Source of the DNA: Thermoanaerobaculales bacterium
Lineage (GTDB): Bacteria; Acidobacteriota; Thermoanaerobaculia; Thermoanaerobaculales; Sulfomarinibacteraceae
DNA length: 51,817 nt
Direction of reading: 5' to 3'
NCBI GenBank assembly: GCA_024763555.1
Contig: JANTFG010000002.1
Span: forward strand, 1 to 51,817
Part shown: positions 1 to 51,817 of the stretch, in pieces
How positions within the stretch are numbered: the first letter of the stretch is position 1
Layout of the letters: every line of letters begins with the position of its first letter
The notes under the pieces: model-generated
Database searches by the model: none
What the model saw: only the letters and a program-made list of their open reading frames with translations
Told to the model about the DNA's origin: nothing
Made by a program: the position numbers and the translations under genes

Positions 1-819
1 ATCATCAAGGCGAATCCTTCGGATCAGATCACAATCCGACGCCTCTGGGTCTGCCTCGAAGGCGGCGGTTTTGCGGATGACCCTGAGAGCGCCCCGACAT
101 GGCAAATGAGTCAGACAGGATTCGGGGGCCGGGTTCTAAGCATAGACGGCGGTGAGTTGCTCTCGGGAACCGAGGCTTCATTGGGAGCGGTCGCCCTGAA
201 GGTGGAGGGTGGGGAGGTTATCGCCAACGCACGCATCGCGGATATCTCAATGGGGGGCATCTGGCTGGGAACCCCGTTTGGCCAGGGCCAACTGATCAAT
301 ATTGGAGCCGAGCCCTTGGTTGGAGGTTCTCACCTGCCGTGGCTGGGTGGGTGCGTCCGTCAACCCTGCAGTAGTACCGGCCCCGACTACTGGTTCTTCC
401 CTTATTGGAATGCGTACCGAAACAACATCGGCCTGATCAATCCGAACCCCGCGGCACAGCGTTTTTCCGGAGTCGTGCTCGCCTTCGGAAATGATGACTC
501 GACAAATTGGGTGGAACTTGGAGAGGACGGAGTTGAACCTGAGTCCTTTTCGAAGGAGCTTCCACCTTACGGCTGGACCCAGGTCCATTGGGTTTCGACA
601 CGGGCCTATGGGGGCACTATTTGGGGAGAGTTAAGGGTTCCTCATGCCGGTTTTCTTATCAGTCTGACACCGGATTCCGACCTGCCCTACTATGCCTATG
701 CCTCGGTGATCTTCTCCCCTGACCCGTACTCAGACATCCCAGCCTTCAACGACCCACTCTTCATACCAGCGAAACCCGGATACGTCGCACCCTTTGATTG
801 GACCGGGTCTGCACCATGA
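1..819 (+). CDS. hypothetical protein, 5'-truncated at window edge
   Basis: Frame 1 has no stop from nt 1 into the listed 106..819 ORF, so the gene probably starts upstream of the window. No family is recognised from the translation. Confidence 0.5.
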   Translation: MIKANPSDQITIRRLWVCLEGGGFADDPESAPTWQMSQTGFGGRVLSIDGGELLSGTEASLGAVALKVEGGEVIANARIADISMGGIWLGTPFGQGQLINIGAEPLVGGSHLPWLGGCVRQPCSSTGPDYWFFPYWNAYRNNIGLINPNPAAQRFSGVVLAFGNDDSTNWVELGEDGVEPESFSKELPPYGWTQVHWVSTRAYGGTIWGELRVPHAGFLISLTPDSDLPYYAYASVIFSPDPYSDIPAFNDPLFIPAKPGYVAPFDWTGSAP

Positions 820-1169
820 GCGGCCGGAGCCGGACTGAGAAAGAAGGCAGTTTGTTTCGAAGTGAAAAACAGGGGATGACAGAAGGCATTCTTTGTCGCA
901 AGGTCCCCTGAGTTACGCGTTGGGGTGAAATCCCCGTCAGGAATTCGAAGGCCTGGAGAATATTCTCTATCAAGAGTCAAGCACTCTCTTGGGAAATTTC
1001 CTTGGTGTCCTCGTTGTAAGAGGGGCTGTGGGAAACCTGGCGGGAGGAGCGAGGCGATCTCCCAGAAGGTTTCTGATAGGCGTCCATAGCCCCCGGAGGA
1101 CCCGGCAATTCCACAGCTCCCTCGCTTTGCGGCTTTCTCAGTCCCATACCGGGGTCCAAAGGCAGAGGG

Positions 1170-1351
1170 CCGGAGCGGGAGCGGAAGCAGGAACCGAAAC
1201 CGGAACCGGAGCAGGGAGCCGAAACCGGGGCCGGAGCCGCACATCCGGAGCCGATGCCGGAGCCGGTGCGGGCGTGGTTCTCTGAGCGGAACGAGGGTGG
1301 GATGATGGCTGTCTAATTTCCTGAACCGCAGCAGGGATCCGAGACCGGAGC
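1170..1351 (-). repeat. composite intergenic element, degenerate copy (R1): hexamer array plus conserved boxes
   Basis: The CCGGAG-type degenerate hexamer array spans 1170..1271. CCGGAGCCGCACATCCGGAGCC (1231..1252) is the reverse complement of the GCTCCGGATGTGCGG box seen at 23253..23273 and 37155..37175. CGTGGTTCTCTGAGCGGAA (1273..1291) is the reverse complement of TTCCGCTCAGAGANCCACG at 7199..7218. Confidence 0.55.
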
Positions 1352-1454
1352 GATGTCCCTCGACATTCTGTCCCGTATAGAAATTTCCATACAGAACTCG
1401 CTTGCCGAAAGGAATTTTGCTGCGATCCGCTCCCCTGTGTCATAATCTACTTCG

Positions 1455-2096
1455 ATGTCCACAGATATTCGTATCGCGTTGATCGACGACGACCAGGCAT
1501 TCCGCTCCAGCCTCCGGCTACTGATCAACGGAAGCCCCGGATACCGCTGCTGTGGAGACTGGCCCACGGTCGAGGCGGCCCTGCATTCTCCGAAACTCGG
1601 CGAAGCCGAGATCCTCCTCCTGGATATTCAGCTTCCCGGGGTGGACGGCGACGAAGGCGTCGCACTGGTGCTTGAAGCGTGGCCCGAATTGACGGTGCTG
1701 ATGTTCACAGCGCACGACCATAACCAACGGGTGTTTCGCTCATTATGCCGCGGCGCCAGCGGCTACCTTCTCAAGAACATTGCGCCCACCCGTCTGCTGG
1801 AGGCTCTGGCTGAGGCCCATGCAGGGGGCTCTCCGATGTCACCGCTCATCGCCCGCAAAGTGGTCCGCCTCTTCCGACAGACCTCCATGCCCGCTCATGA
1901 GAACCATGGCCTGACGCGCCGCGAAATCGAGATCCTGGGGCTCCTCTCAGAAGGGCACAGTTACGGGAGCGCGGCAAGCAGGCTCTGTGTCAGCATCAAT
2001 ACCATCCGTACCCACATCAGGGCCATCTATGAGAAGCTTCATGTGCATTCTCAGACCGAAGCCGTCAGCAAGGCCCTTCGGGCAGGGCTCATCTGA
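1455..2096 (+). CDS. two-component response regulator, NarL/FixJ (LuxR-type HTH) family
   Basis: It has an N-terminal receiver (IALIDDD, LLLDIQLPGVDG). The C-terminal LuxR HTH reads LTRREIEILGLLSEGHSYGSAASRLCVSINTIRTHIRAIYEKLHV. Confidence 0.9.
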   Translation: MSTDIRIALIDDDQAFRSSLRLLINGSPGYRCCGDWPTVEAALHSPKLGEAEILLLDIQLPGVDGDEGVALVLEAWPELTVLMFTAHDHNQRVFRSLCRGASGYLLKNIAPTRLLEALAEAHAGGSPMSPLIARKVVRLFRQTSMPAHENHGLTRREIEILGLLSEGHSYGSAASRLCVSINTIRTHIRAIYEKLHVHSQTEAVSKALRAGLI

Positions 2097-2166
2097 GGCT
2101 CAAGACTGACGAGAGATCCTCCGTTGGCCAAAATGCACCGAATCCTGCGCTACACAGCGAATCCCG

Positions 2167-5100
2167 TCATTCAGACTCACCGGATGGAAGTTCCACCGTG
2201 AACACCGTCCCCTCACCGGGCCTCGACCGGACTTTAATCCTCCCCTTCTGCTCGCGGACCAGCCGACGAGCAATGGCCAGACCCAGGCCCGTACCCCCCG
2301 CACCGGAGAAAAAGGGCTCGAAGACCTGCTCCTGAACCTCGGAGCTCATCCCGGCGCCGTCATCCTCCACCGAGATGAGGATGGAGTTGCCCTGATCATA
2401 CCGCCTCACCCGGACCAGGATCCTGCTTGCACCGACCGCATGGCGGGCCGCATTGTGGACAAGATTCAAGAGCACCTGGTGGATGGCCGCCCTGTCGGCC
2501 CAGACCGCAGGCAGGTCCGGCTCGACCTCTCTTTCGACAGGCAATCCAACCTCTTCGTGAACCCCGGCGCTTTCCACAAGGTGGGCTACCAGTTCGAATG
2601 GTCGACATTGAACAATGTTCAATTCGTGCGGGCGCCCGAGTTCAAGGAGATCATCGACAAGCCGGTGCATCCGGTCCGTCTCACGTTCGAGAATGCCGAG
2701 TTCCTCCCCGGTCGAAGGATTAGCTCCAAACCTCCTGCCGAGGAGGTGCGTCACCGTTCGAATGGCAAAGAGCGGATGACGAATCTCGTGGGAGACACCG
2801 GCAATGAGGCGCCCGTAGGCGGCCATCCGCTCACTCTCTCTGAGGGCGGCGATACCCTCATCAACCCTTTGTTCGAGGGTGCTGTTGATTTCAGCCAGCT
2901 CCCGGGTTCGGAGATCGACCAGTTCCTCCAGACGCTTCTGCCGGCGGCGCAAGATTCCCACTCGGCCTCGATTGGCGATCCAAACTGCAAATGCGGCCAC
3001 CAACCCCATCAGAATCACGAACCACCTTGAATCGACAAAGGCGGGCCGAAGCCTGAAGGCAATTTTCAGCCCGGGCTTGGCCCAGCTCATTCCCCGAAGT
3101 CCATTCTGGATCTGGAGAGAGTACTCCCCCGGAGGCAGACTCGCAAAATAGATCCGGCGATCCTTCTCATCAAGTTCCACCCATCGATCGTCGAGTCCAC
3201 TCAGTCGGAATCGAAAATGGAGCTGATCCCCCAGATCAAAGTCGATGCTCGAGAATTGGAGCTCCAGTTCCCCGCGCCCCGGAGAAATGTCGAGCAACAA
3301 TCCCTTACCCGGCGGTTCATATTTCCTGCCGTCCACCGCAAAACTCTCAATTTTCAGGCGCGGCGGGTCGAACACCACCTTTGCGGGATCGACCACCGCC
3401 GCACCCTCGGCAGTGGCAAACCAAAGCCTGCCCCGATGGTCTTTCCATGCAGAGGGCTGCTGACCGCCATTGCATTCTCTTCCGATCAGTCCGTCCGCGA
3501 CTCCGAGAAGACGACAGTCAACGGTCTTTCGCTCACCTGCCACCACTTTCTCAAGCTCATCCCGCCTGACCGCAAAGACGCCGTGATTGCTGCTCATCCA
3601 GAATCGCCCGCCATCGTCCTCGATCATTGAAAAAACACTGTCGTCACAGAGCCCTTCGGCGGTTGTAATGCTGATGACCCGCCCTTCGTCAAAGTGAAGC
3701 AAGCCGCCCATGTGGGTTCCGATCCATACACCGCCACGATCATCGGGAAGCACCGTCACGGCTGCGACCGGAGGCAGGCCATCCTCTTCGCCGTAGAGGG
3801 TTCCTTCGCCATCGTGCCATCGGGCAACACCCCCGAGTCCGTTCGCCAGCCACATCTCATCGCCACTCGCCCCGATCCATGTCGGGTTCATGCCGCCGAG
3901 CGACGGAACTCTTTCCAGGCTTCGGCCATCGAATCTGTAGACCGACTGCAGGACGCCCAACCAGAGAGACCCCGCCTCGTCGCGCGTCATCGACAGCACG
4001 ATGGGAAGTGTTTCGCCGAGGGAATGAAAAGCTCCCCCTCCGCCGATAAAGACACCATCGCCTGCGGTTCCAACCCAGAGCCGTCCGAGGGAATCTTCAC
4101 CGAGCGAGAGGATGTGCGTCGATTTCAAGCTGGAAACGGGTATCATCGCACCGTCGACAAAACGGTAAAGACCCCCGCCGGCAGTCCCGATCCACTGGCG
4201 ATTCCTCGAATCCTCGAACCCACAACTCACGGAAGCTACCCGCAAGCCGTCTGTCTCCGAGTAGACCCGGACCGGGGCTCGGAAGAAACGGACGAGTCCC
4301 TGATGAGCCGTACCAAGCCACAGTGTGTCATCGTCCTCGACCATCAGAGACAGGATCTGGACCGATTCCCAGGCGCCCCCGGGATGCCAGCTCTCCAGAC
4401 CTCCTTCAGCGCCGGCTCGGACAATGCCTCCCCGAAGATATCCGACCCAGACTGAGCCCTCCTCATCACAGAGCATCGCCCCGACGCGGGCCCCCGAAAA
4501 ACGTTCCGGCAGCTCCAGACGCCTGAGATCGTCCGTCCCGGAGGACATCCAGATATCGCCCGAAGAATCCGCGGCCCAGAGTGTGCCACGGCTGTCGAAG
4601 GCAACATGGGTAAAGGTGTCCTCACCCTCTCCCGTGGGGAAGGGTTTCCGGATATGCCAACTCCCCCCAACCCGGCAGCGGACCGAGGTTCCGGCCGCAC
4701 AAAGGACCTCACCATGCTCGGTCAGAGAGGAAAACCATTCCTTTCCGGAACTGTCAGCTTTGGCCACTGATTTTTCAACGCGGAAGACTCCCTCGGCCGA
4801 GCCGATCCAGACCGTCCCGGTATGATCGACAGAGAGGGTCTGGCCCCTGCCCAGCGATTGGTCCGCTTCAGTGAGAACCTCCACAAAACCCTGCCGGTTT
4901 CCGCGATAGAGAGCATGACCGGTGAGCACCCACAGCCTATCGTGATCTGAAGCCAGGGCGATGACACTGCCGTCTCGAAGTCCGCTCCGGGAGACGAGCG
5001 CAATAGACTCGAAACGCACACCATCGAAACGCGCCAGTCCCTCTTGAGTGCCCACCCAGATATAGCCGTCCGAGCTCCGTGCAACTGCCGTCACCGAGTC

Positions 5101-5241
5101 CTGGGGAAGGCCATCTTCCCTTGTCCATTTTCGGAGGACCCGGCCATCGGCCCACCCCCCACCGAAGACGGGCGAGCCCGCGCGCAGCAGAAAAATCGTC
5201 AGAGCAGTGATAACCCATCGCGACTTCATGGCTGTTCCCAT
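2167..5241 (-). CDS. sensor histidine kinase with periplasmic beta-propeller / Y_Y_Y-type repeats
   Basis: It has a HisKA H-box (GVSHEIRHPL) and an HATPase_c G-box (GTGLGLAIARRLV). The N-terminal region has long W/G-rich propeller-like repeats (WVGT, WIGT, WLGT). I moved the start to the internal ATG at 5241 (MGTAMKSRWVITALTIFLL signal/TM), which has AGGAGG 7 nt upstream. Confidence 0.85.
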   Translation of the reverse strand: MGTAMKSRWVITALTIFLLRAGSPVFGGGWADGRVLRKWTREDGLPQDSVTAVARSSDGYIWVGTQEGLARFDGVRFESIALVSRSGLRDGSVIALASDHDRLWVLTGHALYRGNRQGFVEVLTEADQSLGRGQTLSVDHTGTVWIGSAEGVFRVEKSVAKADSSGKEWFSSLTEHGEVLCAAGTSVRCRVGGSWHIRKPFPTGEGEDTFTHVAFDSRGTLWAADSSGDIWMSSGTDDLRRLELPERFSGARVGAMLCDEEGSVWVGYLRGGIVRAGAEGGLESWHPGGAWESVQILSLMVEDDDTLWLGTAHQGLVRFFRAPVRVYSETDGLRVASVSCGFEDSRNRQWIGTAGGGLYRFVDGAMIPVSSLKSTHILSLGEDSLGRLWVGTAGDGVFIGGGGAFHSLGETLPIVLSMTRDEAGSLWLGVLQSVYRFDGRSLERVPSLGGMNPTWIGASGDEMWLANGLGGVARWHDGEGTLYGEEDGLPPVAAVTVLPDDRGGVWIGTHMGGLLHFDEGRVISITTAEGLCDDSVFSMIEDDGGRFWMSSNHGVFAVRRDELEKVVAGERKTVDCRLLGVADGLIGRECNGGQQPSAWKDHRGRLWFATAEGAAVVDPAKVVFDPPRLKIESFAVDGRKYEPPGKGLLLDISPGRGELELQFSSIDFDLGDQLHFRFRLSGLDDRWVELDEKDRRIYFASLPPGEYSLQIQNGLRGMSWAKPGLKIAFRLRPAFVDSRWFVILMGLVAAFAVWIANRGRVGILRRRQKRLEELVDLRTRELAEINSTLEQRVDEGIAALRESERMAAYGRLIAGVSHEIRHPLFAIRTVTHLLGRRFGANPSTGEELGILERETDRMHRLVDDLLELGRPHELNIVQCRPFELVAHLVESAGVHEEVGLPVEREVEPDLPAVWADRAAIHQVLLNLVHNAARHAVGASRILVRVRRYDQGNSILISVEDDGAGMSSEVQEQVFEPFFSGAGGTGLGLAIARRLVREQKGRIKVRSRPGEGTVFTVELPSGESE

Positions 5242-5487
5242 CCTACAGCCTCCTGTGCTTCTCGGACAGGGAGCCGCTTCGGGGTGCCGGCGAGAGCCAC
5301 TGACAAGCCATCGCATGATCATGCGGGGCAAGGGCATGATCTGCTGGAAGATCACATCATCGTGCGATGGTCTCCAGTCCTTGTGGAATCGATACTGATG
5401 ACGGGCCGATTCCCCGCCGAATCGGCACCGGAGACCACCCGAAGGTTCTCGAAAACCGTTGAATGACACCGCAGCAGGAGGTCAAGA

Positions 5488-6855
5488 ATGTTCCGCTCAA
5501 CATGGTGCCCCAACAGACTCCTGGTTCTCTTTTTCGCTATCGGCACCCAGACCGTCGCCCTGTCCGTCCCGGCAGCCTTACTCATTGTCGATCGTTTCGA
5601 CGACGCCCCCGAGGCCACGGCCTGCCTTCCTGAAGTCTCCCCCGACTGCAGCCTGCGGGGCGCCATCATCCATGCGAACCAGGATTCGGACAGCGACGTG
5701 ATTCGCCTGTCCGCGGGTACCTACACTCTGAGTACCGTCGGTATCCTGGAGGATGCCGCAGCGACAGGCGACCTGGACATCACCGAAGCCGTAGAAATCC
5801 AGGGCGAGGCCGGCGTGGTCATCGACGCCAACGGCCTCGACAGGGTTTTTCATTTCCTCGGCAATCATAATTCCCGGCTTTCGGACCTCACGATCAGCGG
5901 AGGCGTCACCTACGCCGGATTTACGGATGTGGGGGGAGCGGGTCTTCTGAATGACGGGGCATACATATCCCTGACTCGATGCACGGTGACGGAGAACTCG
6001 ACCCACGAACTCGGAGGGGGCATCTACAACCGCGGCGGGTGGATCGACATCCAGGACAGTCGAATCACAAAAAATGACTCTGAGACCCATGGCGGAGGAA
6101 TCTTCAACCAGGCTGGATCGACGATTACCCTGGTCGATTCGACTCTGGACCTCAACGTCTCCCATGGCGGAGGGGGTGGAGGTCTTTACAACAATGGAAC
6201 TGCCACCCTGTCCCGCACCAGTATCTATTCCAACCAGACCCACCAGGGTGCGAGCCATTCGCACGGAGGAGGAATCTACAATGTCGAGATTATAAATGTC
6301 TTTAACTGCTCCATCCTGACGAACCTCGCCTATAACGACAGCGGCGGAGGAATATTCAATGCTGATCGCGCCACCCTCCAACACGTGTCCATCGACGGAA
6401 ACTACGCCACTTCCGGCAGGGCCCTGGCCGTCGGCGCTTCAGCCTCGACAACCATTTCGAACACCCTGATCGTCGGGGACTGCAGCAGCGAGGGAGGATC
6501 GACATCAAGCCTCGGCAACAACATCGAATCACCAGGGAACACCTGTGGTTTCAACATCATCGGCGATATCCCCTTCGTTCAGGATGCGAGAACCATAATC
6601 GAATCCTACGACGGCGGAACAGGCAGAGTTCTGGCCCTGCTCCCGGGCAGCATCGCGATCGATAACGCCAAACCGGAGAGATGCACCATGGACTACGATC
6701 AGCGTAACTTCAGTCGACCGATCGACGGAACCGGCGAGGGCGAGAGCGTCTGCGATATCGGCGCCTATGAATTCCTGGCCGAAGGTCCGATTTTCAGTGA
6801 CGGTTTTGAAACCGGCAGCAGCAGTCTCTGGTCCCATACTACGACCGGTTCATAG
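5488..6855 (+). CDS. secreted right-handed parallel beta-helix repeat protein (choice-of-anchor Q-like N-terminus)
   Basis: It has a signal peptide and a CSLRGAIIHAN motif followed by IRLSAGTYTL. Repeated GGGI(Y/F)N turns are typical of beta-helix repeats. Confidence 0.7.
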   Translation: MFRSTWCPNRLLVLFFAIGTQTVALSVPAALLIVDRFDDAPEATACLPEVSPDCSLRGAIIHANQDSDSDVIRLSAGTYTLSTVGILEDAAATGDLDITEAVEIQGEAGVVIDANGLDRVFHFLGNHNSRLSDLTISGGVTYAGFTDVGGAGLLNDGAYISLTRCTVTENSTHELGGGIYNRGGWIDIQDSRITKNDSETHGGGIFNQAGSTITLVDSTLDLNVSHGGGGGGLYNNGTATLSRTSIYSNQTHQGASHSHGGGIYNVEIINVFNCSILTNLAYNDSGGGIFNADRATLQHVSIDGNYATSGRALAVGASASTTISNTLIVGDCSSEGGSTSSLGNNIESPGNTCGFNIIGDIPFVQDARTIIESYDGGTGRVLALLPGSIAIDNAKPERCTMDYDQRNFSRPIDGTGEGESVCDIGAYEFLAEGPIFSDGFETGSSSLWSHTTTGS

Positions 6856-6894
6856 CGGGCGAAGTCACGAAGGGTATGAGCTGAGATATCCCAA

Positions 6895-7296
6895 CCGGGC
6901 CCGGAGCAGGAGCAGGAGCAGGAGCAGGAACCGATTCCGGAGCCGGACCCCTCAGCCGAGAGACAAAACTGAGACGGCAAAGTCGTACTCGAACTCGTCG
7001 AAACATCCCACGAAGCCACCTGCCTTCCACCGGAGCCGGGACCGGAGCCGATTCCGCGGCCGGATGCCACGACCGAGAGGCGATACCGGGCCTGCGGATT
7101 CGTACTCGCAGTGGTCGGAACAGCCCACGATCACACCGGGCTCGGCCACCGCCTCCCTGCTCCGGTTCGGGATACCAGGGCGGCCCCCGGCCCACGTATT
7201 CCGCTCAGAGATCCACGGCCGGCCCTGCTCCGGTTTGCCGCTCCGGCTCCGGCATCGGTTTTCCGCTCCTGCTCCGGATTGCCGCTCCGGATCCAG
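6895..7296 (+). repeat. composite intergenic element, most complete copy (R2): inverted hexamer arms, tandem core
   Basis: (GGAGCA)x4 lies at 6903..6926. The left arm 6915..6946 is a near-perfect reverse complement of 7243..7275. Core copies lie at 6955..7020 and 7071..7165. The TTCCGCTCAGAGATCCACGG box is at 7199..7218. The 7030..7167 stretch is about 85% identical to 23080..23217 by hand alignment. Confidence 0.85.
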
Positions 7297-7304
7297 GGAC
7301 AGAC

Positions 7305-8057
7305 TCAGACCGGAATCAACTCCACCCGCCTTAATTCAGCGGCGAGGATCCGATCCAGGCGCCCCCGGGTATCGCCTCGCCTCAGGGCGGCGGCGATTCC
7401 CCGGGCCTCCTTCTGCCGGAGATCATCCACCTTATTGAGCAGCACCAGGACCCGCGCCGTCTCCGGTACTTTGGCCAGGTAGGCTTCGGGATGATGGACG
7501 ACCGCCGCAACATCCTCCGCCGTGATTCGGCTGCCCATCGGCAGTCCAAGACGCTCTGAAAACAGCGCGGCACGATGCACGGCACGATCATCAAGCTCTG
7601 CGCCGAGACAGTCGATGCCGATGACGAGGATCACCAGCTCCGATTTTGAGGGGATCACCGGCTCGCGGGCGGCGTGGGCCTTGAGCGATCGCCCGGCCGC
7701 ACCGTCGGCCTCGACCAGGATGAGATCCGCCGGAAGCTCCTCCGCGATGAGATCCACCTGTCCCGGCTCGAGCCCGATGAGCTTCTCTCCCGGCAGGATC
7801 TCGCGACCGAGAGTGATCTGCCCCTCCTCGCGGAGCTGCCCTTTCAGTTTCCCGATCCATGCGGAGAATTCCCCCTTAAGAAGAATCGTCTTCAAAACTG
7901 AAGGCGGGGGCACGCGGATCTTTGTCGTGGTTGTACTGATGACGGTTCTGCCCGCAGCACGGGCCTCCCGGGCCAGCGCAAACATCAGCGTGGTCTTGCC
8001 TCCCCCACCGATGATGCTGATCAGGCGCCCCGGGCCGAGGGCTTCGAGGAGAGTCAT
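7305..8057 (-). CDS. yqeC: selenium-dependent hydroxylase accessory protein, YqeC family
   Basis: The N-terminal P-loop-like LISIIGGGGKTTLMFALA, the overall length and its position beside a YqeB-like gene all match the YqeC family. Confidence 0.75.
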   Translation of the reverse strand: MTLLEALGPGRLISIIGGGGKTTLMFALAREARAAGRTVISTTTTKIRVPPPSVLKTILLKGEFSAWIGKLKGQLREEGQITLGREILPGEKLIGLEPGQVDLIAEELPADLILVEADGAAGRSLKAHAAREPVIPSKSELVILVIGIDCLGAELDDRAVHRAALFSERLGLPMGSRITAEDVAAVVHHPEAYLAKVPETARVLVLLNKVDDLRQKEARGIAAALRRGDTRGRLDRILAAELRRVELIPV

Positions 8058-9418
8058 CGCATCCGGGAGTGGAAGTGCCGCATCACGGCCCCCAGGCAGG
8101 CGCCCCCGATGTTCCGCCCCTTCTCGGAGATCCGGCTGCAGAACTCCACCCGACCCCTGGGATCGACGTCGCCGATCTTCTGGCCCTTCCTCACCACGTA
8201 GCCCGGGTGAATCAGACCCCGGATGACCCCGGAAATCAATGTCCTGACGGGAAGTTCTCCCACCCGGCCCAGCTCCTGACCCGCCTCAACCAGATCACCG
8301 ATCCCGGAGGCGGCATCGAAGATTCCGTCTCCGGGAGACCTGAGTACCCGATCGGCCGTATGCCCGGCAATGGTGCCCGGCGTGTGGGTATTGGGCTGCG
8401 CCGGACCCTGCTCGATCAGACGGGCGAGATCGTGGCCGCGATTGGTTTCGATCACGAGATCGACGTCCTCAGCGGCTATAAAACCCGGGCCCAGTGCGAT
8501 CACCAGCTCGGCCTCATCGAAGAAGGACCCCTCGTTCCGTTTGAGCAGGCGGGCGTCGATGATGACCTCCGGGCGCAGACGACGCGCAGTCTCGCACTCG
8601 GGGTCGATCAGGACCGGAATGAATCTTCCCCGGAAATCCCGAAGCTCACCCGATTCTTCAAGGCTGAAGGCCCGGGCGGGCACTCCCTCGACCTCCACCT
8701 CGCCCTCCTGGATCGCCGTGGCGAAGGCGACGAGGCGCCGGATGGTCGTCGGTCTTTCAACATCGGTCATCATGACTTCGAAACCACTGGTGAAAAAACG
8801 ATGCGCCACGGCCGAGGCGATCTCCCCCGCCCCCTTGATCAGGATTCTCGGAAAACCGCCGAAATCTCCCGGATGGTCGAGATCCTCGACGACTCCCGGC
8901 TCATCAACCGGGATATCCAGGACATCCTCCGAATGAGCCCTGAGGATCTCCCGGGCGCCCACATCGCCCCGCTGACTGAGCAGCTCCTCCCTGAAGCTTC
9001 GGGCCATCAGCACCGGGTGTCCCGCCTTTCCCCGGAAGGAGGGGCGGGCGATTCCCCTGTCACTCCGAGAGAACTCATCGATCAGCCGATGCAGGGTGGA
9101 AACGCTGAGATTCGGCATGTCGGCCAGGGCGATGAGGTAGGCGTCCACATCCTCCGGAGCGGCCAGAATACCCGCCCGCATCGAGGAGGCCATGCCCTCT
9201 TCAAAGTCCGGATTGACGACGAGATCACATGCGACCGGGCCGTCGGGCCAGCTGAATCCCGGCTGCACGACCAGACTGAGGCCGTTAATCCGCGCCGAGG
9301 AGATCAGCGGAAGGAGGGCACGGTAGAGCACCCGCTCACCCCGGATTTTTATCAGGAGCTTATCCCGGCCCATGCGCTCAGAAGTCCCGGCGGCAAGCAG
9401 AATGGCGTGGATCTTCAA
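8054..9418 (-). CDS. fusion protein: MobA/MocA-like molybdenum cofactor nucleotidyltransferase plus YqeB-family selenium-dependent Mo hydroxylase maturation domain
   Basis: The N-terminus IHAILLAAGTSERMGRDKLL is a MobA-like NTP transferase. The C-terminal half (ILIKGAGEIASAVAHRFFTSGFEV ... KGQKIGDVDPRG) resembles the YqeB family. It overlaps yqeC by 4 nt. Confidence 0.75.
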   Translation of the reverse strand: MKIHAILLAAGTSERMGRDKLLIKIRGERVLYRALLPLISSARINGLSLVVQPGFSWPDGPVACDLVVNPDFEEGMASSMRAGILAAPEDVDAYLIALADMPNLSVSTLHRLIDEFSRSDRGIARPSFRGKAGHPVLMARSFREELLSQRGDVGAREILRAHSEDVLDIPVDEPGVVEDLDHPGDFGGFPRILIKGAGEIASAVAHRFFTSGFEVMMTDVERPTTIRRLVAFATAIQEGEVEVEGVPARAFSLEESGELRDFRGRFIPVLIDPECETARRLRPEVIIDARLLKRNEGSFFDEAELVIALGPGFIAAEDVDLVIETNRGHDLARLIEQGPAQPNTHTPGTIAGHTADRVLRSPGDGIFDAASGIGDLVEAGQELGRVGELPVRTLISGVIRGLIHPGYVVRKGQKIGDVDPRGRVEFCSRISEKGRNIGGACLGAVMRHFHSRMR

Positions 9419-9430
9419 GATCAGAGCCTC

Positions 9431-10915
9431 CTAGCGGTGTGCACCCGTCCCGCTCAGCTCCTCGCTCGTCCGGATGTGCGCAATGAATCGCTCCGAAAGA
9501 CGCTGAACGTCCCGCATCACCTCATCGGGCCTGGTGCCGTCCGCAAAGGGAAGGATCTTCCCATTCTCCTTGAGGATTCGGCCTGAAGCCACGACGGTAC
9601 TGATCTCGGATCCATCGGCCGCCCAGATCAGGTTCTCCACGAGGTTGTCCACCCGGGTCGGGATGAGGTTGGGCCGGTTGAGATCCACCAACACCCAGTC
9701 CGCCTGCCGTCCGGGGGCCAATTCGCCCTGGTTCAGCCCGAGAATCGCGGAGGGGACGACGGTGATCATCTCCATCAGCTGCTGCGCCGGCATCAGGGTG
9801 GCGTCCTGGTGCAAGGCCTTCTGATACTCGGCCGCCAGGCGGGCGGCGTTGAGAATATTCTGATTATCCGCCGAGCCGGAACCGTCGGTGGAGATCGCCA
9901 CCGGGATACCGGCTGCCATCATCTCGATGACGGGGGGCATGCCCGAACCCAGGATGGTATTGGCCAGGGGGTTATGCACGACCCGGGTCCCGGTGCGGGC
10001 GAGAATCTCGAGATCGGCGGGTCCGCAGTTGACCTGGTGCGCCAGCACCGTCTTCTCATCGAGAATCCCGATGGCATCGGCGTACTCCACCGGAGTCATC
10101 CCGGGCTCGATCTCTTCGGAAAACCAGCGGGTGGTATTGGGCTCCTCCGCACTGTGGACGTGAAAGAGCGTGCCGTGCTCCCGGGCCCATCGCTTGAGGG
10201 GAATCAGCTGCTCGCGGCTGTTGGAAAAGAGCTGGTCCGGACCGGGACAGAAGCTGGTGCGTTTCAGGCCCTCGAGCTTCAGGGCCTCATCGAGACGTTC
10301 GACGGCCTCTCCCGGGCTGTCCAGGACCTCCTCGACGTAGAATCGATCCTGTCCGCCGACGGCCACGATCATCGTGGTGCCCGCCGCCTCGTTGGCCTGA
10401 GCGATCTCCTGAAGGTAGTACTTGTTGAAATTGCAGTGGTGCACCATCGAGGCGGTGATGCCGTAGTGAATGTCGACCAGGCGCGCCATGCGGTAGACCG
10501 CCAGCTGGGGCACACAACCCAGCTCTTCACTCAGTTCCTCCCTCCGGCTCCGCATGAAGCCGGTGAAGGGATTGACGGCGTGGTCCAGCCAGGCGGTCAG
10601 GGCCTGGTCCTTGGCGATCCCGATCAGGGGCTGTTCATGGTCGTGCCCGTGGGCCTTGACGAAGGCCGGCAGGAGTACGGCGTTGATCATCGGAATCTCG
10701 TCGGCCAGGGGATCGCCCATCACCTCCAGCGCGGATCCGTAGTTTTCCTCAAGCCTCCGGCCGATCTCTTCGGTGAAATGACCGACTTCGAGGATCTCCT
10801 CGCCCTCGGCCAGCACATAGCCGTCCTCGATCCGCTCGGAGCGATCGGGCTCAGCAAAGGGCAGAAGGTAGCGGGCCCTGCAGAGGAGAAAAGGGCCTTT
10901 CTTCGGCGCCGGCAT
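9431..10915 (-). CDS. metal-dependent amidohydrolase (SsnA / guanine-deaminase-like)
   Basis: The layout is amidohydrolase-like, with an HxH motif (KAHGHDH), HVHSAE, and ISTDGSGS with an Asp near the C-terminus. The exact subfamily cannot be decided without a search. Confidence 0.75.
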   Translation of the reverse strand: MPAPKKGPFLLCRARYLLPFAEPDRSERIEDGYVLAEGEEILEVGHFTEEIGRRLEENYGSALEVMGDPLADEIPMINAVLLPAFVKAHGHDHEQPLIGIAKDQALTAWLDHAVNPFTGFMRSRREELSEELGCVPQLAVYRMARLVDIHYGITASMVHHCNFNKYYLQEIAQANEAAGTTMIVAVGGQDRFYVEEVLDSPGEAVERLDEALKLEGLKRTSFCPGPDQLFSNSREQLIPLKRWAREHGTLFHVHSAEEPNTTRWFSEEIEPGMTPVEYADAIGILDEKTVLAHQVNCGPADLEILARTGTRVVHNPLANTILGSGMPPVIEMMAAGIPVAISTDGSGSADNQNILNAARLAAEYQKALHQDATLMPAQQLMEMITVVPSAILGLNQGELAPGRQADWVLVDLNRPNLIPTRVDNLVENLIWAADGSEISTVVASGRILKENGKILPFADGTRPDEVMRDVQRLSERFIAHIRTSEELSGTGAHR

Positions 10916-10917
10916 CT

Positions 10918-13782
10918 TCAGAGCCTCCCCAGGGCACGGAGGATTTTTTCCGCGCTGAAGGGCCAGCTCCGGATCCAGACGCCGGTCGCATCATGAATGG
11001 CCGAGGCCAGGGCCGGGGCGGCGCCGTTACAGGCCACCTCAGAGATCGACTTGACCCCGTAGGGACCGAAGGGATCGTCGGTCTCGATCAGTTCCGCCGT
11101 GAATTCCCCGGGGACATCCCCGATCATCGGCACCTTGTAGGAATGCAGGCTCGGATTCGTACAGCACCCACTCTCATCCAGGACCATCTCCTCAAAAAGC
11201 GCATGACCGATGGTCTTCATTACGCCGCCGTAAACCTGGCCCAGGGCGAGCTTGGGATTGATCGGCGTCCCGCAGTCATGGAGCGCCACGTATTTCTGAA
11301 CCTCCACCTCTCCCGTCCGGGTGTTGACTCCCACCTGGGCAAGATGCACGGCATAGGGAAAGGAGCTGTTCTCACCCGTGAAGACCCCGCTGGCCACCAG
11401 CTGGCCGCAGCCGTCGCCGCCCTGGGTGTAGCGGGCGATCTCATCAAATCCCACCGATCCCGACTTGCCCTGCACCCGGCTGGGATAGACGAGTTCCAGG
11501 TTTTCCCGGGGTTCCGCCATCATCTCCTGCGCGACGTCGAGAATCATCTCCTTCATCCGCTTGGCCGCGTTGAGCGCGGCGCCACCGGAGAAATAAGTCC
11601 CGCTGGACGCATAGGCACCGACATCAAAGGGCGTCACATCGGTGTCCGCGGCGATGATCGAGATATTCTCCATGGGCGTGCAGAGGTACTCCGCCGCCAT
11701 CTTCGTACTGACCGTGTCCAGACCGGTGCCCAGATCGGTTCCGCCGCTTAAGAGAATGAAGGTTCCGTCCCCGAACATCGAGATGACGGCATTGGCCGCA
11801 TCGAGGTGGGGCAGACCCGAACCCTGCTGGATGATCGCGAATCCCTTGCCGATCTTCACATCGGGATCATCGCTCTCCTCCTTCCGGCCCCAGCCGATCA
11901 GCTCGGAACCGCGCTCAAGGGCCGGTCCCAGCGCACAGGTATAGACCTTCTCGGGCGAGCCTTCCCGACCCTCTCCGAGACAGCGGAGAATCTCTAAAAC
12001 GACACCTTCGCGGACCCTGTTCTTCTCGATGAAATCCATCTGGTCCATGCCCAATTCATCGGCAAGTTCCGCTGCCGCCAGCTGCATGGCGAAGGAACCC
12101 TGGGGCGCGCCGTAACCCTGATAGGCCCCCGTCGGCGGGATATTGGAATACCAGGAATGCACATCGAAGTGGACGTTGTCGCAGAGCAAAAGCGGCAGGG
12201 CCTTGGAGCAGCCGTTCATCGGCACCGTCAGGCAGTGGTCGCCGAAGGGTCCGGTGTTGCAGTCCACATCCATCTGCATGGCCGTCAGTTTTCCATCTTT
12301 CTTTGCGCCGAGTTTGATCCGGATCTTCATAGGATGACGGGTTCTCGAGGCAATGAACTCCTCTTTGCGGCTCATCCGGTAATAGACTGATCGACCCGTA
12401 CTCCAGGTCGCCCAGGCGGCGATGTCCTCCACCACCATGTCCTGCTTCGCCCCGAAGGCGCCGCCGGTCTTCTCCTTGATCACCCGGATCTGATTCTCAC
12501 GGATATTGAGGATCCGGGCGAGGATGCGGCGGATATGCCAGGGCACCTGCGTCGAGGCGTGAACCACCAGCCGGCCCGCAACCATTTTGGTATACACGAC
12601 ATGGGGTTCCAAGGGCGTACACTGGACCTGCGCCGTCTCATACTCCCGCTCGACGATGACATCGGCCTCGGCGAAACCTTCTTCGATATCACCGATGCCG
12701 CCGCTGACGGATGCCGCGAGATTGCGGCTCGGGTCGCCGTGAATCGGGAACTGGTAGATGATCGTCCCGTCACGGGAATCCGCCTTCGAGTTATCGAGAT
12801 CCGGTGGAGCCCCGACAACGTATTCCACGGGTCCGCTGTGAACCAGGGGCGCACCGGGCGCACAGGCCTCTTCGATGCTGAATACGGGTTTGAGAACATC
12901 GTAGTCGACCTCGATGGACTCGAGGGCCAGAGCCGCGATCTCCTCGGTCTCCGCAAGCACGGCCGCCACCCTGTCGCCGATGTGGCGCATCTTCCGGCTG
13001 AAGAGATAGTGGTCATAGGGCGAGGGCTCCGGGAAGCCCTGGCCGGCGCAGCCGTAGGGAATATCCGGGCAGTTCTCATAGCTGAAAACCGCAACGACGC
13101 CGTCCATGGCCTCGGCCTTCGAAGTATCGATGCTCCTGATCCAGGCCGAAGCGTGCGGGCTCCCGAGAACCTTGAGGTAACAGGCATCCGCCTCGACCCG
13201 GTCTTCGACAAAGGCCTTCTCGCCACGCACCAGCTGGGGCGCATCCACCTTCGGGCGCACCTTGCCGATCACCCGAAGCTCTCCGCCGAACTCAGGGGCC
13301 GGCGGCGCCTTGAAATCGGGATCCGAGAGCCTTTCCTTTGCCAGGCTAACGGCATCGAAGAACTGCTGGTAGCCCGTACACCGGCAAAAGGTGCCGGAGA
13401 GGGCGTCACGGATCTCGGCCCTGTCCGGGTCGGGATTCCGTTCAAGCAGCTCATGCACGGCCAGCTGCATGGAGGGCGTACAGTAACCGCACTGAACCAC
13501 CCCGGCATCGACGAAGGCTGACTGGACGATGGAGAGGGAGCGGTGGCGATTGAGAAACTCGATCGTCCTGATGTCTTTTCCATCGACCTGGGCCGCACGA
13601 AGGAGACAGGAATTCATCTGGCGTCCGTCGATAAGCACTGCGCAGGCCCCGCAGGAGCCCTCTCCGTCACAACCCTTCCGGACCCCGAGGACCCCGTCAG
13701 CCTGGAGGACTTCCAGCAGCTTGGCGCCCGGGTCGACATCGAATTCACGCAGGCGGCCGTTGAGAGTGAAGTGAATCTTCAT
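10918..13782 (-). CDS. xdhD: xanthine dehydrogenase family molybdopterin hydroxylase, fused [2Fe-2S] and Moco-binding subunit (XdhD-like)
   Basis: The N-terminal 2Fe-2S motifs are GCDGEGSCGACAV, CGYCTP and FCRCTGY, followed by aldehyde oxidase/xanthine dehydrogenase large-subunit domains. At 954 aa it has the E. coli XdhD-like fused architecture. Confidence 0.88.
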   Translation of the reverse strand: MKIHFTLNGRLREFDVDPGAKLLEVLQADGVLGVRKGCDGEGSCGACAVLIDGRQMNSCLLRAAQVDGKDIRTIEFLNRHRSLSIVQSAFVDAGVVQCGYCTPSMQLAVHELLERNPDPDRAEIRDALSGTFCRCTGYQQFFDAVSLAKERLSDPDFKAPPAPEFGGELRVIGKVRPKVDAPQLVRGEKAFVEDRVEADACYLKVLGSPHASAWIRSIDTSKAEAMDGVVAVFSYENCPDIPYGCAGQGFPEPSPYDHYLFSRKMRHIGDRVAAVLAETEEIAALALESIEVDYDVLKPVFSIEEACAPGAPLVHSGPVEYVVGAPPDLDNSKADSRDGTIIYQFPIHGDPSRNLAASVSGGIGDIEEGFAEADVIVEREYETAQVQCTPLEPHVVYTKMVAGRLVVHASTQVPWHIRRILARILNIRENQIRVIKEKTGGAFGAKQDMVVEDIAAWATWSTGRSVYYRMSRKEEFIASRTRHPMKIRIKLGAKKDGKLTAMQMDVDCNTGPFGDHCLTVPMNGCSKALPLLLCDNVHFDVHSWYSNIPPTGAYQGYGAPQGSFAMQLAAAELADELGMDQMDFIEKNRVREGVVLEILRCLGEGREGSPEKVYTCALGPALERGSELIGWGRKEESDDPDVKIGKGFAIIQQGSGLPHLDAANAVISMFGDGTFILLSGGTDLGTGLDTVSTKMAAEYLCTPMENISIIAADTDVTPFDVGAYASSGTYFSGGAALNAAKRMKEMILDVAQEMMAEPRENLELVYPSRVQGKSGSVGFDEIARYTQGGDGCGQLVASGVFTGENSSFPYAVHLAQVGVNTRTGEVEVQKYVALHDCGTPINPKLALGQVYGGVMKTIGHALFEEMVLDESGCCTNPSLHSYKVPMIGDVPGEFTAELIETDDPFGPYGVKSISEVACNGAAPALASAIHDATGVWIRSWPFSAEKILRALGRL

Positions 13783-14588
13783 GAGGCCACCTCCGTCAGG
13801 GCCTTCGCCACGAGGACCCCGGCCATATGTTTCCTGAATTCGGCGGTCGCACGGGAATCCGTTTCGGCCCGCACCTGCTCCCGCACCATGCTCTCAATCT
13901 GCTCACGCGGCGGAAGGGTTGAGCCCTCCAGGCTCTCCTCGACCCTGATCAGCCGCTGCGGCAGGGGGCCCGGGCCGCCAATGACGATTCTCGACCTTGA
14001 GACCGCAGCATCCTTTTTCGCCACAAAAACCGCGACCGACAGTAGTGCCAGGTCAATTGTCGAGCGTCGATACTGGGCGACGGCAGCCCCTCCATCGGCG
14101 GGGAAGCTCGGAATCCGAACGGCCGTAATCAGGCCCTCCCGGGCGCCGTCCAGATACTCCGGGATCCCGAGCGAGATCGGAGCCAGATCGGCATCGAGAA
14201 GATCGAGTTTCGCGTCGAGGGCGATCAGGAGGGGCAGCACCGAGGCATAGGGGTGAGCGGCCGCCACATGACCTCCGATCGTGGCCTGGTTTCGGATCGA
14301 ACGATTCTCGACCTGAAGACAGGCCCGATGGAGCACCTCTGGAAGCTCTTCAGCTTCAAGAATCTCCTGGATCGTGGCGGCCGCACCGATGATGATCTCC
14401 TCGCCGCGAAACTCGATCGACTTCGAATTGACCCGAGCCAGAGAGATGAGATCTTCGATCCCCTCCTCCTGCGAGGTCTGTGAATTCAGCTCGCTTCCTC
14501 CCCCGAGGAAACGTGCCCCCTCCCCCAGAGAGGCCTTCAGCTCGAGGGCCTCCCGAGCGCTTTCCGGAATATGAAATCCTGAAACCAT
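13779..14588 (-). CDS. FAD-binding (medium) subunit of xanthine dehydrogenase family enzyme
   Basis: The motifs FLGGGSEL and ATIGGHVA are typical of the CO dehydrogenase flavoprotein / FAD_binding_5 family. The start is set at the internal ATG 14588 (MVSGFHIP), preceded by GGAAGG. It overlaps the xdhD-like start by 4 nt. Confidence 0.8.
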   Translation of the reverse strand: MVSGFHIPESAREALELKASLGEGARFLGGGSELNSQTSQEEGIEDLISLARVNSKSIEFRGEEIIIGAAATIQEILEAEELPEVLHRACLQVENRSIRNQATIGGHVAAAHPYASVLPLLIALDAKLDLLDADLAPISLGIPEYLDGAREGLITAVRIPSFPADGGAAVAQYRRSTIDLALLSVAVFVAKKDAAVSRSRIVIGGPGPLPQRLIRVEESLEGSTLPPREQIESMVREQVRAETDSRATAEFRKHMAGVLVAKALTEVAS

Positions 14589-14628
14589 AGAACCTTCCCA
14601 TCCACGCCGGACCGATCGACGTCGAGAT

Positions 14629-16689
14629 CTACTCGTCACCTCTCATTATCTCACTATTTGACGGCAGGAACCATGGGGCCTTTCCGAGGGCTTGAGCTGT
14701 GGGCTGATTCGAGGCGAAGCAGCTCTTCTTGTCCTGCCGCTCCGAGACCCCTCCGATACGGAACCATCTGATCCCCAGAGCCAGCTTTCTCGAGTCGCGG
14801 CTTGCCGAAAGCTCACTGGGCGCCACCGCATCGGGGAGGAGGAAAATCAGCGAATTCTCCTTCTCAAAACGACCTTCCGGCACCTTCGTCTCGTGGAGAT
14901 GAGGGCGTCTCTGATCACAGACGAAGGAATCGATACTCTTCCCGTTCAGCACAAGGCTGATTCTCTGTCGATGAAAACAGAAGATCTCCATCGAGATCCG
15001 CGAAAAGCGCCGGGCATCTCTGAGCGAGAATGACAACTCAGCACGATTCCCGCGGCTCCAGCGGTGGTTCTTCTCCGCTCGGAACCAGCCGGCGCCGAGG
15101 AAGTTCTCGGCCTCCGCAGAGCCGAAGTCGATCTGCTGTCCGCCACGAAACAGAGCAGGCGGTCTCCTCCTGAGACTCACTTCCCGGATCTCGATCCCGT
15201 CGAATTTCCCGAGTACGGTCTGAGACCCGGAGCCAAGCACCCACTTCGCGAGTTCCTCATCCTGCAGGCCGGAGACATTACCCGGCGTCGTACACACCCA
15301 GACCCTTGCCGAATCCGCACTTCTCATCATCCGTTGAAGCGAGTCTCGAGTCTGTTGTGGAATCTCCTCGTGCGTATAGTATGAGGCCATCATTCGATAA
15401 AAATTCGGCGAGAAAACCGCCGCATCGGGAGGGCCTGCCTGCTGCCAGAAAGCCGCAAACTCCGTCAATCCTCTCTTCGTGATGGCCTCCTCCTGACACC
15501 ATGAACCGAAGGCCATCAGGAGGAACAACGGACCGAAGACCAGGAAGCGCAGGACCCATGACCGCATCGCGGCACACTCCCCGGCAGCAAGAACCAGGAA
15601 AGGCGCAAGCACGAGCAGGCAGAAGCGGGGTGGATAATAAATGGGCTCAAAGAAGAGACTCATCAGCAGCACGAGAACAACCGGTCCAAAGATCAGCCAG
15701 AGGAGCAGGCCCCGGTCCGCCCCCCGGTCGGCGGGCTGATTCTCCACTCCGGATTTTCCCGCAAGACCCCGGGCGCGACTCAGTGCCGATCCCAGGACAA
15801 AGAGAACCAGGATCCAGGCCGGCCATGTAAGTCGGTGTCGAAGCACCCGAGCAACTCCTCCGCAGAAGGGAAAGAAGAAGAGATCCACAAGAAAGCGATA
15901 GACCGTGCTCGGTGTGGCCTGGGGAATCCAGCCGAGAATCGCCCTGCTGAAGAACACTCCCCGAACCCCAATGACAAAGCTCGCCCAGGCGCCAACAACC
16001 GCGAGGCACACAAGACCGATCACAACAAAAACAGTCGCCTGACGGAAACGCCGCTTCCACAGGAAAAACCCGAGAGCATAGAGGCCCTGAGCCAGGAGAA
16101 TCATGGAGCCGACGAGGTGCGTCAAACAGAGAAGCACGGCCGACAATGCGTAGAGGCCGGCCCACGGCGCCCAGGGCAAAGAGCGATTCTGTTCCCCGAC
16201 CCGGGCATGGAACCATCGCCGGAGAAAATAGGAGGAGGCAAGAGCTAGAGTCGCCGCCTGGCTGTACATGCGTGCTTCCTGGGCGTAATAGAGATCCAGT
16301 GGATTCACCGCCGCGAGGAGCCCGGCCATGATGGAGATCCTCGGCCCCCCAATATCCCGGGCAAAGAGCATCAGGAATACGATACCGAGGAGACTCCACG
16401 CCGTACTCAATCCTCTGATCGCGGATTCGGAATCTCCAAACACCCTCCTGATGAGAGAAACCTCCAGAAAATACAGCGGCGGATGCGTATCCCGGGCATT
16501 CGCCTTCAGAATGTGCTGGAAGCTCCCCTCACTCAGATGAGACGTACAGACCTCGTCCAGCCAGAAGGGCTCCTTTGAGATTCCTGCCAGTCGCAGACCG
16601 GCTGCCAGGATCAGGATGAGTATCATGAAGAGGAGAAATCGACGCCCGGAATCCCGAAAACTCATGGACAGGAGTGTACTCCAGCCCAC
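14629..16689 (-). CDS. membrane glycosyltransferase family 39 (ArnT/PMT-like) protein
   Basis: It has many TM segments and an N-terminal EPFWLDEV ... HPPLYF motif typical of GT39/ArnT-like enzymes, plus a C-terminal soluble extension. The start codon is uncertain (GTG at 16689 or ATG at 16665). Confidence 0.7.
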   Translation of the reverse strand: MGWSTLLSMSFRDSGRRFLLFMILILILAAGLRLAGISKEPFWLDEVCTSHLSEGSFQHILKANARDTHPPLYFLEVSLIRRVFGDSESAIRGLSTAWSLLGIVFLMLFARDIGGPRISIMAGLLAAVNPLDLYYAQEARMYSQAATLALASSYFLRRWFHARVGEQNRSLPWAPWAGLYALSAVLLCLTHLVGSMILLAQGLYALGFFLWKRRFRQATVFVVIGLVCLAVVGAWASFVIGVRGVFFSRAILGWIPQATPSTVYRFLVDLFFFPFCGGVARVLRHRLTWPAWILVLFVLGSALSRARGLAGKSGVENQPADRGADRGLLLWLIFGPVVLVLLMSLFFEPIYYPPRFCLLVLAPFLVLAAGECAAMRSWVLRFLVFGPLFLLMAFGSWCQEEAITKRGLTEFAAFWQQAGPPDAAVFSPNFYRMMASYYTHEEIPQQTRDSLQRMMRSADSARVWVCTTPGNVSGLQDEELAKWVLGSGSQTVLGKFDGIEIREVSLRRRPPALFRGGQQIDFGSAEAENFLGAGWFRAEKNHRWSRGNRAELSFSLRDARRFSRISMEIFCFHRQRISLVLNGKSIDSFVCDQRRPHLHETKVPEGRFEKENSLIFLLPDAVAPSELSASRDSRKLALGIRWFRIGGVSERQDKKSCFASNQPTAQALGKAPWFLPSNSEIMRGDE

Positions 16690-16827
16690 CTTCCCTCACC
16701 GGGAGGAATCAAGTCCGGAATCCGAAGAGGCGCTGCGCCGCAGGATGAAATCACCACTCAGAGTCAACTTTTTCCATGGGGATTCGTCAAGAGAAGAAGT
16801 ATAATGGAGAAAACTCCGGGGAGGCTG

Positions 16828-17325
16828 ATGATGTTCTGGAAAAAATATGCTGTTTCAATCGTGGCTTTCGGTGTTCTGGTCACCGCCTGCTGCTTCACCG
16901 CCGATATGGCCAATGCCGCCGAAGCGATCGCGAGCGGAGAAACAAACTGGGACGGAGTGACGGTGAATGTCATGAGCGTCGTCCGCAAGGGCCGGGTCCT
17001 GACTGTCAAGTTCGCCGCAGTGAACGAGGGAGAGACGGAGCAGACGGTCGGTTTCGGTTTCACCGGAAAACAGAACTCATGCTACGCCGTGGATGAGGAG
17101 AGCGGCACGAAATACTATGTGTTGACCGACAAGGAAAATCATCCCATCGCATCGGCCGATGAATTCGTCGGCAATGGTGCACGGGGACTGAAGAGAGCGA
17201 TCCAGCCCGGAAAGACACTGCGTGTATGGATGAAGCTCCCGGCGCCGCCGCCCGATGTCAAGACCATTTCTCTCTTTCTCAACGAAACGGAGCCCATTGA
17301 AGATGTGCCGATCACGGACAAGTAA
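16828..17325 (+). CDS. small secreted hypothetical protein
   Basis: It has a signal peptide (MMFWKKYAVSIVAFGVLVTACCFTADMANA). GGGGAGG lies just upstream of the ATGATG at 16828/16831. No family is recognised. Confidence 0.55.
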   Translation: MMFWKKYAVSIVAFGVLVTACCFTADMANAAEAIASGETNWDGVTVNVMSVVRKGRVLTVKFAAVNEGETEQTVGFGFTGKQNSCYAVDEESGTKYYVLTDKENHPIASADEFVGNGARGLKRAIQPGKTLRVWMKLPAPPPDVKTISLFLNETEPIEDVPITDK

Positions 17326-18097
17326 CACAGCACCCGGCCCGGTACTCCTGGTGTTCCTGGTCCTGATTCTCGGATGCGGCGCTTCCCCGCACGACGCCCA
17401 ATCCCCTCAAGGCCCGGGAGCACAAGATGGGCAACAGCTCGCAGCCGTTGAATCCTCCAGTCCGGAAGCAGAGCAGAGCCTCAGCCCACCCGCTTCTCCC
17501 GCTTCTCCCGCTTCTCCCGCAAAGGCCTTGATCAACTGGGAGGATCCCGAGCCGCCGGAAGCTCAGGCCCTGGCCGAATCCCTCGTCGCCGAGCCCTTCA
17601 ACGAGGACAAGACGAGCCGCCTCGTCATGCACATCACCACGCTGCTCAATCAGACATCAGGAATCGAGGGCTTTGCCACGAGCCTGAGCCCGAAGGCAGC
17701 CACGCTTGCGGATCGTCTCGACGCCCTTCAAGCCGAGGAAAGCGAAACCGAGATCAGGATCCGACTCTCAGGCGCCATCCTTTTTGACTTTGACTCCTCA
17801 GCAGTTCGCCCCGATGCCGAAAGAACCCTGGGCGAACTTCTTGAGATATTCAAGAGCTTCCATGATCGTCCCATCCGAGTCGAAGGGCACACGGATTCCA
17901 TCGCCTCGGAAAACTACAACCAGAAACTCTCCGAAGAAAGGGCACAATCCGTGGCCCGATGGTTGATCGCTCATGGAGTTCGTCAGGGAAGAATCAAAAC
18001 CCTCGGTTACGGCGAAAGCCGTCCCCTTGCCGATAACACAACTGCCGAGGGCCGCCAGAAAAATCGCAGGGTGGAAATCATCATCGAGAAGAAATGA
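17303..18097 (+). CDS. OmpA-family lipoprotein (peptidoglycan-associated)
   Basis: The C-terminal OmpA-like domain reads RVEGHTDSIASENYNQKLSEERAQSVARWL ... NRRVEIII. A lipobox LILGC lies in the N-terminal signal. The start is set at ATG 17303, which overlaps the upstream gene. Confidence 0.8.
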   Translation: MCRSRTSNTAPGPVLLVFLVLILGCGASPHDAQSPQGPGAQDGQQLAAVESSSPEAEQSLSPPASPASPASPAKALINWEDPEPPEAQALAESLVAEPFNEDKTSRLVMHITTLLNQTSGIEGFATSLSPKAATLADRLDALQAEESETEIRIRLSGAILFDFDSSAVRPDAERTLGELLEIFKSFHDRPIRVEGHTDSIASENYNQKLSEERAQSVARWLIAHGVRQGRIKTLGYGESRPLADNTTAEGRQKNRRVEIIIEKK

Positions 18098-18155
18098 GGA
18101 CAACAGGTAGAAAAGGCTAACCCAGTCCGGCGACAGAAGACCGCAAAGCCGAAAA

Positions 18156-18495
18156 ATGTCCTTCCTTGCTCCCCTGTGGGATGGACGGAAAGATGAATAT
18201 CACGCTCTGGATTTTCAGTCCCGGCGAAGGACCCCGGTCATCGAAAACCGTCTCTGAGTCGAATCGAAATCTCCTTTCCCGACCCCGGTTTCGGCATCGG
18301 TTCCGGCACCGGAGATGCGGCTCCTGCTCCGGTATGGGTTTCCGTGTAGCGCTTGGCTCCGCCCGCGAAGTCGACGTCCACCTCAGGCTTTTGCAATCCA
18401 TCGGGACGGTTGATCGTCAAAAAGCCACCAAGGCCGTTGAGCTTTTCGACCGCGTTCGGGCGATGACCTGGAGGTTGTTGCATCCACGGCGGTGA
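18156..18495 (+). pseudogene. decayed four-helix-bundle protein gene (23S rRNA intervening-sequence protein family) interrupted by a repeat array
   Basis: The C-terminal fragment FRVALGSAREVDVHLRLLQSIGTVD...VELFDRVRAMTWRLL (18343..18495) matches the family consensus around IA.GS..E...HL.LA..LG. An N-terminal fragment GRKDEYHALDFQSRRRTPVIEN (about 18186..18251, different frame, ending at a TGA stop at 18258..18260) resembles FPKEERYGLTSQLRRAAVSIPSN. About 50 nt of array sequence lies between the two fragments. Confidence 0.45.
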
Positions 18496-18550
18496 GGGGC
18501 CGCAGCCGGAGCCGGATCCGGAGCAGCAACCGGCACCGGAGCCGGTGGGA
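18284..18550. repeat. paired repeat arrays (R3) flanking the four-helix-bundle gene fragment
   Basis: The left array 18284..18335 (..CCGGCACCGGAGATGCGGCTCCTGCTCCGG) is GCTCC-type. The right array 18497..18548 (CCGGAGCCGGATCCGGAGCAGCAACCGGCACCGGAGCCGG) is the GGAGC type of opposite polarity. Confidence 0.6.
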
Positions 18551-18551
18551 T

Positions 18552-18750
18552 CGTGGTTCTTTTAGCGGATTGCGGGAGCGATGATCGCGGTTTCTGTTGC
18601 TGAAACCCGAACAGGGAGGCCGTTGCCGGAAGCTAAGCGGTCGTGGGAATTCCGACCACTGCGAGTGTGATTCTGTCGCCTCAGCCTCGCCTCCCGGGCG
18701 TCAGACCGGGCTCCGGAATCGGTTACGGTTGGCGGCTCCCGATCCGACTC
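18552..18750 (-). repeat. composite intergenic element, inverted copy of the core (R4)
   Basis: The reverse complement aligns with 7050..7218. Shared blocks are CCGATTCCG..GCC, GGAGGCGA, ACTCGCAGTGGTCGGAA, CCCACGA, CCTCCCTG.TC.GG.TT and TCCGCT.A.AGA.CCACG (18552..18570). Confidence 0.7.
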
Positions 18751-18764
18751 CTCGATTCGCTGCT

Positions 18765-19178
18765 TCAAACTGCCCGGGTCTTCAGTCCCGCCTGGGTCGC
18801 TGCTGCGAGCTGGCGCCTGTCCGATGAGACAAAAAGCTCTGCGCCCCACTCTACGGCACAGGCAACATGAAGCGCATCGAGCGTTCGTACCGGGACTCCC
18901 TCGAGAATACTGATCGCTGACAAAATGACCGCTGTCGTCAGTTGAACGATATCCGCGTCACGAACATCCTCCATCAATCGCCGCTTCGCCAAGGCGTACT
19001 GAGTCTGCGTCAACGATCCATCACGACGGCGTCGATTCATGGCAGATACCAATTCGGGAACACACAGGACGGCCAGACCGATTTCGGAAGCATCGAAACA
19101 GATGGACTCGACCTCCTCGGATCCTTCTTCGTCCACAAAGCGCTTCGCGAAGGAAGAAGAATCAAGAAAAATCTTCAT
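18765..19178 (-). CDS. vapC: PIN-domain ribonuclease toxin (VapC-like)
   Basis: MKIFLDSSSFAKRFVDEEGSE starts with the PIN acidic residue. A conserved D lies in VRTLDALHVA and the fragment FVSSDRRQ is present. The start is set at the internal ATG 19178. It overlaps the antitoxin gene by 17 nt. Confidence 0.8.
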   Translation of the reverse strand: MKIFLDSSSFAKRFVDEEGSEEVESICFDASEIGLAVLCVPELVSAMNRRRRDGSLTQTQYALAKRRLMEDVRDADIVQLTTAVILSAISILEGVPVRTLDALHVACAVEWGAELFVSSDRRQLAAATQAGLKTRAV

Positions 19179-19401
19179 GCTCTCGCTCGTCCAGAATCGT
19201 CGCGGACAGTCCCTCACCCTTTGTCGTCAATCGAAGGGCCGGCCGTCTCCACGAGGGCAATCTCCTCTCGTCTACCTTTATCGGAGAAACTCTGGCAATC
19301 GGCCGACCGTGCCGAAGGACGACAAGCGTTTCGCCCCCTTCGACATCGCTCAGCATTCCCGACGCATGATTTCGGAATTCGGTCAGGGTCACAGTTCTCA
19401 T
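19162..19401 (-). CDS. type II antitoxin, Phd/YefM-like
   Basis: MRTVTLTEFRNHASGMLSDVEGGETLVVLRHGRPIARVSP is a typical Phd/YefM N-terminus. AGGAGA lies upstream of ATG 19401. Confidence 0.8.
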   Translation of the reverse strand: MRTVTLTEFRNHASGMLSDVEGGETLVVLRHGRPIARVSPIKVDERRLPSWRRPALRLTTKGEGLSATILDEREHEDFS

Positions 19402-19479
19402 AGGCCTTCTCCTCTGTACGCTATTGTACAATTTCTTGTACAGAATTTCAAACCCTGACCACTCCACGAGACCTTCCCC

Positions 19480-21045
19480 CTACTCCCACTCCACCTCAAT
19501 GGTTGTCGGATCTCCCGTGATGTTGTCGACCACCGACCCGTAGGCCCAGATCACCGATCCTGAGCTGAGGACATCGATCAGGGCGTAGGCCAGGTCCTGC
19601 TCACCGGCCTCCGCGACCTGAAGCACCCGGTCGATCTGCTTCCATCCATTCGACGGGATGCTTCGTTCGAGCGCCTCTCCGATCTGATTCCCCGAAGCAT
19701 CGAAAAGCCGGATTCTCACCCTAGAATTCGTCGATCCCGGATTGACCAGACCCAGGTTCGATCTCCAGTGCTCGTTCTCGCGAAGACCCATCACACAGCC
19801 GGTTCTTCCTTCCGAAAAGCCGTCCTCCGGTCCGAGACCCGGCAGGGCCTGTCCGAAACTCCCTCCGGAAGCTTCGAGATTATAGGTCCGGGCCTTCATG
19901 AGGATCGGCCCCGAAGACTCGACCCTGATGACACCGCTTCCATCCGAGGAGAAGAGGGAGTCCACGACATCGCTCCAGTGCATCGTTTCCCCCGGACCGA
20001 GGCTCGCGCTTCCGCTCACCGGGCTGCGACCCGAGACTTCGTAACTCATCGTCAGCCGGACACTCTCCGAACCGAGATTGATCCCGATGAGATCCGAACG
20101 CCAGCTTGATCCTTCCGCACCGGGGGCGTGGGCCACCGCCGGAATCAGCGTCCGGTAACTCGAGGCGCCTCCATCCCAGCCCGCAAGCCTCGCAAGGAGC
20201 CACCAGAAGGCACGACCTTTCAGCACGCAGTTCAGCGCATGGGAGTGGGCACAATCCTCACATTGGGAGGCCTGTGCCGCAAGCTCGGAAGCGGAATTGG
20301 CCGCAATCCACTCCTCAGCCCAGTTTCCATCGCCCCAGGGATTGTCGTCGCCATTGCTGTCGTATTCGCAACCGTCGGTCGCGTAAAGCTCCATGAAATT
20401 CCGGTCACCGTCGGGATCGTAACTCTCGATATCGGCGAAGTCGAAGAGGATCTTGTGATTGCTCCGGCAGTACTCCCGGATCTGCTCGTTCCGCTGATGG
20501 AGATTCCCCTCACTCCCGGTGCCGTCCAGATGCCCGGTCATGTAGACGAAAATCACATCGGGATACTCCTGCTCCAGCGAATTCATCGCCTCGAGATAGC
20601 TCCGAATTCCCGAACTCGTGTTATCGCTGACGCCGCCGCACCAGGACCAGATAACGACGTTCCGGTCGTTTCCGGCGGCATCGAGCATCGAACGGGTCGC
20701 ATCCCGCCAGGAGAGATCACCGTTGTGACCGAGATCCTCCGCCTCTTCATTGGCCCAGTAATCGTTGAAAAAGACGCCGGGCTCCGCTCCCCATCCTGAA
20801 GCCTGGAAGTCGTAGGTGGAACTCCAGGCACTCAAGGCCTCGATGCCGCTGACAAGCTGGCTCCCGTGGGAGGTGTGGGAGTAGCCGATCCGCAGATCCT
20901 GCCTTGCCCGATTGATCCATTCGAGAGGAATAGTCCCCAGCCCGGTGCTGCCGTGATCGATGATGATCGCCTCGTCCGCCGTCAGGGCCGTGCCGGCCGC
21001 GAGCAGACAGAAAAGAAGTCCCGCAGAAAGCCTCAGATATCTCAT
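19480..21045 (-). CDS. secreted two-domain hypothetical protein
   Basis: It has a signal peptide (MRYLRLSAGLLFCLLAAGTALTA). The N-terminal domain carries the motifs HTSHGSQ, WSWCGG and MTGH. The C-terminal beta-rich domain is VAHAPGAEGSSWRSDLIGINLG. No family is assigned. Confidence 0.6.
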   Translation of the reverse strand: MRYLRLSAGLLFCLLAAGTALTADEAIIIDHGSTGLGTIPLEWINRARQDLRIGYSHTSHGSQLVSGIEALSAWSSTYDFQASGWGAEPGVFFNDYWANEEAEDLGHNGDLSWRDATRSMLDAAGNDRNVVIWSWCGGVSDNTSSGIRSYLEAMNSLEQEYPDVIFVYMTGHLDGTGSEGNLHQRNEQIREYCRSNHKILFDFADIESYDPDGDRNFMELYATDGCEYDSNGDDNPWGDGNWAEEWIAANSASELAAQASQCEDCAHSHALNCVLKGRAFWWLLARLAGWDGGASSYRTLIPAVAHAPGAEGSSWRSDLIGINLGSESVRLTMSYEVSGRSPVSGSASLGPGETMHWSDVVDSLFSSDGSGVIRVESSGPILMKARTYNLEASGGSFGQALPGLGPEDGFSEGRTGCVMGLRENEHWRSNLGLVNPGSTNSRVRIRLFDASGNQIGEALERSIPSNGWKQIDRVLQVAEAGEQDLAYALIDVLSSGSVIWAYGSVVDNITGDPTTIEVEWE

Positions 21046-21149
21046 ACCGACCTCCGTGTTTTTCCCAGTCTAACAGGAAAGACCGGGACGGGAAAAGCTC
21101 AGGTACTGAAGAAGTCATTGCGCCGTGGGTCGGTTTGAGGCGGCTTCTC

Positions 21150-22466
21150 TCAACGGCTGGATGGATTCCATCGGGAACCGGGTCGACGGCGGTCCTCAGA
21201 GATTGCCGCCGCCGGCACATTCGGATCCCGGACGGCACGCTCGGACTTTCGACGTTTCTTCGATGCGTACATCCGGCGGTCGGCCTCCTCGAGGGCCTCT
21301 TCAAGCGAGGCCGACCCGCCGTAATCCGCGAGCCCCAGGCTGGCCTCGAGGTGGATGAGCGTGCCGTCCGGAGCCTCGATCGACTGATGGAGTTCCGGAC
21401 ACACCTCGAAGGCCTCCTGGGCTTCGATGGCCGAGACGTTGGGAAGGATGACGAGGAATTCGTCGCCGCCCCAGCGGTAGAGCCGATCCTCCGGCCCGAG
21501 ACAGACCTGCACCGCGCGGGCGAAGGTACGGATCAGCGCATCGCCGGTGGAGTGCCCGTGCCGGTCGTTGGTCTTCTTGAGATTGTCCAGGTCGAAGAGG
21601 CCGACGCTGCCGTAGGTCGCCCGGGCGGACCGGATCCCGACATTCTCGAAGAAGGCCCGACGATTGAGCGCACCGGACAGCGGGTCGCGGAGGGCCTCAC
21701 GTTTGAACTCATCATAGGAGAGCGCCAGTTCGTCGATGGCCGCCGTTTTCTCCCGCGTGGTCTCCTCCATCAGAATCAGGACCATTCCGAAGGAGAGAAT
21801 GATTTGGAGGATCAGATCTCCGAAGGACCCGTACTTGCCGATGGTATTCAAGGGGCCCGAGATCGCCTGCCGCTGCAGCATGGCGACATTCCAGAAATAG
21901 GGCAATTCGGCGACCCAGAGCAGGGCTTTGGCCAGACACGCCATCCCGGTCAGGGCCGAGCCCAGGGTTCGGCGTTCCTTCGGCAGGAGGAACATGGTCC
22001 GGGCACAGTAGAGCATTGCGAGAACCAGAGCGACACCCTGCACCAGCATGCTCCTGGCGAAACTCGAGGTCGCCGCAACCGAGAGCAGGGCGCACACCGT
22101 CGACCCCGCCAGCCCCCAGAACAGTCGGCGCCGCCACCTGCCTCCATGGGCGTAGAGGTGGGTGCCGCCGACGAGCAACCACAGGAAGATCCACTTTCCC
22201 AGCTGGTAGAGGGTATAACCGGCCACCATCGCCGGGCTCTGGTCGGCACGATCCAGAAGGACCTGGGCCCGGTGGCTCATGAAAGGAATCAGCGCGATCA
22301 GCGAGAGGGTCAGCACCACCCATGCATCGGCCCAGATCCGGAAATACCGGCGGCGGCCGGACTGGTGGCGGAGGAGTTGGAAGAGCAGGGCCGTCAGGCC
22401 GACACTGAGGACCTCGACGATCAGGCCGACATAGTAGAGGAGAGTCGTTTCCTCGACGCCGGTCAT
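21150..22466 (-). CDS. membrane-anchored diguanylate cyclase (GGDEF domain)
   Basis: The N-terminal half is multi-TM. The C-terminal half has RDPLSGALNRRAF, DLDNLKKTNDRHGHSTGD and RWGGDEFLVILP. Confidence 0.9.
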   Translation of the reverse strand: MTGVEETTLLYYVGLIVEVLSVGLTALLFQLLRHQSGRRRYFRIWADAWVVLTLSLIALIPFMSHRAQVLLDRADQSPAMVAGYTLYQLGKWIFLWLLVGGTHLYAHGGRWRRRLFWGLAGSTVCALLSVAATSSFARSMLVQGVALVLAMLYCARTMFLLPKERRTLGSALTGMACLAKALLWVAELPYFWNVAMLQRQAISGPLNTIGKYGSFGDLILQIILSFGMVLILMEETTREKTAAIDELALSYDEFKREALRDPLSGALNRRAFFENVGIRSARATYGSVGLFDLDNLKKTNDRHGHSTGDALIRTFARAVQVCLGPEDRLYRWGGDEFLVILPNVSAIEAQEAFEVCPELHQSIEAPDGTLIHLEASLGLADYGGSASLEEALEEADRRMYASKKRRKSERAVRDPNVPAAAISEDRRRPGSRWNPSSR

Positions 22467-22666
22467 TGTCGGCGCCCGAGGGTGATCGTCACCACCTTCT
22501 GAAGGCCTCGGTCGGGTTGGGGCCTGATCTGTGCCGATGGAGGGTCTATGCTTCGCAAAACGGAATCTTCCCGAATCCTTGCTGATCCGATGGTATCACA
22601 GAGGGGAATCCGGGACGGCTGCGAAGCCCGACAACAAAGCTCGGTGGAGGAGCGTAGAATAGAGTC

Positions 22667-22792
22667 ATGACCGATGACGAGAAGACGATCAGGACACCGG
22701 CGATCGAGAGTCGAAAAATCTTTGTCGATTCAGGAGATCCCGCTCGGGAAGATCGCGAGGCGGTCGACGCCTGGCTGGATCAGCTGAAGTAG
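22667..22792 (+). CDS. candidate 41-aa small protein (below ORF-track cutoff)
   Basis: The ATG at 22667 is preceded by GGAGGAG at 22646..22652. The translation is MTDDEKTIRTPAIESRKIFVDSGDPAREDREAVDAWLDQLK. A 7-bp hairpin CTCTCAA/TTGAGAG follows about 20 nt downstream. No homology is recognised. Confidence 0.25.
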   Translation: MTDDEKTIRTPAIESRKIFVDSGDPAREDREAVDAWLDQLK

Positions 22793-23035
22793 GCACTTCC
22801 CCACCCGAACTCTCAACAAAATTGAGAGCTGGAAAAATGACGCCGGAAACAGCGCTCACACACTGCCGTTGGGATGACCGGAAGCGCCTTTGAGCAGTCG
22901 ACTCCGGACTCACCTGCTCCAAGCCGGCCGGAATTCTCTTTCTCTGCATCTCCCTGGGGACAAACAGATCAGACGGAGCCGGAAAGCGGAAGGAAAGTTC
23001 CAGCCACTTCGGGAGCCGCAAATCGCCAAACGGAA

Positions 23036-23330
23036 CCGGGGCCGGATCCGGAGCAGGAGCCGCCAGCTGAATCCGCTTCCGGAGCCGGGGACCGGAGCCG
23101 CTTCAGCGGCCGGGTGCTGCGCCCGAAAGGCGAAACTGAGCCTGCAGAGTCGTACTCGTCGTGGTCGAAACAGCCCGCGATCACACCGGGATCCGCCACC
23201 TCATCCCTGCTCCGGTTTCAGACATCAATGCGCCGCCCGGCCCACGGATTCCGCTCCGGATGTGCGGCTCCGGGATCCGATTCTTGCTCCGGATTACCGC
23301 TCCGGTATCGGATTACTTCTCCGGCCCCGG
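23036..23330 (+). repeat. composite intergenic element, full copy (R5)
   Basis: It has a perfect 11-nt terminal inverted repeat: CCGGGGCCGGA at 23036..23046 and TCCGGCCCCGG at 23320..23330. The core 23080..23217 is about 85% identical to 7030..7167. The GCTCCGGATGTGCGGCTCCGG box is at 23253..23273. Confidence 0.85.
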
Positions 23331-23355
23331 ATCGTCGCCCCGAAATCGCTGCCTC

Positions 23356-25062
23356 TCACTCAGACTCCGACCCGACCACTCCCGCCTCTCCACTTCCCCT
23401 GGGGTCTGTTGCCGCCTCCATTGAACCGTCGGCTTCCCTCCGGACGGCCTGGACCAGCCCGACCGCCCTGGTCGAGGAAGTCTCCAGACCGCGGGAGCGG
23501 ATCACGGCTATCGTTTCCGGAGACAACGCACCCTCCTCGGCAAAGAGCCGATCGGGCAGCCACTGGTGGTGAATCCGGGGCGCATCGACAGCCGCCTGCA
23601 GATCTTCACCGTCAACAATGAGATGAAGCAGCACCTGCAGGGTGCCTGTTGGAATCCTGGAACCTCCCGGAGCACCAAGCACGATGAGATCCCCCTCATC
23701 ATTCCAGGCAATCGTCGGCGACATCGAGGAGAGCATTCTTCTTCCCGGAGCGACCGCGTTGGCCTCGCCCTGGATGAGTCCAAACTGATTCGCTTGCCCT
23801 GGGGCCGTGGCAAAATCATCCATCTCGTTGTTCAGCAGAAAACCCGCCTCCGGCACCAGGAGGCCACAGCCGAAGTTCCCGTTGAGCGTCGTCGTCAGGC
23901 TGATGGCGCCGCCTTCGCCATCAATGATTGAGAGATGGGTCGTCTCGGACGACTCCCTCCCCGGTGGAAGCTCGATGCTTCGGACGACGGCGGAGGGTGT
24001 CGACTTCGCGAGCGAGATTTCTCCTGCCAGGCGCTCCATCCTCTGTGGCAGGAGCAAGGTGGAGACATCAGCCCGGGTCGAGGCAGGATCACCCAGCAGG
24101 TAGCGATCGGCGAAGGCCCGTTTCCAGGCCTCGGCAAGCAGCATCATCCGGTCGGCGCCCCCTTTCGGAAGACCTGCATAGTTCTTGCCTTCCAGCAGTG
24201 CCGAGCTTTCGGCCAGGATGAGTCCCCCGGAAGACGGAAGCCCCATCGACGCCACATGCCAGCCGAAGGCGTCGAAACCCAGGCTCTTCCTCCAGACCGG
24301 CCGGTAGGTTTCGAGATCTTGAAGGCTCAGGATCCCTCCATGGCGAGTTGATACTCTCACCATGGCCCGCGCGACTTCCCCGCTCATGATGGCATCGGGG
24401 CCCCGATCGGCATAGGCCTGGAGGGTGCGGGCCAGGGCAGGCAAGCGGATCATCCGGCCGGCTTCCGGCGCCCTCCCCTCAGGTAGCCAGACCCGCCGAC
24501 TTTCCTCGAAGGCCCTCAAGAACACGGCATCTTCACTCCCGAGCAGCCGGGCAAGGTGGGCCGACACCGGAAAGCCATCGCGGGCGAGGCGGATCGCCGG
24601 GGCCACGACCCGGGCCCATCCCAGGCGTCCGAAGCGACGGTGCAGCTCAAAGTAGCCGCGCGGCGAGCCCGGAATTCCTGCGGCCAGTGGACCCAGGAGA
24701 GAGGCCAGCGGTTTGGGCGAGCCCTCAGGACCGAGGTACATGCCGGCCGAAGCCTCCGACGGCGCCGTTTCCCTGAAATCCAGGCTGGTGGTCCGGCCTC
24801 TCATTCGGATCACCGCAAAACCTCCCCCACCGAGGTTTCCCGCGTTGGGGTAGACGACAGCTAGCACGAGGGCCGCCGCCACCGCTGCATCAGCAGCGTT
24901 GCCTCCCGCCTTCAGGATGGAAATCGCAGCATCCGTGGCTTCCCTCGCCTGGGTTGCCACGGCCCCTCCATGACCCCGCCGGGCCGGGGGATCGGCCGCA
25001 GGAACAGGTCGGCACAGGGATAGAAGCAGGATGAGAGGCAGCAGGCTCCGAAGAATCTTCAT
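23356..25062 (-). CDS. ggt: gamma-glutamyltranspeptidase
   Basis: GNLGGGGFAVIR, LDFRETAP and the catalytic-Thr region SETTHLSIIDGEGGAISLTTTLN are present. The start is set at ATG 25062 (MKILRSLLPLILLLSL signal peptide). Confidence 0.9.
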   Translation of the reverse strand: MKILRSLLPLILLLSLCRPVPAADPPARRGHGGAVATQAREATDAAISILKAGGNAADAAVAAALVLAVVYPNAGNLGGGGFAVIRMRGRTTSLDFRETAPSEASAGMYLGPEGSPKPLASLLGPLAAGIPGSPRGYFELHRRFGRLGWARVVAPAIRLARDGFPVSAHLARLLGSEDAVFLRAFEESRRVWLPEGRAPEAGRMIRLPALARTLQAYADRGPDAIMSGEVARAMVRVSTRHGGILSLQDLETYRPVWRKSLGFDAFGWHVASMGLPSSGGLILAESSALLEGKNYAGLPKGGADRMMLLAEAWKRAFADRYLLGDPASTRADVSTLLLPQRMERLAGEISLAKSTPSAVVRSIELPPGRESSETTHLSIIDGEGGAISLTTTLNGNFGCGLLVPEAGFLLNNEMDDFATAPGQANQFGLIQGEANAVAPGRRMLSSMSPTIAWNDEGDLIVLGAPGGSRIPTGTLQVLLHLIVDGEDLQAAVDAPRIHHQWLPDRLFAEEGALSPETIAVIRSRGLETSSTRAVGLVQAVRREADGSMEAATDPRGSGEAGVVGSESE

Positions 25063-25187
25063 GTCGCGATTGTAGCCCCTCCCGGAAAACTCAGCATTCG
25101 ATTCCCTGAGTCCTGTGGCAGCTCCCAATACGCCCTCACGGAAGCAGCTGCCCGAATTCGGTGGTTGGCGGATCGCGTCCTCCGGCC

Positions 25188-26081
25188 TCAGCCCGCCCGC
25201 ACCTGATCCCAGCTGAAAAGAAGGAGCGCCGTCCAGATGGCGCAGAAACTCAAAAGACGTGTTCCATCAAGGCCCTCGTGAAATACGAACACCGCCAGGA
25301 GAAACTGCCCGCTGGGCGCAATGTACTGGAGGAAACCCATCGTACTCAGGGGAAGGATGCGCGCAGCCCGGGTAAAGAACACCAGCGGAATCACCGTAAT
25401 CAGCCCCGCCGCCGCCAGGAGAAGGTTGATCCGCAGATCTCCGGCTCCAAAGTGCAAGCTGCCCTCCATGCGGAGCCGAGCCAGCCAGATCAGGGCCGGG
25501 ATCATCAATAGGCCGGTCTCGACCATCAGGCCGGGCATGGCGCTGACCGGCGCCATTTTACGGATCAGACCGTAAAGCCCGAAGCTCAGTGCGAGGACGA
25601 GAGCGACCAGGGGCAGACTGCCGATCGATGAAACCTCGATTCCAATCCCAACGAGTGCGATACCGACCGCCACAAAGGAGAGGGGCCTCAGTCGTTCCCG
25701 GAGAACAATCATCCCGAGAACAACCGAAAAGAGCGGATTGATGAAGTAACCGAGGCTGGCCTCCAGAACTCGATGATTGCTCACCGCCCAGATGAAAACG
25801 AACCAGTTCAGAGCGATCAGCAGCGTACTCAAAATCAGCGCCGTCCTGGCCTTCCTCTCGCGAAGTGCAGCAAGAACTTCCCTGCCGCGACCCTCGACAA
25901 TGAGAAGAAAGAATAGAAGCAGGAAAGACCAGAGAACTCGGTGAGCGAGGACCTCGGCAGGAGTGACGGAGGCCACAGCCTTGAAGTACAGCGGCACGAG
26001 ACCCCAGATTCCGTAGGCGGAAAGACCGTAGATCCAGCCTTTTCTCCGCCAGTGCAGGCCCGAAGCTCTCTCGGTCCTCAT
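25188..26081 (-). CDS. rarD: EamA/RarD family transporter
   Basis: GLSAYGIWGLVPLYFK is a RarD-type N-terminus, and the layout is a 10-TM EamA repeat. Confidence 0.8.
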   Translation of the reverse strand: MRTERASGLHWRRKGWIYGLSAYGIWGLVPLYFKAVASVTPAEVLAHRVLWSFLLLFFLLIVEGRGREVLAALRERKARTALILSTLLIALNWFVFIWAVSNHRVLEASLGYFINPLFSVVLGMIVLRERLRPLSFVAVGIALVGIGIEVSSIGSLPLVALVLALSFGLYGLIRKMAPVSAMPGLMVETGLLMIPALIWLARLRMEGSLHFGAGDLRINLLLAAAGLITVIPLVFFTRAARILPLSTMGFLQYIAPSGQFLLAVFVFHEGLDGTRLLSFCAIWTALLLFSWDQVRAG

Positions 26082-26108
26082 GAGTCAATGAGAGCTTCTA
26101 AGCCAGTC

Positions 26109-26603
26109 TTAATGGCTCGAAGCCTCCGGGGACCTTCCCGCCAGGTGGGCGGGAACTTCCCCGGCTCTCAACTCCGGATGCCGGATCAATCCACCCAGAT
26201 GAGCCGTCCAGGCCAGGGCGATGGAAAGCGCAAGGAGCAGAGCCAGCAGGACCGGTCCCACCCAGCGCGGGATGGCCTCGCCACCCGCAGCCCGAATGAG
26301 AAGCTGGAGCGCAAAGAGCCCAGTCAGCACACAGAAGATGAAGGTTCCCCGGGCCACCCCGGCATGAGTCTCCGCGAGATTCATCGTCTCCTCACTCATG
26401 ACCGGCATCAACTTCTCGTAGGTCGGCGGTCCCGAAGCATAGGCGATCCCTGCGCTGATTCCGCAGAGGAGCAGCATCACGAGGCCAAGCTTCATCAGCC
26501 TCTCGTCCTTCCACCACTGGGCGGCGCCAGCCACAAGGAGCGCAAAGAACACGCCGATCACCGGGACATGAACGATGAGCAGGTGAAGCTGCGGAGCACT
26601 CAT
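26109..26603 (-). CDS. hypothetical integral membrane protein
   Basis: It has four predicted hydrophobic helices and overlaps the upstream gene by 4 nt. No family is assigned. Confidence 0.55.
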   Translation of the reverse strand: MSAPQLHLLIVHVPVIGVFFALLVAGAAQWWKDERLMKLGLVMLLLCGISAGIAYASGPPTYEKLMPVMSEETMNLAETHAGVARGTFIFCVLTGLFALQLLIRAAGGEAIPRWVGPVLLALLLALSIALAWTAHLGGLIRHPELRAGEVPAHLAGRSPEASSH

Positions 26604-27505
26604 TCTGCTGAGGTTTCAATGGCCCGGTGGGCCGCCACTCCGGAATCGACCGCCTCATAATTCAGCTCGCTTCCCCGCATCGAGTGGGGAATGAGGTAGA
26701 CGACCATCATGAGAATTGAGGCCAGGACCACCAGGATCCGGCCCACCCACTCCCTTTTCAGGGGCTTGAATCCGATGACCATGCAGGCCAGCACCCACAC
26801 GATCCACATGATCAGCACCTTGTTGTCGGTCAGATCGCCCCCGAATGGCCAGCCGGTCCAGTAGGCGCCGAAGGCATATTTCTGGACGATCGGACCCAGC
26901 ACCATGCCGCCGACGGTCATGCCGATCAACGTCACCCAGGCGCTCCAACGCATCCCGGAGGGCTGGAAAATGGCTGCAAGTCCGGTCCGGATGCCGAAGA
27001 GGACTGCAAAGAACATCATGAAGATATGGGGAATCAGCACGCCGGCCGGCACCGGATCCTTGTAGCGAAGGATGACCGTATCTTCCCCGCCGGCCGATGG
27101 AAGGTGCAAAGTGTCGCCCGCGCCCTCAATCGTCAGGAAATACTCGATCTTGCCCGCAGCCGGCTGAATGGGAAGGGCTGCGACACAGTCCCCGGACTCG
27201 GTACTGCAGTCCATCTCCTCGATCGTGAAGTCCTCGGAAGTGGGATAACGCCGCCAGTGAATGTAGGCGGTCCACTGCGCTCCGGGTGCCGGAATTCGGA
27301 CCTCCGCCTTCTCGGTTGTGATGCCGCTGCGCCTCAGGCGGAAACTGTGCTCCTGCCCGTCTACGGTGTAGGAACCACGCAGAGGGTGGGTGGGTCCGGT
27401 CAGACGCTGATACACCACCGAGGCCATCATCAGGATGACCGCCAGGAACCAGATGGCGATCTTCAGGCGCCTCGCTCTTCTCTTCGATGAATTCTGCTCT
27501 TCCAT
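26600..27505 (-). CDS. hypothetical membrane protein with extracytoplasmic N-terminal domain
   Basis: The start is set at ATG 27505 (MEEQNSSKRRARRLKIAIWFLAV), preceded by AAGGAG. A TM anchor and a soluble domain are followed by about 5 TM helices. Confidence 0.55.
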   Translation of the reverse strand: MEEQNSSKRRARRLKIAIWFLAVILMMASVVYQRLTGPTHPLRGSYTVDGQEHSFRLRRSGITTEKAEVRIPAPGAQWTAYIHWRRYPTSEDFTIEEMDCSTESGDCVAALPIQPAAGKIEYFLTIEGAGDTLHLPSAGGEDTVILRYKDPVPAGVLIPHIFMMFFAVLFGIRTGLAAIFQPSGMRWSAWVTLIGMTVGGMVLGPIVQKYAFGAYWTGWPFGGDLTDNKVLIMWIVWVLACMVIGFKPLKREWVGRILVVLASILMMVVYLIPHSMRGSELNYEAVDSGVAAHRAIETSAE

Positions 27506-27733
27506 CCCGACTCCTTCACCAACAGTGGTATTCAACACGGTCTCAGGCCTGGAGATTCCCGACTCGACAATCCAGCCGGAGTCTGCTCTACTCTCCCCGA
27601 GCCTCCCCGGAGGAGCAGGCATCGGCGCCGGAGGGCCCGATCTTGAGGAGGGTATCATGAGTCCGGATATTTCCGGCGTCTTGACCGACCGGAAAATCCG
27701 GCTCATGGGGCTCGAAATGAGGTCTGATCAGCA

Positions 27734-29203
27734 ATGAGAATCCTGATGGTCACCAGCGAGTTTGCACCCCTGGCCAAGGCCGGGGGCCTGGCCGACGCGG
27801 TTTCGGCGCTTTCGATTCAACTGCAGCGGATGGGCCACGATGTCCGCGTCGTCATGCCGCGTTATTACAACATCGACCGCAATCGTCTCGAAGTTTCCCC
27901 GGGGGAACTGGGCGTACCTCTTGGTTTCTCTCAGGCCTGGTGCGGCGTCTTCGAAACCCGCGTCAAGGGCGTTCCGATCTCGCTGCTGGACCACGAGGAA
28001 CTTTACGGCCGCAGCGGCATCTACGGTTCGCGAGAGGAACCTGATTTTCATGACAATGTCCGCCGCTTCACCCTGCTGTGCCGGGGCGCCCTCCAGCTGG
28101 TGAAGCGGTGGCATTGGGAGCCCGAGGTACTTCACGCCCACGACTGGCCGGCGGCCCTGGCGCCGATTTACCTCAACACCTGGGAGCGGCATGGCCTCTT
28201 CGAGGAGACCGGCTCTGTCTTGAGCATCCACAACCTCGGCTACCAGGGCCTCTACGACAAACACGAGATCGTCCACACACAGCTGGCATGGGAAGATTTC
28301 CACGGCACCGGCCTGGAGCATTACGATCGTCTCAACCTGCTCAAAGGCGGTCTGGAAAACGCCCATCAGCTAACCACCGTTTCACCGACATACGCCCGGG
28401 AGATCCAGACTCCTGAGTTCGGCTGGGGATTGGACGGACTGCTGAGGAGACGCTCGGAAGACCTGCATGGCATCCTCAACGGTATGGACTATGAAGAATG
28501 GAACCCCGAGGATGACCCTCTGATCCCCGGACATTTTTCAGAGGAGGACCTCTCGGGGAAGGAAATCAATCGAAAGGCCCTTCGCAGGGAGATGGGGCTT
28601 CCCGATGACCCGGGCCGTCCCATCATCGGTATGGTCTCGCGCCTGGTCGATCAGAAGGGATTCGGTGAACTCTGCGGGCCGAGCTACGGCTCGCTCTATC
28701 AGATCTGTGATGAGATGGAATTGGATTTCGTCATCCTCGGGACAGGTGACAGCTGGTGCGAGAAGGAACTGCGCTCTCTGGCCTCACGGCTCCCCAACCT
28801 CAAAGTCCGCCTCGCCTTCAACAACGCCCTTTCCCATTTGATCGAAGCCGGATCCGATTTCTTTCTGATGCCGAGCCGCTACGAGCCCTGCGGGTTGAAC
28901 CAGATGTACTCCCTGCGCTATGGCACGCTGCCCATTGTGCATCGAACCGGGGGGCTTGCGGACACCGTTGAGAACTACGAGCAGGAGACGGGTGAAGGCA
29001 CCGGTTTCGTTTTTGACCGGCTCTCACCCCGATCGATTTACGATACGGTCGGGTGGGCGATCTGGACCTGGTACAACCGTCCAAAGCATATTGACACAAT
29101 GCGTCGACGCGCCATGAGCCGTCGTTTCAGCTGGGAAGGATCAGCCCAGAGCTATCTCGAGGTCTATCGACGGGCGATCAGGCGGCGCAAGGGAGTCCTC
29201 TAG
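27734..29203 (+). CDS. glgA: glycogen synthase (ADP-glucose type)
   Basis: MRILMVTSEFAPLAKAGGLADAV is the canonical GlgA KxGGL N-terminus, and the protein has full GT5 length. Confidence 0.92.
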   Translation: MRILMVTSEFAPLAKAGGLADAVSALSIQLQRMGHDVRVVMPRYYNIDRNRLEVSPGELGVPLGFSQAWCGVFETRVKGVPISLLDHEELYGRSGIYGSREEPDFHDNVRRFTLLCRGALQLVKRWHWEPEVLHAHDWPAALAPIYLNTWERHGLFEETGSVLSIHNLGYQGLYDKHEIVHTQLAWEDFHGTGLEHYDRLNLLKGGLENAHQLTTVSPTYAREIQTPEFGWGLDGLLRRRSEDLHGILNGMDYEEWNPEDDPLIPGHFSEEDLSGKEINRKALRREMGLPDDPGRPIIGMVSRLVDQKGFGELCGPSYGSLYQICDEMELDFVILGTGDSWCEKELRSLASRLPNLKVRLAFNNALSHLIEAGSDFFLMPSRYEPCGLNQMYSLRYGTLPIVHRTGGLADTVENYEQETGEGTGFVFDRLSPRSIYDTVGWAIWTWYNRPKHIDTMRRRAMSRRFSWEGSAQSYLEVYRRAIRRRKGVL

Positions 29204-30169
29204 ATGAAGCATGAATTCGAGAAAATACAGAAACTGCTCTGGGACTACGCCCCCCAGCGCACCCTGACCACTGCATCCCGATGCGGCATACTCCAGCGCC
29301 TGGCCCGTTCCGCCGCCACGGTTGAGACCGTCTCCGAGGGCCTCAATCTCTCAAAGGACGCGACCGACAAGGTCGTCAGGGCCCTCGTCGCGATGGAAAT
29401 CCTCGAAAGGAAAGGCGAGACATTCGAGCTGATCGAGGATTTCAAGCCCTTCTTCAGCGGGGGCTCGGAGGATCTCAGCCCCTTCCTGGAACATTCGCAC
29501 TGGATGTACGAGAACTGGGGCGCCAGCCTTGAGACCTGGCTGCGGAGCGGAAAGTGGCCCCGACGGGAGAGAAGTCTCGAGGAAATTCGGGTTTTCGCGA
29601 AGGCCATGAGGGCCATCGGTCGTCAGACGGCTCGTACGACCCTGGATCAGATCGATCTTGAGGAGGTCCGGAGCGTCCTCGATATCGGCGGCAGTCTTGG
29701 ACACTGGGCAGAGGAATTCTGCAGGAGAGTTCCCGGGCTGAAAGCAACGGTCTTCGACATCCCGGAGAATGCCGAAGCGGGAAGAGAGGCCTTCAGGGAC
29801 ACCGAGTTCGAAGATCGCATTTCATTCCTTGGAGGCGATTATCTCTCAGACGACTTCGGCGCCGGCTACGATCTCGCATTACTTGCAAACATCCTCCACC
29901 AGGAACACGCGGCGGCGGCCTCCCGGCTGATCCGGAGGGCGGCTGACAGCCTGTCGCCCGGAGGACGCCTCTGCGTGGTTGACTTCCGAATTGACGAAGA
30001 TCGCTGCTCGCCCCTGTTCGGAACTCTCTTCACCATCCACATGCGCGACTTCGGCAACACCTGGACCGAAAAGAACATTTCGGGCTGGATGCGGGATGCG
30101 GGCCTCGAGCAGATCGAGCGGAAAGATCTCAATCCCAGCCGTTGGCTGATTTCAGGCAGAAAGATCTGA
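29204..30169 (+). CDS. class I SAM-dependent O-methyltransferase (with N-terminal winged-helix/dimerisation domain)
   Basis: It has the SAM motif VLDIGGSLGHWA and a downstream acidic loop in a Methyltransf_2-like layout. The ATG directly abuts the glgA stop. Confidence 0.7.
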   Translation: MKHEFEKIQKLLWDYAPQRTLTTASRCGILQRLARSAATVETVSEGLNLSKDATDKVVRALVAMEILERKGETFELIEDFKPFFSGGSEDLSPFLEHSHWMYENWGASLETWLRSGKWPRRERSLEEIRVFAKAMRAIGRQTARTTLDQIDLEEVRSVLDIGGSLGHWAEEFCRRVPGLKATVFDIPENAEAGREAFRDTEFEDRISFLGGDYLSDDFGAGYDLALLANILHQEHAAAASRLIRRAADSLSPGGRLCVVDFRIDEDRCSPLFGTLFTIHMRDFGNTWTEKNISGWMRDAGLEQIERKDLNPSRWLISGRKI

Positions 30170-30273
30170 GCTCAGCACGGGCGAGAAGGCTCAGGAGGGC
30201 GAGCAGGTGAGTCCGGAGGGCTCTCCTGGAAATGGACCCACAGACGCCCGATAGGCGCCTTCAACTCGATGTC

Positions 30274-30975
30274 CTACAGGCCCGTAGACCAGGCATCTGC
30301 ACTTCCATCCTCGAAACCATCCGCGAAGATCATCGTGTGGTCAACGACTCTGATGTTGTCGATGCGCTGCCTGACGGTTGAGGGATAGTAGGAACCATGG
30401 GAAAAATCGAAGAGGGTGGTGCAATCATCATTCAAGGGGAGAGCATCAACAATCTGAGCTCCATCGATCCAGAGCCAGGCCTTATCCACACCGCAGTCGA
30501 TCCGGTAGCGAAGACTGTAGGCCGTATTCGTACTCCAGGTGAAGCCGGTAAGCGTTCCACAGAACTGAAGAGACCCGTCTTCCAACCATCGAATATTGTT
30601 AACGATGTTGCCTGAGGCCGAATGTACGGTCATTCCCTGAGAGGCAACATAACTCCCGCTCCCTGCCGAATCTTCAAGTATCATGAAATCCCAGGTGGCC
30701 TCGAAAATTTCCGGGCTCGTGAGCGGCATATACTGAACAGCAAAACCACCATCAGTTACCGTATCCGTGCTTTCCAGAGCCTGACTCCCAAATTCGTTGA
30801 CGATCACCTGAGAACCGGCTCCGTAGTAATAGACATCTCCAACATCCGCACCGCCAGGGCCACCGCCGAGCGTATCCCCTTCAAAATCATCCTGGATGAT
30901 GACGACATCGCCGGCGTAAAGCTGAACCGTAAGAAAAGCAATTAAACAAACGAGAATTGACAATATCTTGGCCAT
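30274..30975 (-). CDS. secreted hypothetical protein (lectin/LamG-like beta-sandwich suspected)
   Basis: The start is set at ATG 30975 (MAKILSILVCLIAFLTVQLYA signal peptide), preceded by AGGAGG. The gene is visibly more AT-rich than its neighbours. It ends in FADGFEDGSADAWSTGL. Confidence 0.6.
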   Translation of the reverse strand: MAKILSILVCLIAFLTVQLYAGDVVIIQDDFEGDTLGGGPGGADVGDVYYYGAGSQVIVNEFGSQALESTDTVTDGGFAVQYMPLTSPEIFEATWDFMILEDSAGSGSYVASQGMTVHSASGNIVNNIRWLEDGSLQFCGTLTGFTWSTNTAYSLRYRIDCGVDKAWLWIDGAQIVDALPLNDDCTTLFDFSHGSYYPSTVRQRIDNIRVVDHTMIFADGFEDGSADAWSTGL

Positions 30976-31074
30976 TCGATACAACCTCCTTTGAACCGAA
31001 TTATATCTGATGCCTGATCTTGAATCGAGGAAGGAGCAAGGAAGAGGTATTTCCGCTGCGCGCACTCTCCCCTC

Positions 31075-32058
31075 TCAGGCGCCGTATCTTTTCTCCAGCA
31101 TCACCAGATCCGAATGGAGATCGAAGGCCAGACGTCCCCTCGTGCCGGGCGCGAGAAGATCGAGTTCCAAAGAGGGCTCAACTTCCAGACGGAGCCCGGC
31201 CTCTCGCCTGTGGAGATTGACAGAGTGCAGCGGATAGCTGCCCTCCCGCAAGTCCACACGCCAGAACTCCTCTCCCCCCTTGATCTCAAATACAGCCCGC
31301 TCTCCCCGCTCCGACAGAACTTCGAGTTCCCCGCCTTTTTCGGACAGCTCCCGGACATCGGCCCGAATTCCGAAGAAAACAGCTGGATCAGGAGCAAAGT
31401 CGGCCTTCAGCGGACGCGAAATACTCAGCACCGTCCCGACAACTCCGGCATCCTCCTGCCCGGGGCCCGGCAAACCCTCGACCAGGGCCGGATCCATGCG
31501 CATCCCCCGGATGAAGATCCGGTCGAGCTCGACCCGGGACACGGGAAGCTCGAGCCGACAGAAGAGATCCTCGATACTCAGCCTCCCCGCTTTGAGGAGA
31601 TAACGCTCCATGGCGCCAAAGCAGAGGAGATCAAAAGGGAATCCTCCGCCCGGGGCCGATGCACCGCAGTCGATGAAAATCTCCTCCTCACCCGCAGCCT
31701 CGCGCAGGATCCGCTTCTCCGCCACTCGATAGACGGCGTCCGCACCCTCTTCCTCGGCATCCCCAAGCCTCACCGGAAGTCCCGGCGCAACGAAGGCGCC
31801 ATTGATCCGGGTCCAGGGCCAGGCGATCCCGAAGGCAGAGCCCACCTCCGCCTCTCCCGCGCCGAAGAAATCCAGTGTCCGGCGACATTCTTCCGGACTG
31901 AGAAAAAATCCACGATCGAAGATCTCCTCAAGGCTCTCATGCTTTGAAGACTCTCCTCTCCTGAGTGGCATGGCCCTGAAACAGAGGGCCAGAGCTTCGG
32001 CCCGGCCCTGGGCGGAATCGACCCCGGCGCTCAGCAGAAGATCTTCGATATCCGTCAT
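31075..32058 (-). CDS. hypothetical protein translationally coupled to pdxT
   Basis: The start is set at ATG 32058 (MTDIEDLL), which overlaps the pdxT stop as TGATG. No family is recognised. Confidence 0.5.
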   Translation of the reverse strand: MTDIEDLLLSAGVDSAQGRAEALALCFRAMPLRRGESSKHESLEEIFDRGFFLSPEECRRTLDFFGAGEAEVGSAFGIAWPWTRINGAFVAPGLPVRLGDAEEEGADAVYRVAEKRILREAAGEEEIFIDCGASAPGGGFPFDLLCFGAMERYLLKAGRLSIEDLFCRLELPVSRVELDRIFIRGMRMDPALVEGLPGPGQEDAGVVGTVLSISRPLKADFAPDPAVFFGIRADVRELSEKGGELEVLSERGERAVFEIKGGEEFWRVDLREGSYPLHSVNLHRREAGLRLEVEPSLELDLLAPGTRGRLAFDLHSDLVMLEKRYGA

Positions 32059-32627
32059 CAGAGAAGATCCAGGAAGAGGGAATGAACCCAGCCATCGGAT
32101 CCAAGCTCGGGGTGAAAAGTCGCCGCGATCATCGCTCCCTGGCGAACGAGAACGGGATCGTCCTTCCGCCATGCCAGCACTTCAACCGACGGACCCATCC
32201 GCAGGATTTTCGGCGCCCGGATGAACACACCTTCGACGCCGGCGGCTTCAGGTTCCGCTCTCCGGAGCTTCTCAACCGAGGAGTACAGCTGCCGTCCGTA
32301 GGCATTCCGTTCCACATCGATATCCAGCGCACCGAGGCTCCGCTGCTCCGGGATCACCTTCTTCGCAAGGAGGATGACCCCGGCGCAGGTGGCAAGAACC
32401 GGCATCCCTTCTCCGATCAGCCCGCCGAGGATCTCGAAGAGATTCTCAGGCTCCATCAGTCGCAGCATGGCGGAGGATTCTCCCCCGGGCAGTACCAGTC
32501 CATCCAGGCCGATACAGTCTGAAGCGGACCTCAGCCGGCGGGTCTGAAGGCCGAGTTCCGAGAGGAATCCCTCGTGGGCGGAAAAATCACCCTGGAGGGC
32601 AAGGACTCCAATGGTCTTACCAGCCAC
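32058..32627 (-). CDS. pdxT: pyridoxal 5'-phosphate synthase glutaminase subunit
   Basis: [14 protein letters not shown] and [11 protein letters not shown] are present, and the length is typical of PdxT. Confidence 0.92.
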
Positions 32628-33504
32628 GGCGGGAGAGCATTTCCTCTGGGGTCAGTTTTCCGGAATCAAGACCGGACATCGCATCCTTCAGACCCCTGGA
32701 GATCTCGACCAGCTTCGCGGGATCCTGCCAATGCGTCACGGCCTGAACAATGGCACGCGCCCGCGGCGCAGGATCCTCCGCCTTGAAGATTCCTGAGCCG
32801 ACGAAAACCGCCTCAGCGCCCAGCATCATCACCAGGGCCGCGTCAGCCGGTGTGGCAACACCGCCCGCCGCGAAGTTCGGGACGGGGAGTTTTCCGTGCT
32901 CGGCCACCCAACAGACGAGGTCATAGGGCGCCTGGATCTCTTTGGCGTAGGCCATCCGCTCATTCTCATCGAGGATCGTCAGCGTCCGGATACCACGCAT
33001 CACGGCCCGCATGTGACGCACGCCCTCGACGATATCTCCGGAACCCGCCTCGCCCTTGGTACGCATCATCGCCGCGCCCTCACCGATGCGGCGCAGGGCT
33101 TCACCGAGATTCCGGCAACCACAGACGAACGGAACTTTGAAGTTGTGCTTATTGACGTGGTTTTCGTCATCCGCGGGGGTCAGGACCTCGGACTCATCGA
33201 TGAAGTCCACCTCCATCGCCTCGAGCATCCGTGCCTCGGCGATATGTCCAATCCGACTCTTGGCCATCACAGGGATGGAAACCGTCTCCTGGATTTCGCG
33301 AATTTTCTCAATGCTCGCCATTCGGGCCACACCACCCTGTACGCGGATATCCGCAGGAACCCTCTCCAGCGCCATCACCGCGGCCGCGCCCGCATCTTCG
33401 GCGATCCTCGCCTGCTCGGCCGAGGTAACATCCATGATCACCCCACCCTTGAGCATCTCCGCCAGACCAACTTTGACACGAAAATCTTCTTCGAGAAAAC
33501 CCAT
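32617..33504 (-). CDS. pdxS: pyridoxal 5'-phosphate synthase lyase subunit
   Basis: [42 protein letters not shown] is the canonical PdxS sequence. The start is set at ATG 33504, preceded by GAGGAGG. Confidence 0.93.
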
Positions 33505-33570
33505 TCCAAACCTCCTCAGACGCCGCCATTGTACACCCCGATCGGGCTTCAGGCACATGGTCTCGAACAA

Positions 33571-33598
33571 TAAAAAAGCCCGCCGGTCAGCGGGCTTC
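33571..33598 (-). terminator. rho-independent terminator after tsf
   Basis: The minus strand reads GAAGCCCGC-TGAC-CGGCGGGCTT followed by TTTTTTATT. Confidence 0.75.
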
Positions 33599-33617
33599 AA
33601 ACTTCAGACAGGATCGC

Positions 33618-34463
33618 TCAGGCACTCTCTCCGAGCTGGTAACGCACGAAGCGCAGAACCGTGGCGCCATCACCGCAGCTCTGCTTGAGATACTCGCCGA
33701 CCGAAATGGAAGGATCCTTGGCAAAAGGCTGTTCGAGAAGAACCTCCTGCTCGAAGAATTTCTCCATCTTCCCGGTGACGATTTTCTCGGCGATGTGTTC
33801 CGGCTTGCCGGACTCGACGGCCTGCTTGAGGGCAATCTCCTTCTCGGTATCGAGGATATCTTTCGTCACCTCGTCCCGGGAAACAAAACGCGGAGAGGAC
33901 GCGGCGACGTGCAGGGCCACGTCATGAAGCGCTTCTTCGCTGACCTGCTCGCTGCCCTCGACGACGACGCCCATTTTCCCACCCATGTGGATGTAGGATC
34001 CCAGGGAGTTGCCCTCTGATGCCTCTAAAACGGTACAGCGGCTCAAGACGATATTCTCACCAATCAGCGCAATCTTCAGGGAAACCGACTGTTCGACCGT
34101 ATGCTCGGGATCACCGCTGAAGGGCTGGGCCTTGAGATCCTCGACACTGGTGAATCCACCATCCAGCACCTGCTTGACGAGAGCCTCGGCGAAAGAACGG
34201 AAATCGTCCAGCTTGGAAACCGGCTCGGTTTCACAGTTGAGCTGGAGGATCGCCATCTTCCGGGCATCGCCCGCCGTCAAAACAACTCCCTCGTTCGCGG
34301 CACGATGCGCCTTTTTCGCCGCAGCGGCCAGACCCTTGGTCCGCAGATACTTGATGGCCTCGTCGAGGTCGCCGCCGACCTCCTGGAGAGCCTTCTTACA
34401 GTCCATCATTCCGGCGCCGGTTCGCTGGCGCAGTTCCTTCACAGCCGCTGCCGTAATTGCCAT
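33618..34463 (-). CDS. tsf: translation elongation factor Ts
   Basis: MAITAAAVKELRQRTGAGMMDCKKALQEVGGDLDEAIKYLRTKG matches EF-Ts. Confidence 0.93.
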   Translation of the reverse strand: MAITAAAVKELRQRTGAGMMDCKKALQEVGGDLDEAIKYLRTKGLAAAAKKAHRAANEGVVLTAGDARKMAILQLNCETEPVSKLDDFRSFAEALVKQVLDGGFTSVEDLKAQPFSGDPEHTVEQSVSLKIALIGENIVLSRCTVLEASEGNSLGSYIHMGGKMGVVVEGSEQVSEEALHDVALHVAASSPRFVSRDEVTKDILDTEKEIALKQAVESGKPEHIAEKIVTGKMEKFFEQEVLLEQPFAKDPSISVGEYLKQSCGDGATVLRFVRYQLGESA

Positions 34464-34483
34464 TTCTCACCTCTCATATCTTG

Positions 34484-34516
34484 AAAAAAGGGCCAGGAGC
34501 TGAGTGCGCCTGGCCC
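34484..34516 (-). terminator. intra-operon hairpin/attenuator between rpsB and tsf
   Basis: The minus strand reads GGGCCAGG-cgcactcagct-CCTGGCCC followed by TTTTTTCAAG. A partial terminator at this position is known for the E. coli rpsB-tsf operon. Confidence 0.6.
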
Positions 34517-34534
34517 GGAAACTCAAATCGAAGT

Positions 34535-35434
34535 TCAGGCCTCTGGTGCTTTGTCCTCAGCCGGGGCCACGTCCGCCTCAGCTTCTTCGACCACGGGCGC
34601 CTCGGCGACAGCAGCCGGAACCGGAGCCGCCTCCTCAACCACGGGCGTTTCCGCCACCGGGGCTTCAGCAGCCTCTTCAGCCGGCGCCGCAGCAGTCTCC
34701 TCGACAGCAGTTTCAGCCTCCGAAGCCTCATCCTCTCCGACAAAACGCTGGTCCACGAGATTGAGACCTTCGAGGACGTTATCCGCGATCCTGGAGGTAA
34801 ACAACCGAATGGCCCGGATGGCATCGTCATTCCCGGGAATCGGGAAATCGATGTCCTCGGGATCACAGTTGGTATCAACAACCGCAATCACCGGAATATC
34901 AAGGCGATTGGCCTCCTGGACCGCGATCCGCTCGTGCTCGGTATCGACCACGAACAGTGCGTCCGGCAGACCATCCATATCCTTGATTCCTCCGAAGGCA
35001 CGCTCCATCTTCCGACGCTGGCGTTCGAGTCCGATGCGTTCCTTCTTCGTCAGGTGGCTGTCCTCATTGGCCAGCGCCGCCTCGATTTCCTTGAAGCGCT
35101 TGACCGACTTCTTGATGGTATCGAAGTTGGTCATTGTCCCACCGAGCCAGCGGTGATTCATGTAGAACATGCCGCAACGAGCCGCTTCGTCCCGGATCGT
35201 ATCCTGAGCCTGGCGCTTGGTACCGACAAAGAGGACGTTGCCCCCGTTGCCCGCGATCTCGCGCACGAACTCCGCCGCCTCTTCGAAGTGCCGAAGAGTC
35301 TTCTGCAGATCTACAATGTGAATCCCGTTCCTCTTTCCGAAGATGAATGGTTTCATCTTGGGGTTCCATCGTCTCGTCTGATGCCCGAAATGGACTCCCG
35401 CCTCGAGCAGCTCTTTCATCTGAATCGTCGCCAC
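34535..35434 (-). CDS. rpsB: 30S ribosomal protein S2 with acidic Ala/Glu/Pro-rich C-terminal extension
   Basis: [27 protein letters not shown] matches S2. The last 65 aa or so are low-complexity A/E/P/V. Confidence 0.93.
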
Positions 35435-35445
35435 AACTTTCTCCC

Positions 35446-35838
35446 TTATCTCTTGGAGAACTGGAAGCGCTTACGCGCCTTCGGTTGACCGGGCTTTTTA
35501 CGCTCGACACGCCGGGCATCCCGTGTCAGGAAACCACCGGCCTTGAGCTTCGGACGAAGCTCACCGTTGTACTCCAGCAGCGCTCTGGAAATGCCATGAC
35601 GAATCGCACCGGCCTGACCGGTCGAACCTCCACCACGAACATTGACCAGAATGTCGAACTTATCCTGGGTCTCGGTCAGGAGCAAGGGCTGCCTGATTAC
35701 CATTTTGAGAACCCGGCTCGGAAAGAAATCGTCAAAAGACCTGCGATTGACGATGATATTTCCCGTTCCGGGACGAAGATAGACGCGGGCCACCGCCGTC
35801 TTACGACGCCCTGTCCCGTAATACTGGATCTCAGCCAC
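35446..35838 (-). CDS. rpsI: 30S ribosomal protein S9
   Basis: [14 protein letters not shown] at the N-terminus and [15 protein letters not shown] at the C-terminus match S9. Confidence 0.93.
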
Positions 35839-35857
35839 GAAGCCTCCCTCTCAAGAT

Positions 35858-36286
35858 CTACAGAGTCATCTGCTTGGGGTTCTGCGCCTGGTGTGGATGA
35901 TCCGGACCGGCGTAGACCTTCAGTTTTTTCAAAAGTTTCCGTCCAAGGCGGTTCTTCGGCAGCATGCCCCAAACCGCAGCACGGATCGCACGTTCGGGAT
36001 ACTTGTCCAGCCGCTCACGAAGCGTCTCGACTTTCAGCCCGCCCGGGTATCCGGAATGGCGATAGTAGAGCTTGTCTTCCATTTTGCGGCCGGTCACGGC
36101 TACCCGCTCGGCGTTCACGACGACAACAAAGTCACCGGTATCGAGAAAAGGCGTGTATTCAGGCTTGTGTTTTCCGCGAAGAACGCGAGCCACCTCAGTT
36201 GCCAGCCTCCCCAGAATCTGATTGGAGGCATCGACCACCACCCAGTCGCGGGAGATCTCGTCCGGTTTGGGAAAATAAGTACGCAT
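35858..36286 (-). CDS. rplM: 50S ribosomal protein L13
   Basis: [30 protein letters not shown] matches L13. The start at 36286 gives 142 aa, although the adjacent ATG at 36289 is also possible. Confidence 0.92.
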
Positions 36287-36336
36287 CATCAGATCCTCAC
36301 AATTGCTTGAACCCTGTGGAGACACAGGGGAGCAGG

Positions 36337-36365
36337 ACTCTACCGAAGCGTGGCACTGGTGTCAA
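36337..36365 (-). promoter_or_regulatory. sigma70-type promoter for the rplM-rpsI-rpsB-tsf block
   Basis: The minus strand reads TTGACA (36365..36360), a 17-nt spacer, then TAGAGT (36342..36337). The -35 overlaps the stop codon of the upstream gene. Confidence 0.5.
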
Positions 36366-36928
36366 GTACTAACCGGGCTTTGATGCGTGTTTTCCGGCTT
36401 TTCTTTCGCCTCGAGAAGAAGAGTCTCCGCCTTCCTCCCACGATCCGGCAGATCCAGAAGGGCGCCCGGGCCCAGCCAGAGATGCAGACTCCTGCCCAGG
36501 ACCTGGAGTGTCAACAGCCTGAGATCAAGCTCCGGAGGCAGATATTCCCTGAGATCCACAACGACGATTCCGTGCCCGGAAAGAACTTTGAGTCTTCCGC
36601 CTCCAAATCTCTCAAGGAGGCCCTCGATCACACGCTGGGGGACCCTCACTCCGTGAAGCACTTTCAGCTTCCCCAGCCGAAATCCCAGACGGCGGGAGCG
36701 AAGGCGGATTTCGCGGATTTCGAGCCGGACCCGCGAGGAAACTCCCTTCCAGTGAATCGTGGCATTGACCTGGAGCACATCCGCCCAACCGCCGATCGTG
36801 ACATCCGAGACCATTTCGACTGCTCGAAGGCCTTCCTCGATCCTGGTCTCGATCGACCCGAGATCCAGCACCAGGTGCATTCCGTCCCAGCGCAGGAGCG
36901 CACGATCAAATAAAACATCCGCCATCAT
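36362..36928 (-). CDS. hypothetical protein
   Basis: This 188-aa ORF has normal composition and sits in the same orientation as the downstream ribosomal genes. No family is recognised. Confidence 0.5.
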   Translation of the reverse strand: MMADVLFDRALLRWDGMHLVLDLGSIETRIEEGLRAVEMVSDVTIGGWADVLQVNATIHWKGVSSRVRLEIREIRLRSRRLGFRLGKLKVLHGVRVPQRVIEGLLERFGGGRLKVLSGHGIVVVDLREYLPPELDLRLLTLQVLGRSLHLWLGPGALLDLPDRGRKAETLLLEAKEKPENTHQSPVST

Positions 36929-36955
36929 CTCGATGATATACCAAAAGGCCCTGGA

Positions 36956-37224
36956 TCGGGGCCGGAGTCCGGATCCCGTTGCTGCTCCCGCCCCTGCCGC
37001 TTCTCCGGCTCCGGCCTCGGTTTGCCGTTTCGGATCTCAAGACATGCTCAGCGACAGTGAAGGAAGCAGGATCAGAATCAGCGGCAGTCTCAGGCGCAAT
37101 GCGCGTTCAGCCTGTTCCATTCAGGAACCCACCAACGCGTCGGCCCCGGATTCGGCTCCGGATGTGCGACTTCGGCCCCGGCTCCCTGCTCCTGCTCCTG
37201 CTCCTGTTCCTGCTCCGGCCCCGG
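36956..37224 (+). repeat. composite intergenic element, copy with weak core (R6)
   Basis: The ends TCGGGGCCGGA (36956..36966) and TCCGGCCCCGG (37214..37224) form a 10/11 inverted repeat. The GCTCCGGATGTGCGACTTCGG box is at 37155..37175. (CTCCTG)x3 at 37189..37206 is the reverse-complement hexamer of (GGAGCA)n at 6903..6926. Confidence 0.6.
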
Positions 37225-37425
37225 CGCCAGACCTGACATGGTGTGAATCTCGCAGCGATTGGCATGACGAGTTCCGGAAACCCTTTGTTCACGGCAATGC
37301 TCCGGGGTAACATGCTGCTGATATCTTTCGCAACCAATTCATGCACCAGGGCTTGCGCAGAGCACAGTGTCCTCTCAGCATCATCCAGTTTCCGGCCGAA
37401 GGGAGGATGAGCTACACTGTTCGGC

Positions 37426-38427
37426 GTGCATGACCTCGAATCACTTTTCCGGATTGTCGACCGTTTCAGGGAAACACGAGTTCTTCTGCTGGGGGACCTC
37501 GTCCTGGACCGCTTTATCCTGGGAACTCCGAAACGGATCTCACGGGAAGCGCCGGTCATCATTCTTCGGCATGAGGGTCAGGAAGACATCCCCGGTGGAG
37601 GAGCCAATTCTCTCGCCAACCTCCAGGCGCTCGGGGTGAATGTTCTGCCGATCGGCTTCGTCGGCGCCGATGAACCCGGCGAGGCGCTTCTGAAGGCTCT
37701 CAAAGCCCGCAACATCAACACGGAAGCCATCTCCCGGGTTCCCGGCTACCGAACTCCGATGAAGGTCCGGATTCTGGGTGGAGGCGCCTCCAGTCTCAAA
37801 CACCAGGTCGCCCGCTACGATGTGGAAGACAGCCTTCAGCTTGATGGCGACAGAGTCCGGGAGCTGAAGGGGCGGCTCAAGGAATTGATCAAGACCAGCC
37901 AGGCTCTGGCGCTCTCTGACTATGGCTATGGAGCCGTACCCCTTGAGGCATTCAGGGGCCTTGAGCGTCCCCGTTCCTCCTGGATCTGCCTGGATTCCCG
38001 TCGCCGAATCGGGGATTTTCATGGTGTGGACGGCGTGACACCAAATCTCGGCGAGCTGGAAGCCTGGGCCGGAAAAGAACTTTCGGACGACGAGGAAATC
38101 AGCAATGCCGCTGAATCGCTCAGGACGAATCTCGGCGCGCGTTTCATTCTGGCGACCCGCGGAAATCAGGGAATGACCCTGGTTCAGGAGGAAGGTCAGC
38201 CGCTTCATCTCCCGGTCTTCGGTACGGATGAAGTCGCCGACGTCACGGGTGCCGGCGACACAGTCCTTGCAACCCTGATCGCGGCCCTCGCCGCGGGCGC
38301 CCAACCGGCCGAAGCAGCGCAGCTTGCAAATATTGCCGGGGGACTGGTCGTCATGAAACTGGGAACCGCGACGATCTCGGCAGGGGAGCTCCGCGAAGGC
38401 ATCCGGCGCTGGGGGCGGGGCGCATGA
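37426..38427 (+). CDS. hldA: D-glycero-beta-D-manno-heptose-7-phosphate kinase (RfaE/HldE domain I, PfkB family)
   Basis: VLLLGDLVLDRFILGTPKRISREAPVIIL resembles the HldE N-terminal domain, and a PfkB C-terminal motif DVTGAGDT is present. The start is GTG. Confidence 0.85.
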   Translation: MHDLESLFRIVDRFRETRVLLLGDLVLDRFILGTPKRISREAPVIILRHEGQEDIPGGGANSLANLQALGVNVLPIGFVGADEPGEALLKALKARNINTEAISRVPGYRTPMKVRILGGGASSLKHQVARYDVEDSLQLDGDRVRELKGRLKELIKTSQALALSDYGYGAVPLEAFRGLERPRSSWICLDSRRRIGDFHGVDGVTPNLGELEAWAGKELSDDEEISNAAESLRTNLGARFILATRGNQGMTLVQEEGQPLHLPVFGTDEVADVTGAGDTVLATLIAALAAGAQPAEAAQLANIAGGLVVMKLGTATISAGELREGIRRWGRGA

Positions 38428-38945
38428 GGGCCGGGAGAGAAACGGATCATCCCGAAGCCAAGCTGATTTCCCGAAGGGAAGCGCTCAGACTACGGGAAGA
38501 ATGGAAAGAGAAGGGCCTTCGCCTCGTCGTGGTCAACGGGGCCTTCGACATGCTGCATGTCGGCCACCTTCGCTACCTGTCGGAGGCACGGGGCAGCGGA
38601 GACATCCTCCTTCTGGCCCTCAATTCCGATGCCTCCGTGCGGAGTTCCAAGGGCCCGCTACGGCCGATTATCCCGGAATCGGAACGAGCCGAGATCCTCT
38701 CTCATCTGTGGATGGTTGATTACATTCTGCTTTTCGATGAGAAATCGGTAGGGCCTCTGCTTGAAGAACTTCGCCCGGAGATTCATGCCAAGGGCAGGGA
38801 CTATAAGGTGGACACCGTACCCGAGCGATCGATTGTCGAGGCCTACGGCGGAGAAACCCTCATCTGCGGGGATCCGAAGGACCATGCGACGACCGATCTC
38901 ATCGGACGGATCCTCGATCGATTCGGACGGGGCGGATGCGACTGA
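38424..38945 (+). CDS. hldC: D-glycero-beta-D-manno-heptose 1-phosphate adenylyltransferase (RfaE/HldE domain II)
   Basis: It has the cytidylyltransferase motif VVNGAFDMLHVGHLRYL and overlaps hldA by 4 nt. Confidence 0.85.
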   Translation: MRAGRETDHPEAKLISRREALRLREEWKEKGLRLVVVNGAFDMLHVGHLRYLSEARGSGDILLLALNSDASVRSSKGPLRPIIPESERAEILSHLWMVDYILLFDEKSVGPLLEELRPEIHAKGRDYKVDTVPERSIVEAYGGETLICGDPKDHATTDLIGRILDRFGRGGCD

Positions 38946-40024
38946 TCCTGATCCGGCTCTCCGCCCTGGGAGATATCGTTCATACCTGGCCCCTGGCGCA
39001 GGCTCTCCGCGACTTCAACCCGAAACTCCATCTCAGTTGGATCGTCGAGCGCCCTTTCCGCAGCCTGGTAGAGGGCCACCCGGCAGTTGACAGTGTCTTT
39101 GAGACCTCGACCGGGAGGTGGCGCAAAAGCCCTTTTTCGGGGAAGACGCGCCATGAGATCGGAATGCTCAGGACCAGCCTGCATGAGCTGAGTCCGGACA
39201 TCGCTCTGGATTCTCAGGGCACCATAAAATCGGCATGGGTCTCCCGATGGACGGGCGCCTCTGAGAGGGTCGGACTTGCCCGTCCCTGGCGAAGGGAGTG
39301 GCCCGCGGGTTTCTCTTATGACCGTTGCCTCCCGGGAAGCGAAAGGGACCATGTCGTCGAAACGAATCTCGCCCTCCTCCGCGTCCTGGACCCGAAACTC
39401 CCACTACCCAGGCTCAAGCCGGACGGCGCCTGGTTCCTTGAGAAAGCCCTCGAGGCATACCCGGATTTCTCCATTCCAGGAGAGGATTACGGAGTAATTT
39501 TCCCCGGAGCGGGCCGGGAAGAGAAAATCCTGCCGATTCCTCTGCTGGCGGAAATCGCTCAGGGCATGTTTTCCAGGGCTTTGAAACCGATCATCGCCTG
39601 GGGACCGGGTGAACGGGAGCGCGCCTTAGAGATTGCTTCATCAAGTCCTGCGGAGATCGCTCCACCAACGAATCTCGAAGAGCTGGCCCTGCTGATCAGT
39701 GGGGCCCGGGTCATTCTCGGCGCAGACACCGGGCCGATTCACCTCGCGGCCAGCATTGGTCGGCCGGTTCTCGGGATTTTTCTGAACACCGATCCGCGGC
39801 GAAACGGCCCTCTCGGGCCAAGAGTATGCGTTTGCGATGCCACGCGACCCGGAACGAAAGTCCGACGCTCCTCCTCCCGTGCGCCGGCGGGAGCCCTCCC
39901 TGATTCTCAGAAGATCCTGAGACTTCTCGACGATCTTCTCCACGGGAAGGGTGCGGGTGGTACAATGGCGGAGGAAATGGAACAGCAGAAGGGGCACGAA
40001 GCAGATGCCGTTGAAAATTGGTGA
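38936..40024 (+). CDS. waaC: lipopolysaccharide heptosyltransferase (GT9, WaaC-like)
   Basis: MRLILIRLSALGDIVHTWPLAQALR is the typical GT9 heptosyltransferase N-terminus. ADTGPIHLAA lies near the C-terminus. Confidence 0.8.
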   Translation: MRLILIRLSALGDIVHTWPLAQALRDFNPKLHLSWIVERPFRSLVEGHPAVDSVFETSTGRWRKSPFSGKTRHEIGMLRTSLHELSPDIALDSQGTIKSAWVSRWTGASERVGLARPWRREWPAGFSYDRCLPGSERDHVVETNLALLRVLDPKLPLPRLKPDGAWFLEKALEAYPDFSIPGEDYGVIFPGAGREEKILPIPLLAEIAQGMFSRALKPIIAWGPGERERALEIASSSPAEIAPPTNLEELALLISGARVILGADTGPIHLAASIGRPVLGIFLNTDPRRNGPLGPRVCVCDATRPGTKVRRSSSRAPAGALPDSQKILRLLDDLLHGKGAGGTMAEEMEQQKGHEADAVENW

Positions 40025-41720
40025 AATCCTCCTTAAGGCGCAGTTGATCACGCAGGAGCAGCTCGACAAGGCTCTCGAGGAACAGAAACAATCCGGAGGC
40101 CGGGTCGGAGAACACCTTCTCCGGATGGGCTATGTCTCCGAGGAAGATATCCTGGACTGCTTCTCGCAGCAGTTCGGAGTACCCTCGATCAATCTCGCCA
40201 GTTTTGATATTGATGAGGCGGTCATCCGGCTGATTCCTGCCGATGTCGCCCGGAAATACCAATTCATCCCGGTCTCAAAGTCGGGCGCGACCCTGACGGT
40301 TGCCATGGCGGATCCGACCAACGTCTTTGCGATGGATGACATCACCTTCATCACGGGCTATCGGGTCGAGCCTGTCGTCGCCTCGGAAACTGCACTGCGT
40401 GAAGCGATCGACAAATATTACGGTACGACACACGCCATCGAGCTCAAGAAGGTCATGGACGATCTCTCGACCGTGGACGAAGCCTCGCTGGAGGTCCTCG
40501 AGGAAGAGGAAGAGCTTGATGTTGCCGACCTGGAGTCTTCGGCGGAAGAAGCCCCGGTCGTCCGCCTCGTCAATCTCATCCTGACCGATGCACTCAAACG
40601 CGGGGCCTCGGATATTCACATCGAACCTTATGAGAAGAGCTTCCGCGTTCGTTTCAGGATCGACGGAGTCCTTTATGAAATCATGAACCCTCCCCTGAAA
40701 CTGAAGGACGCGATCTCATCGAGAATCAAGATCCTGGCCAAACTCGACATCGCCGAGAAACGCCTCCCTCAGGACGGGCGCATCAAGATCAAGATGAAAT
40801 ACCAGGGCAAGCCGAAGGAACTTGACTACCGCGTCTCGACCCTCCCCACTCTCCACGGAGAGAAGATCGTCCTCCGTCTGCTCGACAAAGACAATTTGAT
40901 GCTGGATATGACCAAGCTGGGCTTTGAAAAGCCCAGTTTGAAAAATTTCGAGGAGGCCATCTTCTCACCTTACGGGATGGTGCTTGTCACCGGTCCGACG
41001 GGCTCGGGAAAAACGAATACGCTGTACTCGGCCATGTCGCGGATTAATACGCCCGAGACCAACATTATGACTGCCGAAGATCCGGTCGAATTTCAGTTGC
41101 CGGGTATCAACCAGGTTCAGATGAAAGAGAACATCGGACTGAACTTTGCCGCGGCACTCCGGTCATTCCTCAGGCAGGACCCCAACATCGTCCTCGTCGG
41201 CGAGATTCGAGACTTCGAAACGGCTGAGATCGCCATCAAGGCGGCGCTGACGGGTCACCTCGTCCTCTCGACCCTCCACACAAACGATGCTCCCTCGACG
41301 ATCAACCGACTGATGAATATGGGCATCGAACCTTTCCTTGTGGCCACATCCGTCAATCTGATTGTCGCCCAGAGACTCATCCGACGAGTCTGTCAGAAAT
41401 GCAAGGAGCCGGAAGACGCTCCGATCCAGGCCCTTCTCAACGTCGGATTTTCAGAGTCCGAGGCGCCGAATATTCAGCTCTACAAGGGACGGGGCTGCGA
41501 TGTCTGTAATCAGCGCGGTTACAAGGGACGGGTGGGCCTTTATGAAGTCCTGAAGGTCACCGAGGATATCCGTGAGATGATCTTATCCGGCGCCTCAGCC
41601 GTCGAGCTGCGGAATCGCGCCATTGAGGAGGGCATGATCACCCTCCGTCAGTCGGGGCTGCAGAAGATTCGCGACGGCGTCACTACGATTGAAGAAGTGG
41701 TTCGCGAGACGGTAATCTAG
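40005..41720 (+). CDS. pilB: type IV pilus assembly ATPase PilB (GspE family)
   Basis: It has an N-terminal MshEN/T2SSE_N domain (IGEILLKAQLITQEQLDKALEEQ), Walker A GPTGSGKTNT and a tetracysteine motif CQKC...CDVC. The start is set at ATG 40005, which overlaps the waaC end by 20 nt. Confidence 0.9.
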   Translation: MPLKIGEILLKAQLITQEQLDKALEEQKQSGGRVGEHLLRMGYVSEEDILDCFSQQFGVPSINLASFDIDEAVIRLIPADVARKYQFIPVSKSGATLTVAMADPTNVFAMDDITFITGYRVEPVVASETALREAIDKYYGTTHAIELKKVMDDLSTVDEASLEVLEEEEELDVADLESSAEEAPVVRLVNLILTDALKRGASDIHIEPYEKSFRVRFRIDGVLYEIMNPPLKLKDAISSRIKILAKLDIAEKRLPQDGRIKIKMKYQGKPKELDYRVSTLPTLHGEKIVLRLLDKDNLMLDMTKLGFEKPSLKNFEEAIFSPYGMVLVTGPTGSGKTNTLYSAMSRINTPETNIMTAEDPVEFQLPGINQVQMKENIGLNFAAALRSFLRQDPNIVLVGEIRDFETAEIAIKAALTGHLVLSTLHTNDAPSTINRLMNMGIEPFLVATSVNLIVAQRLIRRVCQKCKEPEDAPIQALLNVGFSESEAPNIQLYKGRGCDVCNQRGYKGRVGLYEVLKVTEDIREMILSGASAVELRNRAIEEGMITLRQSGLQKIRDGVTTIEEVVRETVI

Positions 41721-41739
41721 GCGGGAGAAAGGAACGTCA

Positions 41740-42867
41740 ATGGCTACAAAGACCAGCCTGCATCAGCTGCTCAAGACCATGGTTGAAATGGGAGGAACCG
41801 ACCTTCATATCACAACCAAGTCCAAACCTCTCGTTCGGATTCACGGTGTCCTCGAACGTCTGGAGGACCAGGACGAACTGAGCGCAATCGATACCAAGAA
41901 GCTGGCATATTCCATCCTGACGGACGCACAGAAGCATCGCTTCGAAGAAACGATGGAACTGGATATTTCCTTTGGAGTCAAGGGACTTGCGCGCTTCCGA
42001 GCCAATATCTACCAGCAACGGGGCGCGGTAGCCGGGGCCTTTCGTCGGATCCCCTATGAAATTCTTGGCTTCAAAGAACTGGGGCTCCCCTCAGTTGTCG
42101 AGAGCCTCTGTACCAAGCCGAGGGGCCTGGTGCTGGTGACCGGACCGACGGGCTCCGGTAAGAGTACGACCCTGGCCGCAATGATCGACAAAATCAATCG
42201 TGAAAAGAAGGTCCATATCCTCACCATCGAAGACCCGGTGGAATACCTTCACTCCCACAAGGTCGCCATGGTCAATCAACGTGAGCTGCACGCGGACACC
42301 CTTTCCTTCCCGGGGGCCCTGCGCTCCGTTCTTCGGGAAGATCCCGATGTGGTCCTCATTGGTGAGATGCGAGATCTGGAGACCATTGAATCGGCTCTCA
42401 GGATCGCCGAGACCGGTCACCTGACCTTTGCAACACTGCACACAAACTCAGCCCCGCAAACGATTAACCGGATCGTCGACGTTTTTCCGGAGCACCAGCA
42501 GGCACAGATCCGGGCCCAGCTCTCCTTTGTGCTCGAGGGCATCATCTGTCAGACTCTCCTCCAGAGAGCCAGCGGCAAGGGACGAGCTTTGGCCTGCGAA
42601 ATTCTGATCCCGAATTCGGGTATCAGAAATCTGATTCGAGAAGACAAAATTCACCAGATCTACTCCATGATGCAGACCGGGCAGATTCGCTACGGGATGC
42701 AAACCTTCAACCAGTCGCTGGCGGCTTTGTACCAGCGCAGGATGATCTCACTGCAGACGGCCATGTCCCACAGCTCTCTTCCTGATGAGCTTCAGGACAT
42801 GTTGAATCGGGGTATCGGAGCGCCGCCGTCTGCATCACCGGATGTGAAGCGAAAACGGAGGTCCTGA
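41740..42867 (+). CDS. pilT: twitching motility ATPase PilT
   Basis: GGTDLHIT, Walker A GPTGSGKSTT and AETGHLTFATLHTN are present. Confidence 0.92.
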   Translation: MATKTSLHQLLKTMVEMGGTDLHITTKSKPLVRIHGVLERLEDQDELSAIDTKKLAYSILTDAQKHRFEETMELDISFGVKGLARFRANIYQQRGAVAGAFRRIPYEILGFKELGLPSVVESLCTKPRGLVLVTGPTGSGKSTTLAAMIDKINREKKVHILTIEDPVEYLHSHKVAMVNQRELHADTLSFPGALRSVLREDPDVVLIGEMRDLETIESALRIAETGHLTFATLHTNSAPQTINRIVDVFPEHQQAQIRAQLSFVLEGIICQTLLQRASGKGRALACEILIPNSGIRNLIREDKIHQIYSMMQTGQIRYGMQTFNQSLAALYQRRMISLQTAMSHSSLPDELQDMLNRGIGAPPSASPDVKRKRRS

Positions 42868-42868
42868 G

Positions 42869-44071
42869 ATGGCAAATTACCAGTGGAAAGGGCGAGACCG
42901 GAACGGTAATCCCCAATCAGGGGTTATGGCAGGTGACAGCAAAGAGGCTGTCATCGCTGCACTCCGCAGGCAGCAGATTCTGGTCACGACGGTCAAGGAG
43001 AAGGGCAAAGAAATCGCCCTTCCAAAATTTGGGGGAGGTATCAAATCCAAGGATATCGCGGTCTTCACCCGCCAGTTCTCGGTGATGATCGATGCCGGTC
43101 TCCCGCTGGTCCAGTGTCTCGATATCCTGGGTCAGCAGCAGGAAAACAAGGGCTTCCAGAAGATCCTCGTACAAATCCGACAGGACGTCGAGGGAGGGTC
43201 TTCCCTCGCGGAGGCCATGCGCCGCCACCCCCAGGCTTTCGACGATTTGTACGTCAACATGGTGGCCGCCGGAGAGGCGGGCGGTATTCTCGATACCATC
43301 CTCCAGCGTCTCGCCGCATACATCGAGAAGTCCGTCAAACTCAAGGCCCAGGTGCGTTCCGCGCTGATCTACCCGATCGCCGTGATCAGCATTGCGGTCA
43401 TCGTCGTCTACGTCATCCTGTGGAAGGTCATCCCGGTCTTCTCGAGTCTCTTCGAAGGTCTTGGGGCTCAGCTCCCATTCCTGACAAGGTGGGTTGTGGC
43501 ACTTTCGAAGTTTATCGGCCATTTCTGGTGGCTGATCTTCATGGTCGTTTTTGCCACGATCTTCGGCTTGAGACAGTACTATCAGACCGAGCAGGGGCGA
43601 TATCAGATTGACCAGATCGTTCTGAAACTTCCCGTGCTGGGCCTCCTGATGCGGAAAATCGCAGTTGCCCGTTTCTGCCGGACTCTGGGAACACTCCTCT
43701 CCTCCGGCGTCGCGATCCTGGATTCGCTGGACATCACCGCACGGACCTCGGGAAATGCGGTCGTCGAAGAAGCGATCTTCGAGGTTCGTAAAGCAGTGGA
43801 GAGCGGTAAGACAATTGCCGAACCCCTCGCCCAGACCGGACAGTTTCCCCCCATGGTCTGTCAGATGATCGGGGTCGGCGAGCAGACCGGCGCCATGGAC
43901 ACAATGCTCTCCAAAATCGCCGACTTTTATGAAGACGAAGTCGATGCAGCGGTCGAAGGCATGATGTCTCTGATTGAGCCCGTGATTATCGCCTTCCTCG
44001 GCGTCGTCATCGGTGTCATCGTCGTTGCCATGTACCTGCCGATGTTCAGCCTGATCAGCCAGATCGGTTGA
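42869..44071 (+). CDS. pilC: type IV pilus platform protein PilC (GspF family)
   Basis: It has two GspF repeats, FTRQFSVMIDAGLPL and FCRTLGTLLSSGVAIL, and is 400 aa long. Confidence 0.9.
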   Translation: MANYQWKGRDRNGNPQSGVMAGDSKEAVIAALRRQQILVTTVKEKGKEIALPKFGGGIKSKDIAVFTRQFSVMIDAGLPLVQCLDILGQQQENKGFQKILVQIRQDVEGGSSLAEAMRRHPQAFDDLYVNMVAAGEAGGILDTILQRLAAYIEKSVKLKAQVRSALIYPIAVISIAVIVVYVILWKVIPVFSSLFEGLGAQLPFLTRWVVALSKFIGHFWWLIFMVVFATIFGLRQYYQTEQGRYQIDQIVLKLPVLGLLMRKIAVARFCRTLGTLLSSGVAILDSLDITARTSGNAVVEEAIFEVRKAVESGKTIAEPLAQTGQFPPMVCQMIGVGEQTGAMDTMLSKIADFYEDEVDAAVEGMMSLIEPVIIAFLGVVIGVIVVAMYLPMFSLISQIG

Positions 44072-45753
44072 TGTCAGAGAGAGAGCCAGTGACAACTAAA
44101 GCTGCGGGTGGAGCTATGACGCCACCCGCAGTTTTTCCTTCGCCCAATACGCTTCGCTGGCTTCTCGGCCTCCGGATCATTGTAATCTCAACCCTCTTTC
44201 TCGGGATCCTCCTGATCCAGGGCAGCAGCGAGAAAATCCTCCCCCTCCAGCATTTCTACGAAGTCATCCTCTCGACCTACGGACTCTCTCTGCTCTATAT
44301 CGGGCTCTATGCGGCCCGCCTCCACCTTCGCCTCCAAACGATCGTCCAGCTGGTCGGGGATATTGCCGTTATCACAGCCCTGGTCTATTTTACCGGCGGA
44401 GTCTACTCTCCCTTTTCCTTTCTCTATCTGGCCGTCATCGTATCCGCTGCGATCACTCTCCGCGGAGGAGGACTGATCTTTGCCGGCCTGTCCGCAGTGG
44501 CCTACGGCGGACTGATCGATCTCATCGTTTTCAAGGTCCTCAGGACTCCTCCGAATATCGGCGGCGCCACGACTCTTCCGCCCATTCCGAGGATCCTCTC
44601 CCAACTGCTGATCCATATCGTCGGTTTCGTTCTCGTCGCTCTCCTGGTTTCCTACCTTGCCGAGAATCTCCGCAAGGCACGGTCCCGACTCGTTGAGGTT
44701 CAGGAGCAATCGCGCAGGCTGCAAGCCGTCACCAGGCATGTGGTTCAATCCGTCAATGCCGGCATCATTGCCACTGATCTCGAAGGAAAAATCCTGCATA
44801 TCAATCCTGCAGGCCGCAAGATACTGAATCCTCCGGAGAATTTCTCCAATATCTATGAGATCCTCCCTCTGAAGGGAGATTCATTAAGAAACTCCCTGGC
44901 GAGGGTTCGCTCAACGGACACGCCGCTCCGTTTGAATGCCCACCACAAATTCACGGGACAGAGTCTCGGACTGACGATCGGCCCGCTGGAAGACGACAGG
45001 GGAGAGATCGTCGGCTTTATCTTCAATTTTCAGGATCTCAGCGAGATTGAAGCCATCCAGGAGCAACAGCTCCAACAGGAGAGGATGGCGGCGGTTGGTG
45101 AGATGGCCTCCCGAATGGCACACGAAATCAAGAACCCTCTGGCCGGCATCTCGGGATCGGCCCAGATGCTGGCTGCAACACGCGGGCTTGATGAACGCCA
45201 GAATCGTCTCCTCCAGATCCTTGTAGATGAATCCCAGAGGTTGTCGAAAATTCTCGACGACTATCTGAATTACTCCAGGTCTGAGACTTTGGAGCCGACC
45301 GTCTGTGACCTCGCGGTAGTCCTCAGAGAGTGCATTGAACTCCTCCGGGCCTCGCCGGAATTCCGATCGGAGCACCAGCTCATCTTTCGCGGACCGGAGA
45401 CGGCTCCGATTCTCGCTCACGAACATCTTCTGAGACAGATCTTCTGGAATATCGCACGAAACGCGTTGGCTGCGATGCCTGGGGAGGGTAGGCTCGAAAT
45501 TGAACTCGAAGAATTTCCCGGAAGACTCCTCCTGTCCTTTCGGGATAATGGGGAGGGCATGGATGAAGACTCCCGCCGCCAGGCTTTCGAGCCCTTCGTC
45601 TCCAACCGGCCGGGAGGAACAGGGCTTGGACTGGCCATCGTCTACAATGCCGTTGAACGCCATGAGGGGCGTGTCGAGATCGAGAGTCATCCAGAAGAGG
45701 GGACGACAGTGAGAATCGAACTACCAAGACGCCTGAATGAGGAGCAGCCATGA
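44068..45753 (+). CDS. pilS: PilS-like sensor histidine kinase
   Basis: The layout is a multi-TM N-terminus, a PAS-like region, the H-box MAHEIKNPLAGI and GTGLGLAIVYN. It lies upstream of and is coupled to an NtrC-type regulator. Confidence 0.8.
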   Translation: MMSEREPVTTKAAGGAMTPPAVFPSPNTLRWLLGLRIIVISTLFLGILLIQGSSEKILPLQHFYEVILSTYGLSLLYIGLYAARLHLRLQTIVQLVGDIAVITALVYFTGGVYSPFSFLYLAVIVSAAITLRGGGLIFAGLSAVAYGGLIDLIVFKVLRTPPNIGGATTLPPIPRILSQLLIHIVGFVLVALLVSYLAENLRKARSRLVEVQEQSRRLQAVTRHVVQSVNAGIIATDLEGKILHINPAGRKILNPPENFSNIYEILPLKGDSLRNSLARVRSTDTPLRLNAHHKFTGQSLGLTIGPLEDDRGEIVGFIFNFQDLSEIEAIQEQQLQQERMAAVGEMASRMAHEIKNPLAGISGSAQMLAATRGLDERQNRLLQILVDESQRLSKILDDYLNYSRSETLEPTVCDLAVVLRECIELLRASPEFRSEHQLIFRGPETAPILAHEHLLRQIFWNIARNALAAMPGEGRLEIELEEFPGRLLLSFRDNGEGMDEDSRRQAFEPFVSNRPGGTGLGLAIVYNAVERHEGRVEIESHPEEGTTVRIELPRRLNEEQP

Positions 45754-47126
45754 AAAGGGGGAAGAGAATCCTTGTCATCGATGATGAAGCCTCGATCCGG
45801 AATCTGCTGTCAATCTTCCTGGAGGATATGGGCTGTTCCGTGCTCACAGCTGATTCCGTAAGCTCAGGGATCGACTCCCTTCGTTCGGAGCTGCCCGACC
45901 TCGTGATGTGCGACCTCAAACTCCCGGACGGGGACGGTCTGGAGATCCTGGCTTTCGCACGCAAGAGGTCTTCCTCACTCCCCTTCATCATCATTACGGC
46001 CCACACAACCCCAAAAAATGCACTGGAATCAATGCAGGCGGGAGCCACAGAGTACATCTCCAAACCCTTCATTTTTGATGAACTCCGGATCATTCTGAAA
46101 GAACTCCTCAGTGCCCGCAGGTCCGCATCCGAACTCGGGGACACCATGCTCGTGACCCGGAGTCCCGCGATGGCCGAGGTGGCGGAACTGATCCCAAGAC
46201 TGGCGGCGACGCCCACAACAGTTCTCATCAGCGGTGAGAGCGGTGTCGGCAAGGAGATTGTCGCCCGGACCATTCACGAAAAATCGACCAGGGCTGATGG
46301 CCCCTTTCTCAGCGTCAACTGCGGCGCCCTTCCCGAAGGCCTGCTCGAGTCCGAGCTCTTCGGTCATGTTCGAGGCGCCTTCACCGGGGCTGTCCGTGAT
46401 CACAAGGGGCTGTTCGCCGAGGCCGAAGCCGGGACCTTACTTCTCGATGAGATCGCGGAGCTGAGTCTCCCGATGCAGGTCAAGCTCCTGCGCGTTCTGC
46501 AGGATCGAAAAATAAGACCAGTCGGAAGCCATCTTGAGATTCCCGTCGACACACGGATTCTCGCCGCTACCAACCGGGATCTTGGAGAGGAGGTCAGGCA
46601 GGGACGTTTTCGGGAAGATCTCTACTATCGTCTCAACGTGGTTTCCCTTCAGATCCCACCCTTGAGACGCAGGCCGGAAGACCTTCCGATTCTCGCCCGC
46701 TATTTTGTCTCCCATTACTGTAAAGCCTTCGACATCCCGGAGAAGACCCTCAGTGAAGACGCCATTCGAATTCTCAGGGCCTACAGCTGGCCCGGAAACG
46801 TCCGTGAGCTGCAGAACATCATCGAGAGAACGGTCGCTCTTACGCCCGGGAGCCTGATTTCATCGGGGAGTCTTCCCGCCCAGCTGCGGGGAGCACAGGG
46901 CAGCTCCGAAGAGTTCACAGCTCAACTTCCCGAGGAAGGACTGGACCTGGAGGAATACCTCAATGACGAACGTGCAAACATGATGCGCCAGGCTCTCGAG
47001 CGCTGCGGCGGAAACCAGAAAAAGGCTGCGAAAATGCTTCGCATGACCTACCGGGCCTTCAGGTATCATTCGGAGAAGCTCGATCTCGCGCACACGGTCG
47101 AGACGACAAGCAGGGAGAAATCATGA
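45750..47126 (+). CDS. pilR: sigma-54-dependent response regulator (PilR/NtrC family)
   Basis: It has a receiver domain, an AAA+ domain with GESGVGKE and the ESELFGH GAFTGA motif, and a C-terminal Fis-type HTH (GGNQKKAAKMLRMTYRAFRY). Confidence 0.88.
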   Translation: MKRGKRILVIDDEASIRNLLSIFLEDMGCSVLTADSVSSGIDSLRSELPDLVMCDLKLPDGDGLEILAFARKRSSSLPFIIITAHTTPKNALESMQAGATEYISKPFIFDELRIILKELLSARRSASELGDTMLVTRSPAMAEVAELIPRLAATPTTVLISGESGVGKEIVARTIHEKSTRADGPFLSVNCGALPEGLLESELFGHVRGAFTGAVRDHKGLFAEAEAGTLLLDEIAELSLPMQVKLLRVLQDRKIRPVGSHLEIPVDTRILAATNRDLGEEVRQGRFREDLYYRLNVVSLQIPPLRRRPEDLPILARYFVSHYCKAFDIPEKTLSEDAIRILRAYSWPGNVRELQNIIERTVALTPGSLISSGSLPAQLRGAQGSSEEFTAQLPEEGLDLEEYLNDERANMMRQALERCGGNQKKAAKMLRMTYRAFRYHSEKLDLAHTVETTSREKS

Positions 47127-47680
47127 TTCGAAATCTGGCCCGAACATCATTGGTCTGTCTGCTCAGTTTTCTAACCCTGTCCTGTTCGGGAAAAGCCGGC
47201 TCGGAAGACACCATGGATCATCAGCCGCCGGCCCAAACCCGGAAGCACAGGGAAACTGCTATCCTCGAGGAAACCGATCAGCTCCCGGAGGCCACGGCGC
47301 CGGACGGCCAAATATTCAAACTGGAGCTGGCATTGACGCGGGAGGAAATTACAAACGGCCTGATGTTTCGTCCCCATCTGGAAGAAAACAGGGGCATGCT
47401 TTTCCTCTTCAAACAGGAGCGGACTCCAAGCTTCTGGATGAAAAACTGCCTGATTCCTCTGGACATCATCTTTCTCGATTCCAGGGGTCAAGTGGTTGAT
47501 ATCTCAGCAGAGGTCCTTCCCTGCAGCGTTGAGCCCTGTCCCCAGTATGTCCCCATGGCCCCGGCCCGGGCGGTGCTTGAACTCAACGGTGGCGCTGCGG
47601 CTGCCCATCAGATTGCCGTTGGTTCAGTCCTGAAGTTTCAGCGAGTTCCGGGCTATCCGGAAAAGAAGCTGGAATCGTGA
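47123..47680 (+). CDS. DUF192 domain protein with signal/lipoprotein-like N-terminus
   Basis: GLMFRPHLEENRGMLFLF, FWMKNCLIPLDIIFLD and AVLELNGG match the DUF192 pattern. It overlaps pilR by 4 nt. Confidence 0.78.
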   Translation: MIRNLARTSLVCLLSFLTLSCSGKAGSEDTMDHQPPAQTRKHRETAILEETDQLPEATAPDGQIFKLELALTREEITNGLMFRPHLEENRGMLFLFKQERTPSFWMKNCLIPLDIIFLDSRGQVVDISAEVLPCSVEPCPQYVPMAPARAVLELNGGAAAAHQIAVGSVLKFQRVPGYPEKKLES

Positions 47681-47764
47681 TATTTCCTCGGGTCCGAATC
47701 TGAAAATCGGCGAATTCAGAATCCGGGGAGAAGGCGTGTCGGGCCCCGGGACCCGAACAGGAAA

Positions 47765-48085
47765 TCAGGATGCCTTGGACACCTTGGAATCACCAGCCCC
47801 CTGGGAGGATGTCTTCCCGGATGAGCTGTCTGAAGATCCCTCCGAGCCGGATGTGGCGCTTCCCTGCTCCGATGTCCGTGAAGGCGCAGATGCCGTACCA
47901 TTTCCCTTCCCATAGTCCGTCACATACCAGCCGCTGCCCTTGAACTGCAGAGCGGGAACCCCCATCAGCCTTCGGATAGCCCCGCCACACTTGGGACAGG
48001 TTTTCAGCGGCTCGGCAGAGACCTTCTGGATCTTCTCAAAACGAAAACCACACACAAAGCACTCATACTCATAAAGCGGCATCAT
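47765..48085 (-). CDS. FmdB-family zinc-ribbon protein
   Basis: MPLYEYECFVCGFRFE...CPKCGG is the CxxC..CxxC FmdB motif, followed by a Ser/Gly-rich tail. Confidence 0.8.
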   Translation of the reverse strand: MMPLYEYECFVCGFRFEKIQKVSAEPLKTCPKCGGAIRRLMGVPALQFKGSGWYVTDYGKGNGTASAPSRTSEQGSATSGSEGSSDSSSGKTSSQGAGDSKVSKAS

Positions 48086-48288
48086 CCTCTCCCTTCATAT
48101 AGAGTTCCATGCAGGACCTTCCTCCTGCCTGAGATTCGAAATTCCGGTGAACGAGGAAGGCCGGGATTCCAATCCTCCGACACCTGTAACAGGCTCGAGC
48201 CCGCCAGGAGAGGCACTACACATCGACGCAAATGCCTGACTGACAACGATTTCTGAAGATCTCACCCGAAACTCTCTCATTCTAAGCT

Positions 48289-49062
48289 CTAAGCCTTTGC
48301 CTTGATCCTGATACCCGGTGAGGAGGCATTGGCCCTCTCAATCAAGCCCAGGTGCATGAAAGCATCGAGGATCCGGGCGTTGACCCCCGCACTCAAAGGA
48401 CCCGCTTCACAGATCTCGATAAGGGTCTTTTTTCCATCCACGCTCTGGAGAACAGCCCTCTCCGAGCTGTCCAGCTGCAGGTTCTCAAGGTGATTCGGCA
48501 TCTCAAGACGCCTGTAAATGGTTGAGCGGCTCCCGAGACGCGCCATCACGGGCTTGGCATCCACAATATGTTTGCAGCCCGAGAGAATCGCCCGCGGCGT
48601 CGGGATCTTGATCTTGTAGACCTCGTCATCCTTGAATCGGCCCACCGAAAACTTGACCTCGCCCTCCGTCCAGTTAAAGAGTCCCCAGAGAATTCCCTGG
48701 ACCTGCTCCCGGACCGCGGATCCCAGATCTTCCGGCCTGAGAAATCCCATCTGCACGAGAATCTTCCCATGCCTCTTCCCCTGTGATCGCCTCAGCTCCG
48801 CGATCGAGACCTCCAACTGGCTTTGGGTGATCCGTCCCTCCTTCAGCAGGAAGTCCCCAAGTGAGTCTGCCCGGTCTGAGGAACTCGCGAAAATCACGTC
48901 TCCATCGAGAAAGTAGAGTTTCCGTCTTCCATCACCACGATGAAACTCCAGGACCCCGGGAACCCCATAGCGATGGATGGTCGCCAATATTTCCGGCACT
49001 GGGGATCTCCCGAGATCTCCGCGGTAGATGAACTCGCCGTCACTCATGATCTCTCCGGTCAA
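48289..49062 (-). CDS. DUF4388 domain protein
   Basis: GDLGRSPVPEILATIHRYGVPGVLEF....KLYFLDGDVIFASS is the typical DUF4388 N-terminal pattern. Confidence 0.7.
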   Translation of the reverse strand: MTGEIMSDGEFIYRGDLGRSPVPEILATIHRYGVPGVLEFHRGDGRRKLYFLDGDVIFASSSDRADSLGDFLLKEGRITQSQLEVSIAELRRSQGKRHGKILVQMGFLRPEDLGSAVREQVQGILWGLFNWTEGEVKFSVGRFKDDEVYKIKIPTPRAILSGCKHIVDAKPVMARLGSRSTIYRRLEMPNHLENLQLDSSERAVLQSVDGKKTLIEICEAGPLSAGVNARILDAFMHLGLIERANASSPGIRIKAKA

Positions 49063-49087
49063 TCATTTATTCTTCCTCAAAAATCTA

Positions 49088-49186
49088 TGGCGGAAGCGCA
49101 AGGGAATCGAACCCTCCGACCGACCCTCGCCGGGCCGGCCCAACGGATTTGAAGTCCGCGGAAGCCACCAGGCCCCATGCGCTTCC
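49088..49186 (-). tRNA. selC: tRNA-Sec (anticodon UCA)
   Basis: The 99-nt minus-strand sequence is GGAAGCGC AT GGGGCC TGGT GGCTTC .. GCGGA CTTCAAA TCCGT .. GAGGG TTCGATT CCCTT GCGCTTCC G CCA. It has an 8-bp acceptor stem, a 6-bp D stem with a 4-nt loop, a UCA anticodon, a long variable arm (CCGGCCC/GGGTCGG stem), a 5-bp T stem and an encoded CCA. Confidence 0.9.
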
Positions 49187-49198
49187 CCAGGGCGGCAC

Positions 49199-49207
49199 AT
49201 TCTATCA
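49199..49207 (-). promoter_or_regulatory. extended -10 promoter element for selC
   Basis: The minus strand reads TGATAGAAT, ending 12 nt before the tRNA-Sec 5' end. Confidence 0.45.
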
Positions 49208-49214
49208 GAAATCG

Positions 49215-49243
49215 TTGACATTGGCCTTCACCTTTGTTAAAAC
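49215..49243 (+). promoter_or_regulatory. sigma70-type promoter for tRNA-Ala
   Basis: TTGACA lies at 49215..49220, then a 17-nt spacer, then TAAAAC at 49238..49243, which ends 13 nt upstream of the tRNA 5' end. Confidence 0.5.
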
Positions 49244-49256
49244 ATGCTTCCCTCGT

Positions 49257-49332
<76 letters not shown>

Positions 49333-49341
49333 AGAATTCAC

Positions 49342-49366
49342 AGGTCACCTTTTGGTGGCCTTTTTT
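49342..49366 (+). terminator. rho-independent terminator after tRNA-Ala
   Basis: AGGTCACC-TTTT-GGTGGCCT (one G:U pair) is followed by TTTTTT. Confidence 0.6.
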
Positions 49367-49473
49367 CGTGGTGGAGCCGATCAGAATCTCACCTTCGGTT
49401 TTCCATGAGCCCGGCCTGATGCCCGGCTCTCACGGCACCACTGCACCACCCTCCCCTGCCCCTCCGTGGTCGA

Positions 49474-49490
49474 CCCGATCGGCTCCACCA
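49474..49490 (+). repeat. direct duplicate of the tRNA-Ala 3' end (att-like scar)
   Basis: CCCGATCGGCTCCACCA is identical to 49316..49332. An inverted 14-nt copy TGGTGGAGCCGATC lies at 49369..49382. Confidence 0.7.
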
Positions 49491-49499
49491 GAAATACCA

Positions 49500-49524
49500 G
49501 TCCACCATCCGGTGGGCTTTTTTT
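49500..49524 (+). terminator. second rho-independent terminator after the duplicated tRNA end
   Basis: GTCCACC-ATCC-GGTGGGC is followed by TTTTTTT. Confidence 0.55.
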
Positions 49525-49664
49525 CTGGCGGTTTGATCCAATGGTCTCGTGGGCGGATTGAGAAGGGCGCCCTCTGGAATGATGAATGCGGAATGCCTTC
49601 TGGTGGGCGGTGAATTCATCATTCCCTTCATCATTCCTTCCTCCCTCCCGTCTATACTGGGGAT

Positions 49665-51817
49665 ATGGAAAACTTCGGCGAACTTCAGCCTGGATCCAAA
49701 ATCGGGGATATTGAAATTACGGGTTTGCTGGGGGAAGGCGGAATGGGCCGGGTTTACGCCGGCTTCGACCATCGTCTCCAGCGAAAAGTCGCCCTCAAGC
49801 TGATTCGCCGGGAACGACGTCTGGCGCCCGAGGCGCGAGCCCGTTTCCTGAGGGAGGCGCGAATGCTCTCCCGCCTTCAGGATCCCCATATCTGCCAGAT
49901 TCATGGTCTCCTTGAAACACCTGCCGGAGACATTCTCGTTCTCGAACTGATTGAGGGCCGTAGTCTCCGTGAAGTCATGGATGAGGGTCTGGTGGAGGCA
50001 CAGGCCCTCAAGATCGCCGAGCAGCTTCTTGGGCTGCTGGTCGTCGTCCACCGGGCTGGCATCGTCCATCGGGATCTCAAGCCTGAGAACATCATTGTGC
50101 AGGCGGACGGCGAGATCAAGGTTCTTGATTTCGGCATTGCGAGGGCTGAGAAGGCCGAACAGGATACGATTTCCTTGACGTCGGAGGATCTGATGGGCGG
50201 GAGGGACGACGAGGAGACCGAGGCCTGGATTTCGCCGGCACGGGCGAATCTGACCCGCCAGGGTGTGGTCATGGGAACTCTTCGCTATATGAGTCCAGAG
50301 CAGGCCCGGGGAGATACCGTCGGCCCGCCCTCGGATATCTACTCTATCGGACTGATCATCCAGGAGATGCTGAGCGGAGTACCGGCTTTCGAGCCCGATC
50401 TCTCAATGAACACCCTCCTGAAGAAGGTCGGATGGGGCGATGTCAGCTCGCCGGAGTCTGTATCTCAGCCGGTCCGGGCCTTGCTTGAACGCCTGACGAG
50501 CCTTGCGGCCGCTGAAAGACCCTCGGCCCGGGATGCACTGGAACAGCTCCGTCGCATTCGGGACCTTCCCCGTCGCCGTCGCCGCCGTCTCGCGCTGACC
50601 GGGATCTTCCTCTTGATGACCGTCATGGCTGCCGGAATGAGCATTCAGTGGATGCGGGCCAGACGCGAGGCTGATAGGGCCAGGCGGGCACTGTCGGAAA
50701 CCAGGGAGGTGTCCGCCTTCCTCGAAGGTCTGTTCCAGGTTTCGGATCCTTTTCTCGCGGATCAACCAGGCCTGAATTCGCCCGAGCGATCCTCCGAGAT
50801 CACCCTGGAGTCTCTCCTTCAAGCCGGCACGGAGAAGATCCGGGATCGCTTTGCGGATCAGCCGATGGCTCGGGCCAGATTCATGATGCTTCTCGGTCGA
50901 ATTCAGAGAAATCTCGCCCATTTCAAGGAGGCGGATGCGCTCATCGAAGAAGCGGTGGGCATTTATGGAGACCATCTGCCTCCGAATGATCTCAGCTATG
51001 CCAAGGCTCTGGCGAAGCTGGGTGAAATCCGTCGTCGGGAGGCCGAATTCGATGATGCCGAGAGATTTCTCAAGGAAGCGGAGAAGATTCAGTTGGCCGT
51101 TGGGGGAGGGGCCGCGACCGGCATCGCCGATACATACAGCTCCGAGGCGCTCCTCGTGGCGGACAGGGGTCGACCGAAGGAGGCCCTGAGATGGCTGAGA
51201 AGAGTCCTGGAAATTCAGGAGAAAAAGGGTCCAAGCCCGGCTCTTGCCCTGACCATACAGCGGATCGCCGTGCAGCAGGAAGCTGTCGGGAAGTACCTTG
51301 AGGCGGAGAAGGGCTACGAGAAGGCGCTCGGGTTGGTCCAGGGGATTCTCGGCAGTTCGCATCCGGCGAATATCGCAATCCTTGCCCAGATCGGGAATCT
51401 CGAGAAGCAGAGGGGGAATGTCAAGGCCGCAGAGCAGAACTACCGTAAGGCTCTGACGCTATGCCGGTTAAAGCTTCCTCCCGAGCATCCGGTAAGGGCG
51501 ACGCTGTTGACCAATCTTGCCAATCTCCTTGACGAGGCTGGACAATATGCGGATGCGGAACCGCTTTATGTCGAAGCACTTGAAATCAAGAAAAAGAGCC
51601 TTGGAGCGAAGCATCCCGAAACCGCCCAGGTTGAGCTGAATCTGGCCATCCTCGAGCAGCATCTCGGCCACTATGCCCGGAGCGAGGAGCTCTTTCGACA
51701 GGCGATCGGGATTCTGGAAACGACCTCCGGGCCGAAACACCCGGCGACCGGCCTGGCTCTGATGAATTTCGGTGTCCTCCAGGTGGAGCGTAGATCATAC
51801 GGAGAAGCCGAGAGGCT
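49665..51817 (+). CDS. Ser/Thr protein kinase with TM segment and C-terminal TPR repeats, 3'-truncated at window edge
   Basis: My own translation from ATG 49665 gives MENFGELQPGSKIGDIEITGLLGEGGMGRVYAGFDHRLQRKVALKLI, then HRDLKPENI, DFGIA and GTLRYMSPEQ, then a TM segment LALTGIFLLMTVMAAGM, then TPR-like repeats. The frame stays open to nt 51817. It is absent from the ORF track because it has no stop. Confidence 0.85.
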   Translation, partial: MENFGELQPGSKIGDIEITGLLGEGGMGRVYAGFDHRLQRKVALKLIRRERRLAPEARARFLREARMLSRLQDPHICQIHGLLETPAGDILVLELIEGRSLREVMDEGLVEAQALKIAEQLLGLLVVVHRAGIVHRDLKPENIIVQADGEIKVLDFGIARAEKAEQDTISLTSEDLMGGRDDEETEAWISPARANLTRQGVVMGTLRYMSPEQARGDTVGPPSDIYSIGLIIQEMLSGVPAFEPDLSMNTLLKKVGWGDVSSPESVSQPVRALLERLTSLAAAERPSARDALEQLRRIRDLPRRRRRRLALTGIFLLMTVMAAGMSIQWMRARREADRARRALSETREVSAFLEGLFQVSDPFLADQPGLNSPERSSEITLESLLQAGTEKIRDRFADQPMARARFMMLLGRIQRNLAHFKEADALIEEAVGIYGDHLPPNDLSYAKALAKLGEIRRREAEFDDAERFLKEAEKIQLAVGGGAATGIADTYSSEALLVADRGRPKEALRWLRRVLEIQEKKGPSPALALTIQRIAVQQEAVGKYLEAEKGYEKALGLVQGILGSSHPANIAILAQIGNLEKQRGNVKAAEQNYRKALTLCRLKLPPEHPVRATLLTNLANLLDEAGQYADAEPLYVEALEIKKKSLGAKHPETAQVELNLAILEQHLGHYARSEELFRQAIGILETTSGPKHPATGLALMNFGVLQVERRSYGEAER

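What the first reader, a model, noticed from the sequence alone, without database searches (positions are those of the whole stretch)
6895..7296. Type copy of an unannotated composite intergenic element family (inverted hexamer arms around a conserved core)
The 450-nt gap between two convergent genes is filled by a structured element.
- Left arm: it is rich in CCGGAG/GGAGCA hexamers, with (GGAGCA)x4 at 6903..6926.
- Arm pairing: positions 6915..6946 are a near-perfect reverse complement of 7243..7275 in the GCTCC-rich right arm. By hand I count about 30 of 33 positions plus a 2-nt indel.
- Core: between the arms lie two diverged tandem core copies (6955..7020 and 7071..7165). Both contain TCGTACTCG...GTCGRAACANCCCACGA.
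- Box: TTCCGCTCAGAGATCCACGG follows at 7199..7218.
- Other copies: related sequences occur at 23036..23330 (+), 18552..18750 (-), 1170..1351 (-, degenerate) and 36956..37224 (+), with arrays at 18284..18548.

That is six loci, roughly 1.8 kb in total, within 52 kb. All are intergenic, and the window contains no transposase. The architecture is not a CRISPR array, because it lacks a regular repeat-spacer unit. It does not look like REP/BIME, ERIC, BOX or Correia-type elements as I know them. The two candidate explanations are a MITE-like non-autonomous mobile element, or a transcribed long-hairpin RNA resembling an rRNA intervening sequence.
Basis: seen in the sequence. Interest (0 to 1): 0.8.

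Follow-up and report, generated by a model that had tools for sequence, protein, structure and literature searches.

The report
Lineage-specific mosaic intergenic repeat family
The stretch is one full copy of a modular, non-coding repeat found in several gaps between genes of an uncultured bacterium; it resembles the mosaic repeats and miniature transposons of other bacteria, matches no catalogued family, and varies between two closely related strains.

Summary
Window 6893-7296 has GGAGCA/CCGGAGC-rich arms in inverted orientation, two tandem core units (117 nt apart, 71% identical) and a conserved box. Related copies lie at 1141-1345, 18285-18793, 23031-23387 and 36958-37225, which makes five loci rather than six.

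- **No catalogue match.** Nothing matches Rfam or Pfam. The one valid protein-library search, with the 76-aa ORF, found nothing. Exact-pattern scans of the genome, metagenome and viral collections also found nothing.
- **Not coding.** The core shows no codon-position bias, and one copy carries a frameshift and a stop.
- **Weak structure signal.** RNA-structure evidence is weak and does not favour either strand.
- **Related strain.** Contigs from a strain with 90-97% identity in shared blocks carry the same modules in different combinations. The core is present or absent at orthologous sites, one partial copy sits in the opposite orientation, and arm arrays differ. Element loci coincide with three of four synteny breakpoints and with most short-read contig ends.
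- **Overlap with genes.** Element homology reaches about 10 codons into flanking genes. It includes the stop codons of YqeC, GGT and a PIN gene, read in different frames.

Best reading: a lineage-specific, non-autonomous mosaic intergenic repeat that works like BIME/REPIN or MITE elements. It fails the defining tests for REP (palindromic unit); no MITE-type target-site duplication could be found. Mobility itself is not shown. This is a new member of a known kind, of modest interest.

The parts
6831..6892 (.). Outer left flank. It holds the terminal motif GTCCCATAC (6831-6839) and overlaps the last codons and the TAG stop (6853-6855) of the 455-aa gene 5488..6855(+).
   Evidence: GTCCCATAC occurs only twice in the window, at 1141 and 6831. 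Both lie just outside a left arm and in the same orientation.
6893..6950 (.). Left arm: (GGAGCA)x4.5 followed by CCGGAGCCGGA-type units.
   Evidence: Tandem repeat at 6903-6929, 100% matches. Inverted pairs I1, I2 and I6.
6946..7029 (.). Core unit 1, the more diverged and 5'-shortened unit.
   Evidence: nhmmer core profile, E = 4.9e-19. Direct-repeat family D1.
7029..7062 (.). Internal arm segment (ACCGGAGCCGGGACCGGAGCC...) between the two core units.
   Evidence: Direct-repeat family D3 and inverted pair I3.
7062..7165 (.). Core unit 2. It holds two short hairpins, CGAG..GCGA..CYG/CRG..TCGT.CTCG and GTGGTCG/CGATCAC, and ends in CCTCCCTGCTCCGG.
   Evidence: nhmmer, E = 3.2e-27. Consensus folds. 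Pair counts.
7153..7234 (.). Box module (B). It holds TTCCGCTCAGAGATCCACGG at 7199-7218 and is bounded by the junction ...TCCCTGCTCCGG.
   Evidence: nhmmer B profile, E = 2.6e-19; seven further full or partial copies in the window and the related strain, plus the window-strain duplicate L011.
7219..7296 (.). Right arm: GCTCCGG-type units with 13-25 nt spacing, complementary to the left arm.
   Evidence: Direct-repeat family D2 and inverted pairs I1-I6. Tandem repeat at 7246-7294.
7297..7331 (-). Outer right flank. On the minus strand it reads AGGCGGG (7331-7325) ... GTCTGAGT (7310-7303). It contains the TGA stop (7307-7305) and the last ~9 codons of YqeC.
   Evidence: The flanks of this copy, the 23031-23387 copy and the 18494-18793 copy align.
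1141..1345 (+). Partial copy c1: terminal motif, arm and box module. It ends right after GCAGGGA and has no core.
   Evidence: Independent Logan assembly L011 covers 1242 onward.
18285..18340 (.). Separate arm-type array in the same intergenic gap as c4.
   Evidence: Covered by independent assembly L017.
18494..18793 (+). Copy c4, in the opposite orientation to the type copy: arm, box, one core, inverted arm and an outer motif that overlaps the PIN gene stop (18765).
23031..23387 (-). Copy c3, 76% identical to the type copy over 267 nt: arm, one core, box, arm and an outer motif that overlaps the GGT stop (23356).
36958..37225 (.). Locus c5: two arm arrays (36958-37036 and 37140-37225) between divergent genes. 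It has no core or box in this strain, but the related strain has a core fragment here.
   Evidence: L015 1-81.

Best explanation
Window 6893-7296, or about 6831-7331 with its outer motifs, is a full-length copy of a lineage-specific, modular intergenic repeat. Its core is tandemly duplicated.

**Modules**
- Short outer motifs.
- Arms made of irregular arrays of CCGGAGC/GGAGCN units, in inverted orientation.
- A box module of about 80 nt.
- A core of about 100 nt with two small hairpins.

**How it most likely works**
- The element is non-coding DNA and encodes no mobility protein of its own.
- Copies sit in gaps between genes. They most often abut or overlap the 3' ends of genes, and can supply a gene's last codons and its stop codon.
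- Module content and arm length change through recombination between arms and through replication slippage. A transposase encoded elsewhere in the genome may also move the elements.
- The loci therefore act as hot spots of structural variation between strains.
- Any read-through transcript would carry a long imperfect hairpin, so incidental effects on transcript ends are likely.

**Shown:** the family, the modules, the inverted arms, the lack of coding signal, the overlap with stop codons, and the strain-level turnover at breakpoints.

**Inferred:** the mode of spread and any effect on RNA.
For: - **Family and modules.**
- **Inverted arms.** They are present in all three full copies.
- **No known family.** Rfam gave nothing. 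Pfam gave nothing on the element ORFs. The 76-aa ORF had no hit in 1.84 billion protein representatives.
- **No coding signal.**
  - Variable core columns fall 6 / 10-12 / 8 on codon positions 1 / 2 / 3. I tallied these by hand from the alignments.
  - Copy c4 carries a 1-nt deletion and an in-frame stop.
  - Gene callers placed no gene on element parts in six Logan contigs.
- **Turnover in the related strain.** Shared blocks are 90-97% identical.
  - Downstream of GGT the arm and box are kept at 97%. Homology then stops exactly at ...GGAGCAGGGA, the same point where c1 ends. Four other genes replace the core and the GGDEF gene. Another arm array sits at the far junction.
  - Downstream of YqeC there is instead a partial copy in the opposite orientation. 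It abuts a HAMP gene whose TAG stop lies inside the arm.
  - Locus c5 carries a core fragment in the related strain but not in the window.
- **Assembly breaks.** Five contig ends fall in arm arrays and a sixth in a core fragment (L015).
- **Outer motifs.** They are shared by unrelated gene ends and read in different frames.
- **Precedent.** Species-specific multicopy intergenic families occur in a deltaproteobacterium. They include direct repeats of 6-42 nt and families that insert into genes without causing frameshifts (PMC2996986). Modular or ORF-overlapping MITEs are also described (PMC4596501 and PMC5896051).
Against: - No target-site duplication, clean empty site or near-identical pair of copies was found, so transposition is not demonstrated.
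- Copies within the genome are 66-77% identical, which argues against recent bursts of spread.
- Only about 52 kb of this strain and about 51 kb of the related strain could be examined, so copy number per genome is unknown.
- The arm and box downstream of GGT are 95-99% identical between strains, while most of GGT is 87-94%. This could mean selection on the element. However, the adjacent 3' end of GGT is equally conserved, and the right arm of c5 is only 85% identical.
- The type copy itself has no independent assembly support.
Confidence: 0.6

Rival explanations
1. It is a structured RNA element. This could be a 3'-UTR stabiliser or terminator, or an sRNA precursor. The arm-arm hairpin and the two core hairpins would be the selected features.
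For: - The type copy folds far better than shuffles, with z = -6.0 and -4.2.
- Two compensatory pair changes occur in the core hairpins: columns 24/33 (CG to TA) and columns 50/69 (GC to CG).
- Several copies lie directly after stop codons.
- No canonical terminator follows YqeC in the window, whereas the related strain has one where the element is not adjacent.
- MITE-derived sRNAs are known (PMC5896051).
Against: - There is no Rfam match.
- The other full copies fold only marginally better than shuffles, with z = -1.3 and -2.4.
- Arm mismatches show no strand bias between G-T and A-C, and many are transversions.
- The core hairpins disagree on strand. Hairpin 1 is paired at 91% versus 93% on the two strands. 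Hairpin 2 is 91% versus 77%. The outer stem is 69% versus 85% in the opposite sense.
- Locus c5 lies between divergent genes, and some copies lie upstream of genes.
- Modules come and go between strains.
Confidence: 0.15
2. The elements are recombination sites of a dedicated system that swaps gene blocks, in an integron-like or site-specific fashion. The ...CCGGAGCAGGGA junction would be the crossover point.
For: - Two independent copies (c1 and the related strain's GGT copy) end exactly after CAGGGA.
- In the related strain, the arm plus box and an inverted arm array bracket a 3.7-kb block of four different genes. In the window the same positions hold the core and the GGDEF gene.
- Three of four synteny breakpoints lie at or next to an element locus.
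Against: - No integrase or recombinase family was hit in either strain's contigs.
- The genes between elements are ordinary housekeeping genes in mixed orientation, not promoterless co-oriented cassettes.
- A further indel (sulfatase plus PMT_2) has no element at its ends.
- Two shared end points are too few to exclude chance or ordinary homologous recombination between dispersed repeats.
Confidence: 0.1
3. It encodes a small protein: the minus-strand ORFs 6952..7149 (65 aa) and 22969..23199 (76 aa), which share the sequence MA[ED]PGVI.GC.DH.EY[ED]SAG.VSP[LF]GR.
For: Two copies keep an open frame from a GTG with a similar N-terminal sequence, and a GGGAGG-like motif lies upstream.
Against: - The GGGAGG motif lies only 2 nt from the GTG.
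- Copy c4 has a frameshift and a stop in this frame.
- Variable sites show no third-position excess.
- Searches of 1.84 billion protein representatives and of Pfam returned no hit.
- No gene was called there in any assembly.
Confidence: 0.03
4. It is an assembly artefact: a chimeric join or collapsed repeats in a metagenome-assembled contig.
For: Short-read contigs break inside the arms. The type copy has no independent assembly.
Against: - Independent Logan assemblies of the same strain reproduce parts of c1, c3, c5 and the 18285 array at 99.9-100% identity.
- A second strain carries homologous modules at 97-100% identity where the loci are orthologous.
- The two tandem units of the type copy are only 71% identical, so they are not a collapse artefact.
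Confidence: 0.02

Closest known systems
BIME / REPIN (mosaics of REP sequences in Enterobacteria and Pseudomonas; PMC2817692, PMC3116915)
   Same: - Composite intergenic elements built from short repeated units in inverted orientation, separated by conserved linker motifs.
- Located mostly at the 3' ends of genes and between convergent genes.
- Form long hairpins.
- Species-specific and non-coding.
   Different: - The arm unit here is a 6-7-nt motif (CCGGAGC) in irregular direct arrays. It is not a 20-40-nt palindrome with a GTAG head.
- No RAYT gene was seen.
- The spacer between the arms (about 290 nt, with box and core modules) is much larger.
Bacterial MITEs, especially modular ones: BrickBuilt of Porphyromonas gingivalis (PMC4596501) and QMITE1/QMITE2 of Coxiella burnetii (PMC5896051)
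   Same: - 150-500 bp, non-autonomous, with inverted ends.
- Carry internal tandem repeats (BrickBuilt).
- Occur in large and small versions, overlap annotated ORF ends, and track genome rearrangements between strains (QMITEs).
   Different: - No target-site duplication and no defined termini were found.
- The inverted ends are low-complexity arrays rather than unique terminal repeats.
- No near-identical copies were found.
Multicopy intergenic nucleotide sequences of Geobacter genomes (PMC2996986, PMC2700814)
   Same: - The host is deltaproteobacterial.
- The families are species-specific, and some are direct repeats of 6-42 nt filling intergenic regions.
- Several families cluster in the same gaps.
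- One family inserts into genes without causing frameshifts.
   Different: - The sequences are unrelated. CCGGAGC, GCTCCGG and GGAGCAGGAGC are absent from the held supplementary alignments.
- Those families are not described as arm-box-core mosaics.
Correia/NEMIS (Neisseria) and ERIC/IRU (Enterobacteria)
   Same: Inverted-repeat intergenic elements that are co-transcribed with neighbouring genes. Their hairpins affect mRNA processing. This comparison rests on my own knowledge of these families.
   Different: Those are single compact palindromic units of 100-160 bp. Correia elements have TA duplications and IHF sites. None of these features is seen here.

Membership tests
REP / BIME / REPIN | The basic unit is a 20-40-nt imperfect palindrome, usually with a conserved GT(A/G)G head. 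| tested here: not met
   Arms are direct arrays of CCGGAGC/GGAGCN units with 6-25 nt spacing. Individual units are not palindromic. Only whole arms are mutually inverted.
REP / BIME / REPIN | Units occur in alternating orientation, separated by conserved linker motifs. | tested here: inconclusive
   Three full copies have two inverted arms around conserved modules. Copies c1 and c5 do not.
REP / BIME / REPIN | A cognate RAYT (IS200/IS605-like) transposase gene is flanked by the repeats. | not testable with these tools
   None was seen in 52 kb of the window or about 51 kb of the related strain. The rest of the genome is not available.
MITE | Terminal inverted repeats. | tested here: met
   Arm segments of 14-29 nt are 76-95% complementary in the type copy, c3 and c4. 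They are low-complexity, and the exact termini are undefined.
MITE | Target-site duplication flanking the element. | tested here: inconclusive
   I inspected the flanks by eye and saw no matching direct repeat outside the outermost shared motifs. The element ends cannot be fixed without an empty site.
MITE | Insertion polymorphism: filled versus empty orthologous sites, or near-identical dispersed copies. | tested here: inconclusive
   Modules are present or absent between strains at c3, c5 and the YqeC locus. No clean empty site was found. Copies within the genome are only 66-77% identical.
MITE | Small (<~600 bp) and without a coding capacity of its own. | tested here: met
   Copies are 200-500 bp. 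There is no coding signal and no protein-family hit.
Any Rfam RNA family | A score at or above the family's gathering threshold. | tested here: not met
   The whole-window scan found only tRNA-Sec and tRNA-Ala. The permissive scan of 6850-7310 gave only chance-level hits: best E = 0.21, 22 bits against a threshold of 90.
CRISPR array | Regular repeats of 24-48 nt separated by unique spacers of similar length. | tested here: not met
   Tandem Repeats Finder shows irregular periods of 6, 12, 18, 19, 25 and 32 nt and no repeat-spacer unit.
Integron attC sites | An IntI integrase with co-oriented promoterless cassettes, each followed by an attC site. | tested here: not met
   No integrase family was hit. 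The genes between elements are housekeeping genes in mixed orientation, 5-14 kb apart. The R'/R'' core sites were not specifically searched.

The most novel reading that the evidence does not exclude
The elements are sites of a previously undescribed recombination or processing system. One version has a defined junction (...CCGGAGCAGGGA|) at which gene blocks are exchanged between strains. Another has the arm hairpins as purpose-built 3'-end modules that supply stop codons and transcript ends to many unrelated genes.
Probability: 0.08. Interest if true: 0.65.

Novelty: new member of a known kind. Interest (0 to 1): 0.3.

Why it matters
If the reading holds, this adds a new, unusually modular family to the catalogue of bacterial interspersed repeats, from an uncultured lineage with no close genome. 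Its nearest relatives among GTDB species representatives share only 63-69% amino-acid identity in a conserved enzyme.

- **Practical value.** The arms break short-read assemblies and mark strain-level rearrangement points, so knowing the family helps binning, scaffolding and strain tracking for this lineage.
- **Biological value.** It offers a small natural experiment in how repeats remodel the C-termini and stop codons of unrelated genes.

It does not open a new mechanism unless a dedicated enzyme or RNA function is found.

Tried and rejected
- **Exact-pattern scans.** The core pattern TCGTACTCGN5GTCGRAACANCCCRCGA found nothing in genome contigs or metagenome contigs. The box pattern GCTMARAGANCCACGN9GCTCCGG found nothing in metagenome contigs or viral contigs.
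- **Distant relatives.** Six MAG loci around the XDH-like gene (63-69% amino-acid identity, L001-L006) carry no element by blastn or nhmmer.
- **Chimeric protein queries.** A six-frame chimeric query of the core and a chimeric query of flanking proteins both returned nothing. The second should have found the window's own proteins, so this query design does not work. The negative result therefore carries no weight.
- **Replacement search.** I replaced with a full HMMER search of the 76-aa ORF against 1.84 billion representatives, which gave no hit, and with Pfam, which also gave none.
- **Plasmid search.** blastn against plasmids found only low-complexity (GGAGCA)n matches.
- **Consensus scans.** No promoter or terminator consensus lies inside the type element. 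The c3/c4 region gave only background-level sites outside the elements.
- **Selenocysteine recoding.** I considered recoding of the TGA stops next to the arms, because the window carries tRNA-Sec. I rejected it because the read-through frames are low-complexity junk and the TGA positions are not conserved between copies.
- **CsrA-sponge idea.** I considered the GGA-rich arms as a CsrA sponge and rejected it, because the GGA arm is paired with its complement.
- **Selection test.** Between-strain identity gave mixed results.
- **Sample accessions.** SRR19843167 and ERR14788039 appear in no held paper.

Full report
**1. The observation**

The sequence is as described.
- Positions 6903-6929 are (GGAGCA)x4.5 at 100%.
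- The left arm pairs with the right arm. Positions 6929-6947 pair with 7242-7260 (19 nt, 95%), and 6915-6930 pair with 7260-7275 (16 nt, 88%).
- The 411-nt stretch folds into one long hairpin closed by the arms. The z-score is -6.0 on the + strand and -4.2 on the - strand against 100 dinucleotide shuffles.
- Two units, 6915-7025 and 7032-7142, lie 117 nt apart and are 71% identical.
- The box is at 7199-7218.
- Related sequence is found by blastn at 1167-1340, 18285-18751, 23032-23342 and 36958-37255.
- nhmmer profiles place four core copies and four box-module copies in the window.
- CCGGAGC and its complement occur 53 times, against about 15 expected from base composition. The excess lies in these loci.
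- This makes five loci, not six. The copy at 1141-1345 has arm and box but no core. The locus at 36958-37225 has arm arrays only.

**2. Context and source**

- The window is a whole contig of 51,817 nt from an NCBI record.
- The type copy lies between the convergent genes 5488..6855(+) and 7305..8057(-). The first encodes 455 aa with no Pfam hit. The second is YqeC, the first gene of a selenium-dependent molybdenum-hydroxylase-type cluster.
- A tRNA-Sec gene lies at 49088-49186.
- No transposase or integrase family was hit in 38 ORFs.
- The nearest genomes among GTDB species representatives share only 63-69% amino-acid identity in the 954-aa XDH-like protein. Two are labelled Deltaproteobacteria MAGs; the other titles name other taxa. 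None carries the element.

**3. Is it a known family?**

- Rfam gave nothing at gathering thresholds across the window. At the type copy a permissive scan gave only chance-level hits.
- Exact-pattern scans for the core and the box found nothing in the genome, metagenome or viral collections.
- blastn against plasmids found only low-complexity matches.

**4. Is it coding?**

- Two copies keep a similar minus-strand ORF (65 and 76 aa).
- A third copy has a 1-nt deletion and a stop in that frame.
- Variable core columns are spread 6 / 10-12 / 8 over codon positions 1 / 2 / 3. I tallied these by hand from the alignments.
- The 76-aa ORF has no hit in 1.84 billion protein representatives, and no element ORF hits Pfam.
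- Gene callers placed nothing on element parts in the Logan contigs.
- My two chimeric queries to the large protein index returned nothing even for the window's own proteins, so they are uninformative.
- I reject the small-protein reading.

**5. Is it a structured RNA?**

- The arms pair in all three full copies.
- Copies c3 and c4 fold only slightly better than shuffles, with z = -1.3 and -2.4.
- Arm mismatches show no bias towards G-T on either strand, and many are transversions.
- The core holds two short hairpins that are kept in most copies. They carry two compensatory changes among five copies.
- The hairpins disagree on strand.
  - Hairpin 1 is paired at 91% versus 93% on the two strands.
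  - Hairpin 2 favours the type copy's + strand (91% versus 77%).
  - A possible outer stem favours the other strand (69% versus 85%).
- With five sequences there is no statistical power. The data fit conserved DNA palindromes as well as RNA.

**6. A related strain**

The cluster members of window proteins led to Logan contigs from two runs.
- SRR19843167 contigs are the window strain itself, at 99.9-100% identity. They independently confirm 1242-3057, 8937-12732, 20480-23104 and 34285-37094, and reach about 18378 past the OmpA-family gene.
- ERR14788039 contigs (L008, L009, L010, L015, L016) are a related strain, 90-97% identical in syntenic blocks.

The comparison shows the following.
- **(a) Downstream of GGT.** The arm and box are kept at 97%. 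Homology stops exactly after ...GGAGCAGGGA. Four different genes replace the core, the left arm and the GGDEF gene. Another arm array lies at the far junction, just before homology resumes. The window's partial copy at 1141-1345 ends at the same CAGGGA point.
- **(b) Downstream of YqeC.** The related strain has a canonical terminator, then a partial element in the opposite orientation. That element abuts a convergent HAMP gene whose TAG stop lies inside the arm.
- **(c) At the c5 locus.** The related strain has a core fragment joined directly to the arm with no box. The window has no core there, and the arm arrays differ.
- **(d) Breakpoints and contig ends.** Three of the four synteny breakpoints lie at or next to an element locus (7423, 14687 in the related strain, and 23204). 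The fourth (21093) carries an arm array in the related strain. Six contig ends fall inside element sequence. A further indel (sulfatase plus PMT_2) has no element at its ends.
- **(e) Between-strain identity of orthologous parts.** The c3 arm and box are 95-99% identical, against 87-94% for most of GGT. The c4 arm is 100% identical. The c5 right arm is 85% identical. This is mixed and gives no clear case for selection.

**7. Element ends overlap genes**

- Reading inward from outside, the flanks of the type copy (YqeC side), c3 (GGT side) and c4 (PIN side) share AGGCGGG. After 20-30 nt comes a TGA, then GTCTGAGT or GCAGCGAWT, then the arm.
- AGGCGGG occurs about once per 3.7 kb on that strand. 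GTCTGAGT occurs three times in the window, two of them at these stops. GCAGCGAWT occurs three times, two of them here.
- The shared DNA is read in different frames. In YqeC it reads ...RRVELIPV*. In GGT it reads ...EAGVVGSESE*, and in the PIN gene ...QAGLKTRAV*.
- The element therefore appears to supply the last codons and the stop of unrelated genes.
- A second outer motif, GTCCCATAC, occurs only twice in the window, both times just outside a left arm (1141 and 6831). The fuller form CAYACCGGGGTCCAAAGGCAG is shared by c1 and a related-strain copy at a different locus.
- Not all copies sit at 3' ends. Locus c5 lies between divergent genes, and some copies lie upstream of genes.

**8. Interpretation**

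- The best-supported reading is a lineage-specific, non-autonomous, mosaic intergenic repeat.
- It works like BIME/REPIN mosaics and modular MITEs: inverted repeat blocks around conserved linkers, tolerated in gaps and at gene ends, prone to recombination and slippage, and marking rearrangement points.
- It is not a member of those families.
  - The arm unit is not a REP palindrome.
  - No RAYT gene, target-site duplication, empty site or near-identical copy was found.
- Copies are old, at 66-77% identity, so recent transposition is not indicated. Module shuffling by recombination between arms explains the strain differences at least as well.
- Precedents exist.
  - G. bemidjiensis has species-specific multicopy intergenic families. 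They include direct repeats of 6-42 nt and a family that inserts into genes without causing frameshifts (PMC2996986). The motif here is absent from that paper's held supplements.
  - BrickBuilt is a modular MITE with an internal minisatellite (PMC4596501).
  - The Coxiella QMITEs overlap ORFs, come in large and small versions, and track rearrangements (PMC5896051).

**9. Verdict**

The family is real and uncatalogued, but neither mobility nor an RNA function is shown.
- Novelty: a new member of a known kind.
- Interest: modest, 0.3. A dedicated recombination or RNA-processing role remains possible at low probability. It would need a complete genome, many more copies and transcript-end data.

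Noticed in passing
window 49088-49186 (-), 49257-49332 (+), and 7305-14639: A tRNA-Sec and a tRNA-Ala gene. A selenium-dependent molybdenum-hydroxylase-type cluster is also present: YqeC, a MobA-like NTP transferase, an amidohydrolase, a 954-aa XDH-like subunit and an FAD subunit.
   Followed up: partly
L008 5974-9645 versus window 25193-25076: The related strain carries a 3.7-kb insertion (sulfatase plus PMT_2 glycosyltransferase) between the EamA and GGT genes. No repeat element lies at either end of it.
   Followed up: partly
window 7305-7423 versus L009 7454-7587: The last ~40 codons of YqeC diverge sharply between two strains that are otherwise 94% identical here. The window's 455-aa gene (5488-6855) has no counterpart within 90% identity in the collection.
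   Followed up: partly
window 18238-18483 (-): An 81-aa ORF reads through the 18285-18340 arm-type array, giving the tail ...HTGAGAASPVPEPMPKPGSGK.... It has no Pfam hit and is not called in the independent assembly L017. The array may be tolerated as a coding low-complexity tail, or the ORF may be spurious.
   Followed up: partly
window 17489-17520: (CCCGCTTCT)x3.6 is a coding repeat: the SPPASPASPASPA linker of the OmpA-family lipoprotein 17303..18097. It is unrelated to the element family.
   Followed up: yes
window 18765-19217 (-) and upstream; L008 16943-17579: A PhdYeFM-PIN toxin-antitoxin pair lies directly next to copy c4. The PIN gene's stop codon and last ~9 codons lie in sequence shared with other element flanks.
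   Followed up: partly
L008 end, and the starts of L009, L010, L011, L013 and L015: Short-read (Logan) contigs of both strains end inside arm arrays or core fragments. The family is therefore a practical cause of assembly fragmentation in this lineage.
   Followed up: yes
(tool behaviour): Concatenated multi-protein queries joined by X runs return no hits from the search for homologous proteins, even for proteins known to be in the collection. Negative results from such queries are therefore not evidence.
   Followed up: yes

Follow-up and report, generated by a model that had tools for sequence, protein, structure and literature searches.

The 3′ part of a four-helix-bundle gene from a multicopy cassette family lies between hexamer arrays in an intergenic gap of an Acidobacteriota genome

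A gene remnant among repeat arrays

The locus studied here belongs to a stretch of 51,817 nt of Thermoanaerobaculales DNA, which was analysed as a whole and is called the window in what follows. It is a convergent intergenic gap, in which an OmpA-family gene (17255–18097, plus strand) faces a PIN/PhdYeFM pair (18765–19467, minus strand); the genes around it are OmpA, PIN, PhdYeFM and two ORFs without assignment, and the ordinary intergenic position that an earlier note had read from the letters alone is borne out by these flanking genes. A scan with Rfam found no rRNA in the window, two tRNAs being the sole matches, and Rfam 15 gave no match at the locus even at E ≤ 10. The features of the gap are the following:

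18098–18283, no strand assigned: single-copy spacer after the OmpA-family gene, containing a proposed N-terminal gene fragment (18156–18257)
18284–18335, plus strand: left GCTCC-type array of period 6/12 (TRF 18285–18312, period 12), abutting the truncated ORF
18339–18495, plus strand: remnant of a four-helix-bundle gene (PF05635/TIGR02436), codons ~74–124 (helices 3–4) and a TGA stop, frame intact
18497–18548, plus strand: GGAGC-type hexamer array right after the stop codon (TRF 18499–18545, period 6, 7.8 copies)
18549–18630, plus strand: module A, a leader module that comes after the arrays in intact cassettes, recognised by the A/B profile
18637–18705, plus strand: module B, an antisense (inverted) copy of nt ~27–87 of the four-helix-bundle ORF
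18706–18750, plus strand: right GCTCC-type array with the repeats D1, D2, D4, I1, I3 and I9, 15 nt before the PIN stop

The remnant translates as F (18340–18342) followed by RVALGSAREVDVHLRLLQSIGTVDRQKATKAVELFDRVRAMTWRLLHPRR, with the stop codon at 18493–18495. The earlier note had taken the plus strand for the C-terminal half of a four-helix-bundle protein, of the family first recognised within intervening sequences of 23S rRNA, and this was confirmed by a subfamily HMM, by a DNA profile and by intact relatives; the ORF that it placed at 18343–18495 is real, but was started one codon late, at the expense of the F. Searches with the generic Pfam and TIGR models, which the note had proposed, gave matches that are weak and below the cut-offs, because just half of the domain is left: PF05635 aligned in register over profile positions 63–104 of 106 with E = 0.0036 and 17.9 bits (curated cut-off 33.8), and TIGR02436 with E = 0.0022 and 18.2 bits (cut-off 24). 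The subfamily HMM was built from the closest intact relatives, which have 124 aa; run against all six frames of the window, it aligned over positions 65–124 of 124 with E = 5e-29, and the nucleotide profile (nhmmer) covers 18339–18495 with E = 3e-33. The remnant is 80–84% identical to those closest intact relatives and 80–94% identical to P0001–P0008. The intact relatives themselves pass both generic cut-offs (59–61 bits against 33.8 for PF05635, 60–62 bits against 24 for TIGR02436), and the solved structure closest to them is 2gsc (E = 9e-7), the pentameric XCC0516. Homology to the members of PF05635/TIGR02436 is demonstrable in register, while a complete four-helix domain of about 105–125 aa is absent; 18339–18495 is the 3′ part of a four-helix-bundle gene from a multicopy cassette family, and, since only codons ~74–124 are present and nothing upstream matches in any frame, it is a pseudogene fragment and not a member gene.

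An N-terminal fragment of the same gene, GRKDEYHALDFQSRRRTPVIEN at 18156–18257, had also been claimed in another frame, and this part of the earlier reading was lost, as BLASTP against an intact relative aligned nothing. Upstream of 18339 the three frames gave −1.5 to −2.7 bits with the subfamily HMM, nucleotide profiles built on ORF nt −30 to 225 reached at best E = 3.5–7.8, and permissive pairwise DNA alignments stayed within the range of shuffles. The resemblances that can be picked out by eye (‘DEYH’ in frame +2, ‘RSGFSVPAK’ in frame +1 and ‘MNIT’, at an ATG, in frame 0) are mutually incompatible and were taken as chance. Neither the covariance model of the hairpin of the four-helix-bundle cassettes, described below, nor the A/B nucleotide profile matched in 18098–18283, a segment with the ~22x depth of the unique flanks (18132–18293 is single-copy in the source metagenome). 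With the N-terminal fragment falls the idea of about 50 nt of extra array sequence between two gene fragments; the box variant noticed there, CCGGAGATGCGGCTCC at 18306–18320, has 3 mismatches and is at chance level (6 found against 3.6 expected).

The junction between left array and remnant is specific to the window locus: a 5.6-kb contig at 22x crosses it, and in the other copies from the source metagenome intact ORF sequence continues upstream of 18343. The depth of 25–40x at the left array likewise indicates that the junction is essentially unique. Here the array occupies the place where the hairpin and ORF codons 1–73 are expected, and no model that we tested accounts for the origin of this GCTCC array. 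Similar truncated forms, P0001 (69 aa) and P0116 (68 aa), have been annotated by gene callers elsewhere; their array-derived N-termini are fused to four-helix-bundle C-termini at residues ~74 and ~91.

The window frame is open for 124 codons, its homologous 52 codons carry no frameshift or stop, and dN/dS against the intact relatives is 0.08–0.13, so that either the truncation is recent or the half-protein is still used. In the latter case a live short gene would produce a two-helix half-bundle, translated from 18166 (TTG), 18181 or 18193 (ATG) or 18334 (ATG) to 18495, and the calling of P0001 and P0116 as genes would speak in its favour. We regard this as very improbable: a low pairwise dN/dS against intact genes is expected from a recent truncation as well, a half-bundle would be without helices 1–2, and the Shine–Dalgarno sequence, start codon and hairpin of the cassette are all missing. 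Moreover, at their N-termini the window ORF, P0001 and P0116 are extended by translated array sequence, and these extensions are unrelated to one another.

Intact cassettes in related genomes

Intact cassettes were found in MAGs of Acidobacteriota and in metagenome contigs. In the closest intact relatives the order is a hexamer-period array, A, B, a hairpin (P1–P3), the 124-codon ORF, a hexamer array and A again. The family is multicopy in MAGs of Thermoanaerobaculia, Holophagae and Sulfomarinibacteraceae, where a MAG has 10–15 loci or more, and also in the vent community from which the window comes. In metagenome X1 the depth rose to 650–700x over 18348–18509 against 22x in the flanks (~30-fold, from one genome or from related populations), while in the same runs the hairpin and the 5′ end of the ORF reached up to 137x. 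Intact paralogues gave dN/dS values of 0.09–0.19 at dS 0.8–1.1, i.e., they are under purifying selection. Among 67 loci examined, no reverse transcriptase (RT), transposase or recurrent neighbour gene was present within 3 kb, and rRNA was absent from all 26 relative loci scanned with Rfam. Since no tested locus lies in rRNA, the term ‘IVS-like’ (after the intervening sequences, IVSs, of 23S rRNA) describes the protein family and not the architecture. Other affiliations were rejected: a tRNA was nearby at 2 of 46 loci only (tRNA-linked integration), no relative was found among viral contigs (phage origin), and PADLOC gave no match (membership of a defence system).

In the intact cassettes a covarying hairpin closes over the Shine–Dalgarno sequence and the start codon. 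The 5′ strand of P1 (CATG.TCACCTCC..GTTCAT) pairs with the start codon, an internal GGAGG and a second ATG. Compensatory changes occur in 23 of the 32 pairs of the hairpin; the share of paired cells is 94.6%, compared with 77.6% in shuffles and at most 53% in slid controls, and 212 cells are changed on both sides against 55 expected, a count reached by none of 500 shuffles. The leader repeats the first 25 to ~87 nt of the ORF in inverted orientation: its reverse complement aligns to ORF nt 1–87 with z = 16 (L053, L054), and the inverted repeat extends to nt 82–96 in roughly 12 of 41 loci. Complementarity between the outer arm, B, and the ORF is only ~75%, many of the mismatches are transversions, and the arm could be a duplicate in decay and not a helix under selection. 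Within the hairpin, 27 A·C cells in 13 pairs stand against 3 G·U cells (cells counted by sequence, not as independent events), and this mismatch pattern suggests that the strand that folds is the one antisense to the ORF. No Rfam family matched the hairpin in six intact loci. A sigma-70 promoter in its conserved CCTTGAC motif was considered, and the consensus scan was negative in L053 and in the window locus.

Modules A and B of the ORF-less repeats in the window correspond to the 5′ leader of the intact cassette, B being the outer left arm of its fold-back. At the locus the A/B nucleotide profile matches 18550–18711 (E = 5e-39), with homologues at 223–353 of L053 and 22–139 of L054. As module B is the inverted 5′ end of the ORF, the ORF-less repeats derive from a protein-coding cassette. 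Four further loci of the window carry these elements or parts of them:

1166–1350, plus strand: partial copy with a GGAGC array and module A only (A/B profile E = 1e-5)
6887–7294, minus strand: ORF-less copy in the order GGAGC array, A, B, GCTCC array, second B, GCTCC array (A/B profile E = 2e-39; second B, E = 4e-8), filling a convergent gap from 11 nt past the YqeC stop
23020–23335, minus strand: ORF-less copy in the order GGAGC array, A, B, GCTCC array (A/B profile E = 5e-39), beginning ~20 nt past the stop of a gamma-glutamyltranspeptidase (GGT) gene
36950–37234, no strand assigned: arrays-only locus, without A/B and without four-helix-bundle sequence, carrying the GCTCCGGATGTGCG box

No remnant of the hairpin was detected in the window, the best hit of the covariance model R1 with filters off having E = 0.23 and none falling at the element loci. 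Module A showed no stable common fold (seven copies, z between −0.7 and +1.2); it was also considered as an intrinsic terminator and rejected, as one terminator-like site is present in L053 but the copies share no fold.

Pairing and polarity of the arrays

The GCTCC-type array at 18284–18335 and the GGAGC-type array at 18497–18548, which the earlier note described as bracketing the remnant, are real by both TRF and inverted matches. The left array matches 18497–18548 in inverted orientation, the two being 78–87% complementary, and matches 18706–18750 directly; the latter thus repeats the left array in direct and 18497–18548 in inverted orientation. When 18284–18548 was folded, the check that had been proposed for this layout, the arrays paired in the minimum free energy (MFE) structure, but with a z-score of −2.09, and the fold was equalled by 8 of 200 shuffles. 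In a larger context of 496 nt the two arrays still paired and the fold had z = −0.34, while 18497–18548 paired equally well with 18706–18750 (z = −1.96). The array fold is no better than shuffles, neither alone (z −2.1) nor in context (z −0.3); the arrays are of low complexity, and pairing is to be expected from any two of opposite polarity. The ends of the locus are degenerate hexamer arrays of opposite polarity, in which neither sharp termini nor a target duplication were recognised, and the contig of a near-identical sister strain (L070) breaks inside the right array.

The stem with an ORF in its loop, which the earlier note had proposed, appears at the locus in the MFE pairing, with a fold no better than shuffles, and is not a constant layout of the family, in which the polarity of the flanks is inconsistent. 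In L053, the closest complete relative, both flanking arrays have the same polarity. Forty-five loci were examined, of which 6 were too short; among the 39 scored, upstream and downstream flanks were direct in ~10, inverted in ~8 and unrelated in the rest, a mixture by which a fixed polarity of the flanking arrays is rejected. An IVS-like stem around the ORF is not a constant feature of the family, and its conserved stem is the one between leader and ORF start, not between array and array.

These data bear on the possibility that 18284–18335 pairs with 18497–18548 in a read-through transcript and forms a substrate of RNase III with the remnant in the loop, which would serve, e.g., transcript processing or 3′-end formation of the OmpA-family gene. 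Such a structure would resemble the known IVSs, whose terminal inverted repeats are cut by RNase III and whose loop holds the S23p ORF (PMC4990558). The arrays do pair over ~50 nt in both MFE and centroid folds, also in the 496-nt context, and inverted arrays surround the ORF in a distant intact cassette (L034, seen directly) and, by score, in L004, L007, L008, L009, L013, L021 and L038. We nevertheless judge a processed stem-loop at the locus improbable: the energies do not go beyond those of dinucleotide shuffles, the right array has an equally good partner in 18706–18750, the arrays of L053 are direct, and the left array, abutting the truncation, is unique to the window locus.

That the repeat-element family travels with four-helix-bundle genes, one of the two histories that the earlier note had put forward, is upheld by the intact relatives: in all four of this lineage (L001, L053, L054 and L055) a GGAGC/GGAAC-type array starts directly at the stop codon of the four-helix-bundle gene, and A/B is the leader of the cassette. 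On the other hand, the arrays might be an independent, microsatellite-like family of intergenic repeats downstream of genes, into which four-helix-bundle cassettes insert or recombine preferentially. The association would then be a target preference and not co-mobility, and the truncation would have arisen from expansion or recombination of an array into the gene. In line with this are the arrays-only locus at 36950–37234 and the locus 1166–1350, with array and A only, the start of arrays 11–25 nt from the stops of host genes (YqeC, GGT), the array units that vary among lineages around a conserved cassette core, and the inconsistent polarity upstream and downstream. The 4/4 association at the stop codon argues against independence, and so does the cassette origin of the A/B modules that accompany the arrays of the window, given that B is an inverted copy of the ORF. 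On balance, we find independent arrays rather unlikely; this reading overlaps with the one that we prefer and does not exclude it.

A probable decayed copy of an array-flanked cassette

Taken as a whole, the locus is quite likely a decayed copy of a multicopy, array-flanked four-helix-bundle cassette. The hairpin and codons 1–73 are absent from it, a GCTCC-type array standing in their place. The usual 3′ array (18497–18548) is still there, and behind it comes another partial unit that lacks the ORF (A, B, GCTCC array). The insertion would be dead, and the locus itself would have no function. The arrays may act as flanks prone to recombination and slippage, and deletion of the long palindrome (leader, hairpin and 5′ end of the ORF) could have given rise to ORF-less derivatives like those at 6887–7294 and 23020–23335. 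In intact copies, the fold-back may gate the initiation of translation or may be a structure for recognition or processing.

A different route to such truncated copies would be retro-mobility, in which the RNA of the cassette is copied by an RT encoded elsewhere, with the Avd-like four-helix-bundle protein as cofactor; cDNA synthesis that stops early or slips would leave behind 5′-truncated copies and 3′ simple-repeat arrays, and selection on the hairpin would act at the cDNA (antisense) strand. PF05635 is the Pfam family most commonly linked to diversity-generating retroelements (DGRs) and resembles their accessory protein Avd (PMC10053308). The mismatches in the hairpin point to folding of the antisense strand, the arrays are at the 3′ end, and all partial copies keep the 3′ end, none being N-terminal only, even though one of the search patterns was placed in the N-terminal half. 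Against retro-mobility, no RT or recurrent neighbour was present within 3 kb of the 67 loci, several of the ‘truncations’ turned out to be other small elements that had inserted, or N-termini that had diverged, the paralogues of one genome are old (dS ~1), unlike those of a recently retro-transposing family, and the inverted array at the junction is not predicted by a simple 5′ truncation. We consider this the least probable of the explanations weighed here.

If the locus is read, as we prefer, as a decayed cassette, the intact copies can be compared with three kinds of known element and with one gene system. The 23S rRNA IVSs with an S23p ORF (Coxiella burnetii helix-45, Leptospira) share with the cassette the protein family PF05635/TIGR02436, a small size (about 0.4–0.9 kb), the combination of an ORF with long complementary sequences, and ORF-less variants. 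They differ in being inserted in an rRNA helix (9, 25 or 45), whereas the cassette locus is intergenic, and in their stem, which joins the ends of the element around the ORF, whereas that of the cassette joins the upstream leader to the start of the ORF. The cassette, in contrast to the IVSs, is flanked by hexamer-period arrays, is present in 10–30 copies per genome or community, and has an ORF under clear purifying selection. Avd of DGRs (PDB 4DWL; CDD cd16375) has a related four-helix-bundle fold and belongs to a related family; unlike it, the cassettes stand alone, with no RT or recurrent partner beside the 67 loci, and they have no match among viral contigs.

The ORF-less copies resemble REP, BIME and MITE elements, being multicopy units of 180–400 nt in intergenic gaps past the stops of convergent genes, with inverted-repeat potential, which break short-read assemblies. 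Unlike these, they derive from a coding cassette and end in degenerate hexamer arrays, and neither defined terminal inverted repeats nor target-site duplications could be recognised in them. Type I toxin–antitoxin systems of the hok/sok type have fold-back leaders, cis-antisense RNAs and a small membrane toxin as product. By analogy, the cassette would share with them a long leader that pairs over the Shine–Dalgarno sequence and the start codon, several diverged paralogues per genome and, possibly, a hint of selected structure on the antisense strand; its product, however, is a 124-aa soluble four-helix bundle, and PADLOC gave no match.

The architecture of the cassette, with its conserved fold-back, was found nowhere in the searchable literature. 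Tentatively, and at well under even odds, we suggest that the intact cassettes may be a so far undescribed autonomous module of Acidobacteriota, made of an Avd/IVS-type four-helix-bundle gene and a covarying fold-back formed from its own inverted 5′ end, set in lineage-specific hexamer arrays, kept in 10–30 diverged copies under purifying selection and with no linked RT or transposase. In such a module, to judge by the mismatch pattern, it would be the antisense strand that folds back, either in an antisense RNA or in single-stranded DNA/cDNA.

The remnant itself is a pseudogene in an intergenic gap and changes nothing; its value is as a pointer to the parent cassette. Through it, the GGAGC/GCTCC repeat elements of the window can be traced to a parent that codes for a protein, and a cassette architecture of the IVS-protein/Avd family comes to light that lies outside both rRNA and DGRs. 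This family is widespread and structures of its members have been solved; to our knowledge, it has no known function. In practice, short-read assemblies of Thermoanaerobaculia-like MAGs are interrupted at the repeats, and small ORFs, e.g., P0001 and P0116, are called spuriously from them. The rRNA IVSs have been regarded as selfish elements whose way of moving is unknown, and their origin and mobility have been open questions since the early 1990s (PMC4990558). If the autonomous module is real, the S23p-ORF IVSs of rRNA would be a special case, in which the module landed in an rRNA helix, and the intact cassettes would offer a route to the role of the IVS protein and to the way in which IVSs move.

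A truncated four-helix-bundle gene in an intergenic gap

The window comes from a population in a hydrothermal-vent metagenome, and the four-helix-bundle (4HB) remnant lies in a gap of 667 nt (18098-18764), with the following features and neighbours:

17255-18097, plus strand: OmpA-family gene, left of the gap (PF00691, E = 2e-26)
18284-18335: GCTCC-type array, abutting the remnant
18497-18548: GGAGC-type array, beginning two bases past the stop codon
18765-19467, minus strand: PIN toxin and PhdYeFM antitoxin (type II pair), right of the gap, convergent and adjoining the element

The right GCTCC array of the gap stops 15 nt short of the stop codon of the PIN gene, and the OmpA-family gene carries at 17489-17520 a perfect (CCCGCTTCT) x3.6 repeat, translated as PASPASPASPA.

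In frame 0 the remnant reads FRVALGSAREVDVHLRLLQSIGTVDRQKATKAVELFDRVRAMTWRLLHPRR, ending in a stop codon at 18493-18495, with F at 18340. The C-terminal 4HB fragment proposed in the earlier note is real: the generic models stayed below threshold, but in register (PF05635, E = 0.0036; TIGR02436, E = 0.0022), whereas a subfamily HMM, built from eight intact relatives and searched in six frames over the whole window, matched the remnant with E = 5e-29 and gave no further match there. Moreover, a nucleotide profile from four close genes aligned to 18339-18495 (E = 3e-33). A protein search returned 185 relatives of the remnant, the best intact ones being 124 aa long and 80-84% identical across its half (E down to 1e-18); the intact relatives score above the curated cut-off of PF05635 and of TIGR02436, and their structure match is 2gsc, a pentameric four-helix bundle.

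In the source metagenome, the contigs of other copies part from the window sequence exactly at 18343-18349, and upstream of this point they run ...GGAAAAGACCGGCAGTACCACTTT, coding GKDRQYHF; the truncation was therefore placed at codon ~74. Frame 0 is open from 18121 to 18492, and its 124 codons equal the intact protein exactly in length; as homology is confined to the last ~52 of them, this match is probably a coincidence in GC-rich DNA.

An N-terminal fragment had also been proposed upstream, but we found no support for it. The peptide GRKDEYHALDFQSRRRTPVIEN (frame +2, 18186-18251) gave no BLASTP alignment with an intact relative and reached -1.5 bits (best domain -1.9) with the subfamily HMM, the remaining two frames upstream of 18339 scored -1.9 and -2.7 bits, and DNA profiles of the first 225 nt of the ORF found nothing significant in 18098-18338. 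The depth of 18132-18293 in the source metagenome was ~22x, as for unique sequence.

The parent cassette and its repeats

The contigs bearing the closest intact proteins (L053, L054, L055 and L001) show a fixed order, which in L053 is:

161-223: GGAGC-type array, followed by leader modules A and B and a hairpin
484-858: 4HB ORF
865-997: GGAGC-type array, followed by an A-like start

The order is the same in L054 and L055, and the hairpin, ORF and 3' array are present in L001. From this order, and from the match of an A/B nucleotide profile to L053 and L054 (E = 1e-21 to 2e-23), modules A and B of the window's ORF-less repeats are the 4HB cassette's 5' leader, and the array past the stop codon is its regular 3' flank. 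Intact 4HB genes do lie beside the same arrays in relatives' contigs, and the repeats travel with them, as the earlier note had suggested. Upstream of the intact cassette of L001, a separate long inverted repeat (cctagaggtccggccggaaaccc ... gggtttccggccgggcctctagag, 590-790) is unrelated to the arrays; in L021, from a Sulfomarinibacteraceae MAG, an Acido-Lenti-1 sRNA (RF01687, 61.5 bits) lies at 1053-1098, ~1.9 kb upstream of the cassette.

In the window, 18497-18750 is one copy of a recurring unit made of GGAGC array, module A, module B and GCTCC array, so that the whole gap comprises, in order, a GCTCC array, the truncated ORF, a GGAGC array, modules A and B and a second GCTCC array, the two GCTCC arrays being direct repeats of one another. 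The remnant is a pseudogene, truncated at its 5' end, from a multicopy 4HB cassette; beside it lies another fragment of this cassette family, without an ORF. Related loci in the window are:

7294-7030, minus strand: unit copy, following YqeC
23332-23078, minus strand: unit copy, following gamma-glutamyltranspeptidase
1166-1350, plus strand: partial unit copy
36950-37234: arrays only, GGAGC-like and then CTCCTG/GCTCC-type

The 7-kb and 23-kb copies start 11-25 nt past the stop of the preceding gene, on the same strand. The arrays-only locus lacks both the A/B module and any 4HB trace; its box GCTCCGGATGTGCGa (37155-37169) has exact copies at 1237-1251 (minus strand) and 23253-23267 (plus strand). 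L070, the 17.6-kb contig of a near-identical strain, stops within the right GCTCC array (its positions 8282-8336 correspond to ~18765-18711 of the window), and the element is covered by many high-depth contigs of 65-200 nt in four metagenomes: short-read assemblies are systematically broken by these repeats.

Fold-back hairpin and array pairing

Together with the sequence that follows it, module B repeats the start of the ORF itself in inverted orientation: reverse-complemented, the leader can be aligned to ORF nt 1-87 (z = 16), and an inverted copy of nt 1-~25 was found in 41/41 intact loci examined, reaching nt 82-96 in ~12. The arms are separated by an apical hairpin in which GTCAAGG / CCTTGAC is near-invariant. 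We aligned 41 loci (alignment A4) from Thermoanaerobaculales, Holophagae, Sulfomarinibacteraceae and Methylomirabilota-labelled MAGs and from metagenomes. RNAalifold predicted 32 pairs, 23 with compensatory changes; 94.6% of the cells were paired vs 77.6% in shuffles, and cells changed on both sides numbered 212 vs 55 expected, a value reached in 0/500 shuffles, while slid controls were at most 53% paired. The 5' strand of stem P1 (CATGrTCACCTCC..GTTCAT) pairs with the start codon, with an internal GGAGG and with a second ATG, and in an mRNA this would hide the site of translation initiation. In A4, A.C/C.A mismatches occupy 27 cells (13 pairs, ~20 different loci) and G.U only 3, the reverse of what is expected for a structure selected on sense RNA. 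This hints at folding of the strand antisense to the ORF, as antisense RNA or single-stranded DNA, which we infer only, because the tally counts sequences and not events. The outer B arm, only ~75% complementary to the ORF and with many transversions, may simply be decaying. No Rfam family matched hairpin, arrays or modules in the target and intact loci scanned, and a covariance model of the hairpin found no copy in the window.

The two arrays bracketing the remnant had been read as a stem enclosing an ORF, like that of 23S rRNA intervening sequences (IVS). RNAfold does pair 18284-18335 with 18497-18548, also in a 496-nt context, but the energies are indistinguishable from dinucleotide shuffles (z = -2.1 for the arms, -0.3 in context), and the right arm is equally well paired with the downstream GCTCC array (z = -2.0). 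Since the arrays are of low complexity and opposite polarity, their pairing is automatic and little informative. Among 45 loci examined, 6 were too short; in the 39 scored, the flanks up- and downstream of the ORF match directly in ~10, inverted in ~8 and neither way in the others, and thus opposite-polarity arms are one of several states (in L053, for instance, both arrays share one polarity). An IVS-like stem is unsupported. Hexamer-period arrays lie on the flanks of cassettes in many lineages, and their unit varies (CAGCGA/TCGCTG, GTCCGC, GGTCCC).

Copy number, decay and known relatives

Single MAGs contain 10-15 or more loci, and paralogues within a MAG differ by dS 0.8-1.0 with dN/dS 0.09-0.19: the paralogues are old, the protein is under selection, and the family does not stem from a recent transposon burst. 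In the vent metagenome X1, contigs matching the remnant (>=90%) total 650-700x, A, B and arrays 130-440x, and the flanks 22x; the hairpin and ORF 5' end reach up to 137x, so intact cassettes exist in that community. No recurrent neighbour gene, including RT or transposase, occurred within 3 kb of 67 loci examined; a tRNA was near in only 2/46 loci, none of the relative loci scanned was in rRNA, no relatives were found in viral contigs, and PADLOC gave no match for the cassette. The window itself contains no rRNA, its only RNA genes being distant from the gap:

49088-49186, minus strand: tRNA-Sec (76 bits to RF01852), divergent from tRNA-Ala(GGC)
49257-49332, plus strand: tRNA-Ala(GGC)

In the degenerate 18-kb, 7-kb and 23-kb copies of the window a GCTCC-type array stands in the place of the hairpin and ORF 5' end. 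It is plausible that the long palindrome would be lost and that repair would then copy the neighbouring array in inverted orientation. Partial copies elsewhere likewise retain the 3' end, and P0001 and P0116, mini-proteins called by NCBI, are array translations that pass into the C-terminal part of a 4HB protein at residues ~74 and ~91. Some partial copies (L067/L069, L048) are broken at codons ~66-74 by other small repeats, and the element interrupting L048 is also at codon ~87 in L049. The central loop region of the ORF (coding GRGRSGKDR) may be prone to insertion or recombination. Two such small repeats with hairpin ends lie within or directly next to 4HB ORFs of unrelated lineages:

Repeat 1, ~100 nt, ending in GGCACGCCCTRAAGGACGTGCC: codons ~66-74, matching the position in the window
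Repeat 2, ~105 nt, containing GGTGCCAGGCACC...GGTGCCTGGCACC: codon ~68 in L048; in L049, immediately 5' of codon ~87
Sites of small repeats: L067 644-1092; L069 ~960-1069; L068 3' flank; L048 3001-3254; L049 ~2940-3000; L028 3' flank

The S23p ORFs of 23S rRNA IVS belong to the same protein family; a terminal 28-bp stem, which RNase III cuts, encloses them, with no known function for the ORF and no known mechanism of movement for the IVS (PMC4990558). Avd, from diversity-generating retroelements, is a further relative of the family (PMC10053308). The cassette shares with IVS the protein family and the association with long stems, but it lies outside rRNA in the loci scanned and its conserved stem joins leader and ORF start, not end and end; with diversity-generating retroelements it shares the protein family, but no RT recurs within 3 kb of the 67 loci examined. 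In these defining features it departs from both. Full-text literature searches by family names found such cassettes nowhere described. Of the earlier reading, the 4HB identification and the repeats travelling with 4HB genes hold, while the N-terminal fragment and IVS-like stem find no support. The remnant itself is ordinary; its parent cassette is worth a separate follow-up.

What the first reader, a model, noticed from the sequence alone, without database searches (positions are those of the whole stretch)
23036..23330. Second full element copy with perfect 11-nt terminal inverted repeats and about 85% identity to the type copy
The element ends are CCGGGGCCGGA (23036..23046) and TCCGGCCCCGG (23320..23330), an exact inverted repeat. 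The interior 23080..23217 aligns with 7030..7167 with about 20 mismatches and one 1-nt indel over about 138 nt by my hand count. Similarity continues, more weakly, to GGCCCACGGATTCCGCTC.

Downstream, the GCTCCGGATGTGCGGCTCCGG box (23253..23273) recurs at 37155..37175 and, as a reverse complement, at 1231..1252. The element abuts the 3' end of ggt, whose stop codon is at 23356..23358.

Defined termini together with internal conservation are what a MITE-like element would show. I could not see a target-site duplication in the flanks.
Basis: seen in the sequence. Interest (0 to 1): 0.7.

Follow-up and report, generated by a model that had tools for sequence, protein, structure and literature searches.

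The report
GC-rich palindromic intergenic repeat family
The stretch after the ggt gene is one copy of a previously undescribed non-coding repeat that recurs between genes in this uncultured Acidobacteriota-like bacterium. It is a real, lineage-specific element of a familiar kind, but the "perfect terminal inverted repeats" are a side effect of its repetitive arms, not transposon ends.

Summary
The 11-nt inverted repeat is exact. 23080-23217 matches 7030-7167 with 20 mismatches and one indel. The GCTCCGGATGTGCGGCTCCGG box recurs at 1231 (reverse complement) and 37155.

The element is one of five related intergenic loci in the window: three complete (about 6893-7300, 18496-18753, 23033-23333) and two partial (1167-1340, 36957-37228). 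All share one polarity: a 5' array of CCGGAGC heptamers, an X box, an S box, a roughly 100-nt core (duplicated at 7 kb), and a 3' array of GCTCCGG.

It does not code for protein. dN/dS is 0.7-1.4 in all six frames, and stops and frameshifts differ between copies. Thirteen small NCBI "proteins" are translations of further copies, also with shifting frames.

The arms pair into a 250-400-nt hairpin (z -1.7 to -5.3). The 11-nt repeat is one of about 20 arm-to-arm matches, and arms of different copies give matches of 8-16 nt. The termini are not conserved, there is no target-site duplication, and the window holds no transposase.

Rfam and covariation tests give no support for a structured RNA.

Best reading: a new GC-rich, modular, palindromic interspersed repeat resembling BOX and ERIC elements, probably carried in 3' UTRs. 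It is of modest interest.

The parts
23033..23333 (-). Copy c23k, the finding: a complete element read 5'->3' on the minus strand. It begins 22 nt after the ggt stop codon.
   Evidence: (nhmmer E 8e-58)
23240..23333 (-). c23k 5' arm. GCTCCGG occurs on the plus strand at 23253, 23267, 23286 and 23299. The arm includes a 32-nt tandem unit x2.2 (23253-23324), the GCTCCGGATGTGCGGCTCCGG box, and the X-box-like CCGGAGCGGAATCCGTGGG.
23199..23222 (-). c23k S box, TCTGAAACCGGAGCAGGGATGAGG. It resembles a Shine-Dalgarno site and is followed by GTG.
23100..23198 (-). c23k core. It contains the family signature ACTCGNNNTSGTCGRAAN(2,3)CCCRCGA at 23154-23180 (plus strand).
23033..23100 (-). c23k 3' arm. CCGGAGC occurs on the plus strand at 23048, 23079 and 23092. 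It holds the left copy of the 11-nt inverted repeat (23036-23046).
6893..7300 (-). Copy c7k, the 'type copy': complete, with the core duplicated in tandem (units 7044-7137 and 6927-7020, period 117). It begins 4 nt after the stop of the YqeC-family gene and fills the gap between convergent genes.
   Evidence: (D4, D5)
18496..18753 (+). Copy c18k: complete and more diverged, with a 1-nt indel in the core. It starts directly after the stop of the upstream reading frame and ends 12 nt before the stop of the convergent PIN-domain gene.
   Evidence: (I2, I4)
18285..18340 (.). Solo GCTCCGG-type arm fragment. It abuts a 5'-truncated remnant of a four-helix-bundle (23S rRNA IVS) gene.
   Evidence: (D1)
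1167..1340 (+). Partial copy c1k: 5' arm (CCGGAGC x5), X box (1274-1292) and S box (1320-1339), with no recognisable core. It lies upstream of a response-regulator gene.
   Evidence: D2, D8, I7; E 2e-14
36957..37228 (-). Partial, rearranged copy c37k: 5' arm with (CCTGCT)5.3, the box at 37155-37175, an X-like box, an extra insert of roughly 80-100 nt, and no core.
   Evidence: (D11, I1, I6)
23356..25128 (-). ggt (gamma-glutamyltransferase), the co-directional gene whose 3' end the element follows. The database version of the protein, P0001, is 534 aa.

Best explanation
The region is one copy of a lineage-specific family of non-coding, GC-rich, modular palindromic interspersed repeats.

Each complete copy has a fixed polarity: a 5' array of CCGGAGC-type heptamers and hexamers, an X box (GTGGnTCTCTGAGCGGAAT), an S box (CTGAAACCGGAGCAGGGAGG), a roughly 100-nt core present once or twice, and a 3' array of the complementary GCTCCGG units. 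Because the arms are complementary arrays, either strand can fold as single-stranded DNA or RNA into a 250-400-nt imperfect hairpin.

**Inferred.** The family spread as a non-autonomous element, by an unidentified transposase or by recombination, long enough ago for copies to have diverged to 60-76% identity. Arm length and core number then changed by slippage and unequal exchange.

**Inferred.** All three complete copies start 0-22 nt after the stop codon of a co-directional reading frame; the frame upstream of c18k is only a truncated gene remnant. So they are probably transcribed as 3' UTRs. There the hairpin could block 3' exonucleases or read-through, as proposed for REP, ERIC and BOX elements.

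**Shown.** Multi-copy status, non-coding status, architecture, folding potential and position.

**Not shown.** Mobility, transcription and any effect on mRNA.
For: **Repetition**
- Five loci are found by the repeat finder, blastn and nhmmer.
- The core signature occurs 4 times, against 0 expected by chance.

**Shared polarity and modules**
- The five-copy alignment shows the same order of parts, as do the sequences themselves.
- CCGGAGC/GCTCCGG is the commonest 7-mer in the window, 53 occurrences against about 15 expected from composition. About 33 of them lie in the five loci, and their orientation switches across the core.

**Non-coding**
- Mismatches between c7k and c23k spread 9/12/9 over codon positions.
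- dN/dS is 0.72-1.38 in all six frames.
- c23k has an in-frame stop and c18k a 1-nt indel.
- There is no Pfam match and no similarity to real genes of the window.

**Copies outside the window**
- Profile searches found 13 small NCBI reading frames that align over the X box, S box and core. They carry PEPE/EQEQ (CCGGAGC) arms upstream and LLLL/RLR (GCTCC) arms downstream.
- Their starts and stops differ. P0132, P0133 and P0135 switch into the other frames.
- P0136 shares the c18k/c1k linker variant, which points to subfamilies.

**Hairpin**
- Minimum-free-energy folds of all three complete copies pair the arms (26-56 arm-to-arm pairs). Z-scores are -1.7 to -5.3 against dinucleotide shuffles, on both strands.

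**Position**
- The gaps from the upstream co-directional stop codon are 22, 4 and 0 nt. Two copies fill the whole space between convergent genes.
- No canonical terminators or sigma-70 promoters lie inside the elements.
Against: - No DNA of any copy outside the window could be retrieved. Copy number, the consensus ends and insertion polymorphism are therefore unknown.
- The core pattern found nothing real in 185,579 species-representative genomes or 241 M metagenome records. Mobility between genomes is undocumented, and the 13 external copies may come from the same assembly as the window.
- Thermodynamic support is moderate for c23k on the transcribed strand (z -1.0 to -1.7).
- The orientation and position rule rests on three copies. 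The two partial copies lie in promoter-side positions.
- A conserved core of about 200 nt is more than a simple hairpin needs, so another function is possible.
Confidence: 0.62

Rival explanations
1. It is a classical MITE: a deletion derivative of an insertion sequence. The 11-nt perfect terminal inverted repeats would be bound by a transposase acting in trans, and the element would move by cut-and-paste.
For: - It is small, non-coding, multi-copy and intergenic, with inverted ends.
- A gene remnant truncated exactly at a solo arm (18285-18343) hints at past insertion or rearrangement.
- Subfamilies exist, as they do in mobile families.
Against: - The 11-nt inverted repeat is one of about 20 arm-to-arm matches, and arms of different copies give matches of 8-16 nt.
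- The termini are not conserved between copies.
- There is no target-site duplication.
- Copies are 60-76% identical, so there was no recent burst.
- The elements are GC-rich, whereas MITEs are described as AT-rich (PMC3049150).
- The window encodes no transposase.
Confidence: 0.15
2. It is a host-selected structured RNA or cis-acting 3' UTR or leader element. Examples would be a small RNA gene, or a GGA/Shine-Dalgarno-like decoy array that titrates an RNA-binding protein or ribosomes. On this view the sequence is conserved because of function rather than common descent by transposition.
For: - The X box, S box and core are conserved across window copies and the 13 external copies.
- The S box GCAGGGAUG/AGGGAGG resembles a Shine-Dalgarno or GGA-type binding site, and the 5' arm repeats GGAG (read from the sequence).
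- Complete copies are co-oriented with the upstream genes.
- A central hairpin, CGAG..GCGA..CYG/CRG..TCGT..CTCG, is predicted on both strands with one compensatory U-A to C-G change.
Against: - No Rfam family matches, even at E up to 10.
- RNAalifold covariation terms are zero or unfavourable (+0.25, +0.25, +2.47 kcal/mol), with many broken pairs.
- No promoter or terminator lies in or beside the copies, apart from one terminator-like site about 180 nt downstream of c23k.
- The neighbouring genes are unrelated to each other.
- Partial and rearranged copies exist.
Confidence: 0.13
3. It encodes a small Cys-containing protein (MAEPGVIVGCSDHCEYESAG...) translated from the GTG that follows the S box. 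This would be a multi-copy small-protein gene family.
For: - Reading frames of 65 and 76 aa sit behind a strong Shine-Dalgarno-like S box in c7k and c23k.
- Gene callers annotated 13 similar frames elsewhere, three of which start at the same MAE.
Against: - dN/dS is 0.74, with 6 synonymous and 12 non-synonymous changes. That is no better than the other frames.
- c18k has a stop four codons in and a frameshift.
- P0132, P0133 and P0135 are frameshifted at different points, and P0134 is truncated.
- The C-termini are unrelated to one another.
- Nucleotide similarity continues through the stop codon of the second c7k unit.
- There is no Pfam hit.
- The copies recovered by protein search are biased towards intact frames.
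Confidence: 0.04
4. It is a DNA-level array of binding sites (CCGGAGC heptamers) for a nucleoid or partition-type protein or a recombinase, with no RNA role.
For: - The heptamers are strongly clustered, with orientation switching across the core.
- Folding potential is equal on both strands, as expected of a DNA palindrome.
Against: - Heptamer spacing is irregular, at 12-20 nt.
- No candidate binding protein is known.
- The heptamer is not enriched outside the five loci: about 20 occurrences against 15 expected.
Confidence: 0.06

Closest known systems
BOX elements of Streptococcus pneumoniae (boxA-boxB(n)-boxC composite repeats)
   Same: - Both are small, non-coding, interspersed composite repeats with fixed end modules that pair with each other.
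- Both have an internal module present in variable tandem number. Here the core occurs x1 at c23k and x2 at c7k, and versions lacking it exist (c1k, c37k).
- Both are predicted to form stem-loops when transcribed, and both often lie next to gene ends. PMC3049150 describes this architecture and the proposed 3' stabilising role.
   Different: - There is no sequence similarity.
- Here the arms are themselves microsatellite-like arrays of a 7-mer, and the element is GC-rich (66-68%).
- The host is an uncultured Acidobacteriota-like lineage.
- No similarity between the arm ends and any IS is known, and copies are much more diverged.
ERIC / IRU (enterobacterial repetitive intergenic consensus) and REP/BIME/REPIN elements
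   Same: - All are imperfect palindromes in transcribed intergenic regions, commonly just after stop codons or between convergent genes.
- Proposed effects are on mRNA stability and termination (my own knowledge, and the background sections of PMC3049150 and PMC3733652).
- REPINs are two inverted REPs that form a hairpin.
   Different: - ERIC is about 127 bp and REP is 20-40 bp with a GTAG or CGTC tag (PMC3733652). This element is 260-410 bp, has a conserved non-palindromic core of about 200 nt, carries no GTAG/CGTC tag, and its repeated unit is a 7-mer.
- No RAYT transposase is present in the window.
MITEs (for example Correia/NEMIS and Nezha)
   Same: It is non-autonomous in size, non-coding, multi-copy and intergenic, with inverted ends and a highly base-paired fold.
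   Different: The defining terminal inverted repeats and target-site duplications were not found. The element is GC-rich rather than AT-rich. No partner IS is known, and the copies are old.

Membership tests
MITE | Small (under about 500 bp) and non-coding | tested here: met
   Copies are 260-410 bp. dN/dS is about 1 in all frames, and stops and frameshifts differ between copies.
MITE | Multiple dispersed copies that are not part of a segmental duplication | tested here: met
   Five loci lie in 52 kb with unrelated flanks. Thirteen further copies are seen as miscalled reading frames.
MITE | Terminal inverted repeats that define the ends and are conserved between copies | tested here: not met
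   The 11-nt inverted repeat is one of about 20 arm-to-arm repeats in c23k. c7k's best is a different 13-mer or 19-mer elsewhere in its arms, and c18k has no exact match of 9 nt or more. Arms of different copies give matches of 8-16 nt.
MITE | Target-site duplication flanking each copy | tested here: not met
   The only candidate is a non-abutting 7-mer at c23k, of a kind seen at 5.7% of random site pairs. c7k and c18k have none. The fuzzy ends weaken this test.
MITE | An autonomous IS or transposase with matching ends in the same genome | not testable with these tools
   About 37 of the window's largest reading frames were scanned against Pfam and none hit a transposase or integrase domain. 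Several had no hit at all. The rest of the genome is not available.
MITE | Insertion polymorphism (empty sites in relatives) | not testable with these tools
   The closest ggt homologue is 65% identical. Its locus, L014, has different neighbours and no copy of the repeat.
REP / REPIN | A 20-40 nt palindromic unit with a GTAG or CGTC tag | tested here: not met
   The repeated unit is the 7-mer CCGGAGC. No conserved GTAG/CGTC-tagged palindrome is seen in the aligned copies. The definition is from PMC3733652.
REP / REPIN | Two inverted units forming one hairpin, with an associated RAYT | tested here: inconclusive
   The arms do pair, but they are separated by a conserved core of about 200 nt. No Y1 transposase is in the window, and the rest of the genome is unavailable.
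BOX/ERIC-type composite palindromic interspersed repeat (a kind, not a homology family) | Modular build with a variable internal module number, pairing end modules, and an intergenic location near gene ends | tested here: met
   The core is x2 at c7k, x1 at c23k and c18k, and absent at c1k and c37k. Arm pairing is shown. Gaps of 0-22 nt separate the elements from upstream stop codons.
BOX/ERIC-type composite palindromic interspersed repeat (a kind, not a homology family) | Transcribed with neighbouring genes | not testable with these tools
   No expression data are available. This is only inferred from position and from the lack of a terminator between the gene and the element.
Structured non-coding RNA family | Match to a curated family, or a fold supported by covariation | tested here: not met
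   Rfam gathering and E-value modes found nothing relevant. The RNAalifold covariation term is zero or unfavourable. Only 3-4 sequences were available, so the test has little power.
Small-protein gene family | Reading frame and ends conserved, with purifying selection | tested here: not met

The most novel reading that the evidence does not exclude
The element is not junk but a host-maintained system of a new type. It would be a roughly 200-nt conserved RNA (X box, S box and core) presented on a long stem made of GGAG/CUCC heptamer arrays. It would be placed at the ends of operons in an uncultured Acidobacteriota lineage, where it acts as a 3' UTR-borne regulator. Examples would be a decoy for ribosomes or a GGA-binding protein, or a terminator or stabiliser that needs no U-tract in a high-GC genome lacking canonical terminators at these sites.
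Probability: 0.1. Interest if true: 0.6.

Novelty: new member of a known kind. Interest (0 to 1): 0.3.

Why it matters
- **Repeat biology.** Small interspersed repeats are well studied in Proteobacteria and Firmicutes but barely described in Acidobacteriota. This family shows an unusual build: GC-rich, with heptamer-array arms around a long conserved core. It adds a data point on how such repeats arise and persist.
- **Annotation.** At least 13 database "hypothetical proteins" are almost certainly spurious translations of this repeat. Long open frames across the window copies (223 and 232 aa on the plus strand) could be miscalled in the same way.
- **Assembly.** With about one copy per 10 kb in this window, the family probably contributes to fragmentation of the metagenome-assembled genome.
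- **Possible function.** If the 3' UTR hairpin role were confirmed, it would bear on how high-GC bacteria end and stabilise transcripts where no U-tract terminator is evident.

Tried and rejected
1. **Protein-coding, any frame.** Rejected on the spread of mismatches over codon positions, dN/dS, stops and frameshifts. A profile of the long plus-strand frame found nothing among 5.8 billion proteins.
2. **Relic of a real gene.** A blastx of the elements against all window reading frames of 100 aa or more gave only self and element-to-element hits. Pfam gave nothing.
3. **Known RNA family.** Rfam gathering mode on the whole window found only tRNA-Sec and one tRNA. E-value mode on the 23-kb, 7-kb and 18-kb copies found only chance microRNA-type hits.
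4. **Conserved RNA fold.** RNAalifold on 4 core units (both strands) and on 3 full conserved parts gave no favourable covariation.
5. **Copies elsewhere by DNA.** The core pattern was scanned against genome contigs, metagenome contigs and viral contigs, and by blastn against plasmids. Only single chance matches appeared, with no extended similarity.
6. **DNA of the external copies.** The look-up of encoding contigs failed for P0122, P0124, P0128, P0129 and P0134, and for the window's own ggt. The cluster look-up gave no accessions or names.
7. **Empty site.** The nearest ggt locus (L014, 65% identical) has different neighbours and no copy of the repeat, so it is uninformative.
8. **DGR template/variable repeat pair.** Mismatches between copies are not adenine-specific (alignment).
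9. **Genome-wide uptake-signal or Chi-like heptamer.** CCGGAGC is not enriched outside the five loci.
10. **Sigma-70 promoters or intrinsic terminators inside the copies.** None were found.
11. **Further weak copies in the window.** nhmmer found none beyond the five loci.

Full report
**1. The observation**

- CCGGGGCCGGA (23036-23046) and TCCGGCCCCGG (23320-23330) are exact reverse complements.
- 23088-23256 aligns without gaps to 7038-7206 at 82% (30 of 169 mismatched).
- Inside 23080-23217 there are 20 mismatches and one extra G, which is about 85%.
- A blastn of the whole ggt-GGDEF intergenic region against the window gives 23079-23342 against 7030-7289, E 8e-49. Weaker hits fall at 6893-7013, 18650-18746 (reverse strand), 37141-37224 and 1231-1285 (reverse strand).
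- The GCTCCGGATGTGCGGCTCCGG box is exact, as a reverse complement, at 1231-1251 and matches 19 of 21 at 37155-37175.
- ggt ends at 23356-23358 on the minus strand.
- Similarity stops at the element and the neighbouring genes are unrelated. They are YqeC, a GGDEF protein, an OmpA-family protein, a PIN-domain protein, a response regulator and a PfkB kinase. This is not a segmental duplication.

**2. What is there**

Five intergenic loci share one architecture with one polarity (alignment; sequences; nhmmer). "Forward" is the minus strand for the 7-kb, 23-kb and 37-kb copies, and the plus strand for the 1-kb and 18-kb copies. Read forward, a copy has these parts:
- a 5' array of CCGGAGC-type units, with GGAGCA hexamers in places (TRF);
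- an X box, GTGGnTCTCTGAGCGGAAT;
- a linker of 25-35 nt, in two variants;
- an S box, CTGAAACCGGAGCAGGGAGG;
- a core of about 100 nt carrying the signature ACTCGNNNTSGTCGRAAN(2,3)CCCRCGA on the opposite strand (4 matches in the window, 0 expected);
- a 3' array of GCTCCGG/GCTCCTG units.

The copies differ as follows.
- c7k (6893-7300) has two tandem core units, with a period of 117 nt (D5).
- c23k (23033-23333) and c18k (18496-18753) have one core each.
- c1k (1167-1340) and c37k (36957-37228) have arms, an X box and an S-like box but no core.
- A solo arm lies at 18285-18340.

CCGGAGC/GCTCCGG is the commonest 7-mer in the window, with 53 occurrences against about 15 expected from composition. 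About 33 of them lie in these five loci, which total roughly 1.5 kb. Their orientation flips across the core. The elements are 66-68% G+C against 59.6% for the window. Their conserved parts are 60-76% identical to each other.

**3. It does not code for protein**

- Mismatches between c7k and c23k fall 9/12/9 on codon positions in every frame.
- Nei-Gojobori dN/dS is 0.72-1.38 in all six frames, and 0.74 for the best small reading frame.
- That frame (MAEPGVIVGCSDHCEYESAG...; 65 and 76 aa) is interrupted upstream by a stop in c23k. In c18k it is broken by a stop and a 1-nt indel.
- In the second c7k core unit, nucleotide similarity runs straight through the stop codon.

A profile of this frame, searched against 1.84 billion representative proteins, found eight small reading frames. 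A second search found 13 in all. All are NCBI singletons on contigs of 2.9-20 kb, with no name, accession or Pfam domain.

These 13 frames align over the X box (GRPWVSERNTW), the S box (GIPSRSREIVAE) and the core (AVVGCSDHFECDSAGSVSRLGRQTRLRNRLRLAAP). They carry PEPE/EQEQ stretches (CCGGAGC arms) upstream and RLRMRFLLLL stretches (GCTCC arms) downstream. Their starts and ends differ.
- P0132 and P0133 jump into the "RPGSGIGSGWRL" frame after SVSPFG.
- P0135 jumps into the "ISTTESVTLPAQPRVSG" frame after AVVG.
- P0134 stops early.
- P0136 carries the c18k/c1k linker variant.

These are the signatures of a conserved DNA element miscalled as genes, not of a protein family. They also show that the whole architecture recurs outside the window and that subfamilies exist. 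Their DNA could not be fetched. The window's own ggt is also absent from the contig index. The external copies may therefore come from other contigs of the same withheld assembly; this is an inference.

**4. The "terminal inverted repeats"**

The two arms are arrays of one heptamer in opposite orientation, so inverted matches are everywhere.
- c23k has about 20 overlapping arm-to-arm inverted repeats.
- c7k has a perfect 13-mer and a 19-mer at 95% at other positions.
- c18k has none of 9 nt or more that is exact, but has 21-33-nt matches at 73-77%.
- The left arm of one copy against the right arm of another gives exact matches of 10-16 nt.

The 11-mer is therefore a by-product of the arms, not a defined terminus, and the arm ends differ between copies.

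There is no target-site duplication. A 7-nt AAATCGC repeat lies 9 and 12 nt outside the c23k inverted repeat, but 5.7% of random site pairs show as much, and the other two copies have none.

About 37 of the window's largest reading frames were scanned against Pfam, and none is a transposase, integrase or RAYT.

**5. Structure**

All three complete copies fold, on either strand, into one long imperfect hairpin closed by arm-to-arm pairing. There are 26-56 such pairs, and z-scores are -1.7 to -5.3 against dinucleotide shuffles.

Alignment folding predicts a small central hairpin (CGAG..GCGA..CYG/CRG..TCGT..CTCG) with one compensatory change. The covariation terms are zero or unfavourable and many pairs break. 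Rfam has nothing, even at E up to 10. With 3-4 sequences these tests have little power. A specific RNA fold is unsupported rather than excluded.

**6. Position**

The three complete copies start 22, 4 and 0 nt after the stop codon of a co-directional reading frame: ggt, the YqeC-family gene, and a truncated four-helix-bundle remnant. Two of them fill the entire gap between convergent genes.

No sigma-70-like promoter or U-tract terminator lies inside them. The only terminator-like site is about 180 nt downstream of c23k.

This is the placement typical of REP, ERIC and BOX repeats. It suggests co-transcription as a 3' UTR. The two partial copies sit on promoter sides, so the rule rests on three cases.

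**7. Distribution**

The genome has no close relative in the databases. The best ggt homologue is 65% identical, and named hits are Acidobacteriota. Its locus, L014, has different neighbours and no copy of the repeat.

The core pattern gave only single chance hits in 185,579 species-representative genomes and 241 M metagenome records (13 and 8 loci, none with extended similarity). It gave nothing in viral contigs or plasmids. The family looks lineage-specific, with the caveat that an exact-pattern scan misses diverged copies.

**8. Interpretation**

The best-supported reading (confidence about 0.6) is a new family of non-coding, GC-rich, modular palindromic interspersed repeats. In kind it is closest to pneumococcal BOX elements, which have end modules that pair and an internal module in variable number (PMC3049150), and to ERIC and REPIN elements.

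Repetition, non-coding status, architecture, hairpin potential and position are shown. Spread by a factor acting in trans, remodelling by slippage, transcription as a 3' UTR, and a stabilising or terminating effect are inferred.

It fails two defining MITE tests (conserved terminal inverted repeats and target-site duplication) and the REP unit definition (PMC3733652). It should therefore not be filed as either, although it may well have spread like them.

The rivals are a true MITE (0.15), a host-selected structured RNA or decoy (0.13), a DNA binding-site array (0.06) and a small protein (0.04).

**9. Verdict**

This is a real feature that was correctly observed. Its interpretation is partly right, the kind of element is already known, and the family is new. 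Interest is modest (0.3). The main practical value is for annotation and assembly, and as a lead if transcript data for this lineage become available.

Noticed in passing
window 49092-49186 (-), 49257-49329 (+), 49365-49393: A selenocysteine tRNA gene lies next to an ordinary tRNA gene. The 3' end of the latter (49308-49336) has an inverted 29-nt copy, 83% complementary, just downstream (I22). This could be an attachment-site relic or simply a hairpin.
   Followed up: no
window 7305-14639 (-): The operon ending at copy c7k encodes YqeC, a MobA-like NTP transferase fusion, an amidohydrolase, and a xanthine-dehydrogenase-type molybdenum hydroxylase with its FAD subunit. From my own knowledge this gene set is associated with selenium-dependent molybdenum hydroxylases, which fits the tRNA-Sec in the window.
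   Followed up: partly
window 18343-18495 (+), with the arm at 18285-18340: This is a 5'-truncated remnant of a 23S-rRNA-IVS four-helix-bundle protein gene (PF05635 positions 63-104 of 106, E 0.005, below threshold). The truncation point abuts a solo GCTCCGG arm, and a complete repeat copy starts right after its stop. This hints at a repeat-associated insertion or deletion.
   Followed up: partly
window 21114-21139 (-): The motif CTCAAACCGACCCACGGCGCAATGAC, which reads as 'RLKPTHGAMTS', lies between the GGDEF gene's stop and the next gene. It occurs once in the window. The same peptide motif ends three external miscalled reading frames, P0128, P0130 and P0131. It may be a second interspersed repeat family of this lineage. 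Rfam found nothing.
   Followed up: partly
window 6903-6929, 37185-37216, 17489-17520: There is a perfect (GGAGCA)4.5 microsatellite, a near-perfect (92% matches) (CCTGCT)5.3 one, and a perfect (CCCGCTTCT)3.6 repeat. The last lies inside the OmpA-family gene, where it encodes PASPASPASPA. All three are candidates for slippage variation.
   Followed up: no
proteins P0122, P0124, P0125, P0127-P0136 (NCBI, contigs of 2.9-20 kb): Thirteen database 'proteins' of 66-195 aa are almost certainly spurious translations of copies of this repeat. Their frames shift, their ends are unrelated to one another, and they have no domains.
   Followed up: yes
window 22874-23572 (+) and 6767-7438 (+): Open frames of 232 and 223 aa run across the repeat copies in the same relative frame and overlap real genes. 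They are artefacts of GC-rich, stop-poor sequence. No homologue was found among 5.8 billion proteins.
   Followed up: yes
window 39951-47126 (+): A type IV pilus-type cluster: two T2SSE ATPases, a T2SSF platform protein, a PilS-like kinase and a sigma-54 activator. It is ordinary and unrelated to the finding.
   Followed up: no
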